DNA of 64,000 bases, from contig CAXXLF010000002.1 in assembly GCA_963664015.2 (NCBI GenBank), positions 1,568,001 through 1,632,000 on the forward strand. The letters are read 5' to 3'. The notes under the pieces were generated by a model. That model was not told the origin of the DNA, ran no database searches, and saw only the letters and a list, made by a program, of their open reading frames with translations. The DNA comes from Candidatus Binatia bacterium. Its GTDB lineage: Bacteria; Desulfobacterota; Binatia; UBA9968; CAXXLF01. The number at the start of each line of letters is the position of its first letter. Position 1 is the first letter of the stretch. Positions 1 through 64,000 of the stretch are shown one piece after another. A program made the position numbers and the translations under genes.

Positions 1-56
1 AATATCTCGCCATCGGCGAAAGCGACCGCATGACGCTGAAGTTTCGAAAGCCGTAG
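1..56 (+). CDS. 3' end of a class I SAM-dependent methyltransferase (COG4798-like), partial
   Basis: Frame 3 reads YLAIGESDRMTLKFRKP-stop, the characteristic C-terminus of this family; the gene runs off the window. Confidence 0.7.
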   Translation, partial: YLAIGESDRMTLKFRKP

Positions 57-115
57 GGCAAGAGAAAGCCGGCAACTCTCAGTGATAAGTCAAAAAATAG
101 AGGGAGGAGAAAAAT

Positions 116-820
116 ATGATGCGGGTATAGTCTTCATTAGTATTTACTCTCTTCTTGCTTTTTCCACAGGGTGCTCGAAGCCAGGATAAGGGAGCAGCGG
201 AAGCAAAGGCGTTTTTAAGGGAAAAACAATAACCTGGCAGATAGGTTCCACCCCGGGAGCTTCGACGGGTCTTCTGGCTCGGCTGGCAGCCCCATACTGG
301 GCGAAGTATACCGGCGCCCGGATCATCGTTCAGAACCGCCCCGGGGGAGGCGGGATCGCAATTTTCAACTTCCTCAACAAACGTGGCAAACGGGACGGTC
401 TGACCGCGGTTGGCATATTGCTTTCACACAGCTCCTTGGCAGGATCGTCGGTCGACCGGGGATACAATTTGACATAGAAAAGCTGTCCTGGGTGGGCGTG
501 GTTCCCACTGTAGTCAATACCTTTGTTGCCAATAAGAAAAAAATCAAATCCCTGGACGAATTAAGGAACTCAGAGCGTCCCTTGCGCTGGGGGCTGACCC
601 GACCAGGAGGTAACAGTCACTTCATGGGGGCCACGCTCGCGAAGGTCCTGGGACTCAAGGTTCAAATTGTTTCCGGGTACCCGGGAACGCCGGCGGTCCG
701 CCAAGCCTTGCTGAGTGGGGAGATCGACGTCACCGCGTTTCCTCCGACTCTCTTCGCATCACAAATCAAGGAAGGACTAGTTATTCCCTTGATCCATATG
801 GGGCAAATGCCTCACCCCGG
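116..820 (+). pseudogene. Bug/TctC tripartite tricarboxylate transporter substrate-binding protein, degraded
   Basis: Segments FKGKTITWQIGSTPG, IIVQNRPGGGG and VSGYPGTPAVRQALLSGEID; early TAG after the ATG at 116, frameshifts, C-terminus missing. Confidence 0.75.
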
Positions 821-1273
821 TAGAAAGATAACCCTAGGGGCGGTTTTCGACCACTTCCCCAACGATCTTGACTGTCTTTTGTAAATCCTTTTTCTCTTTG
901 TTCCTATTTTTTATGTAGCTGTAGCGTGGATCCAAGTCTCCGTCCCGACTTCGTGTCCCTGGGCGACGATCTCCTTGAAAACATCGGGATAGTTCTGAAT
1001 CGTGATACCCGTAGGGGAAAAGGTTGTTTGAACGCCCTCCTTGTGGAATAGCTCCAGCATGCGAAAGACACCCACGCGCTCGCCGTATTCCCTGTCCGTA
1101 ATGGAGCCAAGATTTTTCTTGGTCACTGCGTTCTTGGGAAACACCCGGCGAGCTTCCTGCTGCAGCGATCCGCCTACCCCCAAATCCGCGGGCCAGGTCT
1201 CAAAGGCCACCCATGGCGTAATAGCGAGCCGTGCTCCGTTGGTCCAGAGAATGGGTTCCCTCTTTCTTTTCAT
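812..1273 (-). pseudogene. Polysaccharide deacetylase / PuuE-like protein, truncated
   Basis: WTNGARLAI, DREYGERVGVFRMLELF and GHEVG motifs; frameshift near 925, then IKNRNKEKKDLQKTV...RP*GYLSTGVR, ending inside the tctC remnant. Confidence 0.75.
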
Positions 1274-1557
1274 AATTAGCCTCCCAATTTCGGAATTGGC
1301 CTTACTCACGCCTCAACCATTGAGGCTTGTCAAGTTGCTTCCCAGGTTCGGACTAAACCTAACCCACCGATATCCTATTGGAATGTTGGCAAATAAACTA
1401 AATTTATGGCTTGGAAAGGTGATTTGAACATTAAAATCGTAGAGCTAAGGAGGCATGGGTGCTGCAATTGACAAGCTCGCCCTACCGGGGTTAGAATGCC
1501 GCCGGTCAACTAGTCACTTCAAAACTTAAACCAGCTCGTTAAAGGAGGATTCCAATC

Positions 1558-2718
1558 ATGGTCATGCTCGGTACCGACATGAAGGTCGCAGCGACCCCCA
1601 CGGAGGGTCTTGAAGAGTGGAGGGAGCCCGACGCCTATGATACCTGGCTGAAGCAGGAAGGCGTAAAGGTTTACGAGGAGTTCTACTTTCCGAGCCTGGC
1701 AAAGATCGAGCTGGGGCCGTGGGAGCGCAAGGGAGGAAGCGGCGCCGTTATCCACATCGACAACCGCCATATGCCCAATGACTGCCACGTCGTTGAGATC
1801 AAGCCCGGGGGCAAATCCGAGCCGGAGCACCACATGTACGAATGCACGGTCTACGTGGTCTCGGGCCGCGGTGCGACGACCATCTGGCAGGATGAGAAGC
1901 ACAAGCAGACCTTCGAGTGGCACGCCGGTAGCCTCTTTGCCATCCCGCTCAACTCGTGGTACCAGAATTTCAACGGCAGCGGCGACGAGCCTGTCCGCTA
2001 CGTCACAGTGACCAACGCCCCTCCCATGATGCGGCTCTACAACGACAATAACTTTATATTCAACTGCGATTACAATTTCCGCTCTCGCTATTCGGACGAG
2101 GAGGACTATTTCAGTGGTAAGGGCAAACTTTTCAAAAAGCGGGTGTGGGAGTCCAACTTCATCGCCAATGCGCCGGACATGCTGCTCTATTCGCGGGACA
2201 ACCGGGGCGCCGGCGGTATCCACGCCGCCCTCGAGATGGCCAATAACAATATGAAAAATCACATTTCTGAGTTTCCCATTGGCACGTACAAGAAAGCCCA
2301 CCAACATGGTCCGGGAGCCCACCTGGTCCTGCTGAGTGGTACCGGCGGCTATTCTCTGGTCTGGACCAAGCCGGACCGTTCCGACATGATCAAGTGCGAC
2401 TGGCAGTTCGGTTCCATGGTCGTCGTCCAAAACGACGACTGCTTTCATCAGCACTTCAACACGGGGACCAACCGAGCCCGCTACCTGGCGCTGAGGACGG
2501 GCGATATGGGTCTCAACTCGTCGAAGCCCGCCCCCATTCAGCCAACCGAAGTCAGTATCAAGGACGGCGGCGGCCAGATCGAGTACCAGGACGAAGACCG
2601 GGAGATCCACGAGATCTTCGAAAAAGACCTGAAGGCCCACGGCGCGCCGTGCAAGATGAAGGCCTTTATCCCCTGGTGCACCGGTGAGGACGGACCGATG
2701 AGCGAGAGGGATACGTAA
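1558..2718 (+). CDS. Bicupin (double cupin) protein
   Basis: Two cupin motifs (PEHHMYE...NSWYQNFN; KKAHQHGPGAH...FHQHFNTG); RBS AGGAGG upstream. Confidence 0.85.
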   Translation: MVMLGTDMKVAATPTEGLEEWREPDAYDTWLKQEGVKVYEEFYFPSLAKIELGPWERKGGSGAVIHIDNRHMPNDCHVVEIKPGGKSEPEHHMYECTVYVVSGRGATTIWQDEKHKQTFEWHAGSLFAIPLNSWYQNFNGSGDEPVRYVTVTNAPPMMRLYNDNNFIFNCDYNFRSRYSDEEDYFSGKGKLFKKRVWESNFIANAPDMLLYSRDNRGAGGIHAALEMANNNMKNHISEFPIGTYKKAHQHGPGAHLVLLSGTGGYSLVWTKPDRSDMIKCDWQFGSMVVVQNDDCFHQHFNTGTNRARYLALRTGDMGLNSSKPAPIQPTEVSIKDGGGQIEYQDEDREIHEIFEKDLKAHGAPCKMKAFIPWCTGEDGPMSERDT

Positions 2719-2719
2719 G

Positions 2720-2915
2720 CGAAAAGAGCAGAGCGCGCTCAGGGCTGAGGAAAGATAGCTCTCAGCGTTCAGCTAGAGAAGACAGCCAGACAGCTTGCAG
2801 TAAGCAGGATACAGGAAACACTTAGATCTAAAAACTGATAGTTAGTCGTTCAGAGACGAGGACGACTGACCACAGGACTACAGACTGCCGATCACCGGCC
2901 TTCGGTGATGGGTAG
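2720..2915. repeat. Modular intergenic repeat block
   Basis: Contains AGCTCTCAGCGTTCAGCT (inverted copy of the motif near 6120 and 63827) and GACGACTGACCACAGGACTACAGAC heptamer-like units. Confidence 0.65.
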
Positions 2916-2942
2916 CCAGGCAGCAAAGGTTAGGAGGTTCTA

Positions 2943-3971
2943 GTGGAAGACTATCCCGCCATCGACGCCGATGGCCATATTATCGAGCGCAGGGAAGAAC
3001 TCCGTCAGTACCTGGAACCGCCTTACAATAAGCGCGGAGGAACCCTGACCCCCTCAGAACCGTGGGACCGGAGTCTCTACGGCAAACTTCCCTTGAATCA
3101 GGACGATTTTCCGTCGGTTCCGAGCGCCGAGGATTGGCTTCGCTTGATGGATAGGAGCCAGATAAGCGACGCGTATCTCTACCCGACCTCCATGGGAAAC
3201 GTCTCCCGGGTGCGCGAGGTGGACTTCGCTGTCGCCCTCAGCACAGCCTACAACAACTACGTCCACGACAAGTTTGCCAAGGTTTCGGATCGGCTGAAAC
3301 CCATTGCCCTGATTTCACCGCAGGATCCGGTCAGGGCGGCGAAGGAGCTGCGGCGGGCGGTAACGGATCTTGGCTACCGGGCCGGAGTGGTCCGAACGAC
3401 CGGCTTGCGATTGCCTCTCGGACATAGTTTTTACGATCCGATCTATGAGGAAGCGAGTCGTCTCGGCTGCGCCATCGCAGTTCACGGCACCAACGGCGGC
3501 GAGGAGGTTGCCTGTGGGGGATTCGACACCTTCACCGAGGTCCACACGGTCTCCTTTCCCGTAGGTATCATGGCTCAATTTACAAGCATGATCTATCAGG
3601 GCGTGCCGGAGCGTTACCCCAATCTTCGTTTGGCTTTCTTGGAAATCGGCTGCACATGGCTGCCCTACTGGCTGAACCGGATGGACGAGCACTGGGAGAA
3701 ACGGGGCACAGTGGAAACACCAAATTTGAAACGTCCTCCAAGCGAGTGCGTGCGCGAGCGGGGTATCTACTTTAGTCTCGAGGCAGAGGAGACCCTGTTG
3801 CCCGAGACCCTCAGATACGTTGGCGACAGTCACTTCCTGTATGCCACCGATATCCCCCACTGGGATAACGAATACAAAGAGAACCTGAATCGACTCAGGT
3901 CGCGAGACGACCTCTCCCCAGAGACAAAGAAAAAGCTCCTGCACGATAACGCGATAGCCCTGTACAGGTAG
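2943..3971 (+). CDS. Amidohydrolase-2 family protein
   Basis: DADGH, AVHG, AFLEIGCTWLP and YATDIPHWD motifs. Confidence 0.9.
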   Translation: MEDYPAIDADGHIIERREELRQYLEPPYNKRGGTLTPSEPWDRSLYGKLPLNQDDFPSVPSAEDWLRLMDRSQISDAYLYPTSMGNVSRVREVDFAVALSTAYNNYVHDKFAKVSDRLKPIALISPQDPVRAAKELRRAVTDLGYRAGVVRTTGLRLPLGHSFYDPIYEEASRLGCAIAVHGTNGGEEVACGGFDTFTEVHTVSFPVGIMAQFTSMIYQGVPERYPNLRLAFLEIGCTWLPYWLNRMDEHWEKRGTVETPNLKRPPSECVRERGIYFSLEAEETLLPETLRYVGDSHFLYATDIPHWDNEYKENLNRLRSRDDLSPETKKKLLHDNAIALYR

Positions 3972-3974
3972 AAG

Positions 3975-4380
3975 ACAGCAGACAACCTTTCAGCTGTCAG
4001 AATTTAGCAAAGAAGTGTTGAGTGTTAAGTAAACAGTGATCAGGTCAAACTTCTTTTACGGCAGATAGATGAAGACGGGGGATCAAATTCTAAATCCCAA
4101 GCACCAAACATCAAACAAATCCGAATTTCGAAGCTCTAAACAATACCGAACCCCTAAACTACTCAATCCGATAGTTTTGGAGATTGGATATTTTGTCATT
4201 TGAATTTGTTTCGTATTTGGGATTTCGAATCTCGAGTTCTGAAACCACTGTTACCCTCTTTGGCTGATAGCTAGTCCTGTCCTGTTGCTCCCAGCCCACT
4301 GCTTGCTATCTTTCTGACCTCTGACATCCGACCTCCGGTTCTGTGCACTATGCAGTAACGGCTAATACCTGATTACTCAA
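3975..4380. repeat. Modular palindromic intergenic block
   Basis: Imperfect inverted pair at about 4085-4141 / 4174-4238 (AAATCCCAA...AAACAAAT vs ATTTGTTT...TTGGGATTT) and a TCTGACCTCTGAC unit inverted relative to 5729-5760. Confidence 0.7.
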
Positions 4381-4385
4381 TCCAC

Positions 4386-5621
4386 TCATTCCAGTCCTTC
4401 ACTTTCCGGTGGAGTGGTGCCCTGGGGGTACCGGTAGAGCTCCGGGAGACGGAGCAATAAAAAGCTACCGTAGATTAGAAAGAACGCACATGCCCCGGTT
4501 ATGGCCCAGGGGGCGCTTACAAGTGAGGCGAGGGTGCCGAGTTGTAAGTGACCTAGAGGCCCAATCCCCCGGTGGACCATCATGTTCATTGACATGATCC
4601 GCCCGCGCAACCGATCGGTGATCGAGAGCTGAAGCATCGTGTTCCGAACGGTCCCTCCCATAATGTCCAACGCACCTGCAAGGGCAAGCCAAAGCAGGGA
4701 AACCGGCATCCATTTAGAAAAAGAAAAGAACATGAGCACCACGGGCATGGCAAAGGAAGAGATGGTGAACAGGCGCCCCTTCTTTCTCACATCACCCATG
4801 GCGATGGCCAACCCTGAACCGATCAGCGCGCCTATCCCCGGTGCGGCATAGAGCAGGCCGAGTCCCGTCGGACCAACGTTGAGAATGTCGCGGGCGAAAA
4901 CGGGCAACAGGGCTCGGTAGGTCACAAAGAACGTGTGGACAGCCTCTATACTGAGGAGGCCCCAGAGGAAACGGTTGTCCAGTACGGTCCGGAAGCCTTC
5001 GACGATGGACCGAGTCATCGATGTCTTATGAGTCGGGACCTCCATCGCCGCAATTCTCATCAAGAACAGGGCCACCAGGACCATTCCATGGAGCAGGGCA
5101 TAAGCAAAGAACGTCCACGTGATTCCCAACAGGGATATGCCGAGACCGGCAATCATAGGGCCCACCAGGGCGGTACTGCGTCGAACCGCCGAGGTAAGGG
5201 CAACCGCCCTCATGAGTTCCTCACGGGGAACCAAGCTGGGAACGAGGGATTGGCGTGCGGGACCATCGAAACCGGTAATGGTCGCGTTAAGAAAACCGAG
5301 CGCGTAGAGATGCCAGACCTGGATCAGGTCCAAGCCTGTAAGGATACCAGGAATCAAAGCCAGAACTGTGCTGACGATCTGGGCGGTGAGCAGTATCTTT
5401 CGCCGGTCCATGCGATCAGCGAGCGCACCCCCATACATGGATGTAATGAGGAAGGGAATCGACGAAAAGATACCCATCACCCCAAGCATAAATGGCGAGT
5501 CCGTCAGCTCGAAGATCAGCCACATGGTCGCTACTTGATGAACCCATGAGGCGCTGGCAGCGACGGCCCAGCTTGTCCAGAGGAGCCTGAAATTGCGATG
5601 TCGTAACGGACCCAGTGTCAC
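4386..5621 (-). CDS. MFS transporter (MFS_3 / EntS-like)
   Basis: LRHRNFRLLW, GGALADRMDRRK, FDGPARQSLVP and LRGR motifs; about 12 hydrophobic segments; start at GTG 5621 is inferred. Confidence 0.9.
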   Translation of the reverse strand: MTLGPLRHRNFRLLWTSWAVAASASWVHQVATMWLIFELTDSPFMLGVMGIFSSIPFLITSMYGGALADRMDRRKILLTAQIVSTVLALIPGILTGLDLIQVWHLYALGFLNATITGFDGPARQSLVPSLVPREELMRAVALTSAVRRSTALVGPMIAGLGISLLGITWTFFAYALLHGMVLVALFLMRIAAMEVPTHKTSMTRSIVEGFRTVLDNRFLWGLLSIEAVHTFFVTYRALLPVFARDILNVGPTGLGLLYAAPGIGALIGSGLAIAMGDVRKKGRLFTISSFAMPVVLMFFSFSKWMPVSLLWLALAGALDIMGGTVRNTMLQLSITDRLRGRIMSMNMMVHRGIGPLGHLQLGTLASLVSAPWAITGACAFFLIYGSFLLLRLPELYRYPQGTTPPESEGLE

Positions 5622-5699
5622 GGTGCCTGTCTTTTCACTTTCAAACCTAATTCTATTAGAGAAAGGCCCCGGGGGATCCCGGGGCATCCTCAACGTACT

Positions 5700-6190
5700 A
5701 CAAAAAGGAGCAAAGAGCATAGGGGCAAAGAACCAGAGGGCGGAGATCAGAGGTCAGAGATCGGACTAGCGCAAAATGCATAACGCTAAGGGCAAAGCGC
5801 ATGGAGCAAAGCGTTATAAGTTTACGGACTACTGACTACGGGACTACAAAGACGCATTTAGTACTGAGCAACGAGTGCTGAGTAGTGAGTTACCGGACTA
5901 AAGTAAGACAGTAGGCAGCAATTAGCTAAGAGACTAGCGACGACAGGACTACTGACCACAGACAAAAGACAGACAGAAGACAAGATCCGGACGCTTTGCG
6001 CTCTGCCCTATGCGCTTTACTCTTCTCGCGTCGGCGAATATCTGCGGTTAAAGAATCCGGATCCGAATACTGAGAACTGTTTACTGAAAACTGGTAACCA
6101 AACAATAAGTTCAATCCGGAGCTGAACGCTGATAGCTTTATTGCTGCCTACTGTCTTACTGTTTTACGCCATGCGCTATGCAGCGCTTAG
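5700..6190. repeat. Modular palindromic intergenic block
   Basis: Perfect 21-bp inverted repeat AGTAAGACAGTAGGCAGCAAT (5902-5922 / 6140-6160); segment 6061-6136 nearly identical to 63767-63842. Confidence 0.8.
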
Positions 6191-6192
6191 GG

Positions 6193-7254
6193 CTACGTTC
6201 GCATCGGCAGCGTAACAATCGCCTGACCTCGCGCGGCCTCCGCCCGTGGGTTGTGGACGGAAATCTCCAGGTGAACTCGGCCTAGGTTATCGACCACCTC
6301 TTTGTTCACGATCCGGGCCCGGCAGGTCAGCGTGTCCCCCGGATGGCTGTTTTTCACCATGCGGAAGGGACCCAGTTTCCGCAGCCGCCCATCCAGGCCC
6401 ATCCACCTGCGCAGTGTAATTTCGAATACCATTTCATAGCCGCGGGTGTTGAAGATAATATCATCAAGGCCAGCGGCGCGGGCCGCCTCACGGTTGTGAT
6501 GGATGGAGCTCCACATGCGATCGACGGCCACGCTCATCACGATTCGCTGGTAGTTTAGCCATACACTGTACGGCGGTACGTCGTCCCCTATGTTCACGCT
6601 CTCGAAGGAGAGCTGTTGACCCCAGTCCACTTTAGGATTTTGCTCTTCCGACCTTGCCTCAGAGGGCGGACCCGGCTCAGTGGGAGCTTCTTTAACAGCT
6701 TCCGGGCGCTTGGGAAACGGATCGTACCGATAGCCGGTATTTCCCTGGATGGCCACAAGCTCCCCGGTCTGCTTCGACATTCTAGTCTCATACGTCAAAA
6801 AGACGCCGTCCCCGAGACGAGTTCGCTTGGGCGTAATCTCTACAAGTTTCGACGTCCCACGCAACCGATCGCCTGGATAGAGCGGCTCAAAATGCTCTAC
6901 CTCACTGGCGCTGTTGAAGCCCTTCGAATAAGGGACTGGGATGTTGCCCCGAACGGTGCCGCTTTTTTCAGAGAGACCCGGGGCAAAGATCGACGGTTCC
7001 CCGGGAGACCAGTACGCAGGCATAGCCCAAAGCGGGGTCATGGACACAGGCGCAACGAGGGTACGGTATCCATGAGCCCTGGCCACAGCCTCGTCGTAGT
7101 GCACTGGGCAGTCGAAACAGTACACTTCAACTTTCCGGCGGATGTCGTTGCGTGTAACCTCGTCTACGCCTTCGAAGTTCGACTCGACCCCCAGCCATTT
7201 CCGGGTATCTTCCAGTGAAATGTCCACTTTTTCCGTTCGATCTGCCATCTTCAC
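6193..7254 (-). CDS. Double hotdog MaoC/FAS1-like dehydratase
   Basis: Two MaoC-like domains (CPVHYDEAVAR...PLYPGDRL; SIHHNREAARAAG...HPGDTL). Confidence 0.85.
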   Translation of the reverse strand: MKMADRTEKVDISLEDTRKWLGVESNFEGVDEVTRNDIRRKVEVYCFDCPVHYDEAVARAHGYRTLVAPVSMTPLWAMPAYWSPGEPSIFAPGLSEKSGTVRGNIPVPYSKGFNSASEVEHFEPLYPGDRLRGTSKLVEITPKRTRLGDGVFLTYETRMSKQTGELVAIQGNTGYRYDPFPKRPEAVKEAPTEPGPPSEARSEEQNPKVDWGQQLSFESVNIGDDVPPYSVWLNYQRIVMSVAVDRMWSSIHHNREAARAAGLDDIIFNTRGYEMVFEITLRRWMGLDGRLRKLGPFRMVKNSHPGDTLTCRARIVNKEVVDNLGRVHLEISVHNPRAEAARGQAIVTLPMRT

Positions 7255-7346
7255 ACCATAGGTCAGGAAGGTTAGACCGCAATTTCGTCGGGGTCAATGT
7301 CAGGGCCGGGATTCTCCATTGCAGCCCTGGATCAATGGAACAGCGG

Positions 7347-8858
7347 TCAGCCGAACACCAGGGACTTCACGACGACGGGAACGGCACCCCGGTTCAGCAG
7401 TTCCTGGCCAATATCAATGAAATCCAGGTCGCGCAATTCGATCTCGTCCACAATTACAATATCGGACTTTACCTCTAACTCATGCTTCAGCAGCGTTCCT
7501 AACAATCCACCGATATCCGAATCGAAGACCAGGACCCACGGGGTACCGTTACCTCTGGGCGCGAGAGCCGAGCTAATCCCTGTGGCCAAGGCAAGAGCAA
7601 GATCATAAGAAAAATCAAAGGGCCAGTGGAAAAACACTGCAATGGGATGATCAAGATTCTCCGTACCCAAATCAAGCCGCTCAATCGCCTGCCGGATCGC
7701 CCGAGCGAATCCTTCGGCGCTGAGCTGGTCCGGATCAACCTGGGGGACTACGACTTGAAAATCTCTCAGCGGCAAAACCCCGGGATCGGAGATGAAGATC
7801 GTGCTACTCGAAACCTGCACCGTGTACTGGGAGGCCCCGATCACGGTGGCACAGATCTTTTCATCCCCTTCCCCGAGGGGAACGCCCAGACTGGCTATCC
7901 GTGCCTGGATCTCCTCTGCCAGGAGCGGCCCCAGGTCACCGTAATCGCGATTATCGCAGCCGTAGATGTACTCGGCTATGCCTCCCGAGAAGGTGATCTC
8001 ATCGATCGGACCTTCAAAGGCCAAAGGATCGGTCAGCAAAAGAGCCGTCGCCAGAGGGGACAATGGTCCGCGGCGAAGGAATTCGAAGAGCAGGTCCGCC
8101 AGGCCCTGTGCCAGACGGCGTCTCTCCTCGGCGGACAGCCTCATTCCAAGTTCCGGATGGAGTCCCAAATGGTGTGCGACCCTGCGTCCCGGCTCCTCGA
8201 TACGCTGGAGGTGCCCCTGAAGGTCCCACGCAATGAGCCGGGCGCCGATATTGATCGCCGCCGTCTCAAGCACCGAACCGTCACGAACAAAAGTGGATTT
8301 ACATGTCCCACCGCCAACGTCCACGTTGAGTACGGTCCGGTGGTTGACCGATCGTGCAACAGCACCGGACCCGTGGGCCGACAGGATACCCTCCAGATGG
8401 GGCCCGGCAGTGGCACAGACAAAGTTTCCGCCCATGGCGGATAGCATGCGCGTGATCGCCTCTGAGTTCTTTTTTTTAACGGCTTCACCGGTGCAAATGA
8501 CGGCGCCGGTATCGACTTGCGATGGTCGTAGGCCCGCGTCTTGGTAGCCCTCCAGGATAAACGTCGAAAGCCGGTCGGTGTCGATAGTCTCGCTGTCCAC
8601 ATAGGGCGTCAGAAGGATAGGGGTGCGGTGCAGCACTTCGCGCCGGACCACCCGAAAACGGCTCGAGAGGTCGATGCCTTGCCGCTCTAAAAACAGCTTT
8701 GAAAGGGTGAGGTGGGTGGTGGTGGAGCCGACATCAATGCCTACGCTTTTCAGGATGAGCCACCCGGGATTGGGGGCAAAGGTCGCGGAGGGATCGATCT
8801 CTCCGCTTTCTGATGAATCCTCAGATTTCCCCGGATGGTGATGATGGTCATCGCTCAT
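7347..8858 (-). CDS. eutA: EutA-like ASKHA ATPase (ethanolamine ammonia-lyase reactivase family)
   Basis: SVGIDVGSTTTHL, DTGAVICTGEA, FVCATAGPHLE, NVDVGGGT, ATVIGASQYT and C-terminal DFIDIG...VPVVVKSLVF; His-rich N-terminus. Confidence 0.85.
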   Translation of the reverse strand: MSDDHHHHPGKSEDSSESGEIDPSATFAPNPGWLILKSVGIDVGSTTTHLTLSKLFLERQGIDLSSRFRVVRREVLHRTPILLTPYVDSETIDTDRLSTFILEGYQDAGLRPSQVDTGAVICTGEAVKKKNSEAITRMLSAMGGNFVCATAGPHLEGILSAHGSGAVARSVNHRTVLNVDVGGGTCKSTFVRDGSVLETAAINIGARLIAWDLQGHLQRIEEPGRRVAHHLGLHPELGMRLSAEERRRLAQGLADLLFEFLRRGPLSPLATALLLTDPLAFEGPIDEITFSGGIAEYIYGCDNRDYGDLGPLLAEEIQARIASLGVPLGEGDEKICATVIGASQYTVQVSSSTIFISDPGVLPLRDFQVVVPQVDPDQLSAEGFARAIRQAIERLDLGTENLDHPIAVFFHWPFDFSYDLALALATGISSALAPRGNGTPWVLVFDSDIGGLLGTLLKHELEVKSDIVIVDEIELRDLDFIDIGQELLNRGAVPVVVKSLVFG

Positions 8859-8887
8859 CGTCCGATGGTCCCTCTTCCTAGCGCCCT

Positions 8888-8926
8888 ATGAAGCCTCCAC
8901 GGGGTTACGCCCCGTGGACTCCTTCC
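8888..8926. repeat. REP-like hairpin (short copy)
   Basis: ATGAAGCCTCCACGGGGTTACGCCCCGTGGA hairpin; same start sequence as 17173 and similar to 31695. Confidence 0.65.
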
Positions 8927-8927
8927 C

Positions 8928-10031
8928 TTAAAGGTAGATCACGGGCGGCATGTTCAAGGGAATGTCTTTCTGCTTAAGCTCTTCGTTAAACTCTTTGCGC
9001 ACCTGGGGGTCTTCGTCCTCGTAATCGATGAGCGTGCCACCGTCTTTTATGCTGATGTAGCCGCTAAAGTCTTCACCGACCGTAAGTGTGTACCCGGGGA
9101 TCGCCGAGTTGCTGCCATATATGGCCAGATGGCGGGCCGGGCCTTTATTTGTATTGAGGTGCTGGTGAAACCAACCGTCGGGCGGGGTATAGATACTGCG
9201 CGGACCCCACTTGATCTTTAAGACCTTATCGCCGGCGCCCTCGGCGTAGGGTCGGACACCGACCTCCCGAGGCCACACGAGGACATAGCCTTCGCCCACA
9301 AGGCCGACCAGGATAGCGCCGGGGCCATGGTAGTGTGCCTTGTGATACCTTCCCGCCGGCCATTCGGATACATGCCCGTAGGGAAATCCGTCGGCCATCC
9401 TGTAACCAGTGAGCTGCCCGCCGGCAACCTTTTGCTCCAGACTGTCCAGGAACGCGGCGTTGGCGTCGGGGATGAAGTTGGTATACCAGATGGTTGCGAA
9501 GCGGCCCTCTTTCTGACGATCATCGGTGGGGGTAAAGTAATTCGCGTTCCCTTTGAAGTGATCCGTAAAGTTGTAATCGCAATTGAAGATGAATTCATGG
9601 GGACCCAAAGCACTCATCACCTTGGGAGCGGTGGTCACGGCGAGGAAGATTGCTGGCTCACGCGTTCCATTCAGGAGACGATGCCAGCAGTTGCGCGGCG
9701 GCGCAAAAACGCTACCCTCACCCCACTCAAAGGTTCGCTTGGGTCCTCCCTCTTGCCACACCTCCGTAACCCCACGCCCCTTCAAGATCACGATGGCCTC
9801 CTGGTAGAGGTGCCTTTCCGGGTTCAGCGCCTTGCCCCCGGGGATTTCCCCCACATAGATGCCTCGCTCGGCCTGTTGGGTCCCCATCATCTGGACGAAT
9901 GTCCCGTTGCCTCCGGTTCGCGCCCAGGGCTTCCTTGGGAGGTAGATCAGGTCGTCGGTCCCGGCAACGGTTTCATAGATAGGTATCCCTTCTTGTTCCA
10001 TCCAGGTTTGGTACGGGTATCTATCTCTCAT
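8928..10031 (-). CDS. Bicupin protein, paralog of 1558-2718
   Basis: PERHLYQE, NCWHRLLN, YHKAHYHGPGA, WFHQHLNT and IDYEDED motifs. Confidence 0.85.
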   Translation of the reverse strand: MRDRYPYQTWMEQEGIPIYETVAGTDDLIYLPRKPWARTGGNGTFVQMMGTQQAERGIYVGEIPGGKALNPERHLYQEAIVILKGRGVTEVWQEGGPKRTFEWGEGSVFAPPRNCWHRLLNGTREPAIFLAVTTAPKVMSALGPHEFIFNCDYNFTDHFKGNANYFTPTDDRQKEGRFATIWYTNFIPDANAAFLDSLEQKVAGGQLTGYRMADGFPYGHVSEWPAGRYHKAHYHGPGAILVGLVGEGYVLVWPREVGVRPYAEGAGDKVLKIKWGPRSIYTPPDGWFHQHLNTNKGPARHLAIYGSNSAIPGYTLTVGEDFSGYISIKDGGTLIDYEDEDPQVRKEFNEELKQKDIPLNMPPVIYL

Positions 10032-10096
10032 GTCTCTTTTTTGCTGCTCCAGGGTTACCTCCTTCGCGCAGGGACACTTTTCCGGTGGCCCAATAA

Positions 10097-11119
10097 CTAT
10101 TTTGGTCTATCGTCGATACCCAATGCCCGGAGCGCGTTACCACCCAGGATCTGCTCTTGCTCTTCTGATGTAACCGTATTCATGGATTTGATCTTGGAGA
10201 CGGGCTCTTTGTCTCCCATGCCCATAGGAAAGTCCGTTCCGATAACGACCCGGTCTGCACCGACCACTTGAACGAGGAACTGAAGGGCAACAACCGAGTG
10301 GACGATCGAATCATAATACATTTTCTTCAAGTAGGCGGAAGGTTTCTGTGGAGCCAGTTTCCTGAGGTCGCCTCTTAGCGTATGGGCATGGTCCAGACGC
10401 CAGATATTAAAGGGCAGGTATCCACCGCCGTGGGCCAGGCAGAGCCTGAGATTCGGGAACCTTTCAAAAATCCCCTTGAGAATCATTCGTTCGATCATCA
10501 GCGTGGTCTTGTAGGGAAAGCCCAGGACATTACCCAGGATCCCAGAGGTTAACGTCTCCGGCGGGTCCCCTCCCTCAATGGGGTGAACAAACAAAAGGAG
10601 GTCGAGCTCTTGGGCTGCGGCGTAAAAGGGCTCCAAACTCGGGTCGTCCAGGGGTTTCCCCTGGATATGGGTCCCGACTTCCAGGCCTTTCAATCCCAAC
10701 TGGTGGGCCTCTTTAGTAATGGCGATGGCCTCCGGTATGCTCTGAAGGGGAACGGTCCCGAATCCGACGAATCGGTCGGGACGGGACTCGACGGCCTGCT
10801 GGATCGCCTCGTTCTGGAGACGGGAGAAGTAGGCTGCGGGATCGGCCAGGTCCCAATAGAACAACAGGATGGGAGATGGCGAGATGGCCTGGAAATCGAT
10901 TTGCATTTTGTCCAGCTCGCGGACCCGCGCCTCGACGTTGTAGGCCCCCTCACCCAGGTTGCCACGGCTTCCACCGGGACAGGACACCGAATACTGGCCG
11001 TCGGTCAGCGTAATTTCCGGGGCGTGCTGGCGGAATTGCTGCGCCTTCTGAAACGCTTCCAGGGCGAAAAAATGCGAGTGGAGATCGACATTCATGTTTT
11101 TCATCCTTTGGGGAGTCAC
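10097..11119 (-). CDS. ACMSD-like amidohydrolase / decarboxylase
   Basis: DLHSH, FVHP, LAHGGGYLP and VVIGTDFP motifs. Confidence 0.9.
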   Translation of the reverse strand: MTPQRMKNMNVDLHSHFFALEAFQKAQQFRQHAPEITLTDGQYSVSCPGGSRGNLGEGAYNVEARVRELDKMQIDFQAISPSPILLFYWDLADPAAYFSRLQNEAIQQAVESRPDRFVGFGTVPLQSIPEAIAITKEAHQLGLKGLEVGTHIQGKPLDDPSLEPFYAAAQELDLLLFVHPIEGGDPPETLTSGILGNVLGFPYKTTLMIERMILKGIFERFPNLRLCLAHGGGYLPFNIWRLDHAHTLRGDLRKLAPQKPSAYLKKMYYDSIVHSVVALQFLVQVVGADRVVIGTDFPMGMGDKEPVSKIKSMNTVTSEEQEQILGGNALRALGIDDRPK

Positions 11120-12162
11120 TATGGCTGAAAGAGAGTAAAGATTTTGTCGGAATTAAAAATGTATGTTTCGGCGTAGGCAACGACTTCGGCTTTTCTATCG
11201 GCCATGGCCCCCGCCAGGCATAGCCAATTCAAAAACTCGTGCTGTCCGGCGTCGGTCAAAGTGTCGGGGGCCAGGTTGCGCCATTCACTATGTCGTCCGC
11301 TCTCAAGTTCCTTCAACCTTTTGCGGTCGGATACAACATCAGGATAGAGACCGTGGTGTTTCCGGGTCAGAAAGGCGTGGGACCAGGATGAAGACCCAAT
11401 GACAACCGCCCGCCACCGGCTCTCTTGCAGGATACGACCGACCTCGACCCCAAGGTCGAAGCAACGCTGGGGAGTGGGGGCCGGCGGGGCTAGCTCCCCA
11501 TCGGCAAAATTAGTGATTGCCCGTTTCGCGATGAGGTCACTCCCGTAACAATTGACGTGAAAAGGAATGATGGGGTAGGCAAAACCGCGCTGATCGTAGT
11601 CCAGGTAAACCAGGGTACGCATAAAGGCGTGGGCCAAACCGGGGTGGTGGTGGGGTTTATAGGAGTAACAGACATCGAAGTTGTTTAGAGTGAGTTCACG
11701 GGCCAGATGGTGAGCTGCTTCACGGTGGCCGCGAACAGAGACGGCCTTGTCCTCCGGTTGCCCCCATACATTGACGGGGGAGTTGATAACGGCACTACTC
11801 TTATAAGGGAAGCATTCAAGCTGATCGTAAATGTAGACACAAAAGGGTGGAACGATATCTTCCTTAAAGTTCTCGTACTGGTCATCGCCCCAGATGAGAA
11901 CCACATCCGGATTGAATGCGTCAATTTCCGCGCGTAAACGGCGAAATCCGTTGATGGCGATTTCCCGGTGTTTCCGGGCCGAATTGAGGCCTTCGTCGTC
12001 TCCCCACTCTGCCTGCATGGGCTCAGGCCACTGGTGTACCTCTCTCATATTTTCTGGCAGCCGTGGGCTCTTCATGAACCGGCGCAGAATGTCGGACATA
12101 TTTTCATCCGGGAACTGAAACATCGGCGCGTGGGACAGGCCCATTCCAAGCAAATCTGCCAT
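11119..12162 (-). CDS. LigB-family extradiol ring-cleavage dioxygenase
   Basis: GLSHAP, WGDDQYENF, LAHAF, SSSWSHAFL and GQHEFLNW motifs; start at ATG 12162 after AGGGAG. Confidence 0.85.
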   Translation of the reverse strand: MADLLGMGLSHAPMFQFPDENMSDILRRFMKSPRLPENMREVHQWPEPMQAEWGDDEGLNSARKHREIAINGFRRLRAEIDAFNPDVVLIWGDDQYENFKEDIVPPFCVYIYDQLECFPYKSSAVINSPVNVWGQPEDKAVSVRGHREAAHHLARELTLNNFDVCYSYKPHHHPGLAHAFMRTLVYLDYDQRGFAYPIIPFHVNCYGSDLIAKRAITNFADGELAPPAPTPQRCFDLGVEVGRILQESRWRAVVIGSSSWSHAFLTRKHHGLYPDVVSDRKRLKELESGRHSEWRNLAPDTLTDAGQHEFLNWLCLAGAMADRKAEVVAYAETYIFNSDKIFTLFQP

Positions 12163-12178
12163 TAAGAGTCTCCCTACC

Positions 12179-13327
12179 TTAATCCAATACGGGTTTGGTC
12201 GAATCGAACTCGATGATCCGGTTCTTTTCCGGATCTCGCACCAGTGCCATGGGCTCGCCGCCGTTCTGCACGATCTCGATTTGTTCGCGCAGCATCTTGC
12301 GATACATGATGATCCCTTCATCCGTCGACCCGAGGTTTTCCTCGCTCCGATCGTAAAGGGCTCCTTGCGTCTCCCAGGCCATCTTGTCCTGACTGGAAAA
12401 GGAAGTCATCTGGTGCTCGCCCTCTGGCGTCATCAAGGAGTCCATGGGAAGAAATTTTGGCTCTTCGGGCACGTTGGTGGATTGGGGCCTCTCCTTGGGA
12501 TTGAAGGCCATGACCGTGATCTGAGTGTGGGTGTCGTCGATGGGGACACGCCAGTGCACAGCTTCGATATAACTCTGGGGGATCCGAAGGATGTTGGGAA
12601 AGACCAGGGGGGGGCGGTGCTCTTCCTCCGGCCGATCCCCTCCGTAAACACAACGCTTGGTCACCCCCCATTCGCTGACACCCCAGCCATAGTCCTCTAC
12701 GGGCCGGTGGTAGAAGTCCCCCAGCTTATTTCCCAATTGCTGCATGACTTCACCGTGGAGGTAATAGGTATGGATGATATCGACCGAGTTCTCCATGGCC
12801 TGGAGCCAGTTGCACTTGAGCACCGGGTGGACCTCGAGGGTCCGCGTCCCATCGGTCCTGACGAGCACATCCCAACGGGGTAAAAGGGGCTTTTTCTCCG
12901 GCGGACCCATATAGATGAACAGAATGCCGGTCAGCCTTTCAACCGGGTAGCTCCGAAGGGTGACCTTGTCCTTGAACTCGGGGTTTCTTTCGAAAGGTTG
13001 TTCCAAACACTTCCCCTCGGCATCGTACTTCCATCCGTGGTAGGCGCAGCGAATACCGTCGGGTTCCGCAAAACCGTAATACAGAGACGTCCCCCGGTGA
13101 GGGCAATGCTCTGCAACGCAGCCGTAACGGATCTCTTTGTCACCTGGTTTTGAAGGCAGGCGGAAGACGACCAGTTCTTCACCCATGATCTGGACGCGTT
13201 TTTTAGGCGCCGCTTCCGTGAGCTCGCTGGCCAGGCAGACCGGCTGCCAGTAACGGCGCAATAGGTTCCCAGCTGGTGTACCGGGACCTACACAAGTGAG
13301 TAGCTCATTGACCTCGGGCGTTAGCAT
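12179..13327 (-). CDS. Rieske non-heme iron oxygenase (phthalate dioxygenase / LigX-like)
   Basis: GTPAGNLLRRYW, CPHRG...CAYHGW, ENSVDIIHTYYLH and QD motifs. Confidence 0.92.
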   Translation of the reverse strand: MLTPEVNELLTCVGPGTPAGNLLRRYWQPVCLASELTEAAPKKRVQIMGEELVVFRLPSKPGDKEIRYGCVAEHCPHRGTSLYYGFAEPDGIRCAYHGWKYDAEGKCLEQPFERNPEFKDKVTLRSYPVERLTGILFIYMGPPEKKPLLPRWDVLVRTDGTRTLEVHPVLKCNWLQAMENSVDIIHTYYLHGEVMQQLGNKLGDFYHRPVEDYGWGVSEWGVTKRCVYGGDRPEEEHRPPLVFPNILRIPQSYIEAVHWRVPIDDTHTQITVMAFNPKERPQSTNVPEEPKFLPMDSLMTPEGEHQMTSFSSQDKMAWETQGALYDRSEENLGSTDEGIIMYRKMLREQIEIVQNGGEPMALVRDPEKNRIIEFDSTKPVLD

Positions 13328-13406
13328 GACACCAACCTCCTTATCTTAGAATCTTCGATTCTAAAAGTTCTTCCTATTGACCTTACCCTAGCCCGTATTC
13401 TAAACG

Positions 13407-14540
13407 TTATTTCCTTTTTCGAGCCGCTTTACCCGTATCAGCCCTCGCTTTGGCGACGATTCTCTTAAGGCCGCTCACGTCCTTGTATTCGTACAGGTTG
13501 GAAATCATATACTTGCCCCCCGATTTGGCGACCATAAACTGGTCGGTGATCATACCCTTGGGGATATCCATGCGCATGGAGTTGCGATCCGCATTCTTCT
13601 GCCACGAAAGTTGCCCCTCCTTGGAAATCATCCAGTTTGCGAAAACTGCGGCTGCATTGGGATTAGGGGCGCGGTTCACCACCGCGAGCTGACCCCACCC
13701 CCCCGACAGGTACGCCTCTGAGGTAGGTGCACGGTAGATGGCAACGGGCAAGCCCTGTTTCATGGCAGTCGCCACCTCGGTACCCCTGGCCGCAACGTAG
13801 AGCTCGTACCTTCCCGAGGCGACCCAGTCGATCATCTGCACGATGCCTCTCGCTATCGTGATGCCCGTCTCGCTAAACAATCGCTGGATGAACTTTGGCC
13901 CCATTTCCTTGTTGTAGTAGAGGCCCTTCCAGTTGGCCAGCCTGCCACGCGCCGTCGGATCGTCGGTCACCATCTTGCCGTGCCATTTGGGATCGAGAAG
14001 ATCTTTGTAGGTCTTGAGCTCTCCTGGCTTGTGCCTCTTGGTGTTGTAGAGTGCGATGGTGGACGTGACGGTCCCTTCCATAAGGAAGAGGGACTTATTG
14101 GGAACTCCGTAATGATGTTGCTTCCGGAACCAGGCCGACTGGTCCGTGGCTTCCGGTAAGATCAAACGGGGTGGGAGAGGGTCAAAGAAACCTTTTTCCG
14201 CCAGGATGCCGCCGGTTCCCCCACCTCCCACATAAATATCCGCGATAAATTTTCCAGCCCGGCGTTCGGCGCCGAGCCGGTTCCCGTGTTGGCTTCCCGA
14301 ACCGGGGACATAAACCATATTGATTTTAGGATAGACGCTTTTAAACGCCTCAATGGCGTTGATGTACTGGATTCCCGGAGGTCCATAGAGCCGGAAGCTC
14401 CCCTCTTCTCGTGCCGCGGCCAGGGTTTTTTCCCAATCGGCCTTCCAGTCCGCTTGTGCCGGCTTATAAAACGACAGCAGCAGAAAACTTAGAACCATGC
14501 AGAATATAAGCAAAAACCTTAGTCGAATAATCATCTTCAT
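13407..14540 (-). CDS. ABC-type extracellular solute-binding protein (AfuA-like)
   Basis: Signal peptide; WEKTLAAAREEG, DLLDPKWHGK and APNPNAAAVFANWMISKEGQ motifs. Confidence 0.85.
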   Translation of the reverse strand: MKMIIRLRFLLIFCMVLSFLLLSFYKPAQADWKADWEKTLAAAREEGSFRLYGPPGIQYINAIEAFKSVYPKINMVYVPGSGSQHGNRLGAERRAGKFIADIYVGGGGTGGILAEKGFFDPLPPRLILPEATDQSAWFRKQHHYGVPNKSLFLMEGTVTSTIALYNTKRHKPGELKTYKDLLDPKWHGKMVTDDPTARGRLANWKGLYYNKEMGPKFIQRLFSETGITIARGIVQMIDWVASGRYELYVAARGTEVATAMKQGLPVAIYRAPTSEAYLSGGWGQLAVVNRAPNPNAAAVFANWMISKEGQLSWQKNADRNSMRMDIPKGMITDQFMVAKSGGKYMISNLYEYKDVSGLKRIVAKARADTGKAARKRK

Positions 14541-14929
14541 TACCCCCTCAATTAGTAGTACTATCGAGAACCCGTGCAGTCTATGGAGAACCGACGTCAC
14601 TGTCAAATCCCAATATACTAATCATGACCATCGGTTTAGCGATCGTAGCTCCCATGATCGGTTTCCGGGTTGGATTGTCCAGGTCGTCCATGTAGCAGAA
14701 CGTGCCAATACTTTCAGCCAGTCATCAAACTCTCAGGTTTTTTCATTGGGACTATTTGTCATAGTTGACCACTTCCATGGGTAACCGGTGCCAGGCAAAA
14801 TCCGCATCCTCCTGGTCACCCGAGTCGTGTCCTGAAGGATCGATTTGTTGCCCCCATAGTCTACCATTGCTCAAGTGGGAATTGACACTGTGGTGCGTCC
14901 TGGTCTAAAGAGGCAAGGATAGGAGGTAA

Positions 14930-16693
14930 ATGACCGTGGAGGGACAAGCGACCCATTGGGATATGGAGGCGGACGTCGTTGTGATCGGCGCAGGGGCCAC
15001 CGGTTTGCCGGCATCCATCGCTGCACGGGATAACGGAGCGTCAGTGCTCGTGGTTAACGCTAATTACGACATTGGGGGCCACGCCATCCTGAGCGGCGGC
15101 AATACGGCGCTGGGGGGCGGCACCATTTTGCAGAGAAAATACGGTATTGAAGATTCACCGGACCTGGTATTCTCTGATCTGACCGACTGGTCCGTCGTGG
15201 AACCCAACGGCTCACCCAATTATCGATATAACGACAGGGCCGTCATTCGCGCCTATACCGATCACGCGGTCGAGACTTTCGAATTCCTGGTAGCCAACGG
15301 GGTAGAGTTTGCGGACAAGGCCCCGGACAACTCGGGTGCTCATTGCACCGGCAATTCGGCTCCCAGAGAAAATCATACGGATTGGACTGAAGGGGTAGGT
15401 CTGGCCAGTCCCGGCGCCAAAAAAGGGACTGGTCTCATCCGACCCCTCGAGGCAAGCGCTCGGGCCAAAGGCGTGAAGCTCCTCCTCAATCATAAAATGA
15501 CGGGCCTTTTCAGGGAAACCACGTCGGGCATGGGGGCGGGAAGGGTAACGGGGATTACCGCCCAGTACACCCCTAGATTACTCCCAGGAGCGACTACACC
15601 GCTCGGAAGCTATCGTTCCGAAGGAAACATCGAGAGTACCAAGCCAAGCATCAGTATCCACGCGGCCAAGGCCGTTATCGTCGCCACCGGGGGAAGCACG
15701 GGCAACGTCAACTTCCGCCGCATGTTCGACCCCAGGTTGACCGAGGTCTACCAGGTCGCCGGCGAGCCCTATTCGTTCCAGGACGCGAGTGGCGAGATTG
15801 CCGCCATGGCCATCGGCGCGTCGCTCTGGGGACTGGGTAATCAAGCTCTCGAAAACGGCGATCATATGAGGACCCAGAAGGCGATTGGGTGCCAGTACAA
15901 TTATTTCACCTGGGCACTGGCCAGCCCTATTTTCCCCCTGGTTCGTGCTACCGGGCTGAACGTCAAAGATTGGCAAAATCTCATCATGGTCAACCAGGCG
16001 GGGCAGCGATTCTACGATGAGACCCAGGGAGATTACCCGGCGGGGAACAAATTTAACGATCTCAGCCCTTATACGCCGCGCAGCCACCGCAATCCGGGAC
16101 AGATCCAATACGAATGGAGCCGGTACAACTTCCTCAATGCCGCCACAGCGATGAATGCGGCTTCGGTTCCTCCGGACTATCCGGCCGGGCCCGTCTGGGC
16201 CATTTTCGACGCGGAGGCCGTAAAACGTGAGAAATGGAAAACCACCCCACCTCACGTGGATCCAGACGGTTATTTCTTCAGCGCACAAACTCTCGCGGAC
16301 CTTGCTGCCGCTATCCGAACCCCATTTCAGGACGCTCCGATGAACGCCGCGACGTTGCAAGCCATGGTCACGCGATACAATTCCTTTGTCGATTCCGGAA
16401 CCGACTCGGACTTTGACAAGCCCTCACCACAATTCAAGATCCAAACGCCGCCGTTCTACGCGGCCTGGGCTACGCCGTTGCTCCACGACACACGGTCCGG
16501 TCTAAGAATCAACGGCAAGGGCCAGGTGATGGACATGAACGGCCAGGTCATACCCGGCCTCTACCGTGGCGGTGAGTCCGCCGGTGGATTCAATCAACAT
16601 GGTCTGGGCCGATGCTCCTGCCAGGGTTACATCGCCGGTCAAAACGCCTCTGGAGAAACTCTTGGGAAAAATGAACTCACAAGGGAGAAATGA
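14930..16693 (+). CDS. FAD-binding dehydrogenase (fumarate reductase / ketosteroid dehydrogenase flavoprotein superfamily)
   Basis: DVVVIGAGATG, VIVATGG, TRSGLRIN and IPGLY..GE motifs. Confidence 0.85.
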   Translation: MTVEGQATHWDMEADVVVIGAGATGLPASIAARDNGASVLVVNANYDIGGHAILSGGNTALGGGTILQRKYGIEDSPDLVFSDLTDWSVVEPNGSPNYRYNDRAVIRAYTDHAVETFEFLVANGVEFADKAPDNSGAHCTGNSAPRENHTDWTEGVGLASPGAKKGTGLIRPLEASARAKGVKLLLNHKMTGLFRETTSGMGAGRVTGITAQYTPRLLPGATTPLGSYRSEGNIESTKPSISIHAAKAVIVATGGSTGNVNFRRMFDPRLTEVYQVAGEPYSFQDASGEIAAMAIGASLWGLGNQALENGDHMRTQKAIGCQYNYFTWALASPIFPLVRATGLNVKDWQNLIMVNQAGQRFYDETQGDYPAGNKFNDLSPYTPRSHRNPGQIQYEWSRYNFLNAATAMNAASVPPDYPAGPVWAIFDAEAVKREKWKTTPPHVDPDGYFFSAQTLADLAAAIRTPFQDAPMNAATLQAMVTRYNSFVDSGTDSDFDKPSPQFKIQTPPFYAAWATPLLHDTRSGLRINGKGQVMDMNGQVIPGLYRGGESAGGFNQHGLGRCSCQGYIAGQNASGETLGKNELTREK

Positions 16694-17176
16694 TTGATGG
16701 AAGCCGGATGGGTTACCGTTGTTGAAGTCCTGCTGCGCATCGCCCTGGGGCTTCGTTTTCTTTACAGTGGGGTGGACAACGTCCGGCGTTGGCCGAGCGC
16801 CATTGGCGCCGCACGGTCCGTGTTTTCAAAAGGGGCGACGCTCCTTGCCTTCATCGCCGTGGCTTTCCTTGTCCTGGGAGCCACCGGGTTGACCCTGGGT
16901 TTTCAGACTCGAATCGCCGCGCTGATGATCGCCCTATTTCTCATTCCAACCTTTGTCGTGCAGTACAATTTTCTAAAGACCTATCCCCAATTGCTAAAAA
17001 AGCTCTTGAGCTCCATACCGGAGGACGGTCCTATGGCCGAGGCCCAGCGACTGGGGCGCCACGCCGTGCACACGTCGGAGGTGGGTTGGCAGACCAACGT
17101 GATTTTTCTCCTGTTGTCCGTTTACTTCATCCTGCGCGGTTCCGTTGCCTTCGGCCTCGACAATCTCCTGGGATGA
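16694..17176 (+). CDS. DoxX family membrane protein
   Basis: LRIALG..FLYSG, LGFQTRIAA and G..AFGLD motifs; abuts the flavoprotein stop codon. Confidence 0.8.
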   Translation: MMEAGWVTVVEVLLRIALGLRFLYSGVDNVRRWPSAIGAARSVFSKGATLLAFIAVAFLVLGATGLTLGFQTRIAALMIALFLIPTFVVQYNFLKTYPQLLKKLLSSIPEDGPMAEAQRLGRHAVHTSEVGWQTNVIFLLLSVYFILRGSVAFGLDNLLG

Positions 17177-17317
17177 AGCCTCCACGGACTTACGCCCATG
17201 GTATCCTTCCTTCTGCGGAATCTGCCGACGCACCAGCCTTCGCCAAGGCTACGGCTGGTCCGTCCATCGCATCCGTCAATCGGCTTATGGCTATGGTCTT
17301 ATGCGAAGGCGGATAAA
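17173..17317. repeat. REP/MITE-like element (long copy)
   Basis: Starts ATGAAGCCTCCACGG and ends GCGAAGGCGGATAAA, as at 31695-31780; internal hairpin CCAGCC...GGCTGG. Confidence 0.65.
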
Positions 17318-17401
17318 TTCGACCCACCGTGACTCCAGAATCATCTTACCCCACGGCCTCGAGTCAATCGCGGCTTGCTTGTCCTGTTTCGGCTATTCGT
17401 C

Positions 17402-18262
17402 ATGCAAGCTGAGTTCTTCGCCTTGATTGCCGCCATCGGGTGGGCCGTTAACGGAATATTTATCCGTAAAGGGTCCCGTACGGGGAATGTATTCGCCGCG
17501 ACCCTGTTGAGCTTTATTGCCACGGTGATCTTTCTGTGGTCCTACCTCTTTCTCACACAATCCGTCCATCTCGTTCGGTCCGAGGCCGCCCTTTATTTTG
17601 TCCTCAGCGGACTCATGCAACCATTGATAACCCGCATTCTCTCCTACATAGGAGTCGCACGGCTTGGGGTATCTCGCTCCGCCCCGCTCCGAAACTCCGA
17701 CCCCCTGTACGCGGTTTTGATTGCGGTTATTTTTCTGCAGGAACAACCGACCTACCTCGTCTATCTGGGAACCGCCCTGACCGTTGGCGGGGCATGGGTC
17801 ATTTTGTCCAGCCGTGATGAAAAGGGCGGATTCAGACTTTTCGACGCCCTCTTTCCGCTCGGGGCAGCCCTTCTCGCTGCCGTGTCGCACAACTTACGCA
17901 GGTTCGGCTTACTGATCCTGCCCAACCCCTTTGTAGCTGCAGCCATCACCACCACGACGTCGCTGACGCTGTTCTGCGCTTATCTGCTGATCAGCGGCAA
18001 GATCAAATTCTGTCGACCTGAGCGCGACAGTTTTTCTTCCTTTGGAATAGCCGCCCTCGTATCCGTAGGTGCACAGCTTTTTACCTTCGCAGCACTCAAC
18101 AAAGGGAGCGTTCCCGTGGTCGTTCCCCTTCTCAGCACGGTCCCGTTGTTCTCTATCCTCCTCAGTTTCTTTTTTATCAGGCGGCTGGAGTCCATCACCG
18201 GTTGGGTGGTCCTAGGGGCAGTCTTGACCGTTAGTGGCGTCATTCTCATTACCAACCGTTAG
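17402..18262 (+). CDS. DMT/EamA family transporter
   Basis: About 10 TM segments in two repeats with PLYAVLIAVIFLQE and PLFSILLSFFFIRRLE. Confidence 0.88.
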   Translation: MQAEFFALIAAIGWAVNGIFIRKGSRTGNVFAATLLSFIATVIFLWSYLFLTQSVHLVRSEAALYFVLSGLMQPLITRILSYIGVARLGVSRSAPLRNSDPLYAVLIAVIFLQEQPTYLVYLGTALTVGGAWVILSSRDEKGGFRLFDALFPLGAALLAAVSHNLRRFGLLILPNPFVAAAITTTTSLTLFCAYLLISGKIKFCRPERDSFSSFGIAALVSVGAQLFTFAALNKGSVPVVVPLLSTVPLFSILLSFFFIRRLESITGWVVLGAVLTVSGVILITNR

Positions 18263-18454
18263 CCTGATCCGATTCTTTCCATATCGTTACCTTGGCCATT
18301 GAATCACTCCTTGCAATCCTCAAGATAAAGCGATAGGCCACCGGTGGGAGAAGAGGCTCAAGGAAAAAGGTAAAAATCAAAAAGGGCTCCTGACGGAGCC
18401 CAGATAAGAAAAAGACAGAATGTTCCATTGCGCGAGCAATAACGGGAGGCGGAA

Positions 18455-19420
18455 GTGAAAAATATCGGTTTGATCGGTTTGGGCAATGCGGGAGGACCCC
18501 TCGGCGAGAGACTGCTTAATAAGGGTTTCCCCTTGAAGGTATATGACCTGAACCCGCAGGCGGTGGAGACCTTGGTCAAACTCGGGGCTGAGAAGGCCGG
18601 GACCCCCGAAGCCGCGACCGTGGAAGTCACCATTACCATTCTACCCTCTTCCGTTGAGGTGAGAGCAGCAGTCCTGGGAGAAAGAGGAGTCCTGGCCGGA
18701 ATCCAACCCGGCTTTACCCTTATCGACCTGAGCGGGACCGACCCCGAATGCGCCCGCGATCTGGAGCGACGGATCGAAGCAAAAAGCGGTGGGTTCCTTG
18801 GCGGAACTTTGCACGCCGCCGGGGCGCCGTCGGTCACCATTCCCAAGGGCCTCCTCTCCATCGCCATCGGCGGGAAAAAAGAGGTAATCGCCTCGTCCAT
18901 GGAGGTCCTGAAGGCCCTGGCACAAAAGATCATTTGCGTAAACGAGGCCTCCTCGCCCAAGGCCATGAAGATCGCTGTTATCCTTTTTGCCATCTCCGAT
19001 AGCATCATCACCACCGAGATCTGCACCTGGCTGCAGGCACAAGGGATCGATCCCATGACCTTTCTCCGGCTTCTACAAACCACGGGATCCCGGGCTGCGG
19101 CCAACCGCATCGAAGAGTTTATGAGCAGGCACAAGAGCTACGGCGGTACCCTGAGCAACATCGAGAAGGACATCCGTCAGGCCGTCCAGGTGGCATCGGC
19201 TTTGAATATCCCCTTGCCCTTCCTCAACACAGCCAACGAGATCGTGGAACAGAGCGGCACCCTGGGCTCCAACCGCATCACCCCGGGAGCCGCCTTCGGG
19301 AAATTGTACGAAACCCGTACCGGTGTCAATTTGAGCCGAGCCGTAAAGGAGCGTGAACGGAGCTTCCCTGAATTCCAGGAACCGCAGGTTTACTATCTGG
19401 AGGACACGGAAGAGAGTTAG
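18455..19420 (+). CDS. NAD(P)-dependent oxidoreductase, 3-hydroxyisobutyrate dehydrogenase family
   Basis: IGLIGLGNAG Rossmann motif, AMK catalytic Lys region, KD motif. Confidence 0.85.
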   Translation: MKNIGLIGLGNAGGPLGERLLNKGFPLKVYDLNPQAVETLVKLGAEKAGTPEAATVEVTITILPSSVEVRAAVLGERGVLAGIQPGFTLIDLSGTDPECARDLERRIEAKSGGFLGGTLHAAGAPSVTIPKGLLSIAIGGKKEVIASSMEVLKALAQKIICVNEASSPKAMKIAVILFAISDSIITTEICTWLQAQGIDPMTFLRLLQTTGSRAAANRIEEFMSRHKSYGGTLSNIEKDIRQAVQVASALNIPLPFLNTANEIVEQSGTLGSNRITPGAAFGKLYETRTGVNLSRAVKERERSFPEFQEPQVYYLEDTEES

Positions 19421-19532
19421 CCGCTAATCGTAACTCGTCCGGTAAGATAATTAACCTGGCATTTGGACCGAATGATCGCTCTCTGGGCCTAAGAACCAAG
19501 CGATACAGGACAAGATCGAAACGCAACCACCC

Positions 19533-21401
19533 CTACCAGGCGGAACGGATATACCAGAGTCCCCCATTGGGTAAGGTCGGTCGCAGGATAGAGTTGACTT
19601 TCGAGAGATCGATTGGATCCGAGTTTTGTGGCGGCTTGGGGTAAGAAAGCTGGAATCGCTTCTCGTTTAATAGATACATATGGACGTCGAAGTCGACGTA
19701 TTTGAACGGTCTGGATTTCCTATCCTTGCGCAGCATAATAAACCCGTGCTCGTTTTGAGCACTGAATTCGCTCAGGAATTCGTCTTTCCAAGCGCCGCCA
19801 TCTTCTGCAAGATCCGTCGGAGTGTCCTGGGCGCTAAGCGCGTCAAAGGCAAACCGGTTATCGATTTCCAGGATCGAGTAAAACGGGAGAACGGTCTTGA
19901 ATCCCGCCAATCGCATGGTGTTGGAATGGATAGGCCAGGTGCCGCTATGTTTGATCTGGATCGGGCGGCCCGTTCCGTCCCGTTGAAAGAGCACATAGAG
20001 GCCGGAAGCGTCGAGCGCTGCGAACCCGTCGTCGGCAAGTCGCTTCCTGACGAAATGGTAGAATTCTCGGCTGTAGAGCTTCGAAAGATTGTAGTCCATG
20101 ACGTCCGGGAAGTCCATGTAAATGGCATCGTATTTCTTACCAGCATAGTTGCGCAGGTATTGGAACCCATCCATAAAAATGCTGCGAACCCGCGGGTTGT
20201 GAAAGGATCCCTGGTTCATGGTCCTGAGGATGGGATGGGTCTTTGCCAGGTCTACCAGCTTTTGATCGATGTCGACGTGAACGATGCTTTTTATTTCCTT
20301 GTATTTGAGAAGTTCCCGATGAATAAGACCGTCACCGCCCCCCAGGACCAGAACCCGTTCCGGCACCTTGCCGCCCATGATGATTGGGACATGGGCAAAC
20401 CATTCGTGATAAACTTCTTCAACATTAGAGGCGAACTGGAAATCTCCGTTGAGAAATAGAAAGTGGTTCTTCGGCTGCCGCGGGTCTTCGAAAAACTTGG
20501 AAGAGTAGTGTTCAATGAAATCGTCATAGGGATCGGGATCCCGGACGATATCAATTTTTTGATACGGGGAGCTCTCCCGAAAGACATCCGGTAATTCGGG
20601 CATCGGTTCGATCAAAGAGGCCAAGTTAAAAGAGGCCTCTTGGTAGTAGTAGTACTTTTTCAACGCATACTGCTCGATCTTTCTTGCGGACAAGCAACCG
20701 AGCACGAGCACCGCGGCAAAGGCCCCACACCCGGCCAATTTTAGGATCGTACGGGGGCGTTGGAAGAGAAATCGGAGCAGAATGTAGGCTGCGATGAGCA
20801 GGTTGAGAGCGGCGATGGCAAAGCCAATGGTGTGGAGATCCAGAAACGGGACCAGATAGATGGGAAAAGTGATGCCTGCCGCCAGGGCTCCGATATAATC
20901 CCAACCGAGCACCCTATTGGTTACCTTCGTTCCGGCGGCCGCCTTGTTGCCGAGATGGATGAGGAGCGGCAACTCCGTGCCTGTGAGAATTCCGATCAGA
21001 AATGTAATCGCAAACCAGATGCCGAAGAAGACGACACTGCCCAGAACCAACGAGTTCCGGGTGGTTTGAAAAAGGTAAAAGAAATGGCCGAAATTCAACA
21101 AGATAACGGCGGATGCACCAACGAGGCTGAGCAGGATCTCGACCCGAAAGAGGCGGCTCCAGTCCTCAGATTCAGTCGGCGGTCCACAGAGGATCGCACC
21201 CACGCCCATGGCGGCCAGATAGGTACCAATCGTGACGCTGTACCAGACAACCATGTTCCCGGCCATCAGACTCAACGTCTGCGCCACAAGTAACTCGTAC
21301 AGCAGACTGCACCCGGAGAGAATAAACGACAGGACGCACACACTTGCCAAGGACGCCTTTGGCGGAACGCCGAGTAACGAGGTTGGCTTACTAATGTTCA
21401 A
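19533..21401 (-). CDS. Membrane-anchored spermidine synthase-like aminopropyltransferase
   Basis: N-terminal TM domain (SLLYELL, GTELPL, DYIGA); C-terminal SPYQKI, YHE, VLVLGGGDG, VDID, DFPD and LYSREFY. Confidence 0.88.
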   Translation of the reverse strand: MNISKPTSLLGVPPKASLASVCVLSFILSGCSLLYELLVAQTLSLMAGNMVVWYSVTIGTYLAAMGVGAILCGPPTESEDWSRLFRVEILLSLVGASAVILLNFGHFFYLFQTTRNSLVLGSVVFFGIWFAITFLIGILTGTELPLLIHLGNKAAAGTKVTNRVLGWDYIGALAAGITFPIYLVPFLDLHTIGFAIAALNLLIAAYILLRFLFQRPRTILKLAGCGAFAAVLVLGCLSARKIEQYALKKYYYYQEASFNLASLIEPMPELPDVFRESSPYQKIDIVRDPDPYDDFIEHYSSKFFEDPRQPKNHFLFLNGDFQFASNVEEVYHEWFAHVPIIMGGKVPERVLVLGGGDGLIHRELLKYKEIKSIVHVDIDQKLVDLAKTHPILRTMNQGSFHNPRVRSIFMDGFQYLRNYAGKKYDAIYMDFPDVMDYNLSKLYSREFYHFVRKRLADDGFAALDASGLYVLFQRDGTGRPIQIKHSGTWPIHSNTMRLAGFKTVLPFYSILEIDNRFAFDALSAQDTPTDLAEDGGAWKDEFLSEFSAQNEHGFIMLRKDRKSRPFKYVDFDVHMYLLNEKRFQLSYPKPPQNSDPIDLSKVNSILRPTLPNGGLWYIRSAW

Positions 21402-21424
21402 CTTGACCTCGGACCCATTTCCGC

Positions 21425-22105
21425 TCAGGTTCCCAGGTAGTACCTTAGAAAGAGTTCGTTGATGTCACTGCCCGATGCAAGGCACACGACCATAATAACC
21501 AGCAGAACAGACTGCACACCGATCAGCGCCCCCGCCAGCCTCTTTTCCTGCGGTTGGACTTTACCCAACTGAGTCCATAACGCCACTCCTACCAGAGCGT
21601 TGAGGGAAGCCACGAAAAACGCCGTGGGGATGAGTCCCACGATGGGATAGAAAAGGAACGCAAAAACCACGGTGCCACAGAACGCACCCAGATAATCGAT
21701 TCCCAAGACCGAATTTTCAGACTGGCCGGTCTCGATATTTTTCAATTGAATGAGTAGCGGGATTTCAAACCCGGTAAAGATCCCGATGATAATGATCAGG
21801 GAATGCGCCAGTGTTGAGAACGCCAGCGAGGGCATACCGATGGAGTCCAGCACAAGAAGGGAGATCACGGAAAAGCCACCGGTCACAGTCAACAATACTT
21901 CGACCGTAAGCAGAGTGACGACGGGACGTTTAACGAATCTCCCTTCGGCCATTAAGCAACCGACCCCCATGGAAAGCATGTACAGCCCGATGGTGACGCT
22001 GTAGCGCAATACCGTGTTACCTAGAAATGCAGAGAGTGATTGTCCCAGCAGAAGCTCGTAGGCAATACTGCAAAAAGCCAATATGAATGTGAAGACGTAT
22101 ATCAT
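21425..22105 (-). CDS. Stand-alone membrane domain of spermidine synthase-like proteins
   Basis: CSIAYELL, YSVTIGLY, GFEIPLL and DYLGA, paralogous to the N-terminus of 19533-21401; no catalytic domain. Confidence 0.8.
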   Translation of the reverse strand: MIYVFTFILAFCSIAYELLLGQSLSAFLGNTVLRYSVTIGLYMLSMGVGCLMAEGRFVKRPVVTLLTVEVLLTVTGGFSVISLLVLDSIGMPSLAFSTLAHSLIIIIGIFTGFEIPLLIQLKNIETGQSENSVLGIDYLGAFCGTVVFAFLFYPIVGLIPTAFFVASLNALVGVALWTQLGKVQPQEKRLAGALIGVQSVLLVIMVVCLASGSDINELFLRYYLGT

Positions 22106-22183
22106 CGAAACCCCTCAGTGTCGGACTCTAAAATAGTGCGCCTGGAATTACAAATGAAACGATGTTTTTCATAGGTGCTCGGG

Positions 22184-24268
22184 TCACTCCCAATTCAGTA
22201 ACGGCAGAAGGCTAGTGTATTCATCGGTCCAAAGCCGTACTTGGTCGTACTTCTCCGTATTTTCCGTCGCCGCCAGAAGCAGTGGCCCCGCGAGGACCTC
22301 CTCATCCCGTGCCAGGATCATCCAGTGGGCCCCCCAATTCTGATTGGGACCCATTTTAGAGTCAATTCTTATGGCTGCCAGGTCGAAATGGTCCGCCAGA
22401 CGCCTGATCACAGGCTCGAAATCGAGATGAAAGGTATCGATCAACAGGGCGAGCACCCCATCGGGCTTGAGATGGCGAAGGTAGGTCTCGAAGGCCTCTG
22501 CAGTCAACAGATGCACAGGAATAGCGTCGCCCGAGAAGGCATCGAGCAAGAGGATATCGAACTCCTGTGGCGGCTCCCGCTCTAAAGACAAACGGGCATC
22601 ACCCATAACGATCTCGATATCCGCCGGGGAGTCTTTTAGATAGGAAAAGTAGGACTCGGCCAGGCGCCGGATTTCCGGGTTGATTTCGTAGACCCTCACC
22701 GTATCCTCCGCGCCGGCGTAGGTAACGAGGGTACCCGCTCCCAACCCTACCAGACCGATGCGCCGCTGGCGCTGGGGGGAGAGGTATCGGAAGGCCAGTC
22801 CAGCCCCGCTCTCCTCGGTGTAATAACCTGTCGCCAGATGGCGCTTATCAGAAGCCGTGAACTGCGCCCCGTGGAGAACCCGGCCGTGGCGCAGGTGGAG
22901 TTGCTCCCCGGGTAAACCGGGGGAGAGCTTCAGAATGGTCAAGATACCGTAGAAGTTTCGGGTCTGGATGATTGCCGATCGGAGCGGTTCCCGGGCCTGA
23001 ACAATAAACAACGCTACGATGACCCCGTACGAGACAAGCAGGGGAATCGTCCCCCACGAAACGCCTCTTTGATGAAACCAGGAGCGTTTGTCTGCGTAAA
23101 GGGCAACAAAGCAGAGCGCCCCGGTGCCGAGCAAGCCGATATGGAGTTCGAAATAATCGACGAAAAGGAACGGCGCGACGAGCGTTACGAACACGCCGCC
23201 CAAGGCCCCTCCCAGTGCGATCATCAGGTAGTAACCGGTCAGGTATCTGGGATGGGGTTTCAGGCGGCTGAGTTCACCATGGCAAACCATACAGCAAACG
23301 AAAAGGACCAGGAGATAGGTTATCAGCTGGGATATGACGCTGGTGTGGTGCTGCCCCCAAACCATAACGAGGGCAGCCATCAAGGCCGGGAGAAGTACGG
23401 AGACAAAGACCCGGCGAGAATACCAGCGTTCCCCCTCGAAGCACAGGATGAAGGTCAAGAGATAAATGGACAAGGGCAATACCCAGAGGAACGGGACGAC
23501 GACCAGGTCCATGGTAATCTGGTTAGTGACCGCCAGGAGCAGCACCGCCGCACAGGCCGAGAGCAACAGCCAGAGAGCGACCGTCCCGGCGGACGGGCGT
23601 TGGAACACCTCATCCGGTGAATCGGGCCGCGCCTGCGCTGTCGATTCTGTCGCCCCGCGCCTCCAGATTCCCCAAGCACAGATGATGGATGCCAACGCAA
23701 AGACTGCAAAACCAATCCCCCAGAAATGCGCTTGGACGCTCCTGGAAAAAACCGGCTCGAAGACGAACGGATAGCTCAGTAGAGCAAGCAGGGAACCCGT
23801 ATTGGACAGAGCGTAGAGCCGGTAGGGAGAAACCCCTGGGTGTTCGCTGCTGAACCAGGCCTGCATCAGCGGCGTTGTTGAGGCAAGAACAAAGTAAGGA
23901 AGGCCGAGGGACACGCCGAGCAGTAATAGGATGTCCGACGTGGGCGTAGACGAAGAGAGCGGTTTCCAATCGCCGTCCGGTGTGATGGGTAGCTGGAGCA
24001 AGGCCGCCAACAGGATGGCGCCGTGCAGCGCTGCCTGCACGCGAGGCCCGAACTTGCGGACACTCAGATGAGCGTATCCGTAGCCCGCGAAAAGAAAGAC
24101 CTGAAAAAATAAAATGCAGGTCGGCCACACCGACGGCCCACCGCCAAACCAGGGTAAGACATACTTGGCGATCAGGGGTTGCACCTGAAAGAGAAGAAAC
24201 GCCGAGACAAAGATCGTTACGGCGTAAGGAAGGATGCCCGCCGTCGGGAGAAACGTGTACCGAGTCAT
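22184..24268 (-). CDS. Fused membrane / spermidine synthase-like SAM-binding protein
   Basis: SAFLLFQVQP, PYRLYALSN.GS, CHGEL, GLGAGT and LDAFSGDAIPVHLLT motifs. Confidence 0.88.
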   Translation of the reverse strand: MTRYTFLPTAGILPYAVTIFVSAFLLFQVQPLIAKYVLPWFGGGPSVWPTCILFFQVFLFAGYGYAHLSVRKFGPRVQAALHGAILLAALLQLPITPDGDWKPLSSSTPTSDILLLLGVSLGLPYFVLASTTPLMQAWFSSEHPGVSPYRLYALSNTGSLLALLSYPFVFEPVFSRSVQAHFWGIGFAVFALASIICAWGIWRRGATESTAQARPDSPDEVFQRPSAGTVALWLLLSACAAVLLLAVTNQITMDLVVVPFLWVLPLSIYLLTFILCFEGERWYSRRVFVSVLLPALMAALVMVWGQHHTSVISQLITYLLVLFVCCMVCHGELSRLKPHPRYLTGYYLMIALGGALGGVFVTLVAPFLFVDYFELHIGLLGTGALCFVALYADKRSWFHQRGVSWGTIPLLVSYGVIVALFIVQAREPLRSAIIQTRNFYGILTILKLSPGLPGEQLHLRHGRVLHGAQFTASDKRHLATGYYTEESGAGLAFRYLSPQRQRRIGLVGLGAGTLVTYAGAEDTVRVYEINPEIRRLAESYFSYLKDSPADIEIVMGDARLSLEREPPQEFDILLLDAFSGDAIPVHLLTAEAFETYLRHLKPDGVLALLIDTFHLDFEPVIRRLADHFDLAAIRIDSKMGPNQNWGAHWMILARDEEVLAGPLLLAATENTEKYDQVRLWTDEYTSLLPLLNWE

Positions 24269-24497
24269 CTTCGAACATCACCCACGACGAGAGTTGGATC
24301 CAACCGGGAACGCCCACGGGCCCGGGAACCGTTTTTTCGGTTAATGTTCGGCTGCCCTACCATGAAGCAGAAGCTACCCAAGCCTGCGGCCTATTGCAAA
24401 CTGGCCTGTTGGGCCGAGCCATGAGAAACCCGTTGGGGCCATAGGACCAGGACCGGCGGGGCGGTGAATCGAGTTCAGGACGAAGGGGGACTCTTTC

Positions 24498-26120
24498 TCA
24501 ATCCAAATGAATGTCCACGACAATGAAGTCATCGGACCCAAGCGCGTCCTGGAGCACTGGCCGCACCTGTTCCCGTTGAGTTACAGTAACACCCTTGGCG
24601 TCATAAAGCTCCGCAAGACGTGCGAGGTCGGGGACGAAGAGGTTCGTACCGATCACTCGTCCGCCGTAGTTCTTCAGTTGGTCGCGCTTCATACCGCCGT
24701 AGGCGTTGTTGCGGAGCACGATGACCAGAACAGGTATGCCGTGCAGGCGGGCGGTGGCGAGCTCTTGTTGTTCCATCATAAACGAGCCGTCCCCCGTGAC
24801 GCAGACCACCCGTGTATCGGGAAGACCCAGTTTCACTCCAAGAGATGTCGCGAAAGCCGTCCCGATGGCACGGAACTCCCCGGCATGAATGAGCGGCCTC
24901 GATGCGTCAGTATGGCGGATCACTTCGCCGGTCAGCCCCGAGGCGACCAGGATCTCTTTGCCGGTCAACAGCTCGTTCAGAGTCGCCAGGGCAAAATCCT
25001 TGGTCAGCCCCTGACCCTCGATCTGTTTTTTCAGATCGCTGTGCCAAGCCCGTTTCGCCTCCTGGATCTCGGAAGCCCTCTTGTCAGTCCGCGCAGCCGG
25101 TTTTTTCCGTTTAACCTCGGTAATGATCGCGCGCAGCGCGGCCTTGGCATCCGCCTGGATTGCAAGGTGACTAGGAAAATTGCGACCAAGCTCACGAGGG
25201 TCGATGTCGACCTGGATGATCTTGACTTTTTCAGGGATAATCCGGTGGCCGAAGCGCAAGGTGGTTCCTTCACTGAAAGTTGTTCCCAGAGCTAGAATGA
25301 GGTCCGACTCGATGAGAAATTTTTGCGCGTAGGGCCTCCCACCGACCCCCGGGCATCCCAGGGCGAGGGGATGATCTTCTGGAAAGACACCCTTAGCCGT
25401 ATAACTAGCCACCACCGGCAACGACAGGTGCTCCGCCAGCTCTCGAACCTCCTCCCCGGCACCGGACCAGTCGACCCCGGTCCCGACCAGGACCACGGGC
25501 GCGCTCGCCTCGAGCAAAAGCTCGGCGGCGGATTCGGCCGCCCGCGGGTCGATGGAGGGAAATACGGGGGCGGCGGGTTGCGACAGGTGTAAGGCCTCGG
25601 GCACAGGAGCGCTCTGCACGTCCGTTGGAATACCCAAGTAAACCGGCCCCGGCCGGCCATGGGTGGTCAGTCGGAAAAGCGGGTCCAACACGGTGCCAAC
25701 CTCTCCCGCGCGCTCGAGCTTGAAACTCTGCTTAGTAATGGGTTGAAACAGTCCAGCATGGTCCATCCCATGCCACGAGGACCACGGCCCTTTCGCGTTG
25801 GATGCCGAATCGATTTCCGAGGATATGACGAATAGGGGGACCGATTCTTTATGGGCCTGGGCTACGGCTGTTGTGATATTGGTGGCACCTCCCCCTGCGG
25901 AGACCAGGCAGACCGCCGGCTGCTTGGTCGCGCGGGCGTAACCGAGGGCCATATTACCTGCGCCTCCCTCATGCTGAGCCTGGACAAATTTAAGGTTAGG
26001 ACGCTTCGCGATAGCATCGCCAAGGGCAAAAGAACTATGCGCGAGAATTCCGAAGATGTACCGGACCCCTCTCGAACTCAAATACTCGACGACCGCATCC
26101 GATAGGTTTGCTTCCGCCAT
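24498..26120 (-). CDS. Thiamine diphosphate-dependent enzyme (acetolactate synthase-like)
   Basis: HEGGAG, GRPGPVY and GDGSF...NNAYG ThDP motif. Confidence 0.9.
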   Translation of the reverse strand: MAEANLSDAVVEYLSSRGVRYIFGILAHSSFALGDAIAKRPNLKFVQAQHEGGAGNMALGYARATKQPAVCLVSAGGGATNITTAVAQAHKESVPLFVISSEIDSASNAKGPWSSWHGMDHAGLFQPITKQSFKLERAGEVGTVLDPLFRLTTHGRPGPVYLGIPTDVQSAPVPEALHLSQPAAPVFPSIDPRAAESAAELLLEASAPVVLVGTGVDWSGAGEEVRELAEHLSLPVVASYTAKGVFPEDHPLALGCPGVGGRPYAQKFLIESDLILALGTTFSEGTTLRFGHRIIPEKVKIIQVDIDPRELGRNFPSHLAIQADAKAALRAIITEVKRKKPAARTDKRASEIQEAKRAWHSDLKKQIEGQGLTKDFALATLNELLTGKEILVASGLTGEVIRHTDASRPLIHAGEFRAIGTAFATSLGVKLGLPDTRVVCVTGDGSFMMEQQELATARLHGIPVLVIVLRNNAYGGMKRDQLKNYGGRVIGTNLFVPDLARLAELYDAKGVTVTQREQVRPVLQDALGSDDFIVVDIHLD

Positions 26121-26270
26121 GGTGCCCGTCCTCCTCTACGTTAGGTAATGATAGGCCTCCTTAGTTCAGGTAGGCTCAAAAAGCAACAGGGGATCGAAGA
26201 TTGACAGGTCGTGGGGAATAGACTAAAGAGGCCGGAGATCAACAATAAACCGGTTTCACGGAGGAAAAAG

Positions 26271-27413
26271 ATGTTAGACGGTTACCGCCTTTTTGACGCC
26301 GACGCCCATGTCAGCCTGAGCCCGCGCATGTGGGAGGACCTGGCGGCAGAGTATGCGGTACGGCGACCGCGTCCGGTCAAAGCAAGCGATGCCGCCGACT
26401 CGGGCCGCTACAGCAGCGGCTGGATGATCGACGGCCGAATTATCCCACGTCCAACAGGGCGGGGCGCCCAGCCGGCCAACACACCGTCGGCTATCCTGGA
26501 AGAATTCGGCGCGGCACCTAACCGCAATGAGTTTCCCATCGGGAGCCGGGACCTCTCCGATCCCCAGTCACGTCTCCGCGACATGGACCGACTAGGAATC
26601 GACTACCAGGTCTTGTTCCCGAGCACGCTGTACACCCGCATGACCGAGGATCCGGGTTTTGAGGCGGCTCTGTGGCGTTCCTATAACCGCTACATGGGAC
26701 GGCAGTGCAAATTCGAAGGGAAACGACTCAAATGGGCGGGACTTCTCCCCCTAAGAGACACGAAACAGGCGCTGTTAGCTCTGGAGGAGCTTCAAACTCT
26801 GGGCGCATCGGCAGCGGTGGTTTTCGGCACGGTCGGCGAGCTCCCTCTGTCCCACTCGAGCTTCACTCCGGTCTGGGACGAGTTCCACCGCACCGGCCTC
26901 CCGCTCTGCGTTCACATGGGGATGAGCTATCCGGCCTTTGAAGATTTGTGTCACAACATTTTTACCGCCCATGCCATCGGGATGGGAATCCCTGGTCAAC
27001 TTGGCTTTGTTGCGATCGTAGGCCAGGGCATGCTCGACCGTTATCCCGATCTTAAAGTAGCCTTTCTCGAGTTTGGCGCCGAGTGGTTGCTCTACATGGT
27101 TCAGCGCATGGACCATTATTTGCCCTTAGACAAGGAATTGGAAATGCCGGGGACGAACACCCTACCCCGCAAGAGGATCGAGGAGTACGTCAAATCCGGA
27201 AAACTATTCATCGCCCCCGAAGCCGATGACGGGCTGCTTCTCCAGGAAATCCAGTTGATCGGTAAAGGTCAAATCCTTTACGCATCCGATGTCCCCCATA
27301 ACGAAGGCCGGCAAAACGCGGCCGCAGAGATACTCGAGCGAAACGATCTCTCGGTAGATCAAAAACGAATGTTCCTCTATGACAATACGGTGCGCTTCTT
27401 TGGCGAGCCCTAG
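26271..27413 (+). CDS. Amidohydrolase-2 family protein
   Basis: DADAH, CVHMG, AFLEFGAEW and YASDVPH motifs; ATG after GGAGG. Confidence 0.9.
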   Translation: MLDGYRLFDADAHVSLSPRMWEDLAAEYAVRRPRPVKASDAADSGRYSSGWMIDGRIIPRPTGRGAQPANTPSAILEEFGAAPNRNEFPIGSRDLSDPQSRLRDMDRLGIDYQVLFPSTLYTRMTEDPGFEAALWRSYNRYMGRQCKFEGKRLKWAGLLPLRDTKQALLALEELQTLGASAAVVFGTVGELPLSHSSFTPVWDEFHRTGLPLCVHMGMSYPAFEDLCHNIFTAHAIGMGIPGQLGFVAIVGQGMLDRYPDLKVAFLEFGAEWLLYMVQRMDHYLPLDKELEMPGTNTLPRKRIEEYVKSGKLFIAPEADDGLLLQEIQLIGKGQILYASDVPHNEGRQNAAAEILERNDLSVDQKRMFLYDNTVRFFGEP

Positions 27414-27455
27414 AGGCTAGAGAAAGCGTCATGGGTAGAATCATTAGCCGTCGAT

Positions 27456-28745
27456 TTAGGTGGGCGGCTGAACCAGTGCGGCGTTCTCTTCCCGCATACC
27501 GCGGCGCATGGGCGGAAGCAATGCAAATCCCGTACAGATCAATATCACCATACTCCCACCGATAAACGCTGCTCCAACGGGCCCAAATAAGGAAGCGAGG
27601 GCCCCCAGGTTTACCTGCCCGAGCTGGGGCCCGCCACCGGTGAACATGGAACTCAGCGCCGTGACCCGGCCGCGGAGATTATCTGGGGTTCTCAGTTGAA
27701 CGAATGTCGTCCGCATCACTTCGGATACGATGTTGCCAACACCGTATCCGGCCAGCATCAAGAACGCTACGGGAAGCGTCCTGGAAAAACCGAAACCAAT
27801 CAGGAATACCCCTTGAAGAGCATAGGTCGAGATCATGAGTGGGATCTTGTGGCGAACATCGCCCCTGCTTCCGAGCACCAACCCCCCGACCACCGCCCCC
27901 ACGGAACCGGCCGAGTGTAACAGGCCCAGCGCCTCGGGCCCAAGAAGGAGTATGTCCCGCACGAAAACGGGCAGCAAGACGCGATAGGTACGCATCAGGG
28001 TTACGACAAAGTCCAGGGACAGGGAAATCAGGACCATCGGATTGTCACGGACAAAGCGAAAGCCGCCGAGAACGGCGTCCCAGTTGCGTCCCTGTCCACG
28101 CTTGGGCGCTGGGATCACCGACATCATGATCAGCGCGAATATCACCGCCAGGAAGGTGGCGACGTCGATGGCATAGGCTGTCCCCAAACCAAACAACCCG
28201 ATGACCAACCCGCCGAGGCCGGGACCGATTATCGTCGCCGTCTGGCGCATGAGCGAGTGCAGAGTTAGGGCGTTGGCCAGCTCCGCGCGAGGAACGAGAT
28301 TGGGAAGAATCGACTGGCGCGCCGGGGCGTCAAAGGCCGTTGCCGCCCCGGAGATCACGGCGATGACATAGATGAACGCGGGAGTCACAACTCCCGTGAC
28401 GGTGGCAACAGTAAGCGCCACCGTCGTAGCCATCAATACGCTTTGCGTGGACAGGATCAACCGCTTGCGGCTGACTCGATCGGCCATTGCCCCGCCGACG
28501 AAAGATAGGAGCATAAAAGGGACCACGCGGGAGAGCCCCACAAGACCGACCTGGAGCGTCGAATCGGTCAGGATAAAGATGTGCCAGCCGATGGCCACGT
28601 TCTGCATCTGGTCGCCGATCGTCGAAACGAACTGACCCAACCAGAGCAAGCGAAAGTCCCGATGCCGGAGAGTGGTTAGGGCGTTGCGGCGGGGCGCTGG
28701 CTGATCCAGTGGCTCGCCATTGGACTGAGGTTTCTCGGGTTGCAT
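27456..28745 (-). CDS. MFS transporter (MFS_3 / EntS-like)
   Basis: LRHRDFRLLW, GGAMADRVSRKR, FDAPARQS and LRGRV motifs. Confidence 0.9.
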   Translation of the reverse strand: MQPEKPQSNGEPLDQPAPRRNALTTLRHRDFRLLWLGQFVSTIGDQMQNVAIGWHIFILTDSTLQVGLVGLSRVVPFMLLSFVGGAMADRVSRKRLILSTQSVLMATTVALTVATVTGVVTPAFIYVIAVISGAATAFDAPARQSILPNLVPRAELANALTLHSLMRQTATIIGPGLGGLVIGLFGLGTAYAIDVATFLAVIFALIMMSVIPAPKRGQGRNWDAVLGGFRFVRDNPMVLISLSLDFVVTLMRTYRVLLPVFVRDILLLGPEALGLLHSAGSVGAVVGGLVLGSRGDVRHKIPLMISTYALQGVFLIGFGFSRTLPVAFLMLAGYGVGNIVSEVMRTTFVQLRTPDNLRGRVTALSSMFTGGGPQLGQVNLGALASLFGPVGAAFIGGSMVILICTGFALLPPMRRGMREENAALVQPPT

Positions 28746-28879
28746 GACTGATGGAACAAGGCAGTAGCATCCCCTGGAACGGACTGAAAAGGAGCGGTGT
28801 CCGCTCAGAGTGGGAATCCAACACAGCCGGTGAGTCCGTCATCTCCGCCTCATGGGTACGCCACGGACTCCTCCGATAA

Positions 28880-29416
28880 CTATTCCCTTTTTCCTCCCTC
28901 CAGCCCACTCGTTGTCGAGAGGATCTTTTTCCCGTTGAGGGATATCTCGGTGGTTACGGGGATCGATTTATTCAATGTGTTTTCCACATAACAACGAGCG
29001 CTGGCATCACGAGCCAGGGCTTCGGCCTGATCCACCGGACAGTTGCCCTCCAGGTAGACTTGAAAAATCATATCCTGAAAGGACCTGGTCGCCCCCGAGT
29101 GGTGGGCCCTGGCGGTGACTTTCAATTGATCGATGGGGATATCTTTGGCAATTACCAAACTGGTATATTGCATGGTCAGTCAGCCAGCGGCCCCGGCCAC
29201 AAAGGTGCCCAGTGGCGTGGGGGCTCGATTGGTCCCTCCCCGCACCTCCGGTTCGTCCATCAAGATTTGGAACGACTTGTCATCCGTTTTGTAGACCGCT
29301 TCCAGGGTTTTTTGCTCCTGGTGTTGCACGTCGACCCGAACCGTCCCGATTCGGCCGCCGGGACGTTTGGGGCTCTCGCCTTTAACCTTTTTTACCAGTT
29401 CCGGGATAACACGCAT
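28880..29416 (-). CDS. OsmC/Ohr-family protein, probable selenoprotein (UGA read-through at 29180-29182)
   Basis: ORFs 29180-29416 and 28880-29173 are in frame (537 nt in total): DEP..RGG.N.APTP...AGAAG-UGA-LT, with UGA at the first catalytic Cys position, and ARCYVENTL as the second Cys. Confidence 0.8.
29148..29171 (-). promoter_or_regulatory. Candidate bacterial SECIS hairpin
   Basis: mRNA GCAAU-A-UACCA-GUU-UGGUA-AUUGC; the G-starting loop lies 19 nt after the UGA. Confidence 0.6.
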
Positions 29417-29760
29417 ATTTCCTAACTTCCTTTTCGGGGTATGAAGAAGACTCAGAGTTTCCCGGATACTCCCACAGGAGGGTCCGGGGCGTCAAGTCCA
29501 TTGGACGCCGCCACTGGGGAAACTCACGGATCCGAGATGTTTCGTGGGGTTGACCCACCTTGATTTCACGCTTATTCTTTTTGTTGGATCGGGGTTGACT
29601 AATGCCACCCGGGTGGCTAGTCTTCGCTCGATGGCGAACCGGAACGGGTATTATTCGCTGATCCGATTGCTTTGATGGCGCATCTTCCGAAGACACCTGC
29701 TCAGAGGAAATAACCATACTCGTCTTTAATCAATAATCTATTGCTAAGGAGGAAGCGACT

Positions 29761-30519
29761 ATGTACACGACAGACCAATACGAAGGAATGATAGCGGAAA
29801 CGGTAACAATGCCGGGGCACAATGGGGACACCATCAATGCCTACTTTGCGCGCCCTATGGGTGCGGGGCCTTTCCCAGGCATGGTTTTGATTCACCATAT
29901 GCCCGGTTGGGACGAGTTGTATCGGGAGTTCACCCGCAAGTTCGCCCACCACGGCTACGCGACCATCTGCCCTAATATCTATTTTCGCGCGGGGCATGGC
30001 ACTGTGGACGATGTAACGGCGAAGGTACGGGGCGCGGGAGGGTTGGCGGACGATCAAGTGGTCGGTGATATTGTCGGGGGGATGCAGTTTCTACGCTCGC
30101 TTCCCAACAACAATGGGAAGGTCGGGGTCTTCGGCACCTGCTCCGGGGGGCGTCATGCCTTTCTTACGGCCTGCCGGTCCAAGGGATTTGATGCCCTCGT
30201 CGAATGTTGGGGTGGTGGCGTCGTCGCGGCCAAGGATGCCCTGACCCCGCAGAGGCCCGTTGCGCCCATCGACTATACCAAAGACCTCGGTTGTCCCATC
30301 ATCGGGATCTTTGGAAACGACGACAAGAATCCGTCGCCGGATCAAGTCAACCTGCACGAAGAAGAGTTGAAAAAGGCCGGGAAGAATTATGAGTTCCATC
30401 GATACGATGGAGCGGGGCATGGTTTCTTCTACTATGACCGTACTCCCTACCGGCAGGAGCAGGCGGTAGATGGCTGGAAGAAGATCTTCCCGTTTCTCGA
30501 GAAACATCTCAAAGCGTAA
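29761..30519 (+). CDS. Dienelactone hydrolase family protein
   Basis: G.CSGG nucleophile elbow, GNDD and AGHGF. Confidence 0.9.
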   Translation: MYTTDQYEGMIAETVTMPGHNGDTINAYFARPMGAGPFPGMVLIHHMPGWDELYREFTRKFAHHGYATICPNIYFRAGHGTVDDVTAKVRGAGGLADDQVVGDIVGGMQFLRSLPNNNGKVGVFGTCSGGRHAFLTACRSKGFDALVECWGGGVVAAKDALTPQRPVAPIDYTKDLGCPIIGIFGNDDKNPSPDQVNLHEEELKKAGKNYEFHRYDGAGHGFFYYDRTPYRQEQAVDGWKKIFPFLEKHLKA

Positions 30520-30561
30520 GCTAATGGGGACATTGCTTTAGCCCCAGCAAGGAGTGCCACC

Positions 30562-30879
30562 ATGTGTACGACAATCGTCAATCAAGCGATCATCGATGGT
30601 AGCGGCAAGGGAGCCAACGGTTGGTTCAAGGTAAGCGGGGTGAACGTATCTTACGACCACCCCTATCACTCTCGCCTCGAACACGCGTTGAACATCGATT
30701 TTGTCAATGAGGCCGAGGGTCCCAGTGCACGAGTCGGCGTCGAGATCAGCCTGGAGTCAGCCCGTCATCTGGTCCAGTGCATCCAGGCGGTCCTGGACGA
30801 GGCCGAGGCCGGGGGATACCAGGACGAAATTGCCGGAGGCGGAGGGCAAAGCGCGGCGCGGGGTTCGCAAAGCGCATAG
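30562..30879 (+). CDS. DUF6295-like conserved small protein
   Basis: MCT..., GSGKG..GWF, YDHP.H...EHALNIDF and RVGVE...SAR pattern. Confidence 0.65.
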   Translation: MCTTIVNQAIIDGSGKGANGWFKVSGVNVSYDHPYHSRLEHALNIDFVNEAEGPSARVGVEISLESARHLVQCIQAVLDEAEAGGYQDEIAGGGGQSAARGSQSA

Positions 30880-31055
30880 CGTCCGGACTCTAGTTAAAAT
30901 TAAGAGCTTTCAGCTCCGGATTCTTTTACCGCAAATTTACGCAGATATTCGCAGATAAGAGAGGCTTCGATCCGGCCGGACCGGCCAGAAACAACTCGCG
31001 TTAATCTACGTAAATCTGCGGTTAAGTATTCTTAACTCTTTGCGCTTTGCTGGTT
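30880..31055. repeat. Modular palindromic intergenic block
   Basis: AGCTTTCAGCTCCGGATT, then ACCGCAAATTTACGCAGAT pairing with ATCTACGTAAATCTGCGGT, ending CTTTGCGCTTTGC. Confidence 0.7.
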
Positions 31056-31067
31056 GGCAAGAACCAC

Positions 31068-31649
31068 TCACGGCCTCGAGACAAAGGGGCTTCCACGCAC
31101 AATAAATCGCCATGGCTTGTCTTTCCATGATCCAGCGTAATCGACACCGATGCGCGGCCTCCGTAACACGGGAGGCGAGGGTTCTCGACGATCCTCCACG
31201 TAGAGATGGGACCCGCAAAGGTCGACCCCATTGAGGAAGCGGTCGATACCGAGAGCCTGGCAGAGTTTGCCTGGACCGGTGGTGAGGTTTTTAAGTTCAT
31301 CCGTTTTTCTACGGGCCTGCATCAAGGGGATTCCCTTTACCGGCTCCAGTGCACGAATCAAGACCGCTGCTGGGAAATTGGTCTGTTCGGTAACCGCATT
31401 GAGACAGTGATAAAATCCGTAGACGAGATAAACATAGGCAGCGCCTGCACGGCCGAACATGATTTCCGTTCGCCCCGTGCGCCCACGGGAGGCGTGGCAG
31501 GCCTTATCCCGAATACCTATGTACGCCTCGGTTTCCACGATCTTTCCAACCATCACCCCTTGGGGATCTCTTCGAACCAAATACTTCCCCAGTAGCTGCC
31601 GGGCAACCTTGAGTGTAGCCTGCTGGTAAAATGAGCGAGAAAGTTTCAC
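31068..31649 (-). CDS. mpg: DNA-3-methyladenine glycosylase (MPG/AAG family)
   Basis: IVETEAY, DKACHA, YVYLVYG, AVLIRALEP, GPGKLCQA and RIG motifs; GTG start is inferred. Confidence 0.9.
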   Translation of the reverse strand: MKLSRSFYQQATLKVARQLLGKYLVRRDPQGVMVGKIVETEAYIGIRDKACHASRGRTGRTEIMFGRAGAAYVYLVYGFYHCLNAVTEQTNFPAAVLIRALEPVKGIPLMQARRKTDELKNLTTGPGKLCQALGIDRFLNGVDLCGSHLYVEDRREPSPPVLRRPRIGVDYAGSWKDKPWRFIVRGSPFVSRP

Positions 31650-31694
31650 GGTTCTAGGAAGTCCCTGCGTGTTCCCGTCGTCTATAGACCAACT

Positions 31695-31780
31695 GCCTCC
31701 ACGAGCATACGCCGGTGATATCATTTCTTTCTCCGGCGGAATCCGCCTTCGCATCCGCTTCGGCTGCGAAGGCGGATAAA
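31695..31780. repeat. REP/MITE-like element (medium copy)
   Basis: GCCTCCACG...ATCCGCCTTCGCA...TGCGAAGGCGGATAAA; shares both ends with 17173-17317. Confidence 0.6.
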
Positions 31781-31987
31781 CCACTCTATCGTCATTTTAA
31801 GCCGCGAGTAAAGCGCCCCGGGAACGGCAATGGAATGAAAGAATGCCTCTTGGCTCTGGTGCCACCCTTGACAGTGAAGCCTGGAAAAAGATATTCAGGT
31901 CTCGAATCGATGCTTGTCCACGTGAAGGTTGATAGGTATAGGTAGATGAATTGTTAGCTGGGGTTCTTTAACCCAAAGGAGCTTGTT

Positions 31988-33010
31988 ATGGAAAGTATGA
32001 AGGACGCGATCCAAATCGTTGACGCTGATGCTCATGCTCGGGACCTGGATGAAAACCTCAGACCTTATTTGCCGGAGCCATACCGGAGTCGAAAGGCGGT
32101 ATTCATGCCGCGGGAGCCCTATGACCGAAACCTCGGGGGAACCTTGGGGCACCAGGGAGCCAAACATGAGGAACGGCTGAGTGCCATGGACCGGCAGGAG
32201 ATCGAAACGGCGGTTCTCTATCCAACGGGTGGTCTGGGTATCGGGCGAGTACGGGACGCAGCCTATCAGTCCGCCCTGTGCCGCGCTTACAACGATTTTA
32301 TTACCGATTACTGTAAGGCCTCTCCCCGTCTCAAGGCGGTAGCCAATCTGCCGGTCAATAGCCCCGACGACGCGGTTAGGGAATTGAATCGGGCGGTGAC
32401 CGAATTAGGTCTCGTGGGAGCCATGCTTGCAGCTCAAGCCCATAACAAGAACCTGGGCAGTCCGGAGTTCTATCCCCTTTATGAAGAGGCCCAGAGGTTG
32501 GGCGTGCCCCTGGCCATGCATGCTTTTGGCGGCGACGAAGCAGGAAGTGAAATATTCGATCAGTTTATCTGCATTCACACGACAGGCCACCCCTTTCCGG
32601 TACTGAGGCAGCTCACGGGCATGGTCTACGGAGGTATTCCCGAGCTCTTCCCACAGCTCAAACTGGCCTATCTGGAGATCGGTTGCGGTTGGCTGCCCTA
32701 TTGGATGGATCGTATGGACGAGGAATGGGAGAAGCGTGGGAAGGTGGAGGCTCCGCTTTGTAAAAAGAAACCTAGTGAATACCTCACTAATGAACAGTTC
32801 TATTATGGGGTTGAGCCGAAAGAGAAAACCATGGGGTATGTGGTTGGAGAGATCGGGTCGCAGAACCTACTCTATGCCTCCGACTACCCCCATTGGGATA
32901 TGAGTTGGCCGGATTCGGCGGTGTTGATCTGGCAAAGGAATGACCTTTCCACCGAAGCGAAAAAAGATATTTTGGAAAACAACGCGCGGCGCCTTTACAA
33001 GCTATCCTGA
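31988..33010 (+). CDS. Amidohydrolase-2 family protein
   Basis: DADAH, AMH, AYLEIGCGWLP and YASDYPHWD; close paralog of 2943-3971. Confidence 0.9.
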   Translation: MESMKDAIQIVDADAHARDLDENLRPYLPEPYRSRKAVFMPREPYDRNLGGTLGHQGAKHEERLSAMDRQEIETAVLYPTGGLGIGRVRDAAYQSALCRAYNDFITDYCKASPRLKAVANLPVNSPDDAVRELNRAVTELGLVGAMLAAQAHNKNLGSPEFYPLYEEAQRLGVPLAMHAFGGDEAGSEIFDQFICIHTTGHPFPVLRQLTGMVYGGIPELFPQLKLAYLEIGCGWLPYWMDRMDEEWEKRGKVEAPLCKKKPSEYLTNEQFYYGVEPKEKTMGYVVGEIGSQNLLYASDYPHWDMSWPDSAVLIWQRNDLSTEAKKDILENNARRLYKLS

Positions 33011-33019
33011 AGACATACA

Positions 33020-34298
33020 TTCGGTTCAGGGGATAGCCGAGAAAGCCGGGTCGAGGCGACACAGAGAGCTCTTCCACGTCTCCAAGCTGACACTCCATAG
33101 CGCGGGTCCGGGCCCCGGTTTCCTCGATGACAGTAGTCGCACTGCTCAGTTGCTGTTTGAGTTTATCGAGGTCGGTACCAAATTTTCCGAACTCAGTCTT
33201 GACGGCAGCGAGCACCTTCCAGACTCCCTTCGCCCGCTCCTCGATCATGAGAGTGCGGAAACCTATGCGCAGGCTATTGAGGATAACCGCCAGGGTGGTA
33301 GGGCCGGCAACGACGACACGATAGTTCTGTTGAAGGTCGTCAACCAGCTCCGGCTGGCGCATGAGCTCTCCGTAAAGGCCCTCAATGGGAATAAATATTA
33401 TGCCGAAGTCGGTAGTCTTGGGAGGGTTTAGGTATTTATCCTTCATGGTTTTTGCTAGACCGCGTATGGCCTTGGTCAACTCATCGACGGCTTTTTTAGC
33501 GGTATCGGCATCACCGGTTTCTGCCGCTGCCTGCAGCTGGCGGTACTCCTCCGCGGGGAACTTGGAGTCTATGGGTAGCCAGACCCAACTGTCCTCTGGG
33601 TTACCCGGGCCCGGCAGTCGAATCGCGTATTCCACGGTTTCGTTGAATTTCTCTTTCGTTTTAATGTTCTTGTCGTACTGATTGGGTGTTAGCAACTGCT
33701 CCAGCGGGGCGTTGAGTTGGAACTCGCCCCAGTTCCCCCGTGTCTTGACGCCGGTGAAAACTTTCTTTAGATCACCAACTCCAGTTGCCAGGTTTTACAT
33801 CTCGCCCAGCCCATCGTGAACCGCATTAAGCCGGTCGCTGAGAAGCTGGAAGGATTCGCCTAGTCGTTTCTCGATAGTGCCGTGTAGTTTATCATCCACG
33901 GTCATACGCATATCTTCCAGTCCTTTTTCATTGTTGTCTTGCAGCTCCCTCAGTTGGGTGTCCGCCGTTTCACAGAGCTCTTCAATATGCGCCGCATGAG
34001 TATCGGTGATCTCGTTGAGTAGCTTGCTGACCGACTCCAGTTGCACCGATTGCTGGCTGCCAATTTCATTGATGACCCGTACCATAGAGTCGCTGACCAA
34101 ATTGAGGCCCCTGCTAACCTCCTCCCTCAGGTCGCGATCGGTCCTGGCCGCTTCGCCGCGGGCGATGCGTAGTTCTTCGCGCACGGCCTTCTCGGCTTAC
34201 TGCGATGCCGATCCCGACAACCACATCAAGACAAGCAACAGCACGACGTTGGCAATCAGGAGAAAAACGGTCAGGGATGGTAAAATTTCAGTTAGCAT
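33020..34298 (-). pseudogene. rmuC: DNA recombination protein RmuC, nonsense-disrupted
   Basis: TIEKRLGESF, KTRGNWGE, LPIDSKFP, PPKTTDF and PTTLAVILNSL; in-frame TAA at about 34197 and at 33795; 3' end approximate. Confidence 0.85.
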
Positions 34299-34629
34299 AT
34301 CAATTCACGCTCCTACGGGCTTTTATTCTCGAATCCGCAATTTATGATTTACCAAGGATCATTCCAGCGTCGGCTCAAACACCCCGTAGGAGCACCCCTG
34401 GTAGATTGGCGGATGGGGCGACCCCGAGGGCCCTAAAGACCAACGTATTTTTAACGACTTATGCTGCTTCAGACGTAGGGGAACTCAGCTCCAGGAGGGC
34501 CGCAACGTCCGCTGTTCCCCGAAACTACCAATAATTGACATAAGTGTGCCCGGACCGGGGGCGGTCTCAGACCTTCCGGGCCTTGCCCCCTCGGGTTCCA
34601 ACTAACCTAACGGGCGTATGGTGGTGCCT

Positions 34630-35080
34630 AACGCAAAGAGCAGAGCGCATAGCGCTCGGATTGTTAGTCCTTAGTTTTCAGGTAAGAAGTGTCGAGTGTT
34701 CAGTCATCAGTATTTGGATCCCGATTCTTTAAACGCAGATGAGAAATCACCGAAGAGACGCTCTTCGATAAACTCAGGGTGGTGAGCGGTTCGAATCGGT
34801 CGAACCACAGAGTACGCTGAGGGAAGAATCTTTGCCCAATCGGGAGACAGCGATTGGGCAGAGGGCCTCGTCTTTAAAGAGACAATGCTTTTTGTTTGCC
34901 GTCGTCTCCCGACAAACAAAAACCAATTCTCTGTGTACTCTGCGTCTCTGCGGTGAGATATCCGAATCCTCATCTGCGTTAATCAGCGAAAAATCTGCGG
35001 TTAATTCCCCTCTTAACTCTCTTGCTGCCCACTGCATACCGCCTACTGTCTTATTCCCGCGCCTTGCGCTTTGCAGCTTC
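34630..35080. repeat. Nested palindromic intergenic block
   Basis: Several nested inverted pairs around two central hairpins (34830-34863, 34889-34922); 34708-34740 is an inverted copy of 6040-6073. Confidence 0.8.
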
Positions 35081-35123
35081 GCATTGACACCGCAGTTCGA
35101 CATCAGATATGTTCAGCCCCCAG

Positions 35124-35940
35124 ATGAACCATCGAAAGAAAATCGTGCCCCCCCCTGGCAAACGCCTTTCCGTATCGGTCCATTTCCCGGTGGAGTAGTG
35201 GAGTCAAAAGGATAAGGACTACTTACAAAACTATCGCCGGGAGTACGGGGTCAAGATTGGGGCCTGGAGGTTGCTCGACGTTTTTGATCGGGTAGGCATC
35301 AAAGGGACCTGCCATATGAATGGAATCGTGGCTGAGCTGTTTCCCGATTTGGCCCGGGAGATCGTGCGGCGTGGACATGATGTGGCTGGGCACGGTTACG
35401 ATCAGTCCGTTCCCCAGTACCGGGTGGGCCCTGACGAAGAGAGGGAGATCGTTAGGAGCACCCTGTCTACCATTGAACAGATTACGGGGTACCGGCCCCA
35501 GGGTTGGGTAGCCACGGGAAGGACAATTACAAAGGACACGCTTCGAATATTGGCGGAAGAGGGCGTGCTTTGGCACAACAACCACGATTTGGCCGACCTG
35601 CCAACTGGGGTCGAGGTTGGTGGTAAAATCATCCTCGATATTCCTATCCAGCGATACCTGAATTGCGACGAGAGAAGATTCCTCGGAATTGAAGGGAAGG
35701 GCCCCCCATCAGCTTTAGAAATGTTCTGGAGTTTTTTAAAGATCAGCTGGACACCCTGAGAGGGGCCGCCCAGTATGAACCATTGTGTTTCGCGTTCGGC
35801 GCCCACGCCTATATGTCCGGCTTACCTGCTTACTCCTGGACTCTCGAGAGGATGTTGCATTACTGCCAGTCGTTTCCCGATGTCTGGACGGTGACAACGG
35901 CAGGTCTGGCTCGGTATTGGCTGGAAAATAATGTAGAGGC
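35124..35940 (+). pseudogene. Polysaccharide deacetylase family protein, disrupted
   Basis: REYGVKIGAWRLLDVF, GHDVAGHGY and YRPQGW; in-frame TAG at 35196 and a frameshift near 35720-35740. Confidence 0.8.
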
Positions 35941-35948
35941 GATCCCCG

Positions 35949-36701
35949 TCAACAGTCGCTGAGCCATGGGCCGAGCTGGGTGCAAAATGCTCCTATGGGA
36001 CCCCGATAGTGAAAGTCCACGATTTCATCCAGAGGTGTCGCTTCCCGATTAACAATGGCTAGGAAAGCGCCGTTTTGCTTTGCCAAGACCGGGAATGACG
36101 CGGCCGGCTGGACCTGCAACGAGGAGCCGAGAACGATGAATATACCGGCTACCTCACTGAGCTCCTGGGCCCTCCTCATGGCTTGGGGAGGCATACATTG
36201 ACCGAATGAAGCCGTGGCCGATTTGAGAAGGCCGCCGCATGCGTCGCAACGAGGCGAAGTAAAGGCACCGGCTAGCCCTTTCATGACCTGATCGGGATCG
36301 AAAATTTTACCGCAGCTCAGGCAATGGACTATACGATCGGTCCCGTGCAACTCCACGATCTTGTCATCAGGGAGACCTGCCAGACTATGCAACCCATCGA
36401 CGTTCTGTGTGATCAGCCCGAGGAGTTTTCCCCGCTCGCATAGAGAACAAATAAAGAGGTGTCCAATATTAGGGCGGACGTCTTTGTAGAGTTCATGGGT
36501 CTTACGCTTCATGGTCCAGACGCGAACCCGTGCCTCTTCGCTGCTCAAGAACTCTGAGAAGTAAACGGGGGCGTATTGGGTCCAGATGCCGCCCGGGCTC
36601 CGGAAATCCGGAACGCCCGATTCGGTGCTGATCCCCGCACCGGTGAAACACACGACGTCGCCCGTCTCTTTAATCTTACGGGCAAAATCCTGCAGAGTCA
36701 C
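35949..36701 (-). CDS. cobB: NAD-dependent protein deacylase, Sir2 family
   Basis: FTGAGISTESGVPDFR, ITQNVDGLH, ELHG, two CxxC Zn motifs and GSSLQVQPAA. Confidence 0.92.
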   Translation of the reverse strand: MTLQDFARKIKETGDVVCFTGAGISTESGVPDFRSPGGIWTQYAPVYFSEFLSSEEARVRVWTMKRKTHELYKDVRPNIGHLFICSLCERGKLLGLITQNVDGLHSLAGLPDDKIVELHGTDRIVHCLSCGKIFDPDQVMKGLAGAFTSPRCDACGGLLKSATASFGQCMPPQAMRRAQELSEVAGIFIVLGSSLQVQPAASFPVLAKQNGAFLAIVNREATPLDEIVDFHYRGPIGAFCTQLGPWLSDC

Positions 36702-36777
36702 AGCCGGGGATCAGCAGCCTCGGGGTTTGAGGTCGAAAGAATTTTCCGAGACGAGTCAAGGATTCTGAGTTGCTCGT

Positions 36778-37143
36778 CTACTTGAGATGATTGCTGACCA
36801 GCTTGGTCATCTCAAACATGCTGACCTGCTTCTTGCCGCGAAAGACGGCTCTTAGGTTGTCGTCAGCATTGATCATGGTTCTCTTCTTTTTATCCTGTAG
36901 CCCTTTGCGCTTGATGTACTGCCAGAGCTTCTTGGTTACCTGCGTCCTAGGCATAGGCGTGGAACCAATCACGGCGGCGAGCATCGCGCTGGGCTTCACC
37001 GGTCTCATGAAGGCCGCATTGGGTTTGCGTTTCTTCTTAGTAGCACGCTTTTTCTTTACGACGCGCTTTTTTTTTACGACGCGCTTTTTCGCCTTAGCCT
37101 TCTTTACCACACGCTTCTTCGCTTTCTTTTTCTTTGCTGCCAT
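36778..37143 (-). CDS. SWIB/MDM2 domain protein with a Lys/Arg-rich histone H1-like N-terminal tail
   Basis: Repeated KKRVVKK tail followed by PRTQVTKKLWQYIK..LQD...INADD...SMFEMTK. Confidence 0.9.
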   Translation of the reverse strand: MAAKKKKAKKRVVKKAKAKKRVVKKKRVVKKKRATKKKRKPNAAFMRPVKPSAMLAAVIGSTPMPRTQVTKKLWQYIKRKGLQDKKKRTMINADDNLRAVFRGKKQVSMFEMTKLVSNHLK

Positions 37144-37403
37144 TTTCCCTCCCTCGGTAAAAGTATTCTTAAAATGAATTTTACATCAAATAGACTACTT
37201 TTGACCAGCTTTTTTTTGAAAAATTGCAACTTTCAGGGGGAACGCTCTAGAGGCACTTCTGGGGGGGGGGAGCCGTTACCGAGGGGGAACCCTCTCTCGT
37301 GATCCCAATCGACAGTGGGCAGTACGACTGGTGCCCTTGCATTCGCCGTGCTAACGGTCCTATGCTCCCACCTAAATATCCTGATTCTAGGTGGAGAGAT
37401 CCC

Positions 37404-38090
37404 ATGCGAAAAAAAAATATTCCAGTGGCTCGGTAGATAATTCGTTGTCCTCTCCTGCGAGGGGGACTCCAAAGAAACACCCGGTGCAGCCGCCGCCCGT
37501 ATCCTTGCTCACTTCGAAGAGGAGCTGGATAGGGACTCACTATCACTAGCGCATACTGTATGTACTCGCCTCTGCGCCAGGGATCGTGAAAGTCGGAATC
37601 TAGCAAGGAACGAATGATTCAGAATACTGCCAAGGAAGGCCAGGTCAGCGAGTTCCAGCTATATCTTTCCAAACTATTTTGACTGCGATGCCCGGGTGGC
37701 CATGGATCTGCCTGCCATGAGGCCTGAACCGCCATGGAGTGAAAAAACCCTGGAGGAATACGATATCCACCCATCGTCCCCCTACACTACCTCACATACG
37801 AATCCAGGGTCTTCCTATCAGGGGTTACCGTTGTCCTACCTGAACTCGCCAATCAGCTAAGCGATATTCTCCCTCGTATTACGGGCTCCCTGGGCGACGC
37901 CGGTGCCTCATGGAATGAGGTGGTCAAGGTTGATTCCTTTCTCCACCGTTCCCAGAGATTAGAGACTTACAAGGGACTTTTTGCAAAGAATGTACTGGTG
38001 AAGATTCCCCAAATCGAATATGCGCTTGTGGATGGCTATTCATCAGAGGGAAAGTTAGTGGAGGTGGAGGTTACCGCTCAACTGACATAG
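37404..38090 (+). pseudogene. RidA/YjgF-like (probably two-domain) protein, degraded
   Basis: Hand translation gives MRKKIFQWLGR*..., ARSASSSYI, VFLSGVT and GKLVEVEVTA, with several stops and frameshifts; absent from the ORF track. Confidence 0.65.
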
Positions 38091-38127
38091 CCAGATAAAG
38101 AACCCTTGGGAAGGAGGCTCGACACCT

Positions 38128-39367
38128 ATGGCTCAAGCCGAATACCAATTGCTCACTCAAACAGATGCAGGGACACCCTGCGGGGAACTCATGCGGCGCT
38201 ACTGGCAGCCTGCGGCTCTCTCAAGGGAACTGAACCCCCTTGCCCGTACGGCTGCTAGGAGATGATCTCGTCCTTTTTCGCGACGACGAGGGACGACCCG
38301 GCTTATTGGGTCTTCACTGTGCGCACCGAGGGGCCGACCTGAGTTACGGCCGGGTCGAGAACGGTGGATTGAGGTGCATCTATCACACCTGGCTTTATGA
38401 CATCAAAGGTCGTTGCCTGGATCAACCGGGAGAGCCCCGTGGAGGAGAACACCGGAACTCCATCCAACACACGGCCTACCCCTGTCAGGAGTCTGGAGGG
38501 GTTATCTTCGCCTATTTGGGTCCAGGTGAGCCGCCGTGCCTTCCCGCATATGAATTGCTACAGGTACCCGACGATCATCGGTTGATTATTAAGGTCTTCC
38601 AGGATTGTAACTATTTGCAGGTGAACGAAGGGGGTATCGATCCGGTGCACACATCGTATCTACACCGTATCGCACAAGACGGGGATGAGGATCAGTATGT
38701 GGGAGTCCGGGGGACGGATACTTCGTTTTTGACTCTGTGGGAAAAAGACGCAGCTCCCCAAATTGAAGTAGAAATTACAGATGTCGGCCTGCGAATTCTT
38801 ACCGTCCGGGACGCAGGAGACAACAAACATTACCTTCGATTCACTAATTTTGTTTACCCCAATTTAAGCGCCTTTCCCGCGCAGACGGGGGCCGAGGGGT
38901 ACAACGTCAATTGGCATGTCCCCATGGACGATACACGTCACTGGAAATATATGTTCGTTTTCAGTCGAGAGAGGCCCCTTAGAAAAGAGATCATTAGCAG
39001 GGAACGCGCCGAGGACCGCACCAGGTCCAACCGGTACCGCCAAGACAGGGAATCCATGAAAACCAAATTCTACAGTGGCATGGGAAGGGATGTACCCAGT
39101 CAGGACACCTGCATTATCGAGGGGCAAGGCCCCGTACCAAACCGTGAGCAGGAACACCTGGTCTCCTCGGATAAGGCCATCATCGCTGAGCGAAAACTTT
39201 TGCTCAAGGCCCTCCAGGACGTTTAGGAGGGACGGGAAGCGCCCCATGTGGCGAGAGAGCCTAAGCGCAACCGGTTTCCCCAACTGGTGGTCATATCGGA
39301 TGTCGTACCCGGCGGGACAAATTGGAATAAATATACGGATAAGATTGAGGACGAACTGAAGGGTTAG
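38128..39367 (+). pseudogene. Rieske oxygenase (phthalate dioxygenase-like), disrupted
   Basis: GTPCGELMRRYW from ATG 38128, frameshift near 38238, CAHRG...CIYHTW, DPVHTSYLH; in-frame TAG at 39224 with coding-like continuation to 39367. Confidence 0.8.
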
Positions 39368-39403
39368 GAGTAAAAAGACATGTGCCGGGAGAATCACGCC
39401 TGA

Positions 39404-40147
39404 TCAGGTTAAATATTTACCAAACCAGTTAAAGACTCTGTTCCATCCATCCAGCGCCGCATCCGGCCAGTAGCCCGGACGGTCAACGGAAAAGAAACCG
39501 TGGGCCGCGTTTCCGTACGAATAAAACTCATGGGTCTTACCAAGCCGCTTGAGTTCCGCGTCGATCGTCGCCACATCGTCCGGAGAGGGATGGGTGTCTT
39601 CTTTGCCAAAGAGGCCCAACAAGGGGGAATGCATATTCGACGTTAGATCAATCGGGGCTACCGGGTGGCGGGGAGTGAGTTTGTCCGTAGGGGTTACGAT
39701 TCCTCCACCGTAGCAGACAACGGTCGCGTCGATGTCAGCGAAGGTGCATGCAGCAAGATAAGCTTGGCGGCCACCGGAACAGTGCCCCACAACACCGACC
39801 TTTCCCTTACCGTAGGGTAGCGATCGCATGTGCCGGATGGACCCTTCAACGTCCCCCATGGAGCGGTCGTCGGGCATACCTCCCGCTGCCCGGACACTGG
39901 CGACATTGGCTTCGGGACTTCCCTTGCCTTCCCGATAGTGAAGATTAGGTACGATTGCCGCGTAGCCATGATAGGCCAACTTGCGGGCAATTTCCTTGGT
40001 GGATTCATCCCACCCTGGCATGTGATGGATGACAACAACCGAAGGGTACGGCCCTTGGCCCAGGGGACGGGCCAGATAAGCCTCGATCCTGTCCCCATTG
40101 TGTCCCGCAAGGGCGACACTTTCCGCTAGCATCCCTTCATAAACCAT
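39404..40147 (-). CDS. Dienelactone hydrolase family protein, paralog of 29761-30519
   Basis: IHHMPGWD, GHCSGGR and AAHGF motifs. Confidence 0.88.
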   Translation of the reverse strand: MVYEGMLAESVALAGHNGDRIEAYLARPLGQGPYPSVVVIHHMPGWDESTKEIARKLAYHGYAAIVPNLHYREGKGSPEANVASVRAAGGMPDDRSMGDVEGSIRHMRSLPYGKGKVGVVGHCSGGRQAYLAACTFADIDATVVCYGGGIVTPTDKLTPRHPVAPIDLTSNMHSPLLGLFGKEDTHPSPDDVATIDAELKRLGKTHEFYSYGNAAHGFFSVDRPGYWPDAALDGWNRVFNWFGKYLT

Positions 40148-40219
40148 CTTTTGTCTCCTTACTTCCTTAAAACTCCTCTCGCCTATGTCGCGACTGTGAT
40201 CAAGAGCTCGCCGACACAG

Positions 40220-40586
40220 CTACTCGCCGATGATTTTCACCAGGACGCGCTTTCGCCGGCGGCCGTCGAATTCCCCGTAAAAGATCTGTTCCCAGGGCCC
40301 GAAATCCAACCGGCCTCCGGTTGCCGCAACGACCACTTCACGTCCCATGACCTGGCGCTTCATATGGGCGTCAGCGTTGTCTTCGCCGGTGTCGTTGTGC
40401 CGATACTGGCCGATGGGTTCACGAGGCGCCATTTCCTCAAGGCACCGGGCATAGTCCTGATGCAGGCCTGACTCATTGTCGTTGATAAACACCGACACGG
40501 TAATATGCATCGCGTTGACGAGCACCGGCCCATCCTGCACACCGCGTGGGCTTGTTAAACTAAAGTTCCTGCCTGTAGCTCTTCAC
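40220..40586 (-). pseudogene. yjbQ: YjbQ/UPF0047 protein with 5' nonsense codon and deletion
   Basis: [14 protein letters not shown] joined directly to NAMHIT...EDNADAH...[13 protein letters not shown]. Confidence 0.8.
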
Positions 40587-40595
40587 AGCACCGCC

Positions 40596-41218
40596 CTATC
40601 CTTGATGTTCTCCCCGGATCTCCTTGAGGCGCCGATCGCGGCCGCACGAGTAGCGGTAGATGGCGTATCGAATGGGGGTTTTCCGATAGTAGTCCTAGTG
40701 ATACTCCTCTGCCTTGTAGAACTCGGTGGCCTGAGCGATTTCAACCACGATGGGCACGTCGAAGCGTCCCGAACCCTGCAGCGCCTTTTTGGACTTTTCA
40801 GCTAAGGCCTTCTGCTCTGCGTCGTTATAGAAAATACCGGGGCGATACTGACTGCCAGCATCACAGAACTGTCGGTTTGCCGTAAACGGATCGATGTTGA
40901 TCCAGAAGACCTCAAGCAGTTTTGCGTAGCCGATCTTTTTCGGGTTGCAACGGACTTGAACCGCCTCCGTGTGCCCAGTACCGCCCCTGGATACCTCCTC
41001 ATACGTGGGGACTTTCTGATGACCGCCGGTATAACCGGAGGTCGTCGAGAGCACCCCGTCCAGTTCGTCAAAGGGTGCTCCATGCACCAGAAGCAGCCGC
41101 CGCCAAAGGTCGCAGTCGCAATTGGACCAGAACTCGCATCTCGGCCGCCTGCACCGTGACCGTTCGCCACCCACGCCACAAGCAGCAGGCAAATAAGGGA
41201 TGTAATTTTAAGAACCAT
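40596..41218 (-). pseudogene. msrA: Peptide methionine sulfoxide reductase MsrA, disrupted
   Basis: GGGCFWCME, frameshift, GYTGG...GHTEAV and AEEYH*DYY (TAG in place of Gln). Confidence 0.88.
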
Positions 41219-41242
41219 AAGGGATCGTGTAACTCTTGCTCG

Positions 41243-42094
41243 CTACAGGAGTCCTTCCCCGGTGGCTACGCAACGGAACCCGAAGTAGGCATGGCCCGAC
41301 TGGGCCCGCCAAGGGTCAACCACCTCTCTTGCCGTGGCCATAAGCCCGTCGGCCTCGCTTGACGCGTCCCCCCCCCGGGCGACGATAGACCCCCCGGTGG
41401 AAAGCTCCTCGCGGCCATCCTTGGGGTCGTAGGGATAGGGTCGAAAGAGAGACCGGGTCCATTCCCAAACCTGCCCCGCCATATCGAGTACTCCATAGGG
41501 ACTTGCCCCCGACGGATATTGCCCTACAGGCACGGTTTCACCCCGATAGCCATCGATAAAAGCCAGGTTCAGGCTTGGGGGATCATTCCCCCAGGGGTAG
41601 AGCCGTTGGTCCTGCCCCCGAGCGGCCTTCTCCCACTCGGCCTCACTGGGCAGTCGTTTGCCTACCGACTGGCAATAGACAGCCGCGCCATACAAGCTCA
41701 GCTCCGCTGCCGGGTAAGCTTCGAAGCCGGGATCGGGTAGCCAACCGTCTTCGCTTTCATGAATCCGGGCATCTTCATCCTCCACATCCAGGTACATCTC
41801 ACCGCGCGGTCCCCGGGGCCCTTTGGCCCGGATGAGCTTAACGTATTCGCCTACGGTAACAAGATTTTGATCGATGTAAAAAGAAGGCAAGAAGACCGTG
41901 TGCGCCGGACCTTCGTCCGGCGGACCACCATCCCGCCCCATGCTAAAGGGTCCGGCGGGGATCAAGACCATCCCTCCATATGGGCCGCTCGGCGACGAAG
42001 CCTGCCCTGACGCCGCCCGGGTAAAGGCGAAGCTGTACGCCCCGACAACCATCCAGAAGACAAAGAACAGGGAAACTCTTCGTACCTTAGGCAT
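41243..42094 (-). CDS. Formylglycine-generating enzyme (SUMF1/FGE-sulfatase) domain protein
   Basis: RLPSEAEWEKAARG, YPWG, DMAGQVWEW and GFRC; N-terminal signal-like segment. Confidence 0.88.
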   Translation of the reverse strand: MPKVRRVSLFFVFWMVVGAYSFAFTRAASGQASSPSGPYGGMVLIPAGPFSMGRDGGPPDEGPAHTVFLPSFYIDQNLVTVGEYVKLIRAKGPRGPRGEMYLDVEDEDARIHESEDGWLPDPGFEAYPAAELSLYGAAVYCQSVGKRLPSEAEWEKAARGQDQRLYPWGNDPPSLNLAFIDGYRGETVPVGQYPSGASPYGVLDMAGQVWEWTRSLFRPYPYDPKDGREELSTGGSIVARGGDASSEADGLMATAREVVDPWRAQSGHAYFGFRCVATGEGLL

Positions 42095-42174
42095 GTCCCT
42101 TTCTCTTCCATCACAATGAAGAATTCAAGCCCATTCTGATCCCAATCTGGTTGAATTGAGTCGATGCGAAGACT

Positions 42175-42700
42175 ATGATTTGCAGGCCCTATCCAAAGTC
42201 AGTTCGTCGGGAGGTGCCGCGTATCGAAGTTGAAGACAAGGTCGCGGGTAAGACTCTCTACGCAGCCGATCTTACCAGACCGGAGGTCCTCTGGGCTCAG
42301 GTTCTTAGGAGTCCTATCCCCCACGGCCGAATAGTCAAGGTCAACGTCACGCGGGCCAGTAACGCCCCCGGTGTCCACGCAGTCCTATCGAGCGCCGATT
42401 TGGCGCCAATCCTTTACGTACCAAGGGCAGGTGGATGGCGGCGTCATTACGGGTCTGGGCCTTGCACTGATGGAGGAAACCCCTATGGTTGACGGTCACA
42501 TATCGACCGCAAATCTGGGAGAATTCAAAATCCCCACCTCTTATGGATGTCCCCAAGTTAACCACCGTCCTGATCGAGAGTCCCACGGGGCCGCGCCCTT
42601 CAAAGACAAGGCCATTGCCGACGCGATTGGGGTCCGTCTATTCGAACTGCCGTTAACGGCCGAAAAAATTTACTGGGCACTCAAACAAACTCAAGATTGA
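42175..42700 (+). pseudogene. Xanthine dehydrogenase family molybdopterin subunit remnant
   Basis: N-terminal KVAG...LRSPIPHGRI fused to C-terminal GQVDGG...GLALMEE...AIADAIGVR...LPLTAEKI; most of the gene is deleted. Confidence 0.8.
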
Positions 42701-42775
42701 TCAGACTGATCCCCCTCCCCGGCGCTCCAACTTAAACGTCAAGTCGTGAAATCTTGGGCTCGACGCCGTTCTTGG

Positions 42776-43646
42776 TTAACCGGCCAGGGCCCGTGAGAGC
42801 AATATGGCACCCACAAAGAAAAATACAACCGAAAGAAAAAGCTTCATCTTCTCGCCATCCACCCGGTTGTTGATGAAAGGAGAAACCTGCCCTCACAATA
42901 CGACGGCGGGAATCGTCATAAAGAGTACGTTCCAATGGACGCTCGCCTCCACGGAAGAGAAGACATAGGCATGGACCAGGGGCGCCGGTAGAACGGTTGC
43001 AAAGACGATTAAGATCCCCGTCCCCACAGCGACCCGGACCGGCAATCGATGACGCACAATGAGGCTCGTCGTAGTCAGCTCGCCGATGCCGATTCCGGTA
43101 AAGCCAACCAGAACCCCACCCGCTATGGACCAGAGGATACCGAAGGGACCGTGATCATAGCGATACCAGTAGCCCCGCCCTAGCGCGTCAACCCGGGTCG
43201 GTGATCCTTTGCCTGGAACTCCTTCCTCCCGATTGGATTTACCTTTCAGGAAGGTTACCAGGACGGTTGCCGAGAGCAGGAGCATCATCAAGCCTAATAA
43301 ACCCAGGATCAGGTTCGCTGGGATCCTATGAGCTAGTAATCCAACCCCCATGGCCACCGGAATTGAAACCGGCAATACCTTTTGGGCGATTTGGAGATCC
43401 ACTAAATTGCGGCGCAAATAGCCGAGCAGTGCGCTACCGAAGCCAAATACTTCAATCGCTAGGGCGAGGAAACCCGCTTCAATTAGGTGAGATCGTGACA
43501 TCGGCGATCAAAGGAAATAGAAGGATGAAATTGGGGGAAAAGAAATCCGCGCCTTCCACGCTGGAACTGGTAGCCATCAAGCAAACGCAGAAAGCCACGG
43601 GGAACATCCACCAAAACTCAAAGACGTAAACGGGTACAGGTCTCAT
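42776..43646 (-). pseudogene. TauE/SafE sulfite exporter family protein, disrupted
   Basis: EVFGFGS, GIGIGEL and VAVGTG motifs; frameshift near 43485 and in-frame TGA at 42893. Confidence 0.75.
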
Positions 43647-43792
43647 CTTCTCCGAACGAAAGGAATCCAAGGTACTCCCCATCTGAAACAAAGCCAAGAA
43701 CGCCCTCCCTCGATCCCAAAGGGTCTTTAAAACAGTCGCTTAAGACTTAAGGATTGCAATGCCCCACGCCGCCCTATAACTTTTGAAGAGCC

Positions 43793-44515
43793 ATGTGGCA
43801 ACCTGTCGAACCTAATAAGGCATCAACGGTGGTCCTGCTGCGCCCGCAGGATCATGGAAAATTTGAGGTCCTTATGACGCGGCGCCCTGCGAAGATGAAG
43901 TTCCTTGGGGGATACTACGTCTTCCCGGGCGGCAGCCTTCGTAAGCGTGATCACTCGGAGGCCATGTTCGACCGTTGCCGAGGCGTTTCCCCCCAACAGG
44001 CCCGGGATATCCTCGGAAACCAACTCAGTCCGGAGATTTCACTTGCCCATTGGGTAGCTGCTATTCGCGAGCTGTTTGAAGAAGCGGGGATCCTTCTCGC
44101 CGTCACGGAGACAGGGGAGCTACTGGACCTGAGCCAGGGGGATGAGAAAGAGCGTTTGGACCAGAAACGCCGGGCCCTGGTGAAAGGGGAGTTGGACTTC
44201 CCGTCGTTGCTAGAGTCCGAGGGACTGTACTGTGACGCTGGAAAGGCAGTCTTTTTCTATCACCGCGTTACGCCCGAAATCTACTCCATGCGATTCGACA
44301 CCCGCTTTTACCTCGCCCAGCTCCCCTCAGGTCAAACGCCTCTATCTTCTTCCGAAGAAGTAGACGATAGCGTCTGGATCACACCTGAGCAGGCGCTCGA
44401 GTCCTGTAACCGGGGTGAGTTTCCCCTCATCCCTCCTACAACCACCTCGCTTGAGATCCTTGACAAATTCGATTCCTGGAAAGAACTCCGCTCCGAATAC
44501 CGGTTACTTGAGTAG
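43793..44515 (+). CDS. NUDIX hydrolase (Nudt19-like)
   Basis: YVFPGG, AAIRELFEEAG, RFDTRFY and PPT motifs. Confidence 0.88.
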   Translation: MWQPVEPNKASTVVLLRPQDHGKFEVLMTRRPAKMKFLGGYYVFPGGSLRKRDHSEAMFDRCRGVSPQQARDILGNQLSPEISLAHWVAAIRELFEEAGILLAVTETGELLDLSQGDEKERLDQKRRALVKGELDFPSLLESEGLYCDAGKAVFFYHRVTPEIYSMRFDTRFYLAQLPSGQTPLSSSEEVDDSVWITPEQALESCNRGEFPLIPPTTTSLEILDKFDSWKELRSEYRLLE

Positions 44516-44553
44516 CCTACAGACATCTCCCATGGAGGCCCAATTAGCGAACA

Positions 44554-45429
44554 ATGAATCCATTGTCGGAAATCCCCTTACGAAGAGCAACCGAACGCGA
44601 GGTCGCCGAGGAATGGGAACTGGTCCTCATCGCCGAGGGATTTTCACCCAAGGTTTGGCCCGACGGGGAGGGTTTTGTCGTTGGTGTGCCCAGTGACCAG
44701 GTCGAACGAGCCCAAGGGTCGCTCTCTGCCTATGAGAGGGAAAACCCGATTCAGCCTCCTCAAGAAATAGCCCCGGCAAGCATTTCTTATCCCATCACCG
44801 GGATCGTTGTTGCAGGCGCACTTTTGGTTTTCTTTTTTATCACTGGACCACCGGCACTGGACAATCCTTGGTTTGAAGGGGGGAGTTCCGACGCGGGGCA
44901 AATTCTCCACGGTGAACTATGGCGCTCAGTCACGGCTCTGACCTTGCACAGTGACATCGCCCATGTCTTGGCTAATTCGGCAGCCCTGGCTCTGTTCCTC
45001 ACCGGCCTGTGCAGCTCGTTGGGGCCTGGGATCGCTGGCGCGTTGATCTTGATTGCGGGAGTAACCGGCAATCTGACAAACGCCTGGGTTCATGGCCCCT
45101 ATCATCTCTCCATAGGTGCCTCCACGGCTGTCTTTGGCGCCGTGGGTCTACTGGGAGGAATCCGTGCCACGGGTTCCTATCCCGGGAGCCGGCGGCGCCA
45201 TCGTTTTTGGATACCCTTGGGGGCTTCGCTGGCACTCCTGGCCATGCTCGGCACTAACGGGCCCCCTATTGACTTTTGGGGGCACTTCTTCGGTCTCCTA
45301 GCCGGATCCCTGGTCGGAATCGCCACAGCCCCTCTCCTACCCCGTCCTCCGAGACCCATGATCCAATGGGCAGCCGGGTTCAGCTCTATTGTGGCTCTAG
45401 CCGTGTCGTGGTCTTTTGCCCTTCGGTGA
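44554..45429 (+). CDS. Rhomboid family intramembrane serine protease
   Basis: WRSVTALTLH...HVLAN, GAS catalytic Ser and GHFFG catalytic His. Confidence 0.88.
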   Translation: MNPLSEIPLRRATEREVAEEWELVLIAEGFSPKVWPDGEGFVVGVPSDQVERAQGSLSAYERENPIQPPQEIAPASISYPITGIVVAGALLVFFFITGPPALDNPWFEGGSSDAGQILHGELWRSVTALTLHSDIAHVLANSAALALFLTGLCSSLGPGIAGALILIAGVTGNLTNAWVHGPYHLSIGASTAVFGAVGLLGGIRATGSYPGSRRRHRFWIPLGASLALLAMLGTNGPPIDFWGHFFGLLAGSLVGIATAPLLPRPPRPMIQWAAGFSSIVALAVSWSFALR

Positions 45430-45550
45430 ACCAACCGGCGCCGGTTGATCGCGATCTCATTTCATTGCTATGGTGAGCTCGCGATATGCGCCGCTGACCA
45501 TCGGTTCGCAGCCCCTATGGGAAACCGCAGGGACGAATTCAATCTTACAA

Positions 45551-46606
45551 ATGGAAACCTCCGACACTAAAAACCAGCGTACCGAGCCCATCCCGGCATC
45601 TCAGTGGGAGGACTGGCCTGACGAGAAACTTCTCGACTTGCGACTGTGCGATCTCGATCTTCACATCGAGGGAACCGACGTGGAGAAACAAATCCATCAG
45701 CTCTATAGTGAGCTGGAAGGCAAGGGACTCGGCTTTCGCCCCCACGTCTGGCTTTCCAGTGAATGGTTCAGTCCTGACGGTGTCCCCGGAATTGCCATTC
45801 CCTTTTACATGGCCCACCCGCGGCTAACACGGCTGGAACTGAGCCAGATGTTTGAAGTCGAGGGAGGAACTTCCGATTGGTGCATGCGGATCCTACGCCA
45901 CGAGACAGGACATGCCATTGAAAACGCCTACCAGTTGCGTAGACAACGTCGGCGGCAACAGCTGTTTGGAAAATCATCGGAGGACTATCCGGACTACTAC
46001 ACCCCAAAGCCCTACAGTAAAAGTTTCGTCCTGCATCTCGATTCATGGTATGCTCAGAGCCACCCCGACGAGGACTTTGCGGAGACCTTCGCTATTTGGC
46101 TTCATCCCGAATCCATGTGGCGGGAGCGCTATGCCAATTGGCCCGCGCTCAAGAAACTCGAGTATATGCACAGTCTCATGCAGGAGATCGCTCACCAAGA
46201 ACCCCGGGTAAACTCAAAGAGGCGCGTGGAGCCCATCTCACAGCTGCACAAGACCCTGCGCCGACACTACCGGAACAAACGCGAGCACTACGGGCTGGAA
46301 TACCCACACTTTTACGACCGTGACCTGAGGAGGCTGTTCTCAGCCGCCCCCGAGTACCGCGGCAACATAACAGCGGCTTCCTTTTTAGGACGAATTCGCC
46401 GGGAGGTCAGGCGTAAGGTAGCCAACTGGACCGGTGAATACCAGTACACCATTGATCAGGTCCTCCACGACATGATCGACCGCTCGCGGGAGCTCGAACT
46501 TCGCCTGACAGGCACCGAGGAACAGACGAAACTGGACTTTATGGTGCTCCTGACGATACAGACCATGAACTACCTCCACAGCGGGAGGCATCGAATGGCG
46601 CTATGA
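45551..46606 (+). CDS. Putative zinc-binding metallopeptidase (zincin-like)
   Basis: LRHETGH (HExxH) and YAQSHPDEDFAETFA motifs. Confidence 0.85.
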   Translation: METSDTKNQRTEPIPASQWEDWPDEKLLDLRLCDLDLHIEGTDVEKQIHQLYSELEGKGLGFRPHVWLSSEWFSPDGVPGIAIPFYMAHPRLTRLELSQMFEVEGGTSDWCMRILRHETGHAIENAYQLRRQRRRQQLFGKSSEDYPDYYTPKPYSKSFVLHLDSWYAQSHPDEDFAETFAIWLHPESMWRERYANWPALKKLEYMHSLMQEIAHQEPRVNSKRRVEPISQLHKTLRRHYRNKREHYGLEYPHFYDRDLRRLFSAAPEYRGNITAASFLGRIRREVRRKVANWTGEYQYTIDQVLHDMIDRSRELELRLTGTEEQTKLDFMVLLTIQTMNYLHSGRHRMAL

Positions 46607-47628
46607 AAAAGCTCCGCGTCATGGTGTTGATGCACGAGGACCTGGTGCCTCCTGACGATGCTGCTGGAGTGGATCTGACCACGGTAGAGTGGAAGACCGA
46701 GTACAACGTGGTGTCGACGCTGCGCCGTATTGGGCACGAGGTGCTGCCCGTTGGGGTCCGCAGCGATCTGGAAACCATTCACAAGACCGTCAACGAGTGG
46801 AAACCCCACATCGCCTTTAATCTTCTCGAAGAGTTCGATGGGGTCGCCGTTTACGATCAAAACGTAATCGGGTATCTGGAGCTGCTGGGCCTTCCCTATA
46901 CGGGTTGCAACCCCAGGGGTCTGATGCTTGCTCGAGACAAGGGTTTGTCCAAACAGATCTTGACCTACCACCGGATTCTGTGTCCCGAGTTCGCCTTTTT
47001 CCCCATGGGGCGGCAGGTCAGGAGAAACAAGCGCCTTGAGTATCCCCTCATCGTAAAGTCCGTATCCCAGGAGGCATCTCTAGGTATTTCCCAGGCCTCT
47101 ATCGTTGACGACGATGACAAACTGCGCGAGCGGGTGGCCTTCATTCATAACAGCATCGGCACCGACGCCATCGCTGAGCGCTATATCGAGGGACGGGAAC
47201 TCTACGTGGGGGTGATGGGAAATATGCGGTTGCGGGTGTTTCCCGTTTGGGAGCTTATATTCGGTGAAAAACTTCCCGACGAAGTACGCCCCATCGCCAC
47301 CGCACGGGTAAAATGGAACTTCAAATATCAGGAAAAATACGACATCTATTCGGGACCAGCCGAAAATCTCCCCAACGGGATAACGGAAAAGATCCAACAT
47401 GTGGCCAAACGCATATACCGCGCCCTGCACTTGAGCGGGTATGCCCGGATCGATCTGCGCATGGATAAGGATGGCAGGTTCTATGTCCTGGAAGCCAATC
47501 CGAACCCTGAAGTCGCCTTTGGCGAGGATTTCGCCGAGTCAGCCCATCAAGACGGTATCCCCTATGAGGACCTACTGCAGCGGATTCTTAATCTGGGCCG
47601 CCAATGGGTCCCCGACCGGCTCGGTTAA
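46603..47628 (+). CDS. ATP-grasp ligase (D-Ala-D-Ala ligase-like)
   Basis: PYTGC, DK, IVK...ASLGIS, ERYIEGRE, GYARIDLR and LEANPNP; ATGA overlap with the peptidase stop. Confidence 0.88.
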   Translation: MKKLRVMVLMHEDLVPPDDAAGVDLTTVEWKTEYNVVSTLRRIGHEVLPVGVRSDLETIHKTVNEWKPHIAFNLLEEFDGVAVYDQNVIGYLELLGLPYTGCNPRGLMLARDKGLSKQILTYHRILCPEFAFFPMGRQVRRNKRLEYPLIVKSVSQEASLGISQASIVDDDDKLRERVAFIHNSIGTDAIAERYIEGRELYVGVMGNMRLRVFPVWELIFGEKLPDEVRPIATARVKWNFKYQEKYDIYSGPAENLPNGITEKIQHVAKRIYRALHLSGYARIDLRMDKDGRFYVLEANPNPEVAFGEDFAESAHQDGIPYEDLLQRILNLGRQWVPDRLG

Positions 47629-47758
47629 CGCTGCCCAATCTACCGGTTGCAAGCAGAGGGAAGAAAAGCTACAGATGAGGCTAGCCAGGCCAAATTGGCC
47701 CGGCTTTGCTTTTATTTCGTATTTTGCGACTTTATATTTTACCCCGGAGGCCCGGTTC

Positions 47759-48895
47759 ATGCTTGTTAAGATGGCTCAAGGAGCCACCCCCGAACAGATA
47801 GTAGCCGTGGAGAAGAAACTCCACGAATGGGGCTATAAAACCGGCAAGATGGAGGGTGAGGAGATCACCTTGATCGGGGCCTATGGGGATATCACCCAAC
47901 TTCCGCAAGGGGAACTTCGGGAGATGGGCGGCGTTGAAAGGCTGATTCCGATCTCACGCTCCTACAAGCGGGCCGCCCAGAAGGGTTCCCCGGGAAATCC
48001 CATCTACCGAACCGTCACCATCGGAAACCTAGACGTCGGTGGCGATGACCTGACCGTAGTGGCCGGCCCATGCTCCGTGGAAAGCGAATCCCAGGTGATG
48101 GAAGCGGCCCGTATCGTTAAAGAGTCCGGGGCCCAGGCCCTTAGAGGTGGAGTTGTCAAATACCGTTCGAGCCCTTACAGCGGATGGGAAGGGATTGGTT
48201 CGACCTCAGGGGAAGCGTTACGCAACGGTTTGAAACTCATCGCACAAGCGGGCAGGGAATTTGGCCTCCCGACGGTAGTTGAGGTACTCGACCCAGCCGA
48301 CGTCTCGATCTACGAAGATATGGGAATCGATTGCATCCAGGTCGGTGAACCCAACTCGAAGAACCAGGCGCTGCTTAACCGGCTGCGCGAGACGCCCCTC
48401 CCGGTAATCCACAAACGAGGCAACTCACTGGATATCGAGGCTTATCTGCTCTGGGTGGAGCGAATCATGGCTACGGGCAAAGAGAATGTCATTCTCTGTG
48501 AACGCGGCGTCTTCAGCGCTAACAAATACACCCGCAACACACTGGACCTTGGCGGCATCGCCGCCCTACGCCACCAGCTTTCGTGCCTCCCCGTCGGAGT
48601 GGACGCCTCCCACGGTACCGGCATACGGGACCTGGTTCATTCCATGACCCTGGCCGGTATCATGGCGGGAGCTTCCCTTGTGCTGATCGAGGCCCATCCC
48701 AACCCGCTCATTGCTAAATCCGACGGTTTTCAGGGTCTGTTCCCCGAGCAGCTATTGCACCTGGTTAACGCCTGCAAAGAGGTTTGGAAGCTCCGCACGC
48801 GGATCGATTCGCTTTACGTACCAAGCGCAAAACTAGAGCATGAATACGAGGCTCGGATCCCAAGCGATAAAAAACGATTCTTCGGCGCAGCGTAA
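47759..48895 (+). CDS. Type I-beta DAHP synthase-like protein with N-terminal ACT-like domain, divergent
   Basis: AGPCSVE, LRGG, KRG, LCERG, RNTLD, DASH, EAHP and SDG retained; KPRT is KYRS and GARN is GEPN. Confidence 0.8.
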   Translation: MLVKMAQGATPEQIVAVEKKLHEWGYKTGKMEGEEITLIGAYGDITQLPQGELREMGGVERLIPISRSYKRAAQKGSPGNPIYRTVTIGNLDVGGDDLTVVAGPCSVESESQVMEAARIVKESGAQALRGGVVKYRSSPYSGWEGIGSTSGEALRNGLKLIAQAGREFGLPTVVEVLDPADVSIYEDMGIDCIQVGEPNSKNQALLNRLRETPLPVIHKRGNSLDIEAYLLWVERIMATGKENVILCERGVFSANKYTRNTLDLGGIAALRHQLSCLPVGVDASHGTGIRDLVHSMTLAGIMAGASLVLIEAHPNPLIAKSDGFQGLFPEQLLHLVNACKEVWKLRTRIDSLYVPSAKLEHEYEARIPSDKKRFFGAA

Positions 48896-48906
48896 ACGCC
48901 CTTCTT

Positions 48907-49173
48907 TTGAACCGGCGGCCCCGAGCCGTCCATGGAGCAGACGCTTCATTGGTATTAGCGGGGATCACCCATGCCCGGGGTGTGGACCTCTTTATTTGCG
49001 AGTGCACCTTCTTCGATGGGGAAGACCCCAGCCATATGACCTACCAGCAGATTAGAGACAAGCTGCCGCACCTGGAGAGCAAGAAAATCGTCCTGACCCA
49101 CATGGGTCGAGAGATGCTGGCTCACAGAAACGACATCCCATTGGAAACGGCCAAAGACGGCATGGTGGTGTAG
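48907..49173 (+). pseudogene. C-terminal remnant of an MBL-fold (RNase Z-like) hydrolase
   Basis: DLFICECTF...SH...KIVLTHMG...AKDG; the N-terminal HxHxDH part is absent. Confidence 0.65.
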
Positions 49174-49246
49174 TTCTAAACGATCGTGCTAGCATCTTTG
49201 GCATCCCCTGTTACAGGAAACATCGGGTGGAACTCGTGGAGGCCTC

Positions 49247-50140
49247 ATGGAAATAATCAAAGCTAGTTTTCAGGACGTTAAGGGAATTCCGCCCAGCGGG
49301 CTGTGCGTCGGAGTGCATCGGGCAGGGGCCATTCATACAAATATGCTAAAAAAATACGGTGACGGCATCACGGTCTGGTCCCTCAGGCCCCACCTGGACT
49401 TTGTCGCCTTTAAAAAGGAGGGATTGGGGGAAAAGGGGATCCGGGCCACCAGCGACATGGAGTCCATAGAGGGGGAGAAGCTCATCTATGGGGTGCGCGG
49501 AGCTCCTCCGGAGATTCGCCGCAAGGCCGAGGAACGAGGGCTCCAGTTGCTCGCAGACGCCACCTGCCCCTTCGTACTGGAGCAGGAGAAGGCCGAGGTG
49601 GAGTTACTGCAGCAGGGTTTCAACCTGGTGGTTCTTAGCAGCCGCACCCATCACGGGATCCCGCGTCTCGAGGGGATCGCACGGGATGCGGGACGAGAGG
49701 TCTTCGTCGTAGAAAAGGAAAAAGACGTGGATCAGATCCACCTCACCCGCTTCGAGCCAATCGGCGTTATCGTTCAGACAACCTTCTGGATGGAGTCCTA
49801 CAAGACCATCATGGCGCGCATCCTCGACCGCTTTTCCAACGTACGGATCAGGAATACAGCTTGTATCGACTCTTACCAGCGTCTCCCTGAGGTGGAGAAA
49901 CTGGCCAAGCAGGTGGATGCCGTTGTTGTGGTGGGGTGGACCGAGGGGATGACGACACGAATGGTCGAGGTGGCAAGAGCCTTCAACCCCAGTGTCTATA
50001 AGCTGGAGAACGTGGATCATCTCCAAGCCGATTGGTTCTATGGAAAAGAAAAAGTGGGGGTAATCGGGGCCAATGAGACCCCCGACTGGATGGTGGATGA
50101 GGTCATAGAGCGGATAAAATCACTTGGCGAAATCGTTTGA
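49247..50140 (+). CDS. IspH/LytB-fold Fe-S protein, divergent
   Basis: GLCVGV, DATCPFV, QTT, NTAC and TPDW retained; several active-site residues changed. Confidence 0.8.
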   Translation: MEIIKASFQDVKGIPPSGLCVGVHRAGAIHTNMLKKYGDGITVWSLRPHLDFVAFKKEGLGEKGIRATSDMESIEGEKLIYGVRGAPPEIRRKAEERGLQLLADATCPFVLEQEKAEVELLQQGFNLVVLSSRTHHGIPRLEGIARDAGREVFVVEKEKDVDQIHLTRFEPIGVIVQTTFWMESYKTIMARILDRFSNVRIRNTACIDSYQRLPEVEKLAKQVDAVVVVGWTEGMTTRMVEVARAFNPSVYKLENVDHLQADWFYGKEKVGVIGANETPDWMVDEVIERIKSLGEIV

Positions 50141-50206
50141 AATGCTCGGTTAAATTTTGGATTACGGAATAAAGAAAAAAATGACTCGCGCGTAAGAATT
50201 CAGTCT

Positions 50207-50488
50207 ATGCCGAATATTACCTTCATGCCTTCCGGTCAAAGTTTCGAGGTTGAAATGGGAACCACCATTCTCGCTGCCGCTATTCACAACGGTCTTCACC
50301 TGCCGCACGACTGTACCGAGGCGATTTGCGGGACCGACCGGGTCAAGGTCCTGGCCGGTGCCGAGAACCTGAGTGAAAAGAGCGACAACGAAGACCTGAC
50401 ACTGAGCATGTTAAATGCCGATTCAGAGGACCGCCTTGGCTGCGTGGCGCAGATCCTTGGTGAGGTCACCGTTCAAATCCCTTCATAA
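50207..50488 (+). CDS. 2Fe-2S ferredoxin with C-x4-C-x2-D motif
   Basis: TILAAA...HDCTEAICGTDRV...RLGC. Confidence 0.85.
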   Translation: MPNITFMPSGQSFEVEMGTTILAAAIHNGLHLPHDCTEAICGTDRVKVLAGAENLSEKSDNEDLTLSMLNADSEDRLGCVAQILGEVTVQIPS

Positions 50489-50660
50489 TTTGCCACTGGA
50501 TTCGGGTCTTCCACCCCAACGAAGCCCCCCGCGCCATATCACCACTTGAGGCCTACTGTGGAATTTAGAACAGGATGCTTTTGTTACAGCCAACGACGCT
50601 TGCCCCCTCTGATTAGAGCGACACGGCAGCATAACGACGAGACTTTCAATGTTTATTTTT

Positions 50661-52010
50661 TTATTTCGGGACCTGCCGGAAATAATCCTGGGACGCCTCC
50701 ATAACGCGTGGCGATAACAGCAACGCCGCCATCATCGTTGGCAGCGCCATGAAGGCAAAGCCGGTATCGAGCAAATTGACAACACTCTCGGTGGTACAGA
50801 GGGCACCCAGCACAATCATGGCACAATAAAAATAATTGTAGAAATGGCCGTGCCCCCAACCCACGAGATACGAGAAACACTTGCGACCATAATAGGAGTA
50901 TTCCACCATCGTGGAAACCGCAAAGAGGACCACAGACAATACGATCAGGAGCCGACCCAGGCCGCCCATGGCGGATTCGAAGGCCTGAGACGTTAGGTCG
51001 ACGCCCCGAACACCCAAGCCCTGCCAGTTGCCCTCCACCAGCACCACGAGCGAAGTCATTGTACAAATCACGATGGTGTCGATAAAGGGACCATTCATTG
51101 CCACGAGACCTTCACGCACGGGCGGGCGGGTTTTGGCCGCACCATGGGCGAGCGCAGCCGTCCCGATACCCGCCTCGTTGGAGAAGGCTGCCCGTTTGAC
51201 GCCTGTGGCTATGACTTTGGAAACGGCAATCCCCGTCGCCCCACCGGCGGCGGTTCCGCTTAAGGCATCATGAAAGATCATGGCGAACAGACCCGGGATC
51301 TCCTCCAGATGTGTTCCGAGTATATAAAGACAGGCGAGAATATAGACTCCGCACATCAGGGGCACGATGCGGCTCGTGACTCTTCCTATGCGTTGAATCC
51401 CACCCATAATCACGCCGCCAACGATCAGCATCCCGCCCACTCCGGTCCAGCCCCGGCTCAATCCGTAGGAACTCTCCAGAACCTCTGCCAATTGATTGGC
51501 CTGAAAAAGAGTCAGGCAACCCACCAGCCCGCAAACGGAAAACAAAAATTGCCAGGAGCCGAAAGAGCCGCCCCAGACCTGCCTCGATAAAATACATGGG
51601 CCCGCCTTGATCCACTCCGTACTCGTCCCTCAACCGGTACATACAGGCAAGGGTGCAGGTGAAGAACCTGGTGGCCATGCCCACCGTTGTAGAAACCCAC
51701 ATCCAGAACACGGCTCCCGGCCCCCCCCTGGGTGATGGCTACCGCTACGCCGGCAATATTACCCATCCCGACAGTTGAGGAAAGAGCCGTAGAGAGCGCC
51801 TGGAAATGCGCAATCTCACCGGGATCGTTTGGATCATCCCATTTACCGCACAAGATTTGCCAGGAATGACGAGCGTAACGAAACAGTGTAAAGCGGGAGT
51901 AAAGGGTAAGAAACAACCCGCCGCCAATCACGAGAACGATCAGTGGCCATCCCCATGCGTAGCCGACGGCTACGAACAAGAAACGATCAACAGTGGAAAG
52001 CCAGGTGTCA
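50661..52010 (-). pseudogene. Alanine/glycine:cation symporter (AGCS), frameshifted
   Basis: FQALSTALSSTVGMGNIAGVA, GGPMYFI, FSNEAGIG and FIDTIVICTMT spread over three frames. Confidence 0.85.
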
Positions 52011-52039
52011 AATTTTAACCAAAATTATTTGAAATGTTC

Positions 52040-52265
52040 CCGTGGAATTTCGGATTACCAATTGGGAAGAAGATGACTCGCGTAAATACGCAAAGGACGC
52101 CAAGTTTGGAGCAATCATGCTAACCGTAGATTTTCGCAGACGAAAATTGGTAAAGTGCATAGCGTTCGGATCTCTCTTTCAGCCCTTTATCGATCTTCAA
52201 TCCTCTATTTTCGATTCTCATCCCTCCCCACTCAACCCTCAGCGCTCGTTACTCAGTACTGAGTC
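52040..52265. repeat. Modular intergenic repeat block
   Basis: 52238-52260 is an inverted copy (21/23) of 5860-5882; 52045-52085 resembles 50152-50195. Confidence 0.6.
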
Positions 52266-52455
52266 CGGTAGGCGTCTTGGCGCGAAATTCTTTGTTAAAG
52301 TCGTTCTGTTGAACCTTCAATAGGTAAGAATAAGGTTATCCGCGTCCACGAGACACTATTAAGGTATTGTTGAATTGCATTTTGAACTGAATTAGGCTCT
52401 GTATGCAGGGATTCTCATTTTGTAATCCATAGGCGAAACGTACCTCAACGGCTTC

Positions 52456-55175
52456 ATGCGATTCAATATTCAAGCCATTTTGCTGCTTCTTGTGGTAGCC
52501 TGCACCCCGGCATGTCAAACTGTACGCTTAACCCAGGGACGTACCAATATTCCTTCGGGTCAGCTGGCCAAGACCGTCATCCCCACTCACTACGATCTGG
52601 CACTCACCGTCTTCCCGGATCAAGAGCGCTTTCAGGGCCGCGTTGCGATTGACGTTGAAATTCGGGAACCGACCACACTCATTTGGCTCCATGGCTATGG
52701 TTTGAATGTCACTACCGCCTCGCTGGCGCTGGCCAACGGACGAAAACTGGTTGGTGGTTATAAGCAGATCAATGACGACGGTGTCGCACAGGTGCAGCTC
52801 CCCGAGCGGGTCGAGCCCCAACACGCCCGTTTGTTGTTCGAATATGACGCACCTCTTATAACAACCGACCTGGAGGGGCTATACCGCGTTCAGCAAGGGA
52901 AGGACTGGTACGCTTTCACTCAATTCGAAGCCATCGCAGCCCGCCATTGCTTTGTCTCCTTCGATGAGCCGGCCTTCAAGGCGACCTTTGCAGTATCCTT
53001 AACGGTTCGGGCTGAGCACAGGGCCCTGGCCAATACGCCGCAGGTGGGAGAGGAGCGTCTCACGGGGAATACCAAGAGGGTGCAATTCCCCACTACAAAG
53101 AAAATCCCAACTTATCTGGTAGCGCTTGCGGTGGGCCCCCTCGACGTGGTGGAGGCTGAGCCTATACCCCTTAACTCCGTCAGGCAGGTTCCGGTGCCAC
53201 TGCGAGGAATTGCGGCTCGCGGCCAGGGCACCCGCCTGGCATACGCACTTAAGCACACCGGTCGCCTGCTGAAGATTCTAGAGGAATACGTCGGCATTGC
53301 CTATCCTTTTCAAAAGCTTGACATTGTCGCCGTGCCGAAATTCGGCGGCGGAGCCATGGGAAACGTGGGTCTCATCACGTTCAGAGATCGAATACTCATG
53401 GTCGACGAGGTGACGGCTTCGGTCAATCAGAAGCAACCCTTCGCCTACTATATGGCTCATGAACTTGCCCACCAGTGGTTCGGTAATCCGGTCACCATGC
53501 CATGGTGGGACGATCTTTGGCTCAACGAAGCTTTCGCAACGTGGTTGGAATATCGAGTCGTTGAAGCCTTCGACCCGAGCACCAAGGCTAGGGTGGGTCA
53601 ACTGAAAGACATCCTCGAGACGATGGATGAGGACAGCTTGCTTTCTACACGCGAGATCCGCCAGCCGATTGTCACCGCCCACGACATCGACAACGCTTTC
53701 GATGGAATCACGTATAGCAAAGGTGGTGGCGTCATCTCGATGTTCGAGCGTTTCCTTGGCGCGGAGCAGTTTCAAAAAGGGGTCCGCCATTACTTGAATA
53801 AGTTTAGCTATCAAGTGGCCGACACAGAACAGTTTCTCGCGGCCCTATCCTCTGGATCGGGAAAGGATATCAGCGACTCCTTTCGGACATTTTTAGTTCA
53901 ACCGGGTGTCCCCCTCGTGGAGTTTCAACCAAGTTGTAACAACGGCACCGCTAGCGTGTTGCTGCGCCAATCACGCTATATCCCCTTCGGATCCAATGCC
54001 CCGTCGGATCGAATTTGGCAAGTACTGTCTGCCTCCGCTATGGGATAGGGGGTGAGGCCTTCGAGACCGGCGAACTCATCGGAGCACAAGAGACTGTCAT
54101 GCAGGTATCTACTAGCGGTTGCCCCGACTGGGTCCTGCCAAACGCCGACGGCGCTGGATACTATCGCTGGACCCTGCCCGCAGAAGAGCTACGCCGTTTG
54201 AACGCCACTGCAAAGGATTCCCTATCAACTCGCGAGCTCTTGTCGGTGGGAGACAGCCTCTGGGCAGACTTTACAAAGGGCACGGTTTCAGCGGCTACGG
54301 CTTTAGAGCTGGCACCCTGGGTTGCCCAACACCCCGAGCGGGAGGTGGCGACAGTACCGATGGAGCTCGTCCGGTTTACGCGCAACCGCTTGGTCCGTAA
54401 GGGCCAACGGCGCAGCGTCGAGAGGTTCGCGAATGAACTGTACGATGACGCGTTGAAACGGTTAGGGGTAACTCCGAAAGCCGGCGAACCCAACCAGTCC
54501 CGCTTGTTCCGGAGGGATCTGCTGGCGTTCCTTGCACGCGTCGGCCGACACCCTGAGGTGCGTCGAGCACTGGCGCGGTCGGGGTGCGCCTATATCGGTT
54601 ACAAAACAGACGGATTGATTCACCCGGAGGCAGTCGATGCAGATCTGGTCCCTTTGGCCCTCGGTGTTGCAGTCCAAGAAGGTGATGCCGAATTTCTTGA
54701 TGCTATGGTCAAGCATCTTAAAGACAGCGAGACCGATTCCGTGGTTCGCAGGCATCTACGCGCCGGCCTGGTACAGGCGACTGAACCAGAGCTCGCCGAG
54801 CGAGTACGAAACCTGATCTTGAGCGGTAGCGGCCGTACCCATCAAAAGGTTCGGTTGCTACGGCGTCATTTACGGTTGAGCGAAAATCATGCATCGGGAC
54901 TCCAGTGGTTGCGTGAGAATCTGGAGAAGCTCCTGACCAAGATTCCATCGGACCACGGGGGCTCTTTGGTTTGGGTCACGGCCTCTTTTTGTAGTTCAGA
55001 CGAGGCGGTTTTGGTTCAACAGCTGTTTGGACCCAGTATTAACACGCGGCCAGGCGGGCCCCGCGACCTGGCTGCCACATTGGAAACCATCAACCAGTGC
55101 GCGGCGCTGCGGCGGGCGCAGCAGGCGAGCGCCCGAGCCTTTTTTAATCAACGGCCTACGGCCCAGTTCAAATAG
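52456..55175 (+). pseudogene. pepN: M1 family aminopeptidase N with ERAP1-like C-terminal domain, frameshifted
   Basis: TQFE, FDEP, HELAHQWFG...WLNE and YSKG; GAMEN reads GAMGN; a 1-nt deletion near 54025 splits the gene (a sequencing error cannot be excluded). Confidence 0.8.
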
Positions 55176-55216
55176 TGAGTTAGCCGTCGCCAAAACTTAT
55201 AATTCGGAGGAGCACT

Positions 55217-55863
55217 ATGGAGAGCCAACAGTTCGTACACGAGCTTCTGGATACGGTGAACGGATTCTGCCGATCACTGGATACTCGACCTCCTGCATAC
55301 AGCTATATTCCCCTGAAAACGGACGAAGAGCGGGTTCGAGTCATGAAGAGTCGTTTATTCAACGAGCTCCGAGCATCGGACCTCTACGGGACCTGGCTCA
55401 AGACAACACGTGAGTTTGAAGTCAAGGCCTTGATGGCAAAGTCGGCCCACGAGGAAACGGTCCATGCGGATCTCCTGGCCGCTCGGATTCCCAAACTCGG
55501 GCATGACCCTTCGATTACCGCCCGCTTCCCGCACAGACGGCGATGTTCAACGCCCTGGAGGGGCTCATGGATACCTGCCAGCGTATTGCGAGGTTTTCCC
55601 TGGCAGGGGAAGCCGTTGCGACCTACCTGACTCAAATGAGTCTTCAGGAGGCGTCGGCACCCGAATGGATCAAGCAGCCCTATAGGCGGATTACCGACGA
55701 TGAGGAGAGTCACGGGAGTGTTCCCCAGGATATTCTAAAACATTATGCGACGGCGTCGGAATCGCAGAATGCGGCGCGCCGGGCGGTGGCTATGCGTCTC
55801 GTCCTCTTTCGTGAGTATCTCTCAAGCCTCGACCGGTGGGCAACGGGGAAATCCCCATGGTAG
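55217..55863 (+). pseudogene. Ferritin-like four-helix protein, frameshifted
   Basis: NELRA, HEETVH, GE and DEESH di-iron-type motifs; apparent 1-nt deletion near 55510. Confidence 0.7.
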
Positions 55864-55992
55864 ATTGGTAAAGTCACCCGCTAGCCAGAAACCACTGACG
55901 TAAACCAGTAGTGGCCTCATTGTTATCAAACGAGCCTGCCACACGTGAAGAGGGTGCTCCCTCCTTATTTCCGGTCACCGTCTAGTTCAGAG

Positions 55993-58900
55993 TTAAGAGG
56001 TGGCGCTGACTTCTTGGAAGGGCTCTTCCATGAGGCGGTTGATGTTCGCGATCGAGACGCGGCCGATTTCCGAGGTAGGCTCGACCTTCCAGAAATGAGG
56101 GCGGTACTGATGCCACTGCCTCAGGATCTCCTGAGCCCAGGGGCTCCGGGTAAATTCCCAGTGGGTGAGAATGAGGTTGCGAAGTAACTCGGTGTCCTCG
56201 GCCTCCTCCAAATGGACCATGCCTATGAACTGGGGATTGTACTTCAACTCGAAGTCACCGGCCATATCGAGGACATAGGCCAACCCCCCGGTCATGCCGG
56301 CTCCGAAGTTACGCCCGGTTGACCCCAACACGACGGTAACACCACCGGTCATGTACTCGCATCCATGGTCCCCAACTCCTTCGATGACTGAGATGGCCCC
56401 GCTGTTACGCACGCAGAAGCGCTCGCCGGCCCGGCCGGCAGCGTAGAGAAACCCGCCGGTTGCCCCGTACAGGACCGTATTACCGACGATGGCGTTTTCG
56501 TGGGTTTTGTAAGTTGCACCCCGGCCCGGTCGGATGATGATCTCTCCTCCTGAAAGCCCCTTCCCTACATAATCGTTAGCCTCACCGTTGAGAATCAGGC
56601 GGACTCCGCGTATAGAGAAAGCCCCGAAACTTTGGCCTGCGGTGCCCTCAAAGTGGCACTGGATGGTGGCAGGCGGGAGTCCCGTATCGCCGTAACGACG
56701 GGCTATGGCCCCTCCGAGGCCTGTCCCTACCGCACGATTGATGTTACGGATCTGGTAAAAAAGTTCTACTGAACCATCTCCGTCCAAAGCCTTCTTTGCA
56801 TCCGTAATGATTCTATCGTCCAGTGGATGATCTTTTCGATCATTGCGCGCCCAGGTATGAAACCGGGGACGCTTCCAGGTTGGATCAATGGGTGTAAGGA
56901 TACAGCTCAAATCCACCATACGGGCCTTGGATGGATCTTCCACAATTTTTGGTTCCAAAAGATCCACACGCCCGACAATCTCTTCTATCTTCATAAAGCC
57001 TAGCTCGGCAAGTATGGTCCGCACATCTTCGGCCAGCAGGGTAAAAAAGTTCACGACCATATCCGGGGTTCCCGTGTACTTGGCCCTGAGCTCAGGCTTT
57101 TGTGTAGCGATTCCTACGGGACAGGTGTTGAGGTGACACTGCCGGGCCATTACGCAGCCTATGGAGACCATGGCTGCGGTGCCGAAGCCGTACTCCTCGG
57201 CGCCGAGGATTGCTGCTATGACCACGTCCCGGGCCGTGCGCAATCCGCCGTCGGTTCGTAGGACCACTCGCTCGCGCAGATCGTTCAGGACCAGGACTTG
57301 CTGCGTCTCTGCCAAACCCAGTTCCCAGGGTATCCCAGCGTTTTTTACCGACCCGATTGGCGACGCCCCCGTACCCCCGTCGTGTCCTGAGATCTGAACC
57401 ACGTCGGCGTAGGCCTTGGCCACGCCGGCAGCAATGGTCCCCACTCCGGCCTCAGCCACTAGTTTCACGGCCACCTTGGCTCGAGGGTTGGACTGTTTCA
57501 GGTCGTAGATGAGCTGTGCCAGGTCTTCGATACTGTAAATGTCATGATGTGGCGGCGGCGAGATCAGCGTAACCCCTGGAACCGAGTGACGGATCGTAGC
57601 AATCTCAACCGAGACCTTGTGTCCTGGCAGCTGCCCCCCCTCACCGGGCTTTGAGCCCTGTGCCATCTTGATCTCCAGCTCGCGGGCGTTGGCCAGATAC
57701 TCGGGCGTCACCCCAAAACGGGCCGATGCCACTTGCTTAAGGGCGCTGTTGCCCCAATCCCCGTTGGGCTTACGGTGATAGCGCGAAGGATCTTCACCTC
57801 CTTCGCCGCTACCGCTCTTTGCACCCAGACGGTTCATACCGATGGCGAGGGTCTCGTGGGCCTCGGGGCCCAGGGCGCCGTAGGACATGGAACCCGTCGT
57901 AAAGCGCCGCACAATATCTCTAACCGGTTCGACCTTTTCCAACGGAACGGGGGTACCGGATTTGAATTGCAAAAGGTCCCGGATAGCCGTTGGCGGGCGC
58001 TCATTCACGGCCTTGGCATAGGTCTCGTAGTCCTTGGCGGCGCCGCTGTTGACCATCTTATGCAGTGACTTGAACACATCCGGGTTGAAGGCATGATACT
58101 CGCCGGTCTTACGGAAACGGTAAATTCCCTCTTGCTGAAGCTTGGGTTGGTCCGTACCAAAGGCGGCCGCGTGAAAACACAAAATTTCTTGGCCGATTTC
58201 ATCCAGTCCGGCGCCCTCGATCCGCGAAGGGGTACCATTAAAATGGCGATTGATGAGATCCTGGTTAAGCCCAATAGCCTCAAAAACCTGTGATCCCCGA
58301 TAGCTCGCCAGGGTGGAAATGCCCATCTTGGCCATGATCTTCAGGATGCCGTGCTCGATGGCCTTCTGGAAATTCGCCAAGGCCGTGGCTTGATCGAGTC
58401 CATTCAACTCGATTTTCTTGTAGCCGTTTTTCATCAGGTGAGTGATCGTTTCAAAGGTCACGTATGGATGGATCATGCTCGCGCCGTAACCTAGAAGACA
58501 GGCGAAGTGGTGTTCTTCCCTGGCCTCACCGGTCTCGGCCACCAGGCTCGCCTTCATTCTCTTTCCTTGCCGGATCAGATGATGGTGCACCGCACTAACG
58601 GCCAGGAGCATTGGAATCGGGGCGTAGGTGGGGCTGATGCCGCGATCGCTGAGGATCAGGATGGTCTTTCCCTCATCTACCGATCGGGCTGCCTCCTGGC
58701 ATAGATGTTCCAACGCCACATCTAGTCCCTTGGAGCCGCCCGCCGCGGGGAATAACGCCGGTAAAACCACTGATACGAATTCGGATCGGGCGGAGCCGCC
58801 GTTGGAGAGGCTTCCCGGCAGACCCTTGAGCCATTCGATCTCCTCCTGGCTGAGGACCGGACTCGAGAACTTGATCTCCCTTGCATGTTCCGGGGTCTCT

Positions 58901-60555
58901 TCCAGAAGGCTGCGCCGGCGACCCAGAGCCGTCGCAAATGACATGACCAGCTCTTCCCGCAGGGAATCGATGGGCGGATTGGTCACCTGGGCAAATAGCT
59001 GTTTGAAATAGCTGTAGAGAAGTCGTGGCCTCTTCGACAGAATAGACAGAGGGGTATCGTCGCCCATTGAACCCACCGGTTCTTTACCTTCGGTGATCAT
59101 GGGCGCAATGATCACCTCCAACTCTTCTTCCGAATAGCCGAAGGCCCGTTGATGCCGAACCAGATCCACGGGTTCCAAGGTCGCGTGGTACTCTTTGTTG
59201 CTGAGTCCAAGGGAATCCACTCGAAATAGGTTTTCCTTCAGCCACTGGCCATAGGGCCGCTGCCGCGCGATTCTTTCTTTCGCTTCGGTGTTTCTCAGGA
59301 GTTCACCACGGGCAGTATCCACTGCGATCATCTGACCCGGGCCGAGCCTGCCTTTTTCAACCACCTCCGAATCAGGAGTGTCCAGAACACCGACTTCCGA
59401 AGCCATAATAATCAAGCCGCCCTTGGTAATCTTGTAACGCGCCGGTCTCAAGCCGTTGCGGTCCAGGACAGCGCCTACGGTGATTCCATCGGAAAAGGCA
59501 ACTGCCGCGGGTCCATCCCAGGGCTCAGTGATGCAGGCGAGGTACTCGTAAGCGTTGCGTAGATCAGGGTCCATATTCGGCATTCGGGCAAAGGCCTCGG
59601 GAATGAGCATCATGGTGGACTGCAAGACGCTCCGCCCGGATTGAGTAAGCAACTCCATGGCATTGTCCAGGCTCGTGGAATCACTGCCGTCTCCGGTAAT
59701 GATGGGCTGTAAGTGTTCAAGCTCTTCACCCCAAATCGACGAACTCATCTCGGCCTCTCGGGCACGCATCCAGTTCCGGTTACCCCGAATGGTGTTGATC
59801 TCTCCATTGTGCCCCAGCATGCGCATGGGCTGGGCTAACGGCCAGGTGGGGAACGTATTGGTACTGTAGCGCTGATGAAAGACGCTCAGGGCGGTCTCAT
59901 AATCAGGGTTTTTCAGATCGAGGTAAAACCGCTCCAGTTGGGGAGCCACGACCAGAGCCTTGTATACCAGGGTACGGTGAGAGAATGAGGAAATATAAAG
60001 GTCCGAAATCCCCTGGCTGTTTGCATTCTTTTCAACGATCTTTCGCGTGAGGTAGAGCGCTCTTTCGAAGCTGTCGGCATCGAGGCCCTTGGGCTTGCCG
60101 ATGAGGACCTGCTCGATCTCGGGGCGGGTATCCTTGGCCTTATCCCCCAGAGCTTCCATGTTTAGTGGGACCTGTCGCCAGCCAAGAAAGACAAGCCCTT
60201 GCCTTTGGATGGACTCTTCTATGATCTTGCGCGAAAGCTTCTGGGCCTCCAGGTCCTTTCGTGGTAAAAAGATCATCCCCACGCCGAGATCGTCGGGCGT
60301 ATCGAGATGAGCCCCCAGCCGTTCAACCTCCCGGGCCAGGAGTCGAACAGGAATCTGGGTAAGTACGCCCGCGCCATCCCCGGTTTTCGCATCCGCATCC
60401 ACGGCGCCGCGATGGGTCAGATTGATGACCGAATACAGAGCCTGGACGAGAATCTCATGGCTCTTGTTACCGCCGATATCGGCTATAAATCCAACACCAC
60501 AGGCATCGTGCTCGAACTCGGACCGGTACAGGGAATCTTTAATCGTGGGAAACAT
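55993..60555 (-). CDS. gltB: Glutamate synthase large subunit
   Basis: ACGVGF, HQRYSTNT, EPWDGPA, QGSKPGEGGQLPG, CVMARQCHLNTC and GERFCVRNSG motifs. Confidence 0.97.
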   Translation of the reverse strand: MFPTIKDSLYRSEFEHDACGVGFIADIGGNKSHEILVQALYSVINLTHRGAVDADAKTGDGAGVLTQIPVRLLAREVERLGAHLDTPDDLGVGMIFLPRKDLEAQKLSRKIIEESIQRQGLVFLGWRQVPLNMEALGDKAKDTRPEIEQVLIGKPKGLDADSFERALYLTRKIVEKNANSQGISDLYISSFSHRTLVYKALVVAPQLERFYLDLKNPDYETALSVFHQRYSTNTFPTWPLAQPMRMLGHNGEINTIRGNRNWMRAREAEMSSSIWGEELEHLQPIITGDGSDSTSLDNAMELLTQSGRSVLQSTMMLIPEAFARMPNMDPDLRNAYEYLACITEPWDGPAAVAFSDGITVGAVLDRNGLRPARYKITKGGLIIMASEVGVLDTPDSEVVEKGRLGPGQMIAVDTARGELLRNTEAKERIARQRPYGQWLKENLFRVDSLGLSNKEYHATLEPVDLVRHQRAFGYSEEELEVIIAPMITEGKEPVGSMGDDTPLSILSKRPRLLYSYFKQLFAQVTNPPIDSLREELVMSFATALGRRRSLLEETPEHAREIKFSSPVLSQEEIEWLKGLPGSLSNGGSARSEFVSVVLPALFPAAGGSKGLDVALEHLCQEAARSVDEGKTILILSDRGISPTYAPIPMLLAVSAVHHHLIRQGKRMKASLVAETGEAREEHHFACLLGYGASMIHPYVTFETITHLMKNGYKKIELNGLDQATALANFQKAIEHGILKIMAKMGISTLASYRGSQVFEAIGLNQDLINRHFNGTPSRIEGAGLDEIGQEILCFHAAAFGTDQPKLQQEGIYRFRKTGEYHAFNPDVFKSLHKMVNSGAAKDYETYAKAVNERPPTAIRDLLQFKSGTPVPLEKVEPVRDIVRRFTTGSMSYGALGPEAHETLAIGMNRLGAKSGSGEGGEDPSRYHRKPNGDWGNSALKQVASARFGVTPEYLANARELEIKMAQGSKPGEGGQLPGHKVSVEIATIRHSVPGVTLISPPPHHDIYSIEDLAQLIYDLKQSNPRAKVAVKLVAEAGVGTIAAGVAKAYADVVQISGHDGGTGASPIGSVKNAGIPWELGLAETQQVLVLNDLRERVVLRTDGGLRTARDVVIAAILGAEEYGFGTAAMVSIGCVMARQCHLNTCPVGIATQKPELRAKYTGTPDMVVNFFTLLAEDVRTILAELGFMKIEEIVGRVDLLEPKIVEDPSKARMVDLSCILTPIDPTWKRPRFHTWARNDRKDHPLDDRIITDAKKALDGDGSVELFYQIRNINRAVGTGLGGAIARRYGDTGLPPATIQCHFEGTAGQSFGAFSIRGVRLILNGEANDYVGKGLSGGEIIIRPGRGATYKTHENAIVGNTVLYGATGGFLYAAGRAGERFCVRNSGAISVIEGVGDHGCEYMTGGVTVVLGSTGRNFGAGMTGGLAYVLDMAGDFELKYNPQFIGMVHLEEAEDTELLRNLILTHWEFTRSPWAQEILRQWHQYRPHFWKVEPTSEIGRVSIANINRLMEEPFQEVSATS

Positions 60556-60561
60556 GACTTT

Positions 60562-61101
60562 TTATTTTGCTCGGGAAGTCTCTGTGACCCTCTTTCTCTC
60601 TTGAATGTTTTCGCCCCTCTTGGCTTCACACGCCAGATCAGGATCCATTTCGTGGTCGACCTCCAGGATTTGAGTTTCTTTAGGAGTGGACAGGACCACT
60701 TGGGTGACCGTTTGCGTTACGCCCTCCATGGAATGAATCTCTCCAAGTAACTTTTCCAAAGAGGCCGTGTTGGCGGTTTTTACTTTTAGGATAAAACTCT
60801 TATCTCCAGTCACATGATGACATTCAAGCACGTCGCTTTCTTGCACCATACGAGATGCGAAGTCCGCAATATCCTTCTGATGGGCAACTGTAACTCCGAC
60901 AAAAGCGACAATATCCTTACCCACGGCCTTGGCATCAACAAGGGCGTGGTATCCCTTGATAATGCCACGGGACTCAAGCTTTTTGACCCGTTCCATCACG
61001 GCGGGAGATGAAAGATCCACTTCCTTCGCTATCTCTGCCAGATGACGTCGTCCATGACGTTGCAGGATAAATATAATTTTTGTGTCAATGCTGTCCAACA
61101 T
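60562..61101 (-). CDS. Lrp/AsnC family transcriptional regulator
   Basis: LDSID..I...LQ..GR, LS.PAV.ERVKKLE..GIIKGY and ECHHVTG. Confidence 0.92.
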   Translation of the reverse strand: MLDSIDTKIIFILQRHGRRHLAEIAKEVDLSSPAVMERVKKLESRGIIKGYHALVDAKAVGKDIVAFVGVTVAHQKDIADFASRMVQESDVLECHHVTGDKSFILKVKTANTASLEKLLGEIHSMEGVTQTVTQVVLSTPKETQILEVDHEMDPDLACEAKRGENIQERKRVTETSRAK

Positions 61102-61352
61102 AGTTATCTTATTTAAGCCGTTTAAGGTTTTTTCTTAGTTTGTATGTCACATTTTCAGAGCTGTCAAGCGATTTGCTCGTCAAACTTGAACATTGCCTAA
61201 GAATATTAGGTGATGTAAATCTGTAACAGGTCAATAGATGTTAAGCAGGTTTACTAAGCAATTTTGGGGAGCTTCTTTAGCAGGCTAGGCCCTCAGTATA
61301 CAACTAGGGAAGAGCCCAACCGGATGAGGACACTCCGCAGGAGGCACTGCAA

Positions 61353-62309
61353 CTAGTTATTATTATTGGATTTTAATGGCACGGGCAGCAAAGCACCGTT
61401 CTTCGCAGTACGGAGCAGCTCCCTCATGGCGCGAAGATCCACCGCTAACTCCAAATCTCGGACCTGCTCGATAAGTTCTGCCAACAGGACCCAGTCCTCC
61501 GTGCTCTGCTGACGGTAGATCTGAAAGTAGGCTTTTCCATTCTTCAACCCGACCTTGGTACGCTGGTAAATGACCTCTACGGGTGTCTTGGAAGGTACCT
61601 GGGGATATAGATACGCGATGTCTTCCGGATACAGCCGGATACAGCCGTGGGTGACATGGCGTCCTACGGCCCAGGGATTGTTTGTTCCATGGATGCCGTA
61701 GGTCGTTGTCGATAGACGCATCCAGTAGCTGCCTAGTGGATTATCCGGGCCCGGCGGAATGACCTTCCGTGGTTCATCCATCTCTCTCTGGATTGCGGCG
61801 GGTACATACCATACGGGGTTTTTCCGCTTTTCGCCGATCCAAAACTTTCCCGCAGGGGTATCCCATCCCTCCATACCGACACCGAGCGGAAAGGTCATCA
61901 CCTGGGAATCGGGTAGGTAATAGTAGAGCCTCATTTCGGGAATGTTCAGGACAAACCCTTGAGAGCGCTGCCTGGGAAGAATCCACATGGACGGTATATC
62001 GATCTCTACACCGACCGCCGGCACCCAGGGATCGACCCCTGGATTGGCCTGTATCAATTCTTGATAACCGAGGTGATGGAAACGAGCGATATCCAGAAGG
62101 GTTTCACCTCCCTGGACTTTGTGCCTCACGGCCTCTCCGATGATGGTCTCATTCTGACCGGCATCTTCCTTATCGCCTGAAATGCCATATGGATATACCT
62201 TTGTATTGGGTTGCCATATCTCTGGTTTCTCTTGTAGCGCTTCGGTGCGGGACGTACCGAACGCCAAAAAGAAAAAGAGGACGACAACTGTTTTTCCTAT
62301 CCAATGCAT
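61353..62309 (-). CDS. L,D-transpeptidase with LysM domain (ErfK/YbiS/YcfS/YnhG family)
   Basis: ANPGVDPW, NIPEMRLY, PGPDNPLG and IHGTN...HGCIRL. Confidence 0.92.
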   Translation of the reverse strand: MHWIGKTVVVLFFFLAFGTSRTEALQEKPEIWQPNTKVYPYGISGDKEDAGQNETIIGEAVRHKVQGGETLLDIARFHHLGYQELIQANPGVDPWVPAVGVEIDIPSMWILPRQRSQGFVLNIPEMRLYYYLPDSQVMTFPLGVGMEGWDTPAGKFWIGEKRKNPVWYVPAAIQREMDEPRKVIPPGPDNPLGSYWMRLSTTTYGIHGTNNPWAVGRHVTHGCIRLYPEDIAYLYPQVPSKTPVEVIYQRTKVGLKNGKAYFQIYRQQSTEDWVLLAELIEQVRDLELAVDLRAMRELLRTAKNGALLPVPLKSNNNN

Positions 62310-62419
62310 CAACAAGCCTTTCCTTCTATATAGAACCTCTTCGGCCCAAGTCAAGTGGTTGATTTTTACTCAGGTGGGTTATAGGATTCGAACCCTAGGC
62401 GAGAGAGGGAAATGAACCG

Positions 62420-63283
62420 ATGCCTCTTGTGAATGCACTGGCTGCGAGCCATGCACCCAACATCCTTATGGAACCGGGCGCGGAGTGGGAGGACTTCATG
62501 AAGCTCCACTACCGTATGGCTCCGCATACTTCGGGGTCTGGACCCTCTCTGGAAGTCCAAAAGAAGCTCCGGGCCGATGCAGAAAAGGCTTTTAGCGTGC
62601 TTCAGGCAGAGTTAATCGCCTCCCGTCCGGATGCGCTGATTGTCGTAGCCAATGACCAGTTTGTTAATTTTTTCTACAACAACATTCCAACCTTTTATGT
62701 GACCTTAGCGGATGAAGTGGAAGGGCAATTCACTCGGCACCATTTCCATTACCAAAACCACAAAGAGCTGGGCCAAGCCATCCTCAAGTCTGGGCTGGAA
62801 AAGGGTATTGACCTATCCTTTGGTCGCTACGTGGAATTGCAACACACACAGGTTGTCCCACTCTATTTTCTCCTGCCTGAACCCACAATTCCAATCCTTC
62901 CCATCTATGTGAATACATGGGTAAGCCCACTGCCCACGCCCCTTCGTTGCTACCGCTTAGGAGAAGTCATTCGGGAGGTTGCCGAGGAGCGTGGGGAACG
63001 AGTAGCCATCATGGCTACCGGTGGCCTATCACACTTTCCCGGTTCCCCGAAGATCGGGGAGATCGATACGGAATTCGACCATAAGCTTTTACAAATCATA
63101 CGTGATGGCCAGGGCAGAACCCTAACGGCGCACTCTTCTGATTACTTCTTTCAGGCGGGAAACTCCGAGTTCCTTAACTGGATGGTTGTTTTGGGAGTCG
63201 TCGGGGAAACCAAGGCTTCCGCGACTTTTTACATGCCGGACCAAGTGGCAACAGGTTGGGGGTTCGCCAGCTGGAGGCTATGA
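62420..63283 (+). CDS. LigB/MhpB-like extradiol dioxygenase catalytic subunit
   Basis: SHAP, NDQF, LQH, TGGLSH and E..NW motifs. Confidence 0.88.
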   Translation: MPLVNALAASHAPNILMEPGAEWEDFMKLHYRMAPHTSGSGPSLEVQKKLRADAEKAFSVLQAELIASRPDALIVVANDQFVNFFYNNIPTFYVTLADEVEGQFTRHHFHYQNHKELGQAILKSGLEKGIDLSFGRYVELQHTQVVPLYFLLPEPTIPILPIYVNTWVSPLPTPLRCYRLGEVIREVAEERGERVAIMATGGLSHFPGSPKIGEIDTEFDHKLLQIIRDGQGRTLTAHSSDYFFQAGNSEFLNWMVVLGVVGETKASATFYMPDQVATGWGFASWRL

Positions 63284-63386
63284 GGAACCAAATCGTTATT
63301 CGTCAATAGTCAATCGTGAGTTTGGAGTTGAGCTTTCGGACTCATGACCATCGACCCCATAACTAACAACCTCGTCGGTGACGCTT

Positions 63387-63632
63387 ATGAGCAGTTACCA
63401 TCTAAATCGATTCCTTTTCGACCTGAAGATGAACGAAGCCACGTTGAGGCAGGCACGGACTGATCTTAGTGCGGCTATGGATCCATACGACCTCACACCC
63501 GAAGAAAAGGATGCACTGAGTGCCCGAGACCCCAAGCGGGTGAGGCAACTGGGGGCACACGGCATGCTTGCCCTTTGGATTATGCAATTGGACCCTGAGT
63601 TTCAAACGAATACTTATTGGACGCAGAAATAG
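63387..63632 (+). CDS. LigA-like small subunit
   Basis: MSSYHLNRFL...YDLTPEEK..L...D...LGAH pattern, next to ligB. Confidence 0.75.
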   Translation: MSSYHLNRFLFDLKMNEATLRQARTDLSAAMDPYDLTPEEKDALSARDPKRVRQLGAHGMLALWIMQLDPEFQTNTYWTQK

Positions 63633-63639
63633 GAAGAGA

Positions 63640-63895
63640 GACAGAGATAGAGACAGGGAAACGAAAAGAGCAAGACACAGAGGGCAAAGCCCAATGCGCA
63701 ATGAGACTACTGACCACTGAACTACAGGACCACAAAATAGCAAGCAGCATACAGAAAGAGAGCCGAATCCGAATACTGAGAACCGTTTACTGAAAACTGA
63801 TAATTAAACAATAAGCTCAATCCGGAGCTGAACGCTGACAGCTGACGGCTGAGAGCTAAACTCCGGGGGCTAAGCGCTTTACGCTATGCAGAAAG
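63640..63895. repeat. Modular intergenic repeat block
   Basis: 63767-63842 is nearly identical to 6061-6136; also GACTACTGACCAC units. Confidence 0.8.
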
Positions 63896-63947
63896 GGCTA
63901 GCCACTCAACACTATTATGCTAAAAGCATCGGGGAGGAATTAAAAAG

Positions 63948-64000
63948 ATGGATCTTGGATTAAAGGGTAAGGTAGCAATGGTCGCTGCGGCCAGCAAGGG
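63948..64000 (+). CDS. SDR family oxidoreductase, 5' partial
   Basis: MDLGLKGKVAMVAAASKG after a GGAGG RBS. Confidence 0.8.
   Translation, partial: MDLGLKGKVAMVAAASK

Follow-up and report, generated by a model that had tools for sequence, protein, structure and literature searches.

Why should a member of the EutA family be encoded amid genes for aromatic ring degradation? Canonical EutA is described (PMC5821096) as removing the damaged cofactor (cobalamin) from EutBC in an ATP-requiring reaction. In the stretch of DNA analysed here, 64 kb of a Candidatus Binatia bacterium (the window), a EutA-like gene lies in a run of seven minus-strand genes, all co-directional, at 6193-14606 (ORF calling together with Pfam and NCBIfam), in which adjacent genes overlap by one base at the closest and stand 92 bp apart at the widest; 472 bp beyond the run comes an MFS gene. 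The first-pass annotation had described this tight co-directional run and placed it at 6193..14540; the run and its start are borne out, and its end moves to 14606, the limit of the longest ORF for the binding protein.

On the minus strand the run encodes an extracellular solute-binding protein (13407..14606; Pfam SBP_bac_8, SBP_bac_1, SBP_bac_11), a Rieske oxygenase alpha subunit of the phthalate/LigXa type (12179..13327; Pfam Rieske, LigXa_C, Aromatic_hydrox) whose top PDB sequence relatives are the phthalate-dioxygenase-like 7fjl/7fhr and also 9ina (E 2e-46 to 5e-46), and a LigB-like class III extradiol dioxygenase (11119..12162; Pfam LigB 50.4 bits, with weak matches to NCBIfam MhpB-type models). 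The longest ORF of this last gene extends to 12321, and the Met at ORF residue 54 is the likely start, giving 347 aa, as in the 347 aa orthologue of related locus L001. There follow an ACMSD-like Amidohydro_2 decarboxylase or hydrolase (10097..11119; Pfam 118.9 bits), closely similar in sequence to solved ACMSDs (top PDB relative human ACMSD 4ofc, E 2.7e-59 over residues 11-337; Pseudomonas ACMSD at ~1e-45); the 367 aa bicupin P0002 (8928..10031; Pfam Cupin_2); the 503 aa EutA-family protein P0001 (7347..8858; Pfam EutA); and a double-hotdog hydratase, HadA/HadB- or ChsH-like (6193..7254; FAS1_DH_region 65.9 bits plus a weak MaoC match; E ~2e-4 against ChsH1/ChsH2). On the plus strand, 4.7 kb from the EutA-like gene, are a second bicupin of the P0002 family (1558..2718; Cupin_2) and, adjoining it, a second Amidohydro_2 gene (2943..3971; Pfam 94.5 bits). 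The window as a whole is rich in paralogues of the Amidohydro_2, Rieske, LigB, DLH and MFS_3 families.

P0001 belongs to the EutA family over its full length, scoring 391.5 bits against Pfam PF06277 (cut-off 27) across profile positions 3-474 of 475, and aligns with E. coli EutA over 474 positions at 34% identity (E 9e-73). Relatives of P0001 carry the EutA label in public annotation. The full-length match, the identity to the E. coli protein and these labels would all suit an ordinary EutA whose ethanolamine ammonia-lyase is encoded elsewhere in the genome, its place in an aromatic cluster being incidental. On the NCBIfam EutA equivalog P0001 has a top score of 316 against a cut-off of 598, and none of six other non-canonical proteins reaches the cut-off; these misses are not diagnostic, because two of four eutBC-adjacent controls miss it too (E. 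coli and C. difficile pass, two haloarchaea do not).

Gene content and phylogeny speak against the ordinary role. Among 52 ORF translations scanned from the window there is no EutB, EutC or B12-related Pfam family, and tblastn with E. coli EutB, EutC, EutT, EutJ and part of EutQ found no match in the window, so that the 64 kb are indeed devoid of eutB/eutC and of cobalamin genes, as claimed earlier. Nor do E. coli EutB, EutC, EutT, EutJ or EutQ match anywhere in 80 related loci (~10 kb flanks), versus EutB within 2.3 kb in 21 of 22 plasmid records of canonical-type EutA (29-34% identical to P0001). In a quick IQ-TREE phylogeny, in which the canonical rows are long branches and the position of the root is unsure, 79 non-canonical rows, P0001's clade, split from the four eutBC-adjacent EutAs with an SH-aLRT of 99 and do not group with them.

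The clade also has features of its own. The N-terminus of P0001, MSDDHHHH, opens a His/acidic tail (residues 1-35, MSDDHHHHPGKSEDSSESGE..., encoded on the minus strand at 8754..8858) that is predicted to be disordered, with pLDDT below 50 at residues 1-21 and 26-29 of the AF2 model. A regular expression finds such a tail in 70 of 83 aligned rows, most of the other 13 have a similar one, and L048 and L082 are the only rows of this 83-row alignment clearly without it; it is absent from all four eutBC-linked EutAs. The HHHH stretch remarked on at first pass thus turns out to be part of something wider: by alignment, the tail is a feature of the whole non-canonical clade. Cys148 is present in 78 of 79 non-canonical rows and missing from the four canonical proteins. 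Given the split on the tree, the absence of eutB/eutC from the loci, the tail and Cys148, and a linkage to bicupin genes that is kept in three orientations (below), the reading as ordinary EutA is very unlikely. Judged from sequence, P0001 and the large sister clade to which it belongs serve something other than ethanolamine ammonia-lyase.

P0001 is an ASKHA protein with phosphate-1 (DxGxT/S), phosphate-2 (DxGGGT) and adenosine (GG) motifs and a two-lobed fold. All 79 related rows share the ATP-binding residues D42, G44, D180, G182-184, T185, G292 and G293, and S45 is invariant or nearly so. The ASKHA core of the AF2 model (pLDDT 82) is matched by Foldseek to Ppx/GppA, HgdC, PilM and MreB with probability 1.00; among the matches listed, the solved structures that come closest belong to small-molecule phosphatases, kinases and electron-transfer activators, and no reactivase structure is found there. 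Such neighbours (Ppx/GppA phosphatases, ROK hexokinase, the ATP-dependent activators HgdC and MbdQ) together with the intact ATP-binding motifs invite the proposal that the EutA-like protein is no protein-directed chaperone and is instead itself catalytic, an ATP-dependent enzyme or a subunit of one (either a kinase or an activator of hydantoinase-like or carboxylase-like type) acting on a pathway small molecule, alone or as a heteromer with the bicupin. Against this, the one family member that has been characterised has a protein as its client (PMC5821096), and a small-molecule role leaves the His/acidic tail unexplained.

A candidate client is suggested by the gene neighbourhood. In the 80 loci examined, the best of 571 relatives of the EutA-like protein, a P0002-family bicupin lies within 2 kb of the EutA-like gene in 31 (16 co-directional upstream, 11 divergent, 4 convergent). 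Two more of the 80, L045 and L048, which form the basal non-canonical branch of the EutA-like tree, have immediately upstream a bicupin resembling gentisate 1,2-dioxygenase (GDO), for which the top PDB relatives are gentisate 1,2-dioxygenases (3bu7, E 2.9e-15). A plasmid of Phyllobacterium zundukense carries, immediately upstream of a gene annotated EutA, a gene for a "hypothetical protein" that matches Cupin_2 in two places; a plasmid of Sinorhizobium mexicanum has the same arrangement, and both bicupins are of the window's type. Relatives of the EutA-like protein span Chloroflexota, Alphaproteobacteria, Binatia, Myxococcota/"Deltaproteobacteria", Thermodesulfobacteriota and Methylomirabilota, and the bicupin tree mirrors the EutA-like clades. 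The linkage is conserved across several phyla and three gene orientations, and in these 31 loci, the two with GDO-like bicupins and the two rhizobial plasmids the cupin adjacency seen in the window is upheld. It is not universal, because 28 non-canonical rows lack a bicupin within 2 kb although their flanks are long enough to show one; the majority of these bicupin-less rows fall in a 33-row clade adjoining DUF4175 and TPR genes, and for this large subclade the expected bicupin neighbour fails. No bicupin-EutA fusion was found, an absence that the search tool itself rates as weak evidence.

The adjacency might have no functional meaning if the two genes just happen to be plentiful paralogues in the catabolic islands of these bacteria. 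P0002-family bicupins are multi-copy, at least nine being among the matches listed on a 590,335-base contig that apparently also holds a EutA-like protein, and the wealth of Amidohydro_2, Rieske, LigB, DLH and MFS_3 paralogues in the window is of the kind that such an account would favour. Inside the loci, however, 35 of 42 bicupin genes fall within the 28% of flanking DNA closest to the EutA-like gene, where they are 13-fold denser (binomial p 9e-14, with the relatedness of the loci ignored); shared ancestry inflates the linkage counts, and the tree demands a minimum of 7 state changes. Since the same pairing turns up in phyla far apart from one another and again with bicupins of a second, GDO-like family, and the complex prediction given below passes where its controls score 0.00, meaningless adjacency appears extremely improbable.

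Operon linkage would be expected equally of two steps in one pathway, as the small-molecule proposal requires. Yet a single ATPase gene often adjoins two or three bicupin paralogues (three in L023; two in L015, L016, L062, L072 and L074; two within 6 kb in the window), an arrangement of one ATPase with several bicupins that fits a shared accessory factor. The second bicupin of the window (1558-2718) is 37% identical to P0002 (E 9e-71), retains the conserved His residues and clusters on the tree with the EutA-adjacent bicupins of the alphaproteobacterial loci L019, L020, L024 and L029. The pair moreover stays constant while the surrounding pathway genes vary greatly between loci. It often adjoins Rieske oxygenases and Amidohydro_2 enzymes, and its context is not always aromatic, because at the Phyllobacterium locus the accompanying genes encode a TTT transporter, a TPP enzyme and an oxidoreductase. 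By tblastn the double-hotdog gene is matched in none of the 80 related loci, and it is a neighbour in the window only, outside the conserved module. Of the bicupin-EutA module in aromatic catabolism put forward by the first-pass annotation, the pairing holds, the aromatic setting does not hold at every locus, and the double MaoC drops out as a member.

The bicupin itself is of a large uncharacterised family with a predicted oxygenase role. The AF2 model of P0002 (pLDDT 89) has two beta-barrels; in the C-terminal barrel H220, H233, H235, H289 and H291 are invariant, forming an invariant HxH...H pattern with Ala where cupins usually have Glu, and in the N-terminal barrel H74 is invariant and H117 is present in 32 of 36 sequences. 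Sequence similarity to gentisate 1,2-dioxygenase is lacking: phmmer found no PDB relative of P0002, and no GDO among PDB matches at E up to 1, and its only NCBIfam match is to 5-aminosalicylate dioxygenase (E 1.3e-3, 18 bits against a cut-off of 650). Foldseek returns generic bicupins only, at TM 0.40-0.53, with 0.40 to 3bu7.

Direct binding of the two proteins is supported by structure prediction. Three runs of P0001 with P0002 gave ipSAE values of 0.61, 0.58 and 0.61, with 0.00 for the best of three controls; 116 of 157 solved complexes and 2 of 215 mismatched pairs attain the ipSAE mark applied, counts that carry over only roughly because the alignments for this pair were self-made. The runs share at least 85% of contacts, with partner pLDDT of at least 86. 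On the EutA-like side the predicted interface comprises residues 350-353, 415-421 and 447-460, including S350, T353, Y418 and D448 of the C-terminal domain, which are conserved across the EutA family, canonical EutA included; on the bicupin side it involves the N-terminal barrel, not the C-terminal barrel with the invariant His cluster. The His-rich tail lies outside the predicted interface. A heteromeric enzyme would pass the same prediction; taken with the points above, the small-molecule proposal is a serious but rather unlikely alternative. The tree split, the bicupin linkage and the predicted complex all favour the first-pass suggestion of a client different from ethanolamine ammonia-lyase.

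The EutA-like protein probably serves the adjoining bicupin, in a way that is undescribed, and a bicupin metalloenzyme would be the customary client across its clade; we found no published account of the pairing. That it is an ATP-dependent accessory of bicupin oxygenases, whether chaperone, reactivase or metal-centre maturase, is a reading that we hold with about equal belief and doubt. The mechanism that we infer is a reactivase or metal-exchange cycle, with an oxygenase role for the bicupin. The ASKHA ATPase would use its C-terminal alpha/beta domain to grip the bicupin; binding and hydrolysis of ATP, as for canonical EutA on EutBC, would open or remodel the client so that an active-site metal that is wrong, oxidised or missing can be exchanged, and the flexible His/acidic tail may be a transient ligand of the metal. 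In the window P0002, and probably the second bicupin, would be oxygen-dependent enzymes that act with the Rieske oxygenase, the LigB-type dioxygenase and the ACMSD-like decarboxylases to degrade an aromatic acid taken up by the cell. A bolder version, which we consider possible though with distinctly more doubt than belief, makes the whole non-canonical clade an ATP-driven repair and metal-proofreading machine for cupin oxygenases: it would prise open a kinetically trapped metal site and strip an oxidised or wrong metal, with the tail as receiving or donating ligand, so that multi-copy bicupin dioxygenases stay active in oxidisers of recalcitrant aromatic carbon (Chloroflexota, Binatia, soil Alphaproteobacteria). 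Cupin oxygenases would then be the reactivase family's first class of clients that are not B12 enzymes.

Automatic annotation files EutA under ethanolamine utilisation, and a sizeable fraction of its relatives in this analysis (hundreds of 50%-identity clusters) is evidently unrelated to ethanolamine or B12; reconstructions of metabolism in Chloroflexota, Binatia and soil Proteobacteria consequently carry wrong labels. If the pairing is functional, a large and uncharacterised family of bicupins, found in the aromatic-degradation clusters of abundant but uncultured bacteria, has an accessory system that is new, and the reactivase principle would apply to mononuclear metal enzymes as well as to cobalamin enzymes. 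Direct tests are within reach because the cultured rhizobia Phyllobacterium zundukense and Sinorhizobium mexicanum carry the same pair.

Among known systems the closest is EutA (E. coli b2451 and relatives), which reactivates the adenosylcobalamin-dependent ethanolamine ammonia-lyase in an ATP-dependent way; the E. coli protein is of the same Pfam family over its full length, 34% identical, and shares the ASKHA motifs and S350/T353/Y418/D448; the action of the EutA-like protein on its client is probably of the same kind, an ATP-driven remodelling of a protein. P0001 differs in lacking nearby eutBC/B12 genes, in its separate clade, in having a bicupin as neighbour and predicted partner, and in its additional His/acidic N-terminal tail of ~30 residues and conserved Cys148. 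The diol and glycerol dehydratase reactivases DdrAB, GdrAB and PduGH are Hsp70/ASKHA-like ATPases that free the damaged cofactor from the client by an ADP/ATP switch, and it is their working model that is transferred here to the EutA-like protein; they belong to a Pfam family other than EutA, their clients are B12 enzymes, and none of their structures is among the Foldseek matches listed for P0001.

For the bicupin, gentisate 1,2-dioxygenases (3bu7, 2d40) offer a likeness in the two-barrel architecture of ~350-370 aa, in a His-only HxH...H cluster with Ala for Glu in one barrel, in the adjoining Rieske oxygenases and in the EutA-adjacent bicupin of L045/L048, a GDO relative by sequence. The metal site of GDO is in the N-terminal barrel, unlike the His cluster of P0002 in the C-terminal barrel, and P0002 shows no sequence match to GDO at E up to 1 and a TM of only 0.40 to 3bu7. 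HypB, UreE/UreG, CooC/CooJ and COG0523 proteins are NTP-dependent metallochaperones with His-rich tails, either P-loop G3E GTPases or small metal carriers; the EutA-like protein would resemble them as a nucleotide-hydrolysing accessory beside a metalloenzyme with a flexible His/acidic stretch, a putative metal-binding tail by analogy, but its fold by Foldseek is ASKHA and not that of a G3E/P-loop GTPase. The MncA/CucA cupins (2vqa) share the bicupin fold and are the top Foldseek match of P0002, with the differences that MncA is 14% identical at TM 0.48 and is exported. We know of no ATPase partner of MncA. According to the title of PDB entry 2vqa the location of folding decides which metal a cupin traps, and a cytoplasmic cupin might thus need an active metal-exchange factor.

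The EutA-like gene of the window lies in a run of seven co-directional minus-strand genes at 6193-14606, whose spacing by ORF calling ranges from a one-base overlap up to 92 bp. In transcription order these encode a solute-binding protein (13407-14606, -); a Rieske oxygenase ending in a LigXa-type domain by Pfam (12179-13327, -), whose top solved sequence relatives are the phthalate-dioxygenase-like 7fjl and 7fhr (E about 5e-46); a LigB-like extradiol dioxygenase (11119-12162, -); an Amidohydro_2 protein (10097-11119, -), whose top solved relatives are ACMSDs (human ACMSD, E 2.7e-59); a 367-aa bicupin, P0002 (8928-10031, -); the 503-aa EutA-family protein, with the N-terminus MSDDHHHH (7347-8858, -), which covers nearly the whole of Pfam PF06277 at 391.5 bits; and a double-hotdog protein (6193-7254, -). 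The LigB-like gene likely starts not at the head of its longest ORF but at Met54, giving 347 aa, the length also of its closest orthologue. Among 52 translated ORFs scanned across the 64 kb, none matched EutB, EutC or a B12-related family, and E. coli EutB, EutC, EutT, EutJ and part of EutQ gave no tblastn match in the window. ORFs, Pfam and tblastn thus confirm the first-pass annotation of a co-directional cluster with an EutA-like gene and without eutB, eutC or cobalamin genes. A promoter and terminator scan of 4000-15200 was uninformative, since sites were no more numerous than in shuffles.

Catabolic paralogues abound in the window. Amidohydro_2 is represented by five genes (2943, 10097, 26211 and 31988 among them), and dienelactone hydrolases (29761, 39404), LigXa-type Rieske proteins, LigB proteins (11119, 62420) and MFS_3 transporters (4386, 27456) by two each. 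A number of genes look split or truncated (50661-51979, -; 52456-55175, +; 911-1309, -; 35271-35759, +; 38240-39226, +). They include a Na/alanine symporter and a Peptidase M1 with ERAP1_C domain, each as two overlapping ORFs, two polysaccharide-deacetylase fragments, and a LigXa-type Rieske gene whose Rieske-domain match does not begin until profile position 19. Frameshifts, pseudogenes or assembly indels could account for them.

Judged by its sequence, the EutA-like protein is a true member of the EutA family and not a canonical, eutBC-linked EutA. Its whole length aligns with E. coli EutA (34% identity, E 9e-73), and its ASKHA ATP-binding motifs are intact and invariant across 79 aligned relatives. 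In a tree of 83 proteins, a quick search in which the canonical rows are long branches, four eutBC-adjacent EutAs (E. coli, two haloarchaea and C. difficile) are split from the other 79 by a branch with SH-aLRT 99. The NCBIfam EutA equivalog cut-off is missed (316 vs 598), a failure that is not diagnostic because two haloarchaeal eutBC-linked controls fail too. The AlphaFold model (mean pLDDT 82) has an ASKHA core followed from about residue 350 by a C-terminal alpha/beta domain; Foldseek relatives of the core are Ppx/GppA, HgdC, MbdQ, PilM and MreB, and no EutA-family structure was found in the PDB by sequence. In the non-canonical clade the N-terminus is extended by a tail of ~30 residues in which His, Asp and Glu abound (e.g. 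MHDDPWEHGH, LHEGHEDE) and which is predicted to be disordered in the window protein; the four canonical EutAs are tailless, starting 5-10 residues ahead of their first ATP-binding motif. The tail is recognized by a strict pattern in 70 of the 83 rows and in a looser form in most of the other 13, and among the non-canonical rows is clearly absent only from L048 and L082; the HHHH pointed out in the first-pass annotation is part of this clade-wide feature. Cys148 is present in 78 of the 79 non-canonical rows, unlike the canonical EutAs, which have Val or Ala at this position. A conserved Cys pair forming a cluster site was considered and rejected, C122 being kept in only 31/79.

The clade is large. 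Of 8000 candidates scored in a word-index search, 6958 proteins had E up to 1e-3 (the 120 matches listed are 49-76% identical, the named ones mostly Chloroflexota or Dehalococcoidia), and in an exhaustive search 2591 representative clusters reached E 1e-3 or better, 751 of them E 1e-30 or better. Among the latter search's proteins, P0203, P0210, P0224, P0228, P0240 and P0253 (671-704 aa) have a ~200-residue N-terminal extension without a Pfam match; with its CxxC...H(H/C) pattern it resembles a zinc ribbon and is unrelated to cupins, so that the 670-700 aa EutA-family proteins were rejected as cupin fusions.

A recurrent neighbour of the non-canonical EutA genes is the bicupin. A contig scan found 571 relatives, and in 31 of the best 80 loci a profile of the bicupin family of the window detects a member no more than 2 kb from the EutA-like gene, co-directional upstream in 16 (gaps 12-370 bp), divergent in 11 and convergent in 4; EutB and EutC occur in none of the 80. 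Of these loci, L003, L006, L007, L013, L014 and L027 lie on complete Dehalococcoidia chromosomes. Of 42 bicupin genes in these loci, 35 fall within the nearest 28% of flanking DNA, a 13-fold higher density (binomial p 9e-14, uncorrected for relatedness). Two loci on the basal branch of the clade, L045 and L048, have a different bicupin directly upstream, whose top solved relatives are gentisate 1,2-dioxygenases (3bu7, E 2.9e-15), and two others (L010, L054) have partial bicupin matches at contig ends. Of the rows in the tree, 37 are linked to a bicupin, 32 are unlinked (the 4 canonical rows among them) and 14 have too little flank to judge, a distribution that takes a minimum of 7 state changes; by record the linked rows belong to Chloroflexota/Dehalococcoidia, Alphaproteobacteria, Binatia, Myxococcota/"Deltaproteobacteria", Thermodesulfobacteriota and Methylomirabilota. 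The clades of the EutA tree recur in the bicupin tree, so the two genes travel together. The ratio varies, with three bicupins per EutA-like gene in L023 and two in L015, L016, L062, L072 and L074. At least five MAGs, by contig names, have two EutA-like paralogues (L001/L049, L002/L077, L017/L044, L059/L063, L055/L062).

Plasmids provide an independent sample of 26 records with an EutA-family gene. In 22 this is a canonical EutA, 29-34% identical to the window protein, with EutB within 2.3 kb in 21 (the remaining one, from Brevibacillus, could not be judged). The other four are rhizobial and 43-44% identical, and in both of the two inspected, from Phyllobacterium zundukense and Sinorhizobium mexicanum, a bicupin lies directly upstream of the EutA-like gene; that of Phyllobacterium is annotated "hypothetical protein" and has two Cupin_2 stretches. 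The Phyllobacterium pair has the accessions WP_262291241 and WP_262291242. EutB itself was found in 161 plasmid or chromid records, as against 26 with any EutA-family protein; ethanolamine ammonia-lyase thus appears to operate without any EutA on plasmids in many Proteobacteria, of genera that include Agrobacterium, Sinorhizobium, Rhizobium, Azospirillum and Burkholderia, judged from plasmid and chromid records. The phylogeny and neighbourhoods of EutA homologues, which the first-pass annotation had proposed to compare, therefore separate the clade from the four eutBC-linked EutAs and show adjacency to a bicupin to be conserved across several phyla and on plasmids.

Other neighbours are less constant. 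A LigXa-type Rieske gene accompanies the EutA-like gene in the window and in L001, L020, L024, L026, L028, L045, L077 and L082, and an Amidohydro_2 gene in the window (twice), L001, L018, L044, L045 and L078; elsewhere the context is a TTT transporter, TPP enzyme and oxidoreductase (Phyllobacterium), a UbiD decarboxylase (L015) or a hydantoinase (L079). In the chloroflexotal L015 (3606-7304), a Cdc48-like double-AAA ATPase and the UbiD-family decarboxylase precede two bicupins and the EutA-like gene. The double-hotdog gene, which the first-pass annotation had placed in the module as a double MaoC, has to be removed from it: no homologue occurs in any of the 80 loci, nor even in L001, 76% identical and otherwise syntenic. 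L001, also labelled Candidatus Binatia, matches the whole Rieske-to-EutA-like cluster at 76-87% protein identity; the next relatives are all Chloroflexota, which makes the label of the MAG, or the history of the cluster (transfer), odd. In Dehalococcoidia the pair has a conserved neighbourhood to which a two-domain VOC (Glyoxalase/dioxygenase superfamily) gene belongs (L005:8216-9133, L014:8567-9442, L009:5711-6601, L011:7000-8058). The bicupin is missing between the VOC and EutA-like genes in L005 and L014; replacement by the VOC protein was rejected because L009 and L011 have both, so that L005 and L014 have simply lost the bicupin.

A 33-row subclade has no bicupin neighbour and nevertheless keeps the His/acidic tail (L030-L043, L047, L049, L051-L053, L055, L057, L058, L060, L063-L067, L069, L070, L073, L076 and L080). 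It is found mostly in Binatia and "Deltaproteobacteria", also in Myxococcota, Thermodesulfobacteriota and a few others, in a conserved setting of TPR and housekeeping genes, with a DUF4175 gene divergent in 24 loci and a Lactamase_B_5 gene downstream in 9.

P0002 belongs, by sequence comparison, to a large uncharacterised bicupin family: 1344 matches at E up to 1e-3 are named only "cupin domain-containing", at least nine among those listed lying on a contig of identical length, and the ESM Atlas returned only clusters of that name. It has no PDB relative by sequence, and its model (pLDDT 89, pTM 0.89) has no close structural relative by Foldseek, which found generic bicupins only (MncA, oxalate decarboxylase, seed globulins and GDO; TM 0.40-0.53, 9-14% identity). 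In the C-terminal barrel H220, H233, H235, H289 and H291 are invariant in 36 aligned members, with Ala where cupins usually have Glu; the N-terminal barrel has H74 (36/36), Y76 (32/36), E78 (29/36) and H117 (32/36). The His-only C-terminal site presumably resembles those of ring-cleaving cupin dioxygenases. 3-Hydroxyanthranilate dioxygenase is paired with ACMSD in a known pathway, and since the position of the bicupin beside an ACMSD-like enzyme recalls this pairing, an oxygenase role is plausible by analogy. A second bicupin (1558-2718, +; 37% identical to P0002) and its Amidohydro_2 neighbour (2943-3971, +) form a pair at 1558-3971 (+) that lies 4.7 kb away from the EutA-like gene. P0002 resembles this bicupin less than do the bicupins beside EutA-like genes in alphaproteobacterial loci (57-63%, tblastn), and a single EutA-like ATPase may therefore serve both.

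Complex prediction supports direct binding of the EutA-like protein to P0002: ipSAE was 0.61, 0.58 and 0.61 (best of three controls, 0.00), with at least 85% contact agreement among runs and partner pLDDT of at least 86. Of 157 solved complexes 116 attain the mark used for this score, as do 2 of 215 mismatched pairs, counts that are only rough because our own alignments were used. The predicted interface joins residues 350-353, 415-421 and 447-460 of the C-terminal domain of the EutA-like protein to loops 65-68, 86-90, 98-102, 120-124, 167-168 and 188-189 of the N-terminal bicupin barrel. Since canonical EutAs also conserve S350, T353, Y418 and D448, this surface may be the client-binding face of the entire EutA family. 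The conserved linkage and the predicted binding together support that part of the first-pass proposal in which the EutA-like protein serves a different client, possibly the adjacent bicupin.

Two roles for the EutA-like protein were weighed. The clade-specific tail, the several bicupins per ATPase, and the constancy of the pair amid changing pathway contexts accord better with an accessory factor than with a pathway enzyme. The same three features count against the main rival, in which the EutA-like protein would be a kinase, or a catalytic partner dependent on ATP, of the same pathway; this rival draws support from the small-molecule enzymes that are the nearest solved folds, and we consider it less likely. 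These folds also weigh against the accessory factor, as do the predicted interface, which avoids both the tail and the His-rich barrel, the large bicupin-less subclade, and the failure to find a bicupin-EutA fusion among proteins of 644-2000 aa (weak evidence). As an accessory factor, the EutA-like protein would use ATP to open its bicupin client, whose active-site metal could then be exchanged or inserted. A rationale for such a factor is offered by PDB 2vqa, the top Foldseek match, whose entry title says that folding location decides which metal a cupin binds.

The module itself appears to be undescribed, as the first-pass annotation had supposed: in full-text literature, with subscription journals largely outside, no EutA-family protein is described with a cupin or outside ethanolamine metabolism, and no paper was found on EutA with a Rieske protein or on ethanolamine ammonia-lyase reactivating factor with a dioxygenase. 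Papers naming EutA and cupin concern, as far as titles and abstracts go, eut microcompartments or an unrelated ectoine EutA, which is also the subject of those listed under "EutA homolog" or "EutA family". What would be new is a reactivase-family ATPase with a non-B12 client class. Canonical EutA removes damaged cofactor from EutBC in a process that requires ATP (PMC5821096); that its sister clade performs the same kind of work on bicupins would be the simplest transfer from the known system, and the prospects that it holds are evenly balanced.

Follow-up and report, generated by a model that had tools for sequence, protein, structure and literature searches.

OsmC-like selenoproteins were first described in 2005 from the Sargasso Sea metagenome, as three sequences of COG1765 with the motif UxxT (PMC1088965), and they also figure in the counts for the Olavius symbiont data (PMC1976440). 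The family is listed, again with the UxxT motif, in reviews of 2022 and 2026 (PMC9312934, PMC13188914), and the table of the former places it in the COG1765/YhfA branch. These papers (PMC1088965, PMC9312934, PMC13188914) bear out the original prediction for the locus analysed here, which stated that selenoproteins of this type had already been reported. Within the wider superfamily, the Ohr/OsmC peroxidases use a peroxidatic and a resolving Cys and are re-reduced by lipoylated proteins, and a catalytic Arg and a catalytic Glu beside the peroxidatic Cys are named for them, while the same source describes the biochemistry of the YhfA-like branch as uninvestigated (PMC8945050). Regarding the selenoproteins of the Binatia lineage, our search of a limited literature found no report, the single candidate paper (PMC9999580) mentioning selenocysteine only among its references.

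The window (i.e., the whole 64,000-nucleotide stretch of the Candidatus Binatia contig) displays on its minus strand two translation table 11 open reading frames, 29416..29180 (78 aa) and 29173..28880 (97 aa, with M82 as its first residue). The ORF list and the translation place both in the same frame, with only a TGA (29182..29180) and two codons between them, in agreement with the initial proposal that the two frames are one. When this TGA is read through, a single coding sequence runs over 28880..29416 (minus strand), from an ATG at 29416..29414 through 178 codons to a TAA at 28882..28880, and its extent is supported by the Pfam and NF041052 matches, by the AF2 model and by the starts of the orthologues, which begin alike (MRVIPELV, MRLNPELL and MHVNPELV). 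A putative Shine-Dalgarno-like AGGA, read directly from the sequence, lies 3 nt upstream of the ATG (29420..29423, minus strand). The 178-residue product reads ...PLGTFVAGAAG-U-LTMQYTSLVIAKDIP...ASARCYVENT...GGKRE. The peptide around the TGA is thus ...FVAGAAG-U-LTMQYTSLVIAK..., in which codon 79 (29180..29182, minus strand) is the predicted Sec at the first, peroxidatic Cys column, as indicated by TGA/Cys pairs in the homologues, and the later ASARCYVENT segment contains C142. The TGT codon of this residue (28991..28993, minus strand) encodes the second invariant Cys, predicted to be the resolving one, whose column is invariant in our alignments A1 and A3 and aligns with the second Cys of the OsmC-like structure 3cje. 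The downstream Cys of the RCYV motif, which had been noticed from the letters alone, is therefore retained (codon 28993..28991). We consider that 29416..28880 (minus strand) is very probably one intact, Sec-decoded gene of the OsmC/Ohr/YhfA superfamily encoding 178 residues.

Domain and fold assignments span the TGA. Indeed, the Pfam OsmC domain (PF02566) covers residues 61–157 with 56.1 bits against a cut-off of 27.5, and matches profile positions 1–100 of 100. Among the NCBIfam models, NF041052 (‘OsmC-related (seleno)protein’) matches best, with 89.6 bits (E 1.8e-25) when C is written in place of U; the gene remains under the curated cut-off of 95 bits with this score as well as with the 81 bits obtained in the six-frame genome search, and is a borderline outlier of this family. 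The Ohr and OsmC models of NCBIfam give only 17–26 bits on the product, far under their cut-offs. The AF2 model, built from an 11-sequence alignment (pLDDT 86.6, pTM 0.76), shows the N-terminal beta-sheet, the long central helix and the kinked second helix by which membership of the OsmC fold was judged. In this model, residue 79 is located mid-way along the long helix 68–90, and C142 where helices 128–141 and 143–148 meet. The best PDB matches of the model by Foldseek are all of OsmC/Ohr/YhfA type (2opl, 1vla, 1lql, 1ml8 and others, E 4e-9 to 1e-6), and the top matches display a probability of 1.00 and a TM-score normalised to the target of up to 0.86. In addition, a profile search of PDB sequences aligned both Cys columns with those of 3cje (E 4.5e-21), and U/C79 and C142 are invariant columns in alignment A1.

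The gene is flanked downstream by an MFS_3 transporter and, divergently upstream, by a dienelactone hydrolase, with amidohydrolases also in the neighbourhood. A GC-rich terminator-like hairpin with a T-rich tail (28782..28806, minus strand) lies 74 nt past the stop codon, ahead of the MFS transporter gene; it was found by a consensus scan which returned 4 sites in the region against 1.2 expected, and its hairpin (28806..28792) suggests a monocistronic transcript. No partner gene of the thioredoxin, lipoyl, AhpD or regulator type was found next to the locus in the neighbourhood annotation, and the gene order around the orthologue in another genome (G002) differs from the order observed here, and for both reasons the neighbourhood offers no functional lead.

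The search of the genome for Sec machinery, suggested with the original prediction, was successful. The genome (3.51 Mb in 2 contigs, 97% complete, 53.6% GC) encodes selA (606 bits), selB (409) and selD (373), all over the curated cut-offs and side by side at C2:1306534-1312057, together with a tRNA-SeC with anticodon tca, identified by ARAGORN 10 kb beyond the sel cluster. The selD gene itself contains one in-frame TGA. Since TGA terminates 293 of the 795 long ORFs of this genome, a general reassignment of this codon does not apply.

Cys/UGA pairs were found at the exact column in homologues, another check that had been proposed at the outset. The same codon is TGA in four other loci with three distinct sequences, namely L021 (= L044, in G002; 63–65% identical), L057 (75%) and L058/L059 (65–66%, with identical coding sequences), so that these orthologues share 63–75% of their protein and 67–72% of their nucleotide positions with the gene. 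At the same column, L022/L045, L023/L048, L046, L047, L049 and L060–L062 carry TGC or TGT, and so do 11 full-length proteins from the database; the Cys form at L050 is broken. Both versions occur within single genomes: G002 carries one Sec and one Cys copy, and G004 a Cys copy with only a 3′ remnant of a Sec-type copy. The codon under study therefore aligns with the first conserved Cys column, as had been claimed for the peroxidatic position. The original prediction had named, as grounds against itself, a genome devoid of Sec machinery and close orthologues all carrying TGC/TGT; the machinery is present and the closest orthologues all carry TGA. Selection at the protein level extends beyond this codon, since dN/dS over codons 80–171 against L021 is 0.148 (a value given for the part after the UGA only, as dS before it is saturated and NG86 returned -1), and an alignment of 17 proteins shows 24 invariant columns past the UGA.

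This narrow clade was found in 4 of the 301 genomes sampled from the class, at 7 loci in the species-genome collection and at 6 loci in the metagenome collection. Three further OsmC-like genes of the same genome, all over the NF041052 cut-off, contain one in-frame TGA each, which brings the genome to four OsmC-like genes with in-frame TGA, the present one included, and TGA stands at the first Cys column in every canonical paralogue examined. A family match is present in 38 of 41 genomes from the same order, and of the 84 matches, 70 contain at least one in-frame TGA, 13 contain none and 1 contains a TAA. The clade itself scores 71.5–96.7 bits with NF041052 versus 171 for a canonical paralogue, and only one of six tested members (L023, 96.7) passes the cut-off. 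In the maximum-likelihood tree, the clade forms a long branch with 100/100 support, within which the Sec forms make up one group (80/100) that shares an unresolved polytomy with the Cys forms, and we claim no direction of Sec/Cys change from it. In the public protein collection, the clade appears as the 11 full-length Cys forms (163–182 aa) and as five clusters of exactly 97 aa which start at M82, bear the Sec-clade signature and are 96, 88, 76, 72 and 72% identical; the NCBI name for one of these is ‘OsmC family protein [Candidatus Binatia bacterium]’. The 97-aa clusters indicate that gene callers cut the Sec forms at the UGA, the TGA itself being confirmed only for the loci with DNA. This agrees with the splitting by standard annotation that had been anticipated, the 97-aa back half standing as a separate protein in public collections.

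The TGA was also recovered in strain variants, being kept in the contigs of all four sequencing runs that cover the site. Two of these runs are identical over the stretch and may be its source, and the other two come from other studies and are about 2–3.5% diverged. Run X9 is unchanged from 29103 to 29196, and in run X7, at a contig depth of 2.8, the substitution 29154 A>G leads to V88A and breaks one pair of the upper stem of the hairpin described below, with an MFE of -3.7 kcal/mol.

The bulged stem-loop with a G-starting loop 19 nt downstream of the UGA, on which the first proposal relied, is present with this very spacing. The SECIS-like hairpin (24 nt, 29148..29171, minus strand) consists of a lower stem GCAAU/AUUGC, a bulged A, an upper stem UACCA/UGGUA and a loop GUU (29160..29158), i.e., GCAAU-A-UACCA [GUU] UGGUA-AUUGC. 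It begins 9 nt past the UGA, its loop G lies 19 nt past the A of the UGA, and its MFE is -7.6 kcal/mol alone and -8.4 kcal/mol in context. The constraints of the bSECIS model, which we took from the Fig. 2 legend of PMC13188914 and applied with our own script rather than with bSECISearch, are a loop of 3–9 nt with an upper stem of 4–16 bp, a G at loop position 1 or 2, a spacing of 16–37 nt and an MFE of at most -7.5 kcal/mol. The hairpin conforms to all four (5 bp, GUU, 19 nt and -7.6 kcal/mol) but only marginally on energy given the threshold of -7.5. The same model is passed by 130 of 3000 synonymous recodings (4.3%), by 17 of the 293 true TGA stops of long ORFs (5.8%) and by 302 of 3000 out-of-frame TGAs of the genome (10.1%). 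The 81-nt fold gives z = -1.35, with 19 of 200 shuffles folding equally well, and a plain-MFE recoding test over the 45 nt after the UGA, matched by 17% of the recodings, was not significant and was superseded by the model-specific bSECIS test. In E-value mode, Rfam returned no SECIS family over 28800–29500 of the window and only three chance-level matches (E 1.9–4.3). On its own, the hairpin is weak evidence, modestly beyond chance; taken with the orthologues, the RNA element is far beyond chance.

Indeed, the hairpin is common to all Sec orthologues, which have the loop GUG instead of GUU. In L057 and L058/L059, an extra U-A pair at the base brings it to -10.0 kcal/mol, and in L021 (G002) a C.U mismatch in the lower stem leaves it at -4.5 kcal/mol, so that it fails the energy threshold. 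The strongest single result is the synonymous-site test on the five Sec orthologue loci: among amino-acid-invariant degenerate columns, 9 of 9 at codons 80–91 have the same codon throughout versus 12 of 87 elsewhere (one-sided Fisher 2.3e-7, a value overstated since the sequences are related and two are identical), and the pair with L021 alone gives 8 of 8 versus 44 of 100. These frozen sites argue for an RNA element that overlaps the coding sequence exactly at the hairpin. At the family scale, 17 of 18 distinct TGA forms pass the bSECIS test versus none of six Cys forms. Without exception, the 19 distinct Sec forms found in the wider family fold into a stem-loop whose upper stem reaches 5 bp or more, whose loop starts 19–21 nt past the UGA and which has G as its first or second loop nucleotide. 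These 19 forms comprise 11 distinct stems with 2–5 pair types per stem position, which means that structure and spacing are kept and the sequence is not. The stem is invariant within the Sec clade, which therefore offers no compensatory change, and covariation is observed only between paralogue classes, whose peptides also differ. When the 19 sequences were aligned without gaps at the UGA, RNAalifold found no consensus pairs, owing to unequal loop lengths and the resulting shift of the 3′ arms; the stem counts given above come from loop-anchored counting in its place.

Altogether, the selenoprotein reading is well supported by the Sec machinery, the Sec/Cys pairs, the purifying selection past the UGA and the RNA-level constraint on the hairpin. 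Three other explanations deserve consideration, and even jointly they are improbable. The best survivor among them is a read-through of UGA79 in which the residue inserted is not, or not always, Sec: for example, tRNA(Sec) may be charged with Cys under selenium shortage, or a near-cognate tRNA may decode the codon, the hairpin merely slowing the ribosome. Insertion of Cys at Sec codons is possible under selenium limitation, and the weakness of the hairpin, more pronounced still in L021 and in the X7 variant, would fit such a process. However, the Sec pathway of this genome is complete and intact, including a SelD with its own in-frame TGA, and the geometry of the hairpin fits the SelB-type model, with G first in the loop and 19 nt of spacing, as in 15 of the 19 family members. 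We therefore regard decoding by something other than Sec as highly unlikely.

It is even harder to maintain that translation stops at UGA79 and that the 97 C-terminal residues are made separately from AUG82, to give two polypeptides that assemble or a back half that is functional alone. AUG82 is located two codons past the TGA and is invariant, and gene callers report the 97-aa ORF in five public clusters. In contrast, the position of the TGA coincides exactly with the catalytic Cys column, and a split would remove the active-site residue; AUG82 is not preceded by a Shine-Dalgarno-like purine run (GGCUGACUGACC-AUG); and the Cys forms, which are not split, conserve M82 as well (CL[MA]MQY), so that it is a structural residue rather than a start. 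Moreover, the run of frozen synonymous sites extends 3′ of AUG82 over the hairpin, which fits a SECIS better than an initiation region. Such a split is thus extremely improbable, and an uninterrupted selenoprotein remains the preferred reading.

Finally, that a recent TGC/TGT to TGA nonsense mutation killed an OsmC-like gene whose downstream frame has not yet decayed would agree with the TGC/TGT of the Cys clade at this column, one base change away from TGA, and with the decay seen in the subfamily (the 3′ remnant of a Sec-type copy in G004 and the broken Cys form L050), but it has hardly any probability left and, as judged from the conservation data, appears already close to refuted, since the same TGA recurs in four other loci (three distinct sequences) despite 63–75% protein and 67–72% nucleotide identity, dN/dS past the TGA is 0.148, strain variants retain the codon, and in-frame TGA is found in three paralogues of the same genome and in 70 of the 84 family matches of 41 related genomes. 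The suggestion that the TGA could be a nonsense mutation like others in the window finds no support either, as no nonsense-broken gene was found among the same-frame ORF pairs tested: in 12 pieces, forming six same-frame sets picked from the 104 same-frame ORF pairs of the window, no other domain is split across a stop. The tested pieces are mostly separate adjacent genes (FGE-sulfatase / UPF0047 / DLH, FAD_binding_2 / DoxX, LytB / Fer2 and GltB / AsnC), and the stretch ahead of an RmuC-like ORF in the window gave no match.

If the gene is a selenoprotein gene, as we favour, its expression and activity may be pictured as follows. During translation, SelB carrying Sec-tRNA(Sec) would bind the mRNA hairpin, with its GUU loop 19 nt from UGA79, and Sec would be inserted at this codon in place of termination; Sec at codon 79 is thus predicted from the sequence features described above. 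By homology, U79 in the middle of the central helix would occupy the place of the peroxidatic Cys of Ohr/OsmC, with C142 as its partner. The selenolate of U79 could then attack a hydroperoxide, and the resulting selenenic acid would be trapped as a selenenylsulfide with C142. A dithiol donor would re-reduce this selenenylsulfide, the donor being a lipoylated protein in Ohr/OsmC. The peroxidase activity predicted here is suggested by analogy with these enzymes.

In this context, OsmC-like selenoproteins may, tentatively, have expanded across the lineage, with the gene representing an uncurated fourth branch; in this branch, Sec and Cys versions coexist and the Sec version has an unusually small, AU-rich SECIS (5-bp upper stem, 3-nt loop and about -7.6 kcal/mol, with a still weaker hairpin in G002). 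If true, the clade would provide a natural pair with which to ask what an OsmC/YhfA-type enzyme gains from selenium, and a near-minimal natural SECIS for defining the real needs of SelB. The position of the clade just below the curated selenoprotein model has a practical consequence: public collections hold only the 97-residue back half, without the catalytic residue, and selenoproteome counts for the lineage are therefore too low. A lower NF041052 cut-off or a second model would mend this gap. Biologically, the YhfA-like branch, which is poorly characterised, gains a Sec/Cys sister pair from this locus, together with a very small SECIS; both are usable experimentally, and neither changes the knowledge of selenoproteins.

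Compared with the known systems, the gene resembles the NF041052 family in its fold and domain, in the Sec at the first conserved Cys column, in the second Cys that is kept, in the invariant Q four residues past the Sec and in a SECIS hairpin whose loop begins 19–21 nt past the UGA. In contrast to the OsmC-like selenoprotein family, its motif is U-L-T-M-Q-Y, with Thr at +2 and Met at +3, and does not match the published UxxT, whereas the motifs of the canonical paralogues are ULLT, UMLS, UMFS or ULHS. Relative to these paralogues, it also lacks 8 residues in the loop that follows residue 111, and it differs from the canonical family by its N-terminal extension (MRVIPELV...), by an AU-rich and much weaker SECIS (-7.6 versus -8 to -15 kcal/mol) and by its place under the NF041052 cut-off in a separate clade with 100/100 support. 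With Ohr/OsmC (PDB 1n2f, 1nye and 1vla), it shares the two-Cys OsmC fold (Foldseek E 7.5e-9 to 3.6e-6), with the first Cys position in the central helix and the second where helix 2 is kinked, but the sequence similarity is low, Sec replaces Cys and the gene belongs to the YhfA-like branch. The Cys sister clade (CL[MA]MQY; ‘uncharacterized OsmC-like protein’ in JGI records) has the same architecture, is 46–58% identical over the full length and has in common with the gene R103-A104-H105, R141-C142, V144-E145-N146-T147 and L160-N161-G162. Unlike the gene, this sister clade carries TGC/TGT where the gene has TGA and is devoid of a SECIS-like hairpin (0 of 6 pass the bSECIS test), and its members are called full-length by gene finders (163–182 aa). 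Given a known family with a curated model, a clade just under the cut-off of that model and 97-aa fragments in public data, the locus marks an annotation gap rather than new biology.

The genome that carries the present gene encodes four OsmC-like selenoprotein genes, namely the present gene and three others situated outside the window (L040, G000:C2:1336549-1336971; L041, G000:C1:76098-76526; and L042, G000:C2:687852-688274), each of which has a single in-frame TGA, aligned with the TGA of the present gene, and displays a SECIS hairpin stronger than that of the present gene. In the same genome, selD (L009, G000:C2:1311134-1312057) is located directly 3′ of selA and selB, with the tRNA-Sec gene about 10 kb further downstream. 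SelD is itself Sec-containing, since its gene also harbours one in-frame TGA.

Strain variants of the present gene were observed in two seawater-metagenome runs, X7 and X9. The substitutions A109E and A74T (window 29091 and 29197, respectively) were shared by both runs, whereas G108E and V88A were found in X7 only. Of these, V88A (window 29154) weakens the upper stem of the SECIS, and it may be an error because it comes from a single contig with a depth of 2.8.

In G004, a remnant of a copy of the Sec (TGA) clade (L056, G004:C7:1158535-1158792) retains the last ~86 codons alone, with 64% identity to the present gene, and unrelated sequence occupies the place of the 5′ part, where the Sec codon and the greater part of the hairpin would lie; this genome has kept, alongside the remnant, an intact copy of the sister Cys clade, whose members carry TGC or TGT at the Sec position. 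Another Cys-clade copy, on a contig of a metagenome-assembled genome (L050, match 3001-3300), is no longer similar beyond about residue 105, where several stops follow, and is probably frameshifted or broken. On the G023 contig with the Cys-form gene (L045/L022), a canonical OsmC-like Sec paralogue of the UMFSQ type, with a hairpin, lies ~2 kb away (L045:1075-1122).

Concerning the gene neighbourhood, a FAD_binding_2 oxidoreductase gene followed by a DoxX membrane protein gene (window 14930-17173, plus strand) is located 12 kb from the present gene, and the same pair occurs at most 1 kb from the Sec orthologue of G002 (L044, 2-1027 and 2048-2542, minus strand), which may reflect either loose synteny or chance. 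The window also contains two dienelactone-hydrolase family genes, one at 39407-40219 (minus strand) and one at 29761-30519 (plus strand), the latter divergent from the present gene across a 344-nt intergenic region. Finally, a RmuC-like region (window 32787-34196, minus strand) may represent an interrupted or mis-started gene: its ORF (33695..32787) matched the Pfam profile from position 85 onward only, and upstream of it, in frame but beyond a TAA (33797..33795), lies a 133-codon open stretch that had no match in Pfam. The 3′ end of this ORF overlaps the amidohydrolase ORF (31988..33010) by ~220 nt.

On a larger scale, this lineage seems to have OsmC-like selenoproteins as a constant trait. 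By our own count, 70 of the 84 matches to the present protein in 41 related genomes of the same order contained an in-frame TGA, with one to four such OsmC-like genes per genome in most of them. Related records are labelled as Candidatus Binatia or Deltaproteobacteria MAGs. Compared with the curated ‘OsmC-related (seleno)protein’ model NF041052 (cut-off 95 bits), L040, L041 and L042 scored 162, 140 and 108 bits, respectively, all three exceeding the cut-off.

Follow-up and report, generated by a model that had tools for sequence, protein, structure and literature searches.

A conserved IspH-fold paralogue with rebuilt pocket residues and a linked ferredoxin in UbiD-rich Binatia

To our knowledge, IspH has been treated as a single-function enzyme, and its organometallic mechanism has been studied mainly as a drug target. 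Whether the IspH scaffold also serves other chemistry is the question raised by a 64,000-nucleotide stretch of a Candidatus Binatia bacterium genome (contig CAXXLF010000002.1, positions 1,568,001 to 1,632,000; hereafter the window), in which an IspH/LytB-fold gene, here called IspHL, is followed by a ferredoxin gene (Table 1). A sequence-only reading of this locus had proposed that an IspH-fold Fe-S enzyme has been repurposed here and is accompanied by a ferredoxin of its own, and this proposal was strengthened by the presence of a canonical ispH in the same genome, the conservation of the pocket changes, the separate clade that IspHL forms and the ferredoxin linkage.

Table 1. Annotated features at the IspHL locus (coordinates of the window)
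Feature	Position	Strand	Basis
Type I-beta DAHP synthase with N-terminal FXD domain; context, outside the module	47759..48895	+	
MBL-fold (RNase Z / cyclic-nucleotide phosphodiesterase-like) C-terminal remnant, 88 aa; context, outside the module	48907..49173	+	
Shine-Dalgarno-like GGAGG, 4 nt 5′ of the IspHL ATG	49238..49242	+	sequence reading
IspHL, IspH/LytB-fold paralogue, 297 aa	49247..50140	+	ORF, PF02401, AF2/Foldseek, conservation in 91 sequences
[2Fe-2S]-type ferredoxin, beta-grasp Fer2 domain, 93 aa	50207..50488	+	PF00111, conservation, synteny, co-distribution

An IspH-fold paralogue with rebuilt pocket residues

The IspHL open reading frame has no internal stop and, as had been claimed from the letters, is intact behind a good ribosome-binding site. 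Pfam LYTB (PF02401) matched residues 16-291 of 297 with 161.6 bits (cut-off 24.5), and all eight NCBIfam IspH models that hit scored under their cut-offs (8/8), such as TIGR00216 (140.7 versus 187.85) and NF002187 (151.6 versus 276), so that IspHL is claimed by no NCBIfam model. The AF2 model reached a pLDDT of 94.5, and its best Foldseek matches were the IspH structures 3ke8 and 3f7t (substrate-bound E. coli IspH, TM 0.84). With canonical IspH it shares the three-domain fold, 24-28% identity, the three Cys ligands and the Q-T-T by the apical iron, and ferredoxin-driven chemistry at an open Fe site is probably shared as well. JGI pipelines label IspHL-type proteins HMBPP reductase; this label is probably wrong, and proteins so mislabelled would inflate MEP-pathway calls.

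Residues were mapped by a hand count along the HMMER alignment to the E. coli IspH chains (chain numbering minus 8). C12, C96 and C197 of E. coli IspH thereby correspond to C20, C107 and C206 of IspHL, and Q166-T167-T168, of which T167 fixes the hydroxyl of the substrate on the apical iron, to Q177-T178-T179, so that the retention of the cluster cysteines and of QTT reported in the sequence-only reading was borne out. Among 91 family sequences, C20 is kept in 90 and C107, C206 and the QTT triad in all 91.

The substrate pocket has been rebuilt. In E. coli IspH, H41, H74, H124, S225, N227 and S269 bind the diphosphate and E126 delivers a proton, the E126Q/D/A mutants being almost inactive, as described in the passages of PMC8837944 that deal with these residues. 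Unlike canonical IspH, IspHL has R84 for H74 (SAHG to GVRG), G234 for S225, a gap for S226, M235 for N227 (WTEG-M) and E277 for S269 (GANETP), in agreement with the motif changes first noticed by eye (SAHG to GVRG, SSN to TEGM, GAS to GANE). The H41 position is D in 84, E in six and H in one of the 91 sequences, the single His being H49 of the window's IspHL and private to this genome. For the proton donor, H121-A-G-H124-P-E126 aligned without gaps to H135-H-G-I138-P-R140, namely that HPE reads IPR; a MAFFT alignment likewise set the E126 position on R140, while the A. aeolicus alignment set it on G137. The Glu is absent in either register, with R140 and G137 both invariant, and thus the loss of the catalytic Glu, as had been read, stood, but the proposed register (HPE to HHG) did not. 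IspHL also differs from canonical IspH by a three-residue insertion near H124, and the H124 position itself is ambiguous, falling on I138 or possibly, if the insertion is placed otherwise, on H135.

These replacements are family features. The exchanges at H74, E126, S225/N227 and S269 are fixed in 91/91 homologues, and R84, R140, H135, H136, W231-T-E-G-M235 and N276-E277-T278 are invariant in all of them; because each substitution is invariant throughout, chance can be set aside as their origin. Further family-specific invariant segments are S45-L-R47-P48, Q113-E114 and F180-W181, and G137 and P139 extend the invariant stretches to H135-H136-G137 and P139-R140. IspHL has thereby gained three invariant arginines, R47, R84 and R140, whose placement in the pocket is putative and follows the alignment, and which leave room for an anionic, even phosphorylated, substrate. 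The non-diphosphate substrate and the reductase or hydratase activity put forward in the sequence-only reading are candidate properties. The sequence-only reading had named substitutions private to this genome and a dN/dS near 1 as what would count against it; instead, the substitutions were family-wide (91/91) and dN/dS was about 0.05 (median 0.050, range 0.014-0.22, computed over those 1707 of the 4095 pairs whose dS fell within 0.05-1.5), i.e. purifying selection. A quick tree split 15 IspHL-type rows from 47 canonical IspH rows with an SH-aLRT of 99. IspHL is a second, strongly conserved IspH copy with a rebuilt substrate pocket and an unusual small ferredoxin of its own, and most likely catalyses a reaction different from the usual final step in making isoprenoid precursors.

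A second LytB-family gene in one genome is also seen in M. tuberculosis, whose LytB1 and LytB2 presumably keep the IspH active-site residues and stay HMBPP reductases, whereas IspHL does not keep these residues. The two M. tuberculosis homologues have been described in the MEP pathway (PMC4550268, in the part concerned with them). IspH-RPS1 and IspH-UbiA, found by sequence-network analysis, are fusions built on an IspH domain that is conventional in other respects; IspHL, in contrast, stands alone with a changed pocket, and the passages of PMC4746011 that treat these fusions describe no such clade. Neither was a description of an IspHL-like clade found in the literature searched, to which subscription journals did not belong.

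A conserved ferredoxin partner with an aspartate in the ligand set

The ferredoxin that the sequence-only reading saw behind IspHL is a Fer2 ORF lying directly downstream. It matched PF00111 with 42.1 bits (cut-off 21), and its profile E-values were 3e-12 and 7e-12 for E. coli Fdx (1I7H) and ‘Ferredoxin-4’ (9I2A), respectively; the NCBIfam ferredoxin or ferredoxin-domain models matching it, 12/12, were all under their curated cut-offs. Its ligand pattern is C36-x4-C41-x2-D44 ... C79, in which D44 takes the place of the expected third Cys and aligns with the third Cys of the solved ferredoxins 9i2a and 6icm, so the four-Cys set C-x4/5-C-x2-C ... C is absent. All four residues are invariant in 61/61 ferredoxin sequences, and H34 is nearly so. 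The protein thus shares the beta-grasp Fer2 domain and the C-x4-C-G-T-x ... C spacing with plant/adrenodoxin-type [2Fe-2S] ferredoxins but differs from them by the Asp as third ligand in every member. A Cys3-Asp [2Fe-2S] site occurs in SdhB of E. coli succinate dehydrogenase.

The ferredoxin gene directly follows IspHL in 79/91 loci, the median distance between the two being 3 nt, and four of the 12 loci lacking it have less than 70 nt of downstream sequence. In the window the spacer is 66 nt and no clear ferredoxin ribosome-binding site was seen, compared with usually 2-4 nt elsewhere. A second lineage, of low GC content, has the pair as well (G001, G624). Among 121 genomes of the same order, all of the 52 ferredoxin-positive genomes also carry IspHL and no ferredoxin was found without it; and in family f100, where hundreds of kb to 1.5 Mb separate the two genes, both are kept in 26/28 genomes, although this co-distribution rests on few independent events, as adjacent genes move together trivially and f100 is a single genus. 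In a complex prediction of IspHL with the ferredoxin and both clusters, the score was 0.01 against a mark of 0.32, and the tool returned no verdict.

Distribution and gene neighbourhood

The search for a canonical ispH that the sequence-only reading had suggested was positive: the window's genome (G000) encodes one with 327.8 bits (TIGR00216 cut-off 187.85), and 54 of the 58 IspHL-positive genomes do so at E<=1e-70. In the remaining four carriers, ispH was split over two frames in two, a contig-edge fragment in one and absent in one. IspHL is therefore an additional gene and not a replacement of canonical ispH. Its distribution is patchy, with carriers in 58/121 genomes of the order, 0/174 in the rest of the class and 2/78 in a second order.

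Beyond the ferredoxin, the neighbourhoods are of at least seven different kinds, and the ferredoxin is the only conserved partner. The neighbours that could be named are mostly catabolic, including VOC and bicupin dioxygenases, a Rieske dioxygenase, TauD hydroxylases, UbiD, enoyl-CoA hydratase, family III CoA-transferase, ALDH, GST, nitroreductase and an IclR regulator; given how many catabolic genes these genomes carry, their proximity is weak evidence, and as the neighbourhoods vary, context says little about the IspHL substrate.

The suggestion of a pathway shared with the DAHP-like gene found no support, since this synteny is confined to the window and five of the 91 loci (L003, L004, L023, L024 and L026), all in one subclade, and the DAHP synthase, slightly under its NCBIfam cut-offs (306 versus 335 bits), was rejected as a partner. 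Within this subclade an MBL-fold gene, full-length (246 aa) in the same five loci, lies between it and IspHL. The MBL-fold gene was likewise rejected as a partner, because it adjoins IspHL only in this subclade and is a remnant in the window; in L105 an MBL-fold gene adjoins the ferredoxin.

A protein atlas search with IspHL returned generic LytB clusters only. A metagenome scan recovered close relatives only (72-85% identity) and not the distant members P0124, P0128, P0138 and P0142, and a search with P0128 itself gave seven relatives, one of which is labelled Thermodesulfobacteriota. In the marine metatranscriptome run X12, a 268-nt contig was identical to 49492-49758, at most a weak hint that IspHL is transcribed, as RNA libraries can contain DNA and the contigs carry no strand. 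A promoter and terminator scan of 48800-50750 yielded no promoter-like site and three terminator-like sites versus 2.3 expected.

Possible reaction and competing explanations

Taking fold, residues and linkage together, we consider IspHL to be probably a [4Fe-4S] enzyme that has been neofunctionalised, depends on ferredoxin and acts on an anionic substrate different from HMBPP. It would bind a [4Fe-4S] cluster with an open fourth iron site, no longer use HMBPP, receive electrons from the putatively co-transcribed [2Fe-2S]-type ferredoxin with its putative Cys3-Asp ligation, and then perform an IspH-like two-electron reaction, in which, most likely, an allylic or benzylic hydroxyl bound by the apical iron and T178 is reductively removed. 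R47, R84 and R140 together with H135/H136 would hold the substrate anchor in place of the His/Ser/Asn diphosphate cradle, and a new acid would stand in for E126, with the invariant E114, E233 or E277 as candidates. The likely setting would be the oxidative and decarboxylative organic-acid catabolism that dominates the UbiD-rich genomes.

More specifically, and tentatively, IspHL could be the first enzyme of the IspH family whose substrate is not HMBPP, a ferredoxin-driven organometallic reductive dehydroxylase with a Cys3-Asp [2Fe-2S] partner that acts on an allylic or benzylic alcohol on a carboxylate, CoA thioester or monophosphate rather than a diphosphate. Targets of this sort would be a 4-hydroxy-3-methylbut-2-enoyl or 4-hydroxymethyl-aryl acid, or a hydroxy-prenyl monophosphate that feeds DMAP to UbiX. 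If so, IspH chemistry would reach beyond isoprenoid biosynthesis and into the catabolism of the UbiD-rich Binatia. A conserved paralogue with a kept cluster site, an exchanged cradle and its own atypical ferredoxin would mean that the IspH scaffold is reused for other chemistry, and would give a handle on an unassigned reaction of the Binatia, an uncultured lineage that is widespread in soil and marine settings.

It is unlikely, though the best placed of the alternatives, that IspHL is a non-redox hydro-lyase, in which the fourth iron, as a Lewis acid, promotes hydration or dehydration and the ferredoxin only keeps up or restores the redox state of the cluster, much as in aconitase-type enzymes, in quinolinate synthase and when IspH works, as a side activity, as an acetylene hydratase. 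The quinolinate synthase NadA and Dph2 have site-differentiated [4Fe-4S] clusters whose unique iron binds the substrate, and both show a weak fold resemblance to IspHL (5f35, prob 0.93, TM 0.31; 6q2e, prob 0.75), but at the sequence level no relationship emerged, and their TM-scores fall far below that of IspH. The lost proton-relay Glu would fit an altered chemistry, and IspH hydrates acetylenes to aldehydes or ketones, as reported in the relevant part of PMC8837944. However, the dedicated ferredoxin, which is mostly translationally coupled and is kept even when unlinked, is explained more easily by a stoichiometric supply of electrons.

IspHL might instead still be an HMBPP reductase, an isozyme with its own ferredoxin for particular conditions, whose Arg and His residues bind the diphosphate differently. 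IspH needs ferredoxin or flavodoxin as electron donor, the fold, the cluster ligands and T167/QTT are the same, and the cationic R47, R84, R140, H135 and H136 could still bind a diphosphate. What makes the isozyme improbable is that E126 has become R140 or G137 in every member, whereas E126Q, E126D and E126A almost abolish activity in E. coli IspH (PMC8837944, same passages); that S225, N227 and S269 have each been exchanged, in two cases for a bulky or acidic residue; and that the protein lies below all curated IspH cut-offs, is patchily distributed and coexists with canonical ispH in nearly all carriers.

No better supported is a role in prFMN/UbiD chemistry, whereby IspHL would supply a monophosphate prenyl donor such as DMAP, which UbiX uses, or act on a UbiD substrate or product. 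A monophosphate would fit a protein that has lost the diphosphate cradle, and every lineage in which IspHL was found has 20-70 UbiD decarboxylase genes: UbiD matches numbered 52, 38, 38 and 28 in G000, G001, G002 and G003, first-look candidates numbered 26-72 in the 27/27 genomes that represent the order in the class sample, against 1-3 matches in 4/174 genomes outside it, and at least 20 matches were found in 70/78 genomes of the second IspHL-carrying order. The link is weakened by the many UbiD-rich genomes that lack IspHL (63/121 of the order and 76/78 of the second order), and a general supply of prFMN is thereby excluded as its role. A UbiD gene immediately adjoins IspHL in two arrangements only (L006-L011 and L012), which is no rare coincidence where a genome has 30-50 UbiD genes; the identity between the two adjoining UbiDs is just 30%, and G624, the closest relative of L012, has none beside IspHL. 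The f100 UbiD was rejected as a partner, as it has no orthologue in G000 (best match 47%), where UbiX lies ∼337 kb from IspHL. In the literature found, no paper linked IspH with prFMN, and none joined UbiD with Binatota or Binatia.

Finally, that IspHL is not an enzyme but a redox or iron sensor, regulator or cluster carrier on the IspH scaffold is very improbable: a cluster switch role has been hypothesised for the IspH-RPS1 fusions (PMC4746011, in the passages on these fusions), but no DNA-binding or signalling domain accompanies the LYTB domain, which spans nearly the whole protein, and invariant polar and charged residues occupy the IspH substrate-binding positions, as would be anticipated of a catalyst.

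A divergent IspH copy with an exchanged pocket

The IspH-like protein of the window (IspHL) is a real, conserved and selectively maintained IspH variant with a dedicated, atypical ferredoxin (Fdx). To this extent the sequence-only reading, which proposed a repurposed IspH-fold enzyme with its own ferredoxin, held, while the possible pathway that it suggested with a nearby DAHP synthase gene (DAHPS) was not supported. The gene is intact and preceded by a ribosome-binding site as had been stated, with GGAGG 4 nt before the ATG. Residues 16-291 matched Pfam LYTB (PF02401) with 161.6 bits, and all eight matching NCBIfam IspH models scored under their curated cut-offs, e.g. TIGR00216 (140.7 bits, cut-off 187.85) and NF002187 (151.6 bits, cut-off 276). 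The nearest solved structures are the IspHs of A. aeolicus (E 1.4e-36) and E. coli (E about 7e-22), and the AlphaFold2 model based on a 101-row alignment (mean pLDDT 94.5) was aligned with E. coli IspH by Foldseek at a TM score of 0.84 and an rmsd of 2.8-2.9 Å. A canonical ispH, for which a search had been suggested, was found by whole-genome search in the window's own genome (G000; 3.5 Mb, two contigs) with 327.8 bits, which makes IspHL a second copy, and a divergent one.

Features in the window and in other genomic contexts (window positions unless a contig is given)
Feature	Position	Strand	Description
IspHL	49247-50140	+	297 codons, uninterrupted
Fdx	50207-50488	+	93 aa, Fer2 domain
Peptidase_Mx and ATP-grasp genes	45470-47628		putative zinc metallopeptidase overlapping a D-Ala-D-Ala-ligase-like gene by 4 nt
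MBL-fold remnant	48907-49173		RNase Z/cyclic-nucleotide phosphodiesterase-like; C-terminal 88 aa only, beginning 12 nt past the DAHPS stop
Divergence of X6 contigs	48964-48974		seawater run
X12 contig	49492-49758		268 nt, identical, inside IspHL
Split gene	50661-51979	-	Na+/alanine symporter, two overlapping frames
Split gene	52456-55175	+	M1 aminopeptidase, two overlapping frames
Putative split gene	55217-55863	+	ferritin-like ORF pair, two overlapping frames
Split gene	G000 C1:886910-887628		second DAHPS, two overlapping frames
Canonical ispH	G000 C2:824734-825570
UbiD-family gene	G000 C2:723677-724264		example
UbiD-family gene	G000 C2:725195-725785		example
L104	G002/G527 C1:472008-474776		two ferredoxin copies, 2.5 kb apart

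Residues were mapped by counting along the HMMER alignment to the E. coli IspH chains (chain number minus 8). The cluster cysteines C12, C96 and C197 (C20, C107 and C206 in IspHL) and Q166-T167-T168 (Q177-T178-T179) are retained, and the substitutions noticed earlier in the substrate cradle were confirmed, namely H74 to R84, S225 to G234, S226 to a gap, N227 to M235 and S269 to E277. According to the review PMC8837944, the diphosphate pocket of IspH comprises H41, H74, H124, S225, S269, T168, N227 and Q166, T167 stabilises the hydroxyl on the apical iron, and the E126Q/D/A mutants are nearly inactive and H124A/F have very low activity. The earlier view that HPE had become HHG with loss of the catalytic glutamate was right on the loss and off by three positions in register: H121-A-G-H124-P-E126 aligns without gaps to H135-H-G-I138-P-R140, with arginine at the glutamate position, and no glutamate was found there in any register (E. 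coli, A. aeolicus or MAFFT). Because a three-residue insertion near H124 is placed otherwise by the A. aeolicus alignment and by MAFFT, H135 may correspond structurally to H124. The window's H49 aligns with H41 but is private, this position being D in 84, E in 6 and H in one of 91 family sequences.

Conservation and distribution

Across 91 IspHL loci (11 from genomes, 80 from metagenomes), S45-L-R47-P48, R84, C107, Q113, H135, H136, G137, R140, Q177-T178-T179, F180-W181, C206, W231-T-E-G-M235 and N276-E277-T278 are invariant, and C20 and E114 are each kept in 90. The substitutions R84, R140, M235 and E277 are family-wide, rather than private changes with dN/dS near 1, the pattern named earlier as speaking against the proposal: the median dN/dS was 0.050 (range 0.014-0.22; Nei-Gojobori, 1707 of 4095 pairs with dS 0.05-1.5), and 0.076 between the window and its closest locus, L023.

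Homologues at E<=0.001 numbered 584, the best 120 of them 70-100% identical; those that NCBI names are called hypothetical protein and assigned to Candidatus Binatia or 'Deltaproteobacteria' MAGs, and JGI calls them HMBPP reductase. Few full-length clusters of a 50%-identity library lie between this family and ordinary IspH, i.e. P0103 (74%), P0124 (45%), P0128 (39%) and P0138 (38%), beyond which identity is at most 35%. A quick maximum-likelihood tree split 15 IspHL-type rows (Binatia, L012 of a second lineage, P0124, P0128, P0138 and P0142) from 47 canonical rows including G000's own IspH, with an SH-aLRT of 99. P0138 sits on a long branch; in protein alignment A1 its first cluster cysteine is absent (NPVYVYF where others have GLCVGV), and it may bind the [4Fe-4S] cluster differently. 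Among sequencing runs, one marine metatranscriptome (X12) yielded a contig within IspHL, runs from two coded host-labelled organisms contained near-identical DNA contigs of the whole locus, and seawater metagenomes contained more divergent ones.

Presence was scored at E<=1e-60 for IspHL, 1e-25 for Fdx and 1e-70 for canonical ispH. IspHL was found in G000 only among 301 genomes drawn evenly from the phylum, in 15 of 201 class genomes, all within the 27 of G000's order (0/174 elsewhere), and in 58 of 121 order genomes, i.e. three of four in family f1 plus G000, 28/28 in f100 and 26/88 in f2; these order counts include the unpublished G538 and G543, both positive for IspHL and Fdx. A second order, around G001, has it in two of 78 genomes (G001 and G624). 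IspHL does not replace IspH: canonical ispH was detected in 104 of the 121 order genomes, the one count here that takes in the likewise unpublished G571, and in 54 of the 58 carriers; in the other four it is split over two frames (G541, G535), a contig-edge fragment (G557) or was not found (G569).

The dedicated ferredoxin

The ferredoxin read after IspHL in the window recurs, by tblastn, just 3' of it in 79 of 91 loci, with a gap of 2-18 nt in 75 of the 79 (median 3 nt). Twelve loci are without it: six (L006-L011) have a UbiD gene instead, four have <70 nt downstream or a cut gene, and L100 and L101 showed no Fdx within >3.6 kb downstream, PIN-domain genes following IspHL in L101. C36, C41, D44 and C79 are invariant in 61/61 sequences, all with the motif C-x4-C-G-T-D. 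Since profile alignments with the solved ferredoxins 9i2a and 6icm put D44 precisely where C-x4-C-G-T-C has its third cysteine, a Cys3-Asp [2Fe-2S] site is predicted. E. coli SdhB is a natural precedent for such ligation. A nearly invariant histidine lies two residues N-terminal of the first cysteine in these 61 sequences.

Fdx was detected in 52 of the 121 order genomes, 52/52 also carrying IspHL, and never without it; 63 have neither gene, and six (G415, G514, G521, G540, G569, G586), drafts of 100-790 contigs and 66-96% completeness, have IspHL alone. In such counts related genomes are non-independent and adjacent genes are trivially lost together. Two facts are informative. The single genus that makes up f100 keeps both genes in 26/28 genomes although they are unlinked there (G323 has them at 2.98 Mb and 1.44 Mb), and the pairing is conserved in a second lineage, formed by G624 and by G001, whose locus L012 (53% identity) is labelled uncultured Rhodospirillaceae. 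At L104, in one f100 genome, two IspHL-type ferredoxin copies adjoin a PEP-mutase/isocitrate-lyase-family gene and a YkuD transpeptidase gene.

Candidate reaction and gene neighbourhoods

The sequence alignment places an invariant arginine in each of the three segments that bear the cradle histidines of IspH, namely R47 (H41 loop), R84 (H74) and R140 (E126), and new invariant acids appear at E114 (90/91), E233 and E277. The substrate would be anionic and anchored otherwise than HMBPP, with an oxygen function on the fourth iron of the cluster, and the reaction would use a new proton donor and electrons from the dedicated ferredoxin. The most parsimonious guess would be reductive dehydroxylation, with a hydro-lyase reaction as the main alternative. 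A 2015 sequence-network study of 15,660 IspHs describes, in its accessible part, phylum clusters and fusions only (PMC4746011). Full-text searches, which took in few subscription journals, turned up no account of an IspH clade whose pocket has been exchanged, no link between IspH and prFMN, the cofactor of UbiD decarboxylases, and no paper treating UbiD together with Binatota or Binatia; earlier work may exist.

The ferredoxin alone is the conserved neighbour of IspHL. Among the other arrangements, a GST lies upstream in 25 loci, the ferredoxin is followed by an ornithine cyclodeaminase/mu-crystallin in 16, a 4Fe-4S dicluster-domain protein of 300 aa occurs in 12 and the order IclR-IspHL-Fdx-bicupin in 7-8; G624 has TauD, TauD, MFS(-), IspHL, Fdx and a family III CoA-transferase. 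Two arrangements include UbiD, namely VOC-dioxygenase-like gene-IspHL-UbiD-SLOG-AI-2E transporter in L006-L011, and ALDH(-), enoyl-CoA hydratase, UbiD, IspHL, Fdx and Rieske dioxygenase(-) in L012.

A minor rival reading would tie IspHL to the UbiD/prFMN system, which doubles as an ecological context of organic or aromatic acid catabolism. UbiD-family genes are massively expanded in two whole orders: G000 has 52 PF01977 matches in its 3.5 Mb with one UbiX, G001, G002 and G003 have 38, 38 and 28, all 27 order genomes of the class sample hold 26-72 first-look candidates versus 1-3 matches in 4/174 outside, and UbiD occurs in 78/78 genomes of G001's order, with at least 20 matches in 70. IspHL was found only in these UbiD-rich lineages and adjoins UbiD in the two arrangements, but it is absent from 63/121 and 76/78 genomes of these orders, the two adjacent UbiDs are just 30% identical, and the f100 one has no orthologue in G000 (best match 47%).

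DAHPS was seen in one arrangement only, NUDIX-rhomboid-peptidase-ATP-grasp-DAHPS-MBL-IspHL-Fdx (window, L003 with an additional purU-like gene, L004, L023, L024, L026), so the proposed link is confined to one subclade. The gene is divergent as claimed, slightly sub-threshold at 306 versus 335 bits. A second I-beta DAHPS, more canonical than this one and split over two frames (178 + 149 aa), is also encoded in G000, as is a KDO8P synthase. In the other five loci the peptidase and ATP-grasp pair is likewise 5' of DAHPS, and the MBL-fold gene encodes 246 aa; the X6 contigs part from the window within its remnant, which suggests a strain-specific deletion. Unlike IspHL and Fdx, several genes are split, either as real pseudogenes or by indel errors of long-read assembly: besides the second DAHPS these are a Na+/alanine symporter (294 + 155 aa), an M1 aminopeptidase (530 aa with the M1 domains + 386 aa with ERAP1_C) and, putatively, a ferritin-like ORF pair (137 + 106 aa), of which the first ORF matches Ferritin weakly and under threshold and the other shows no match.
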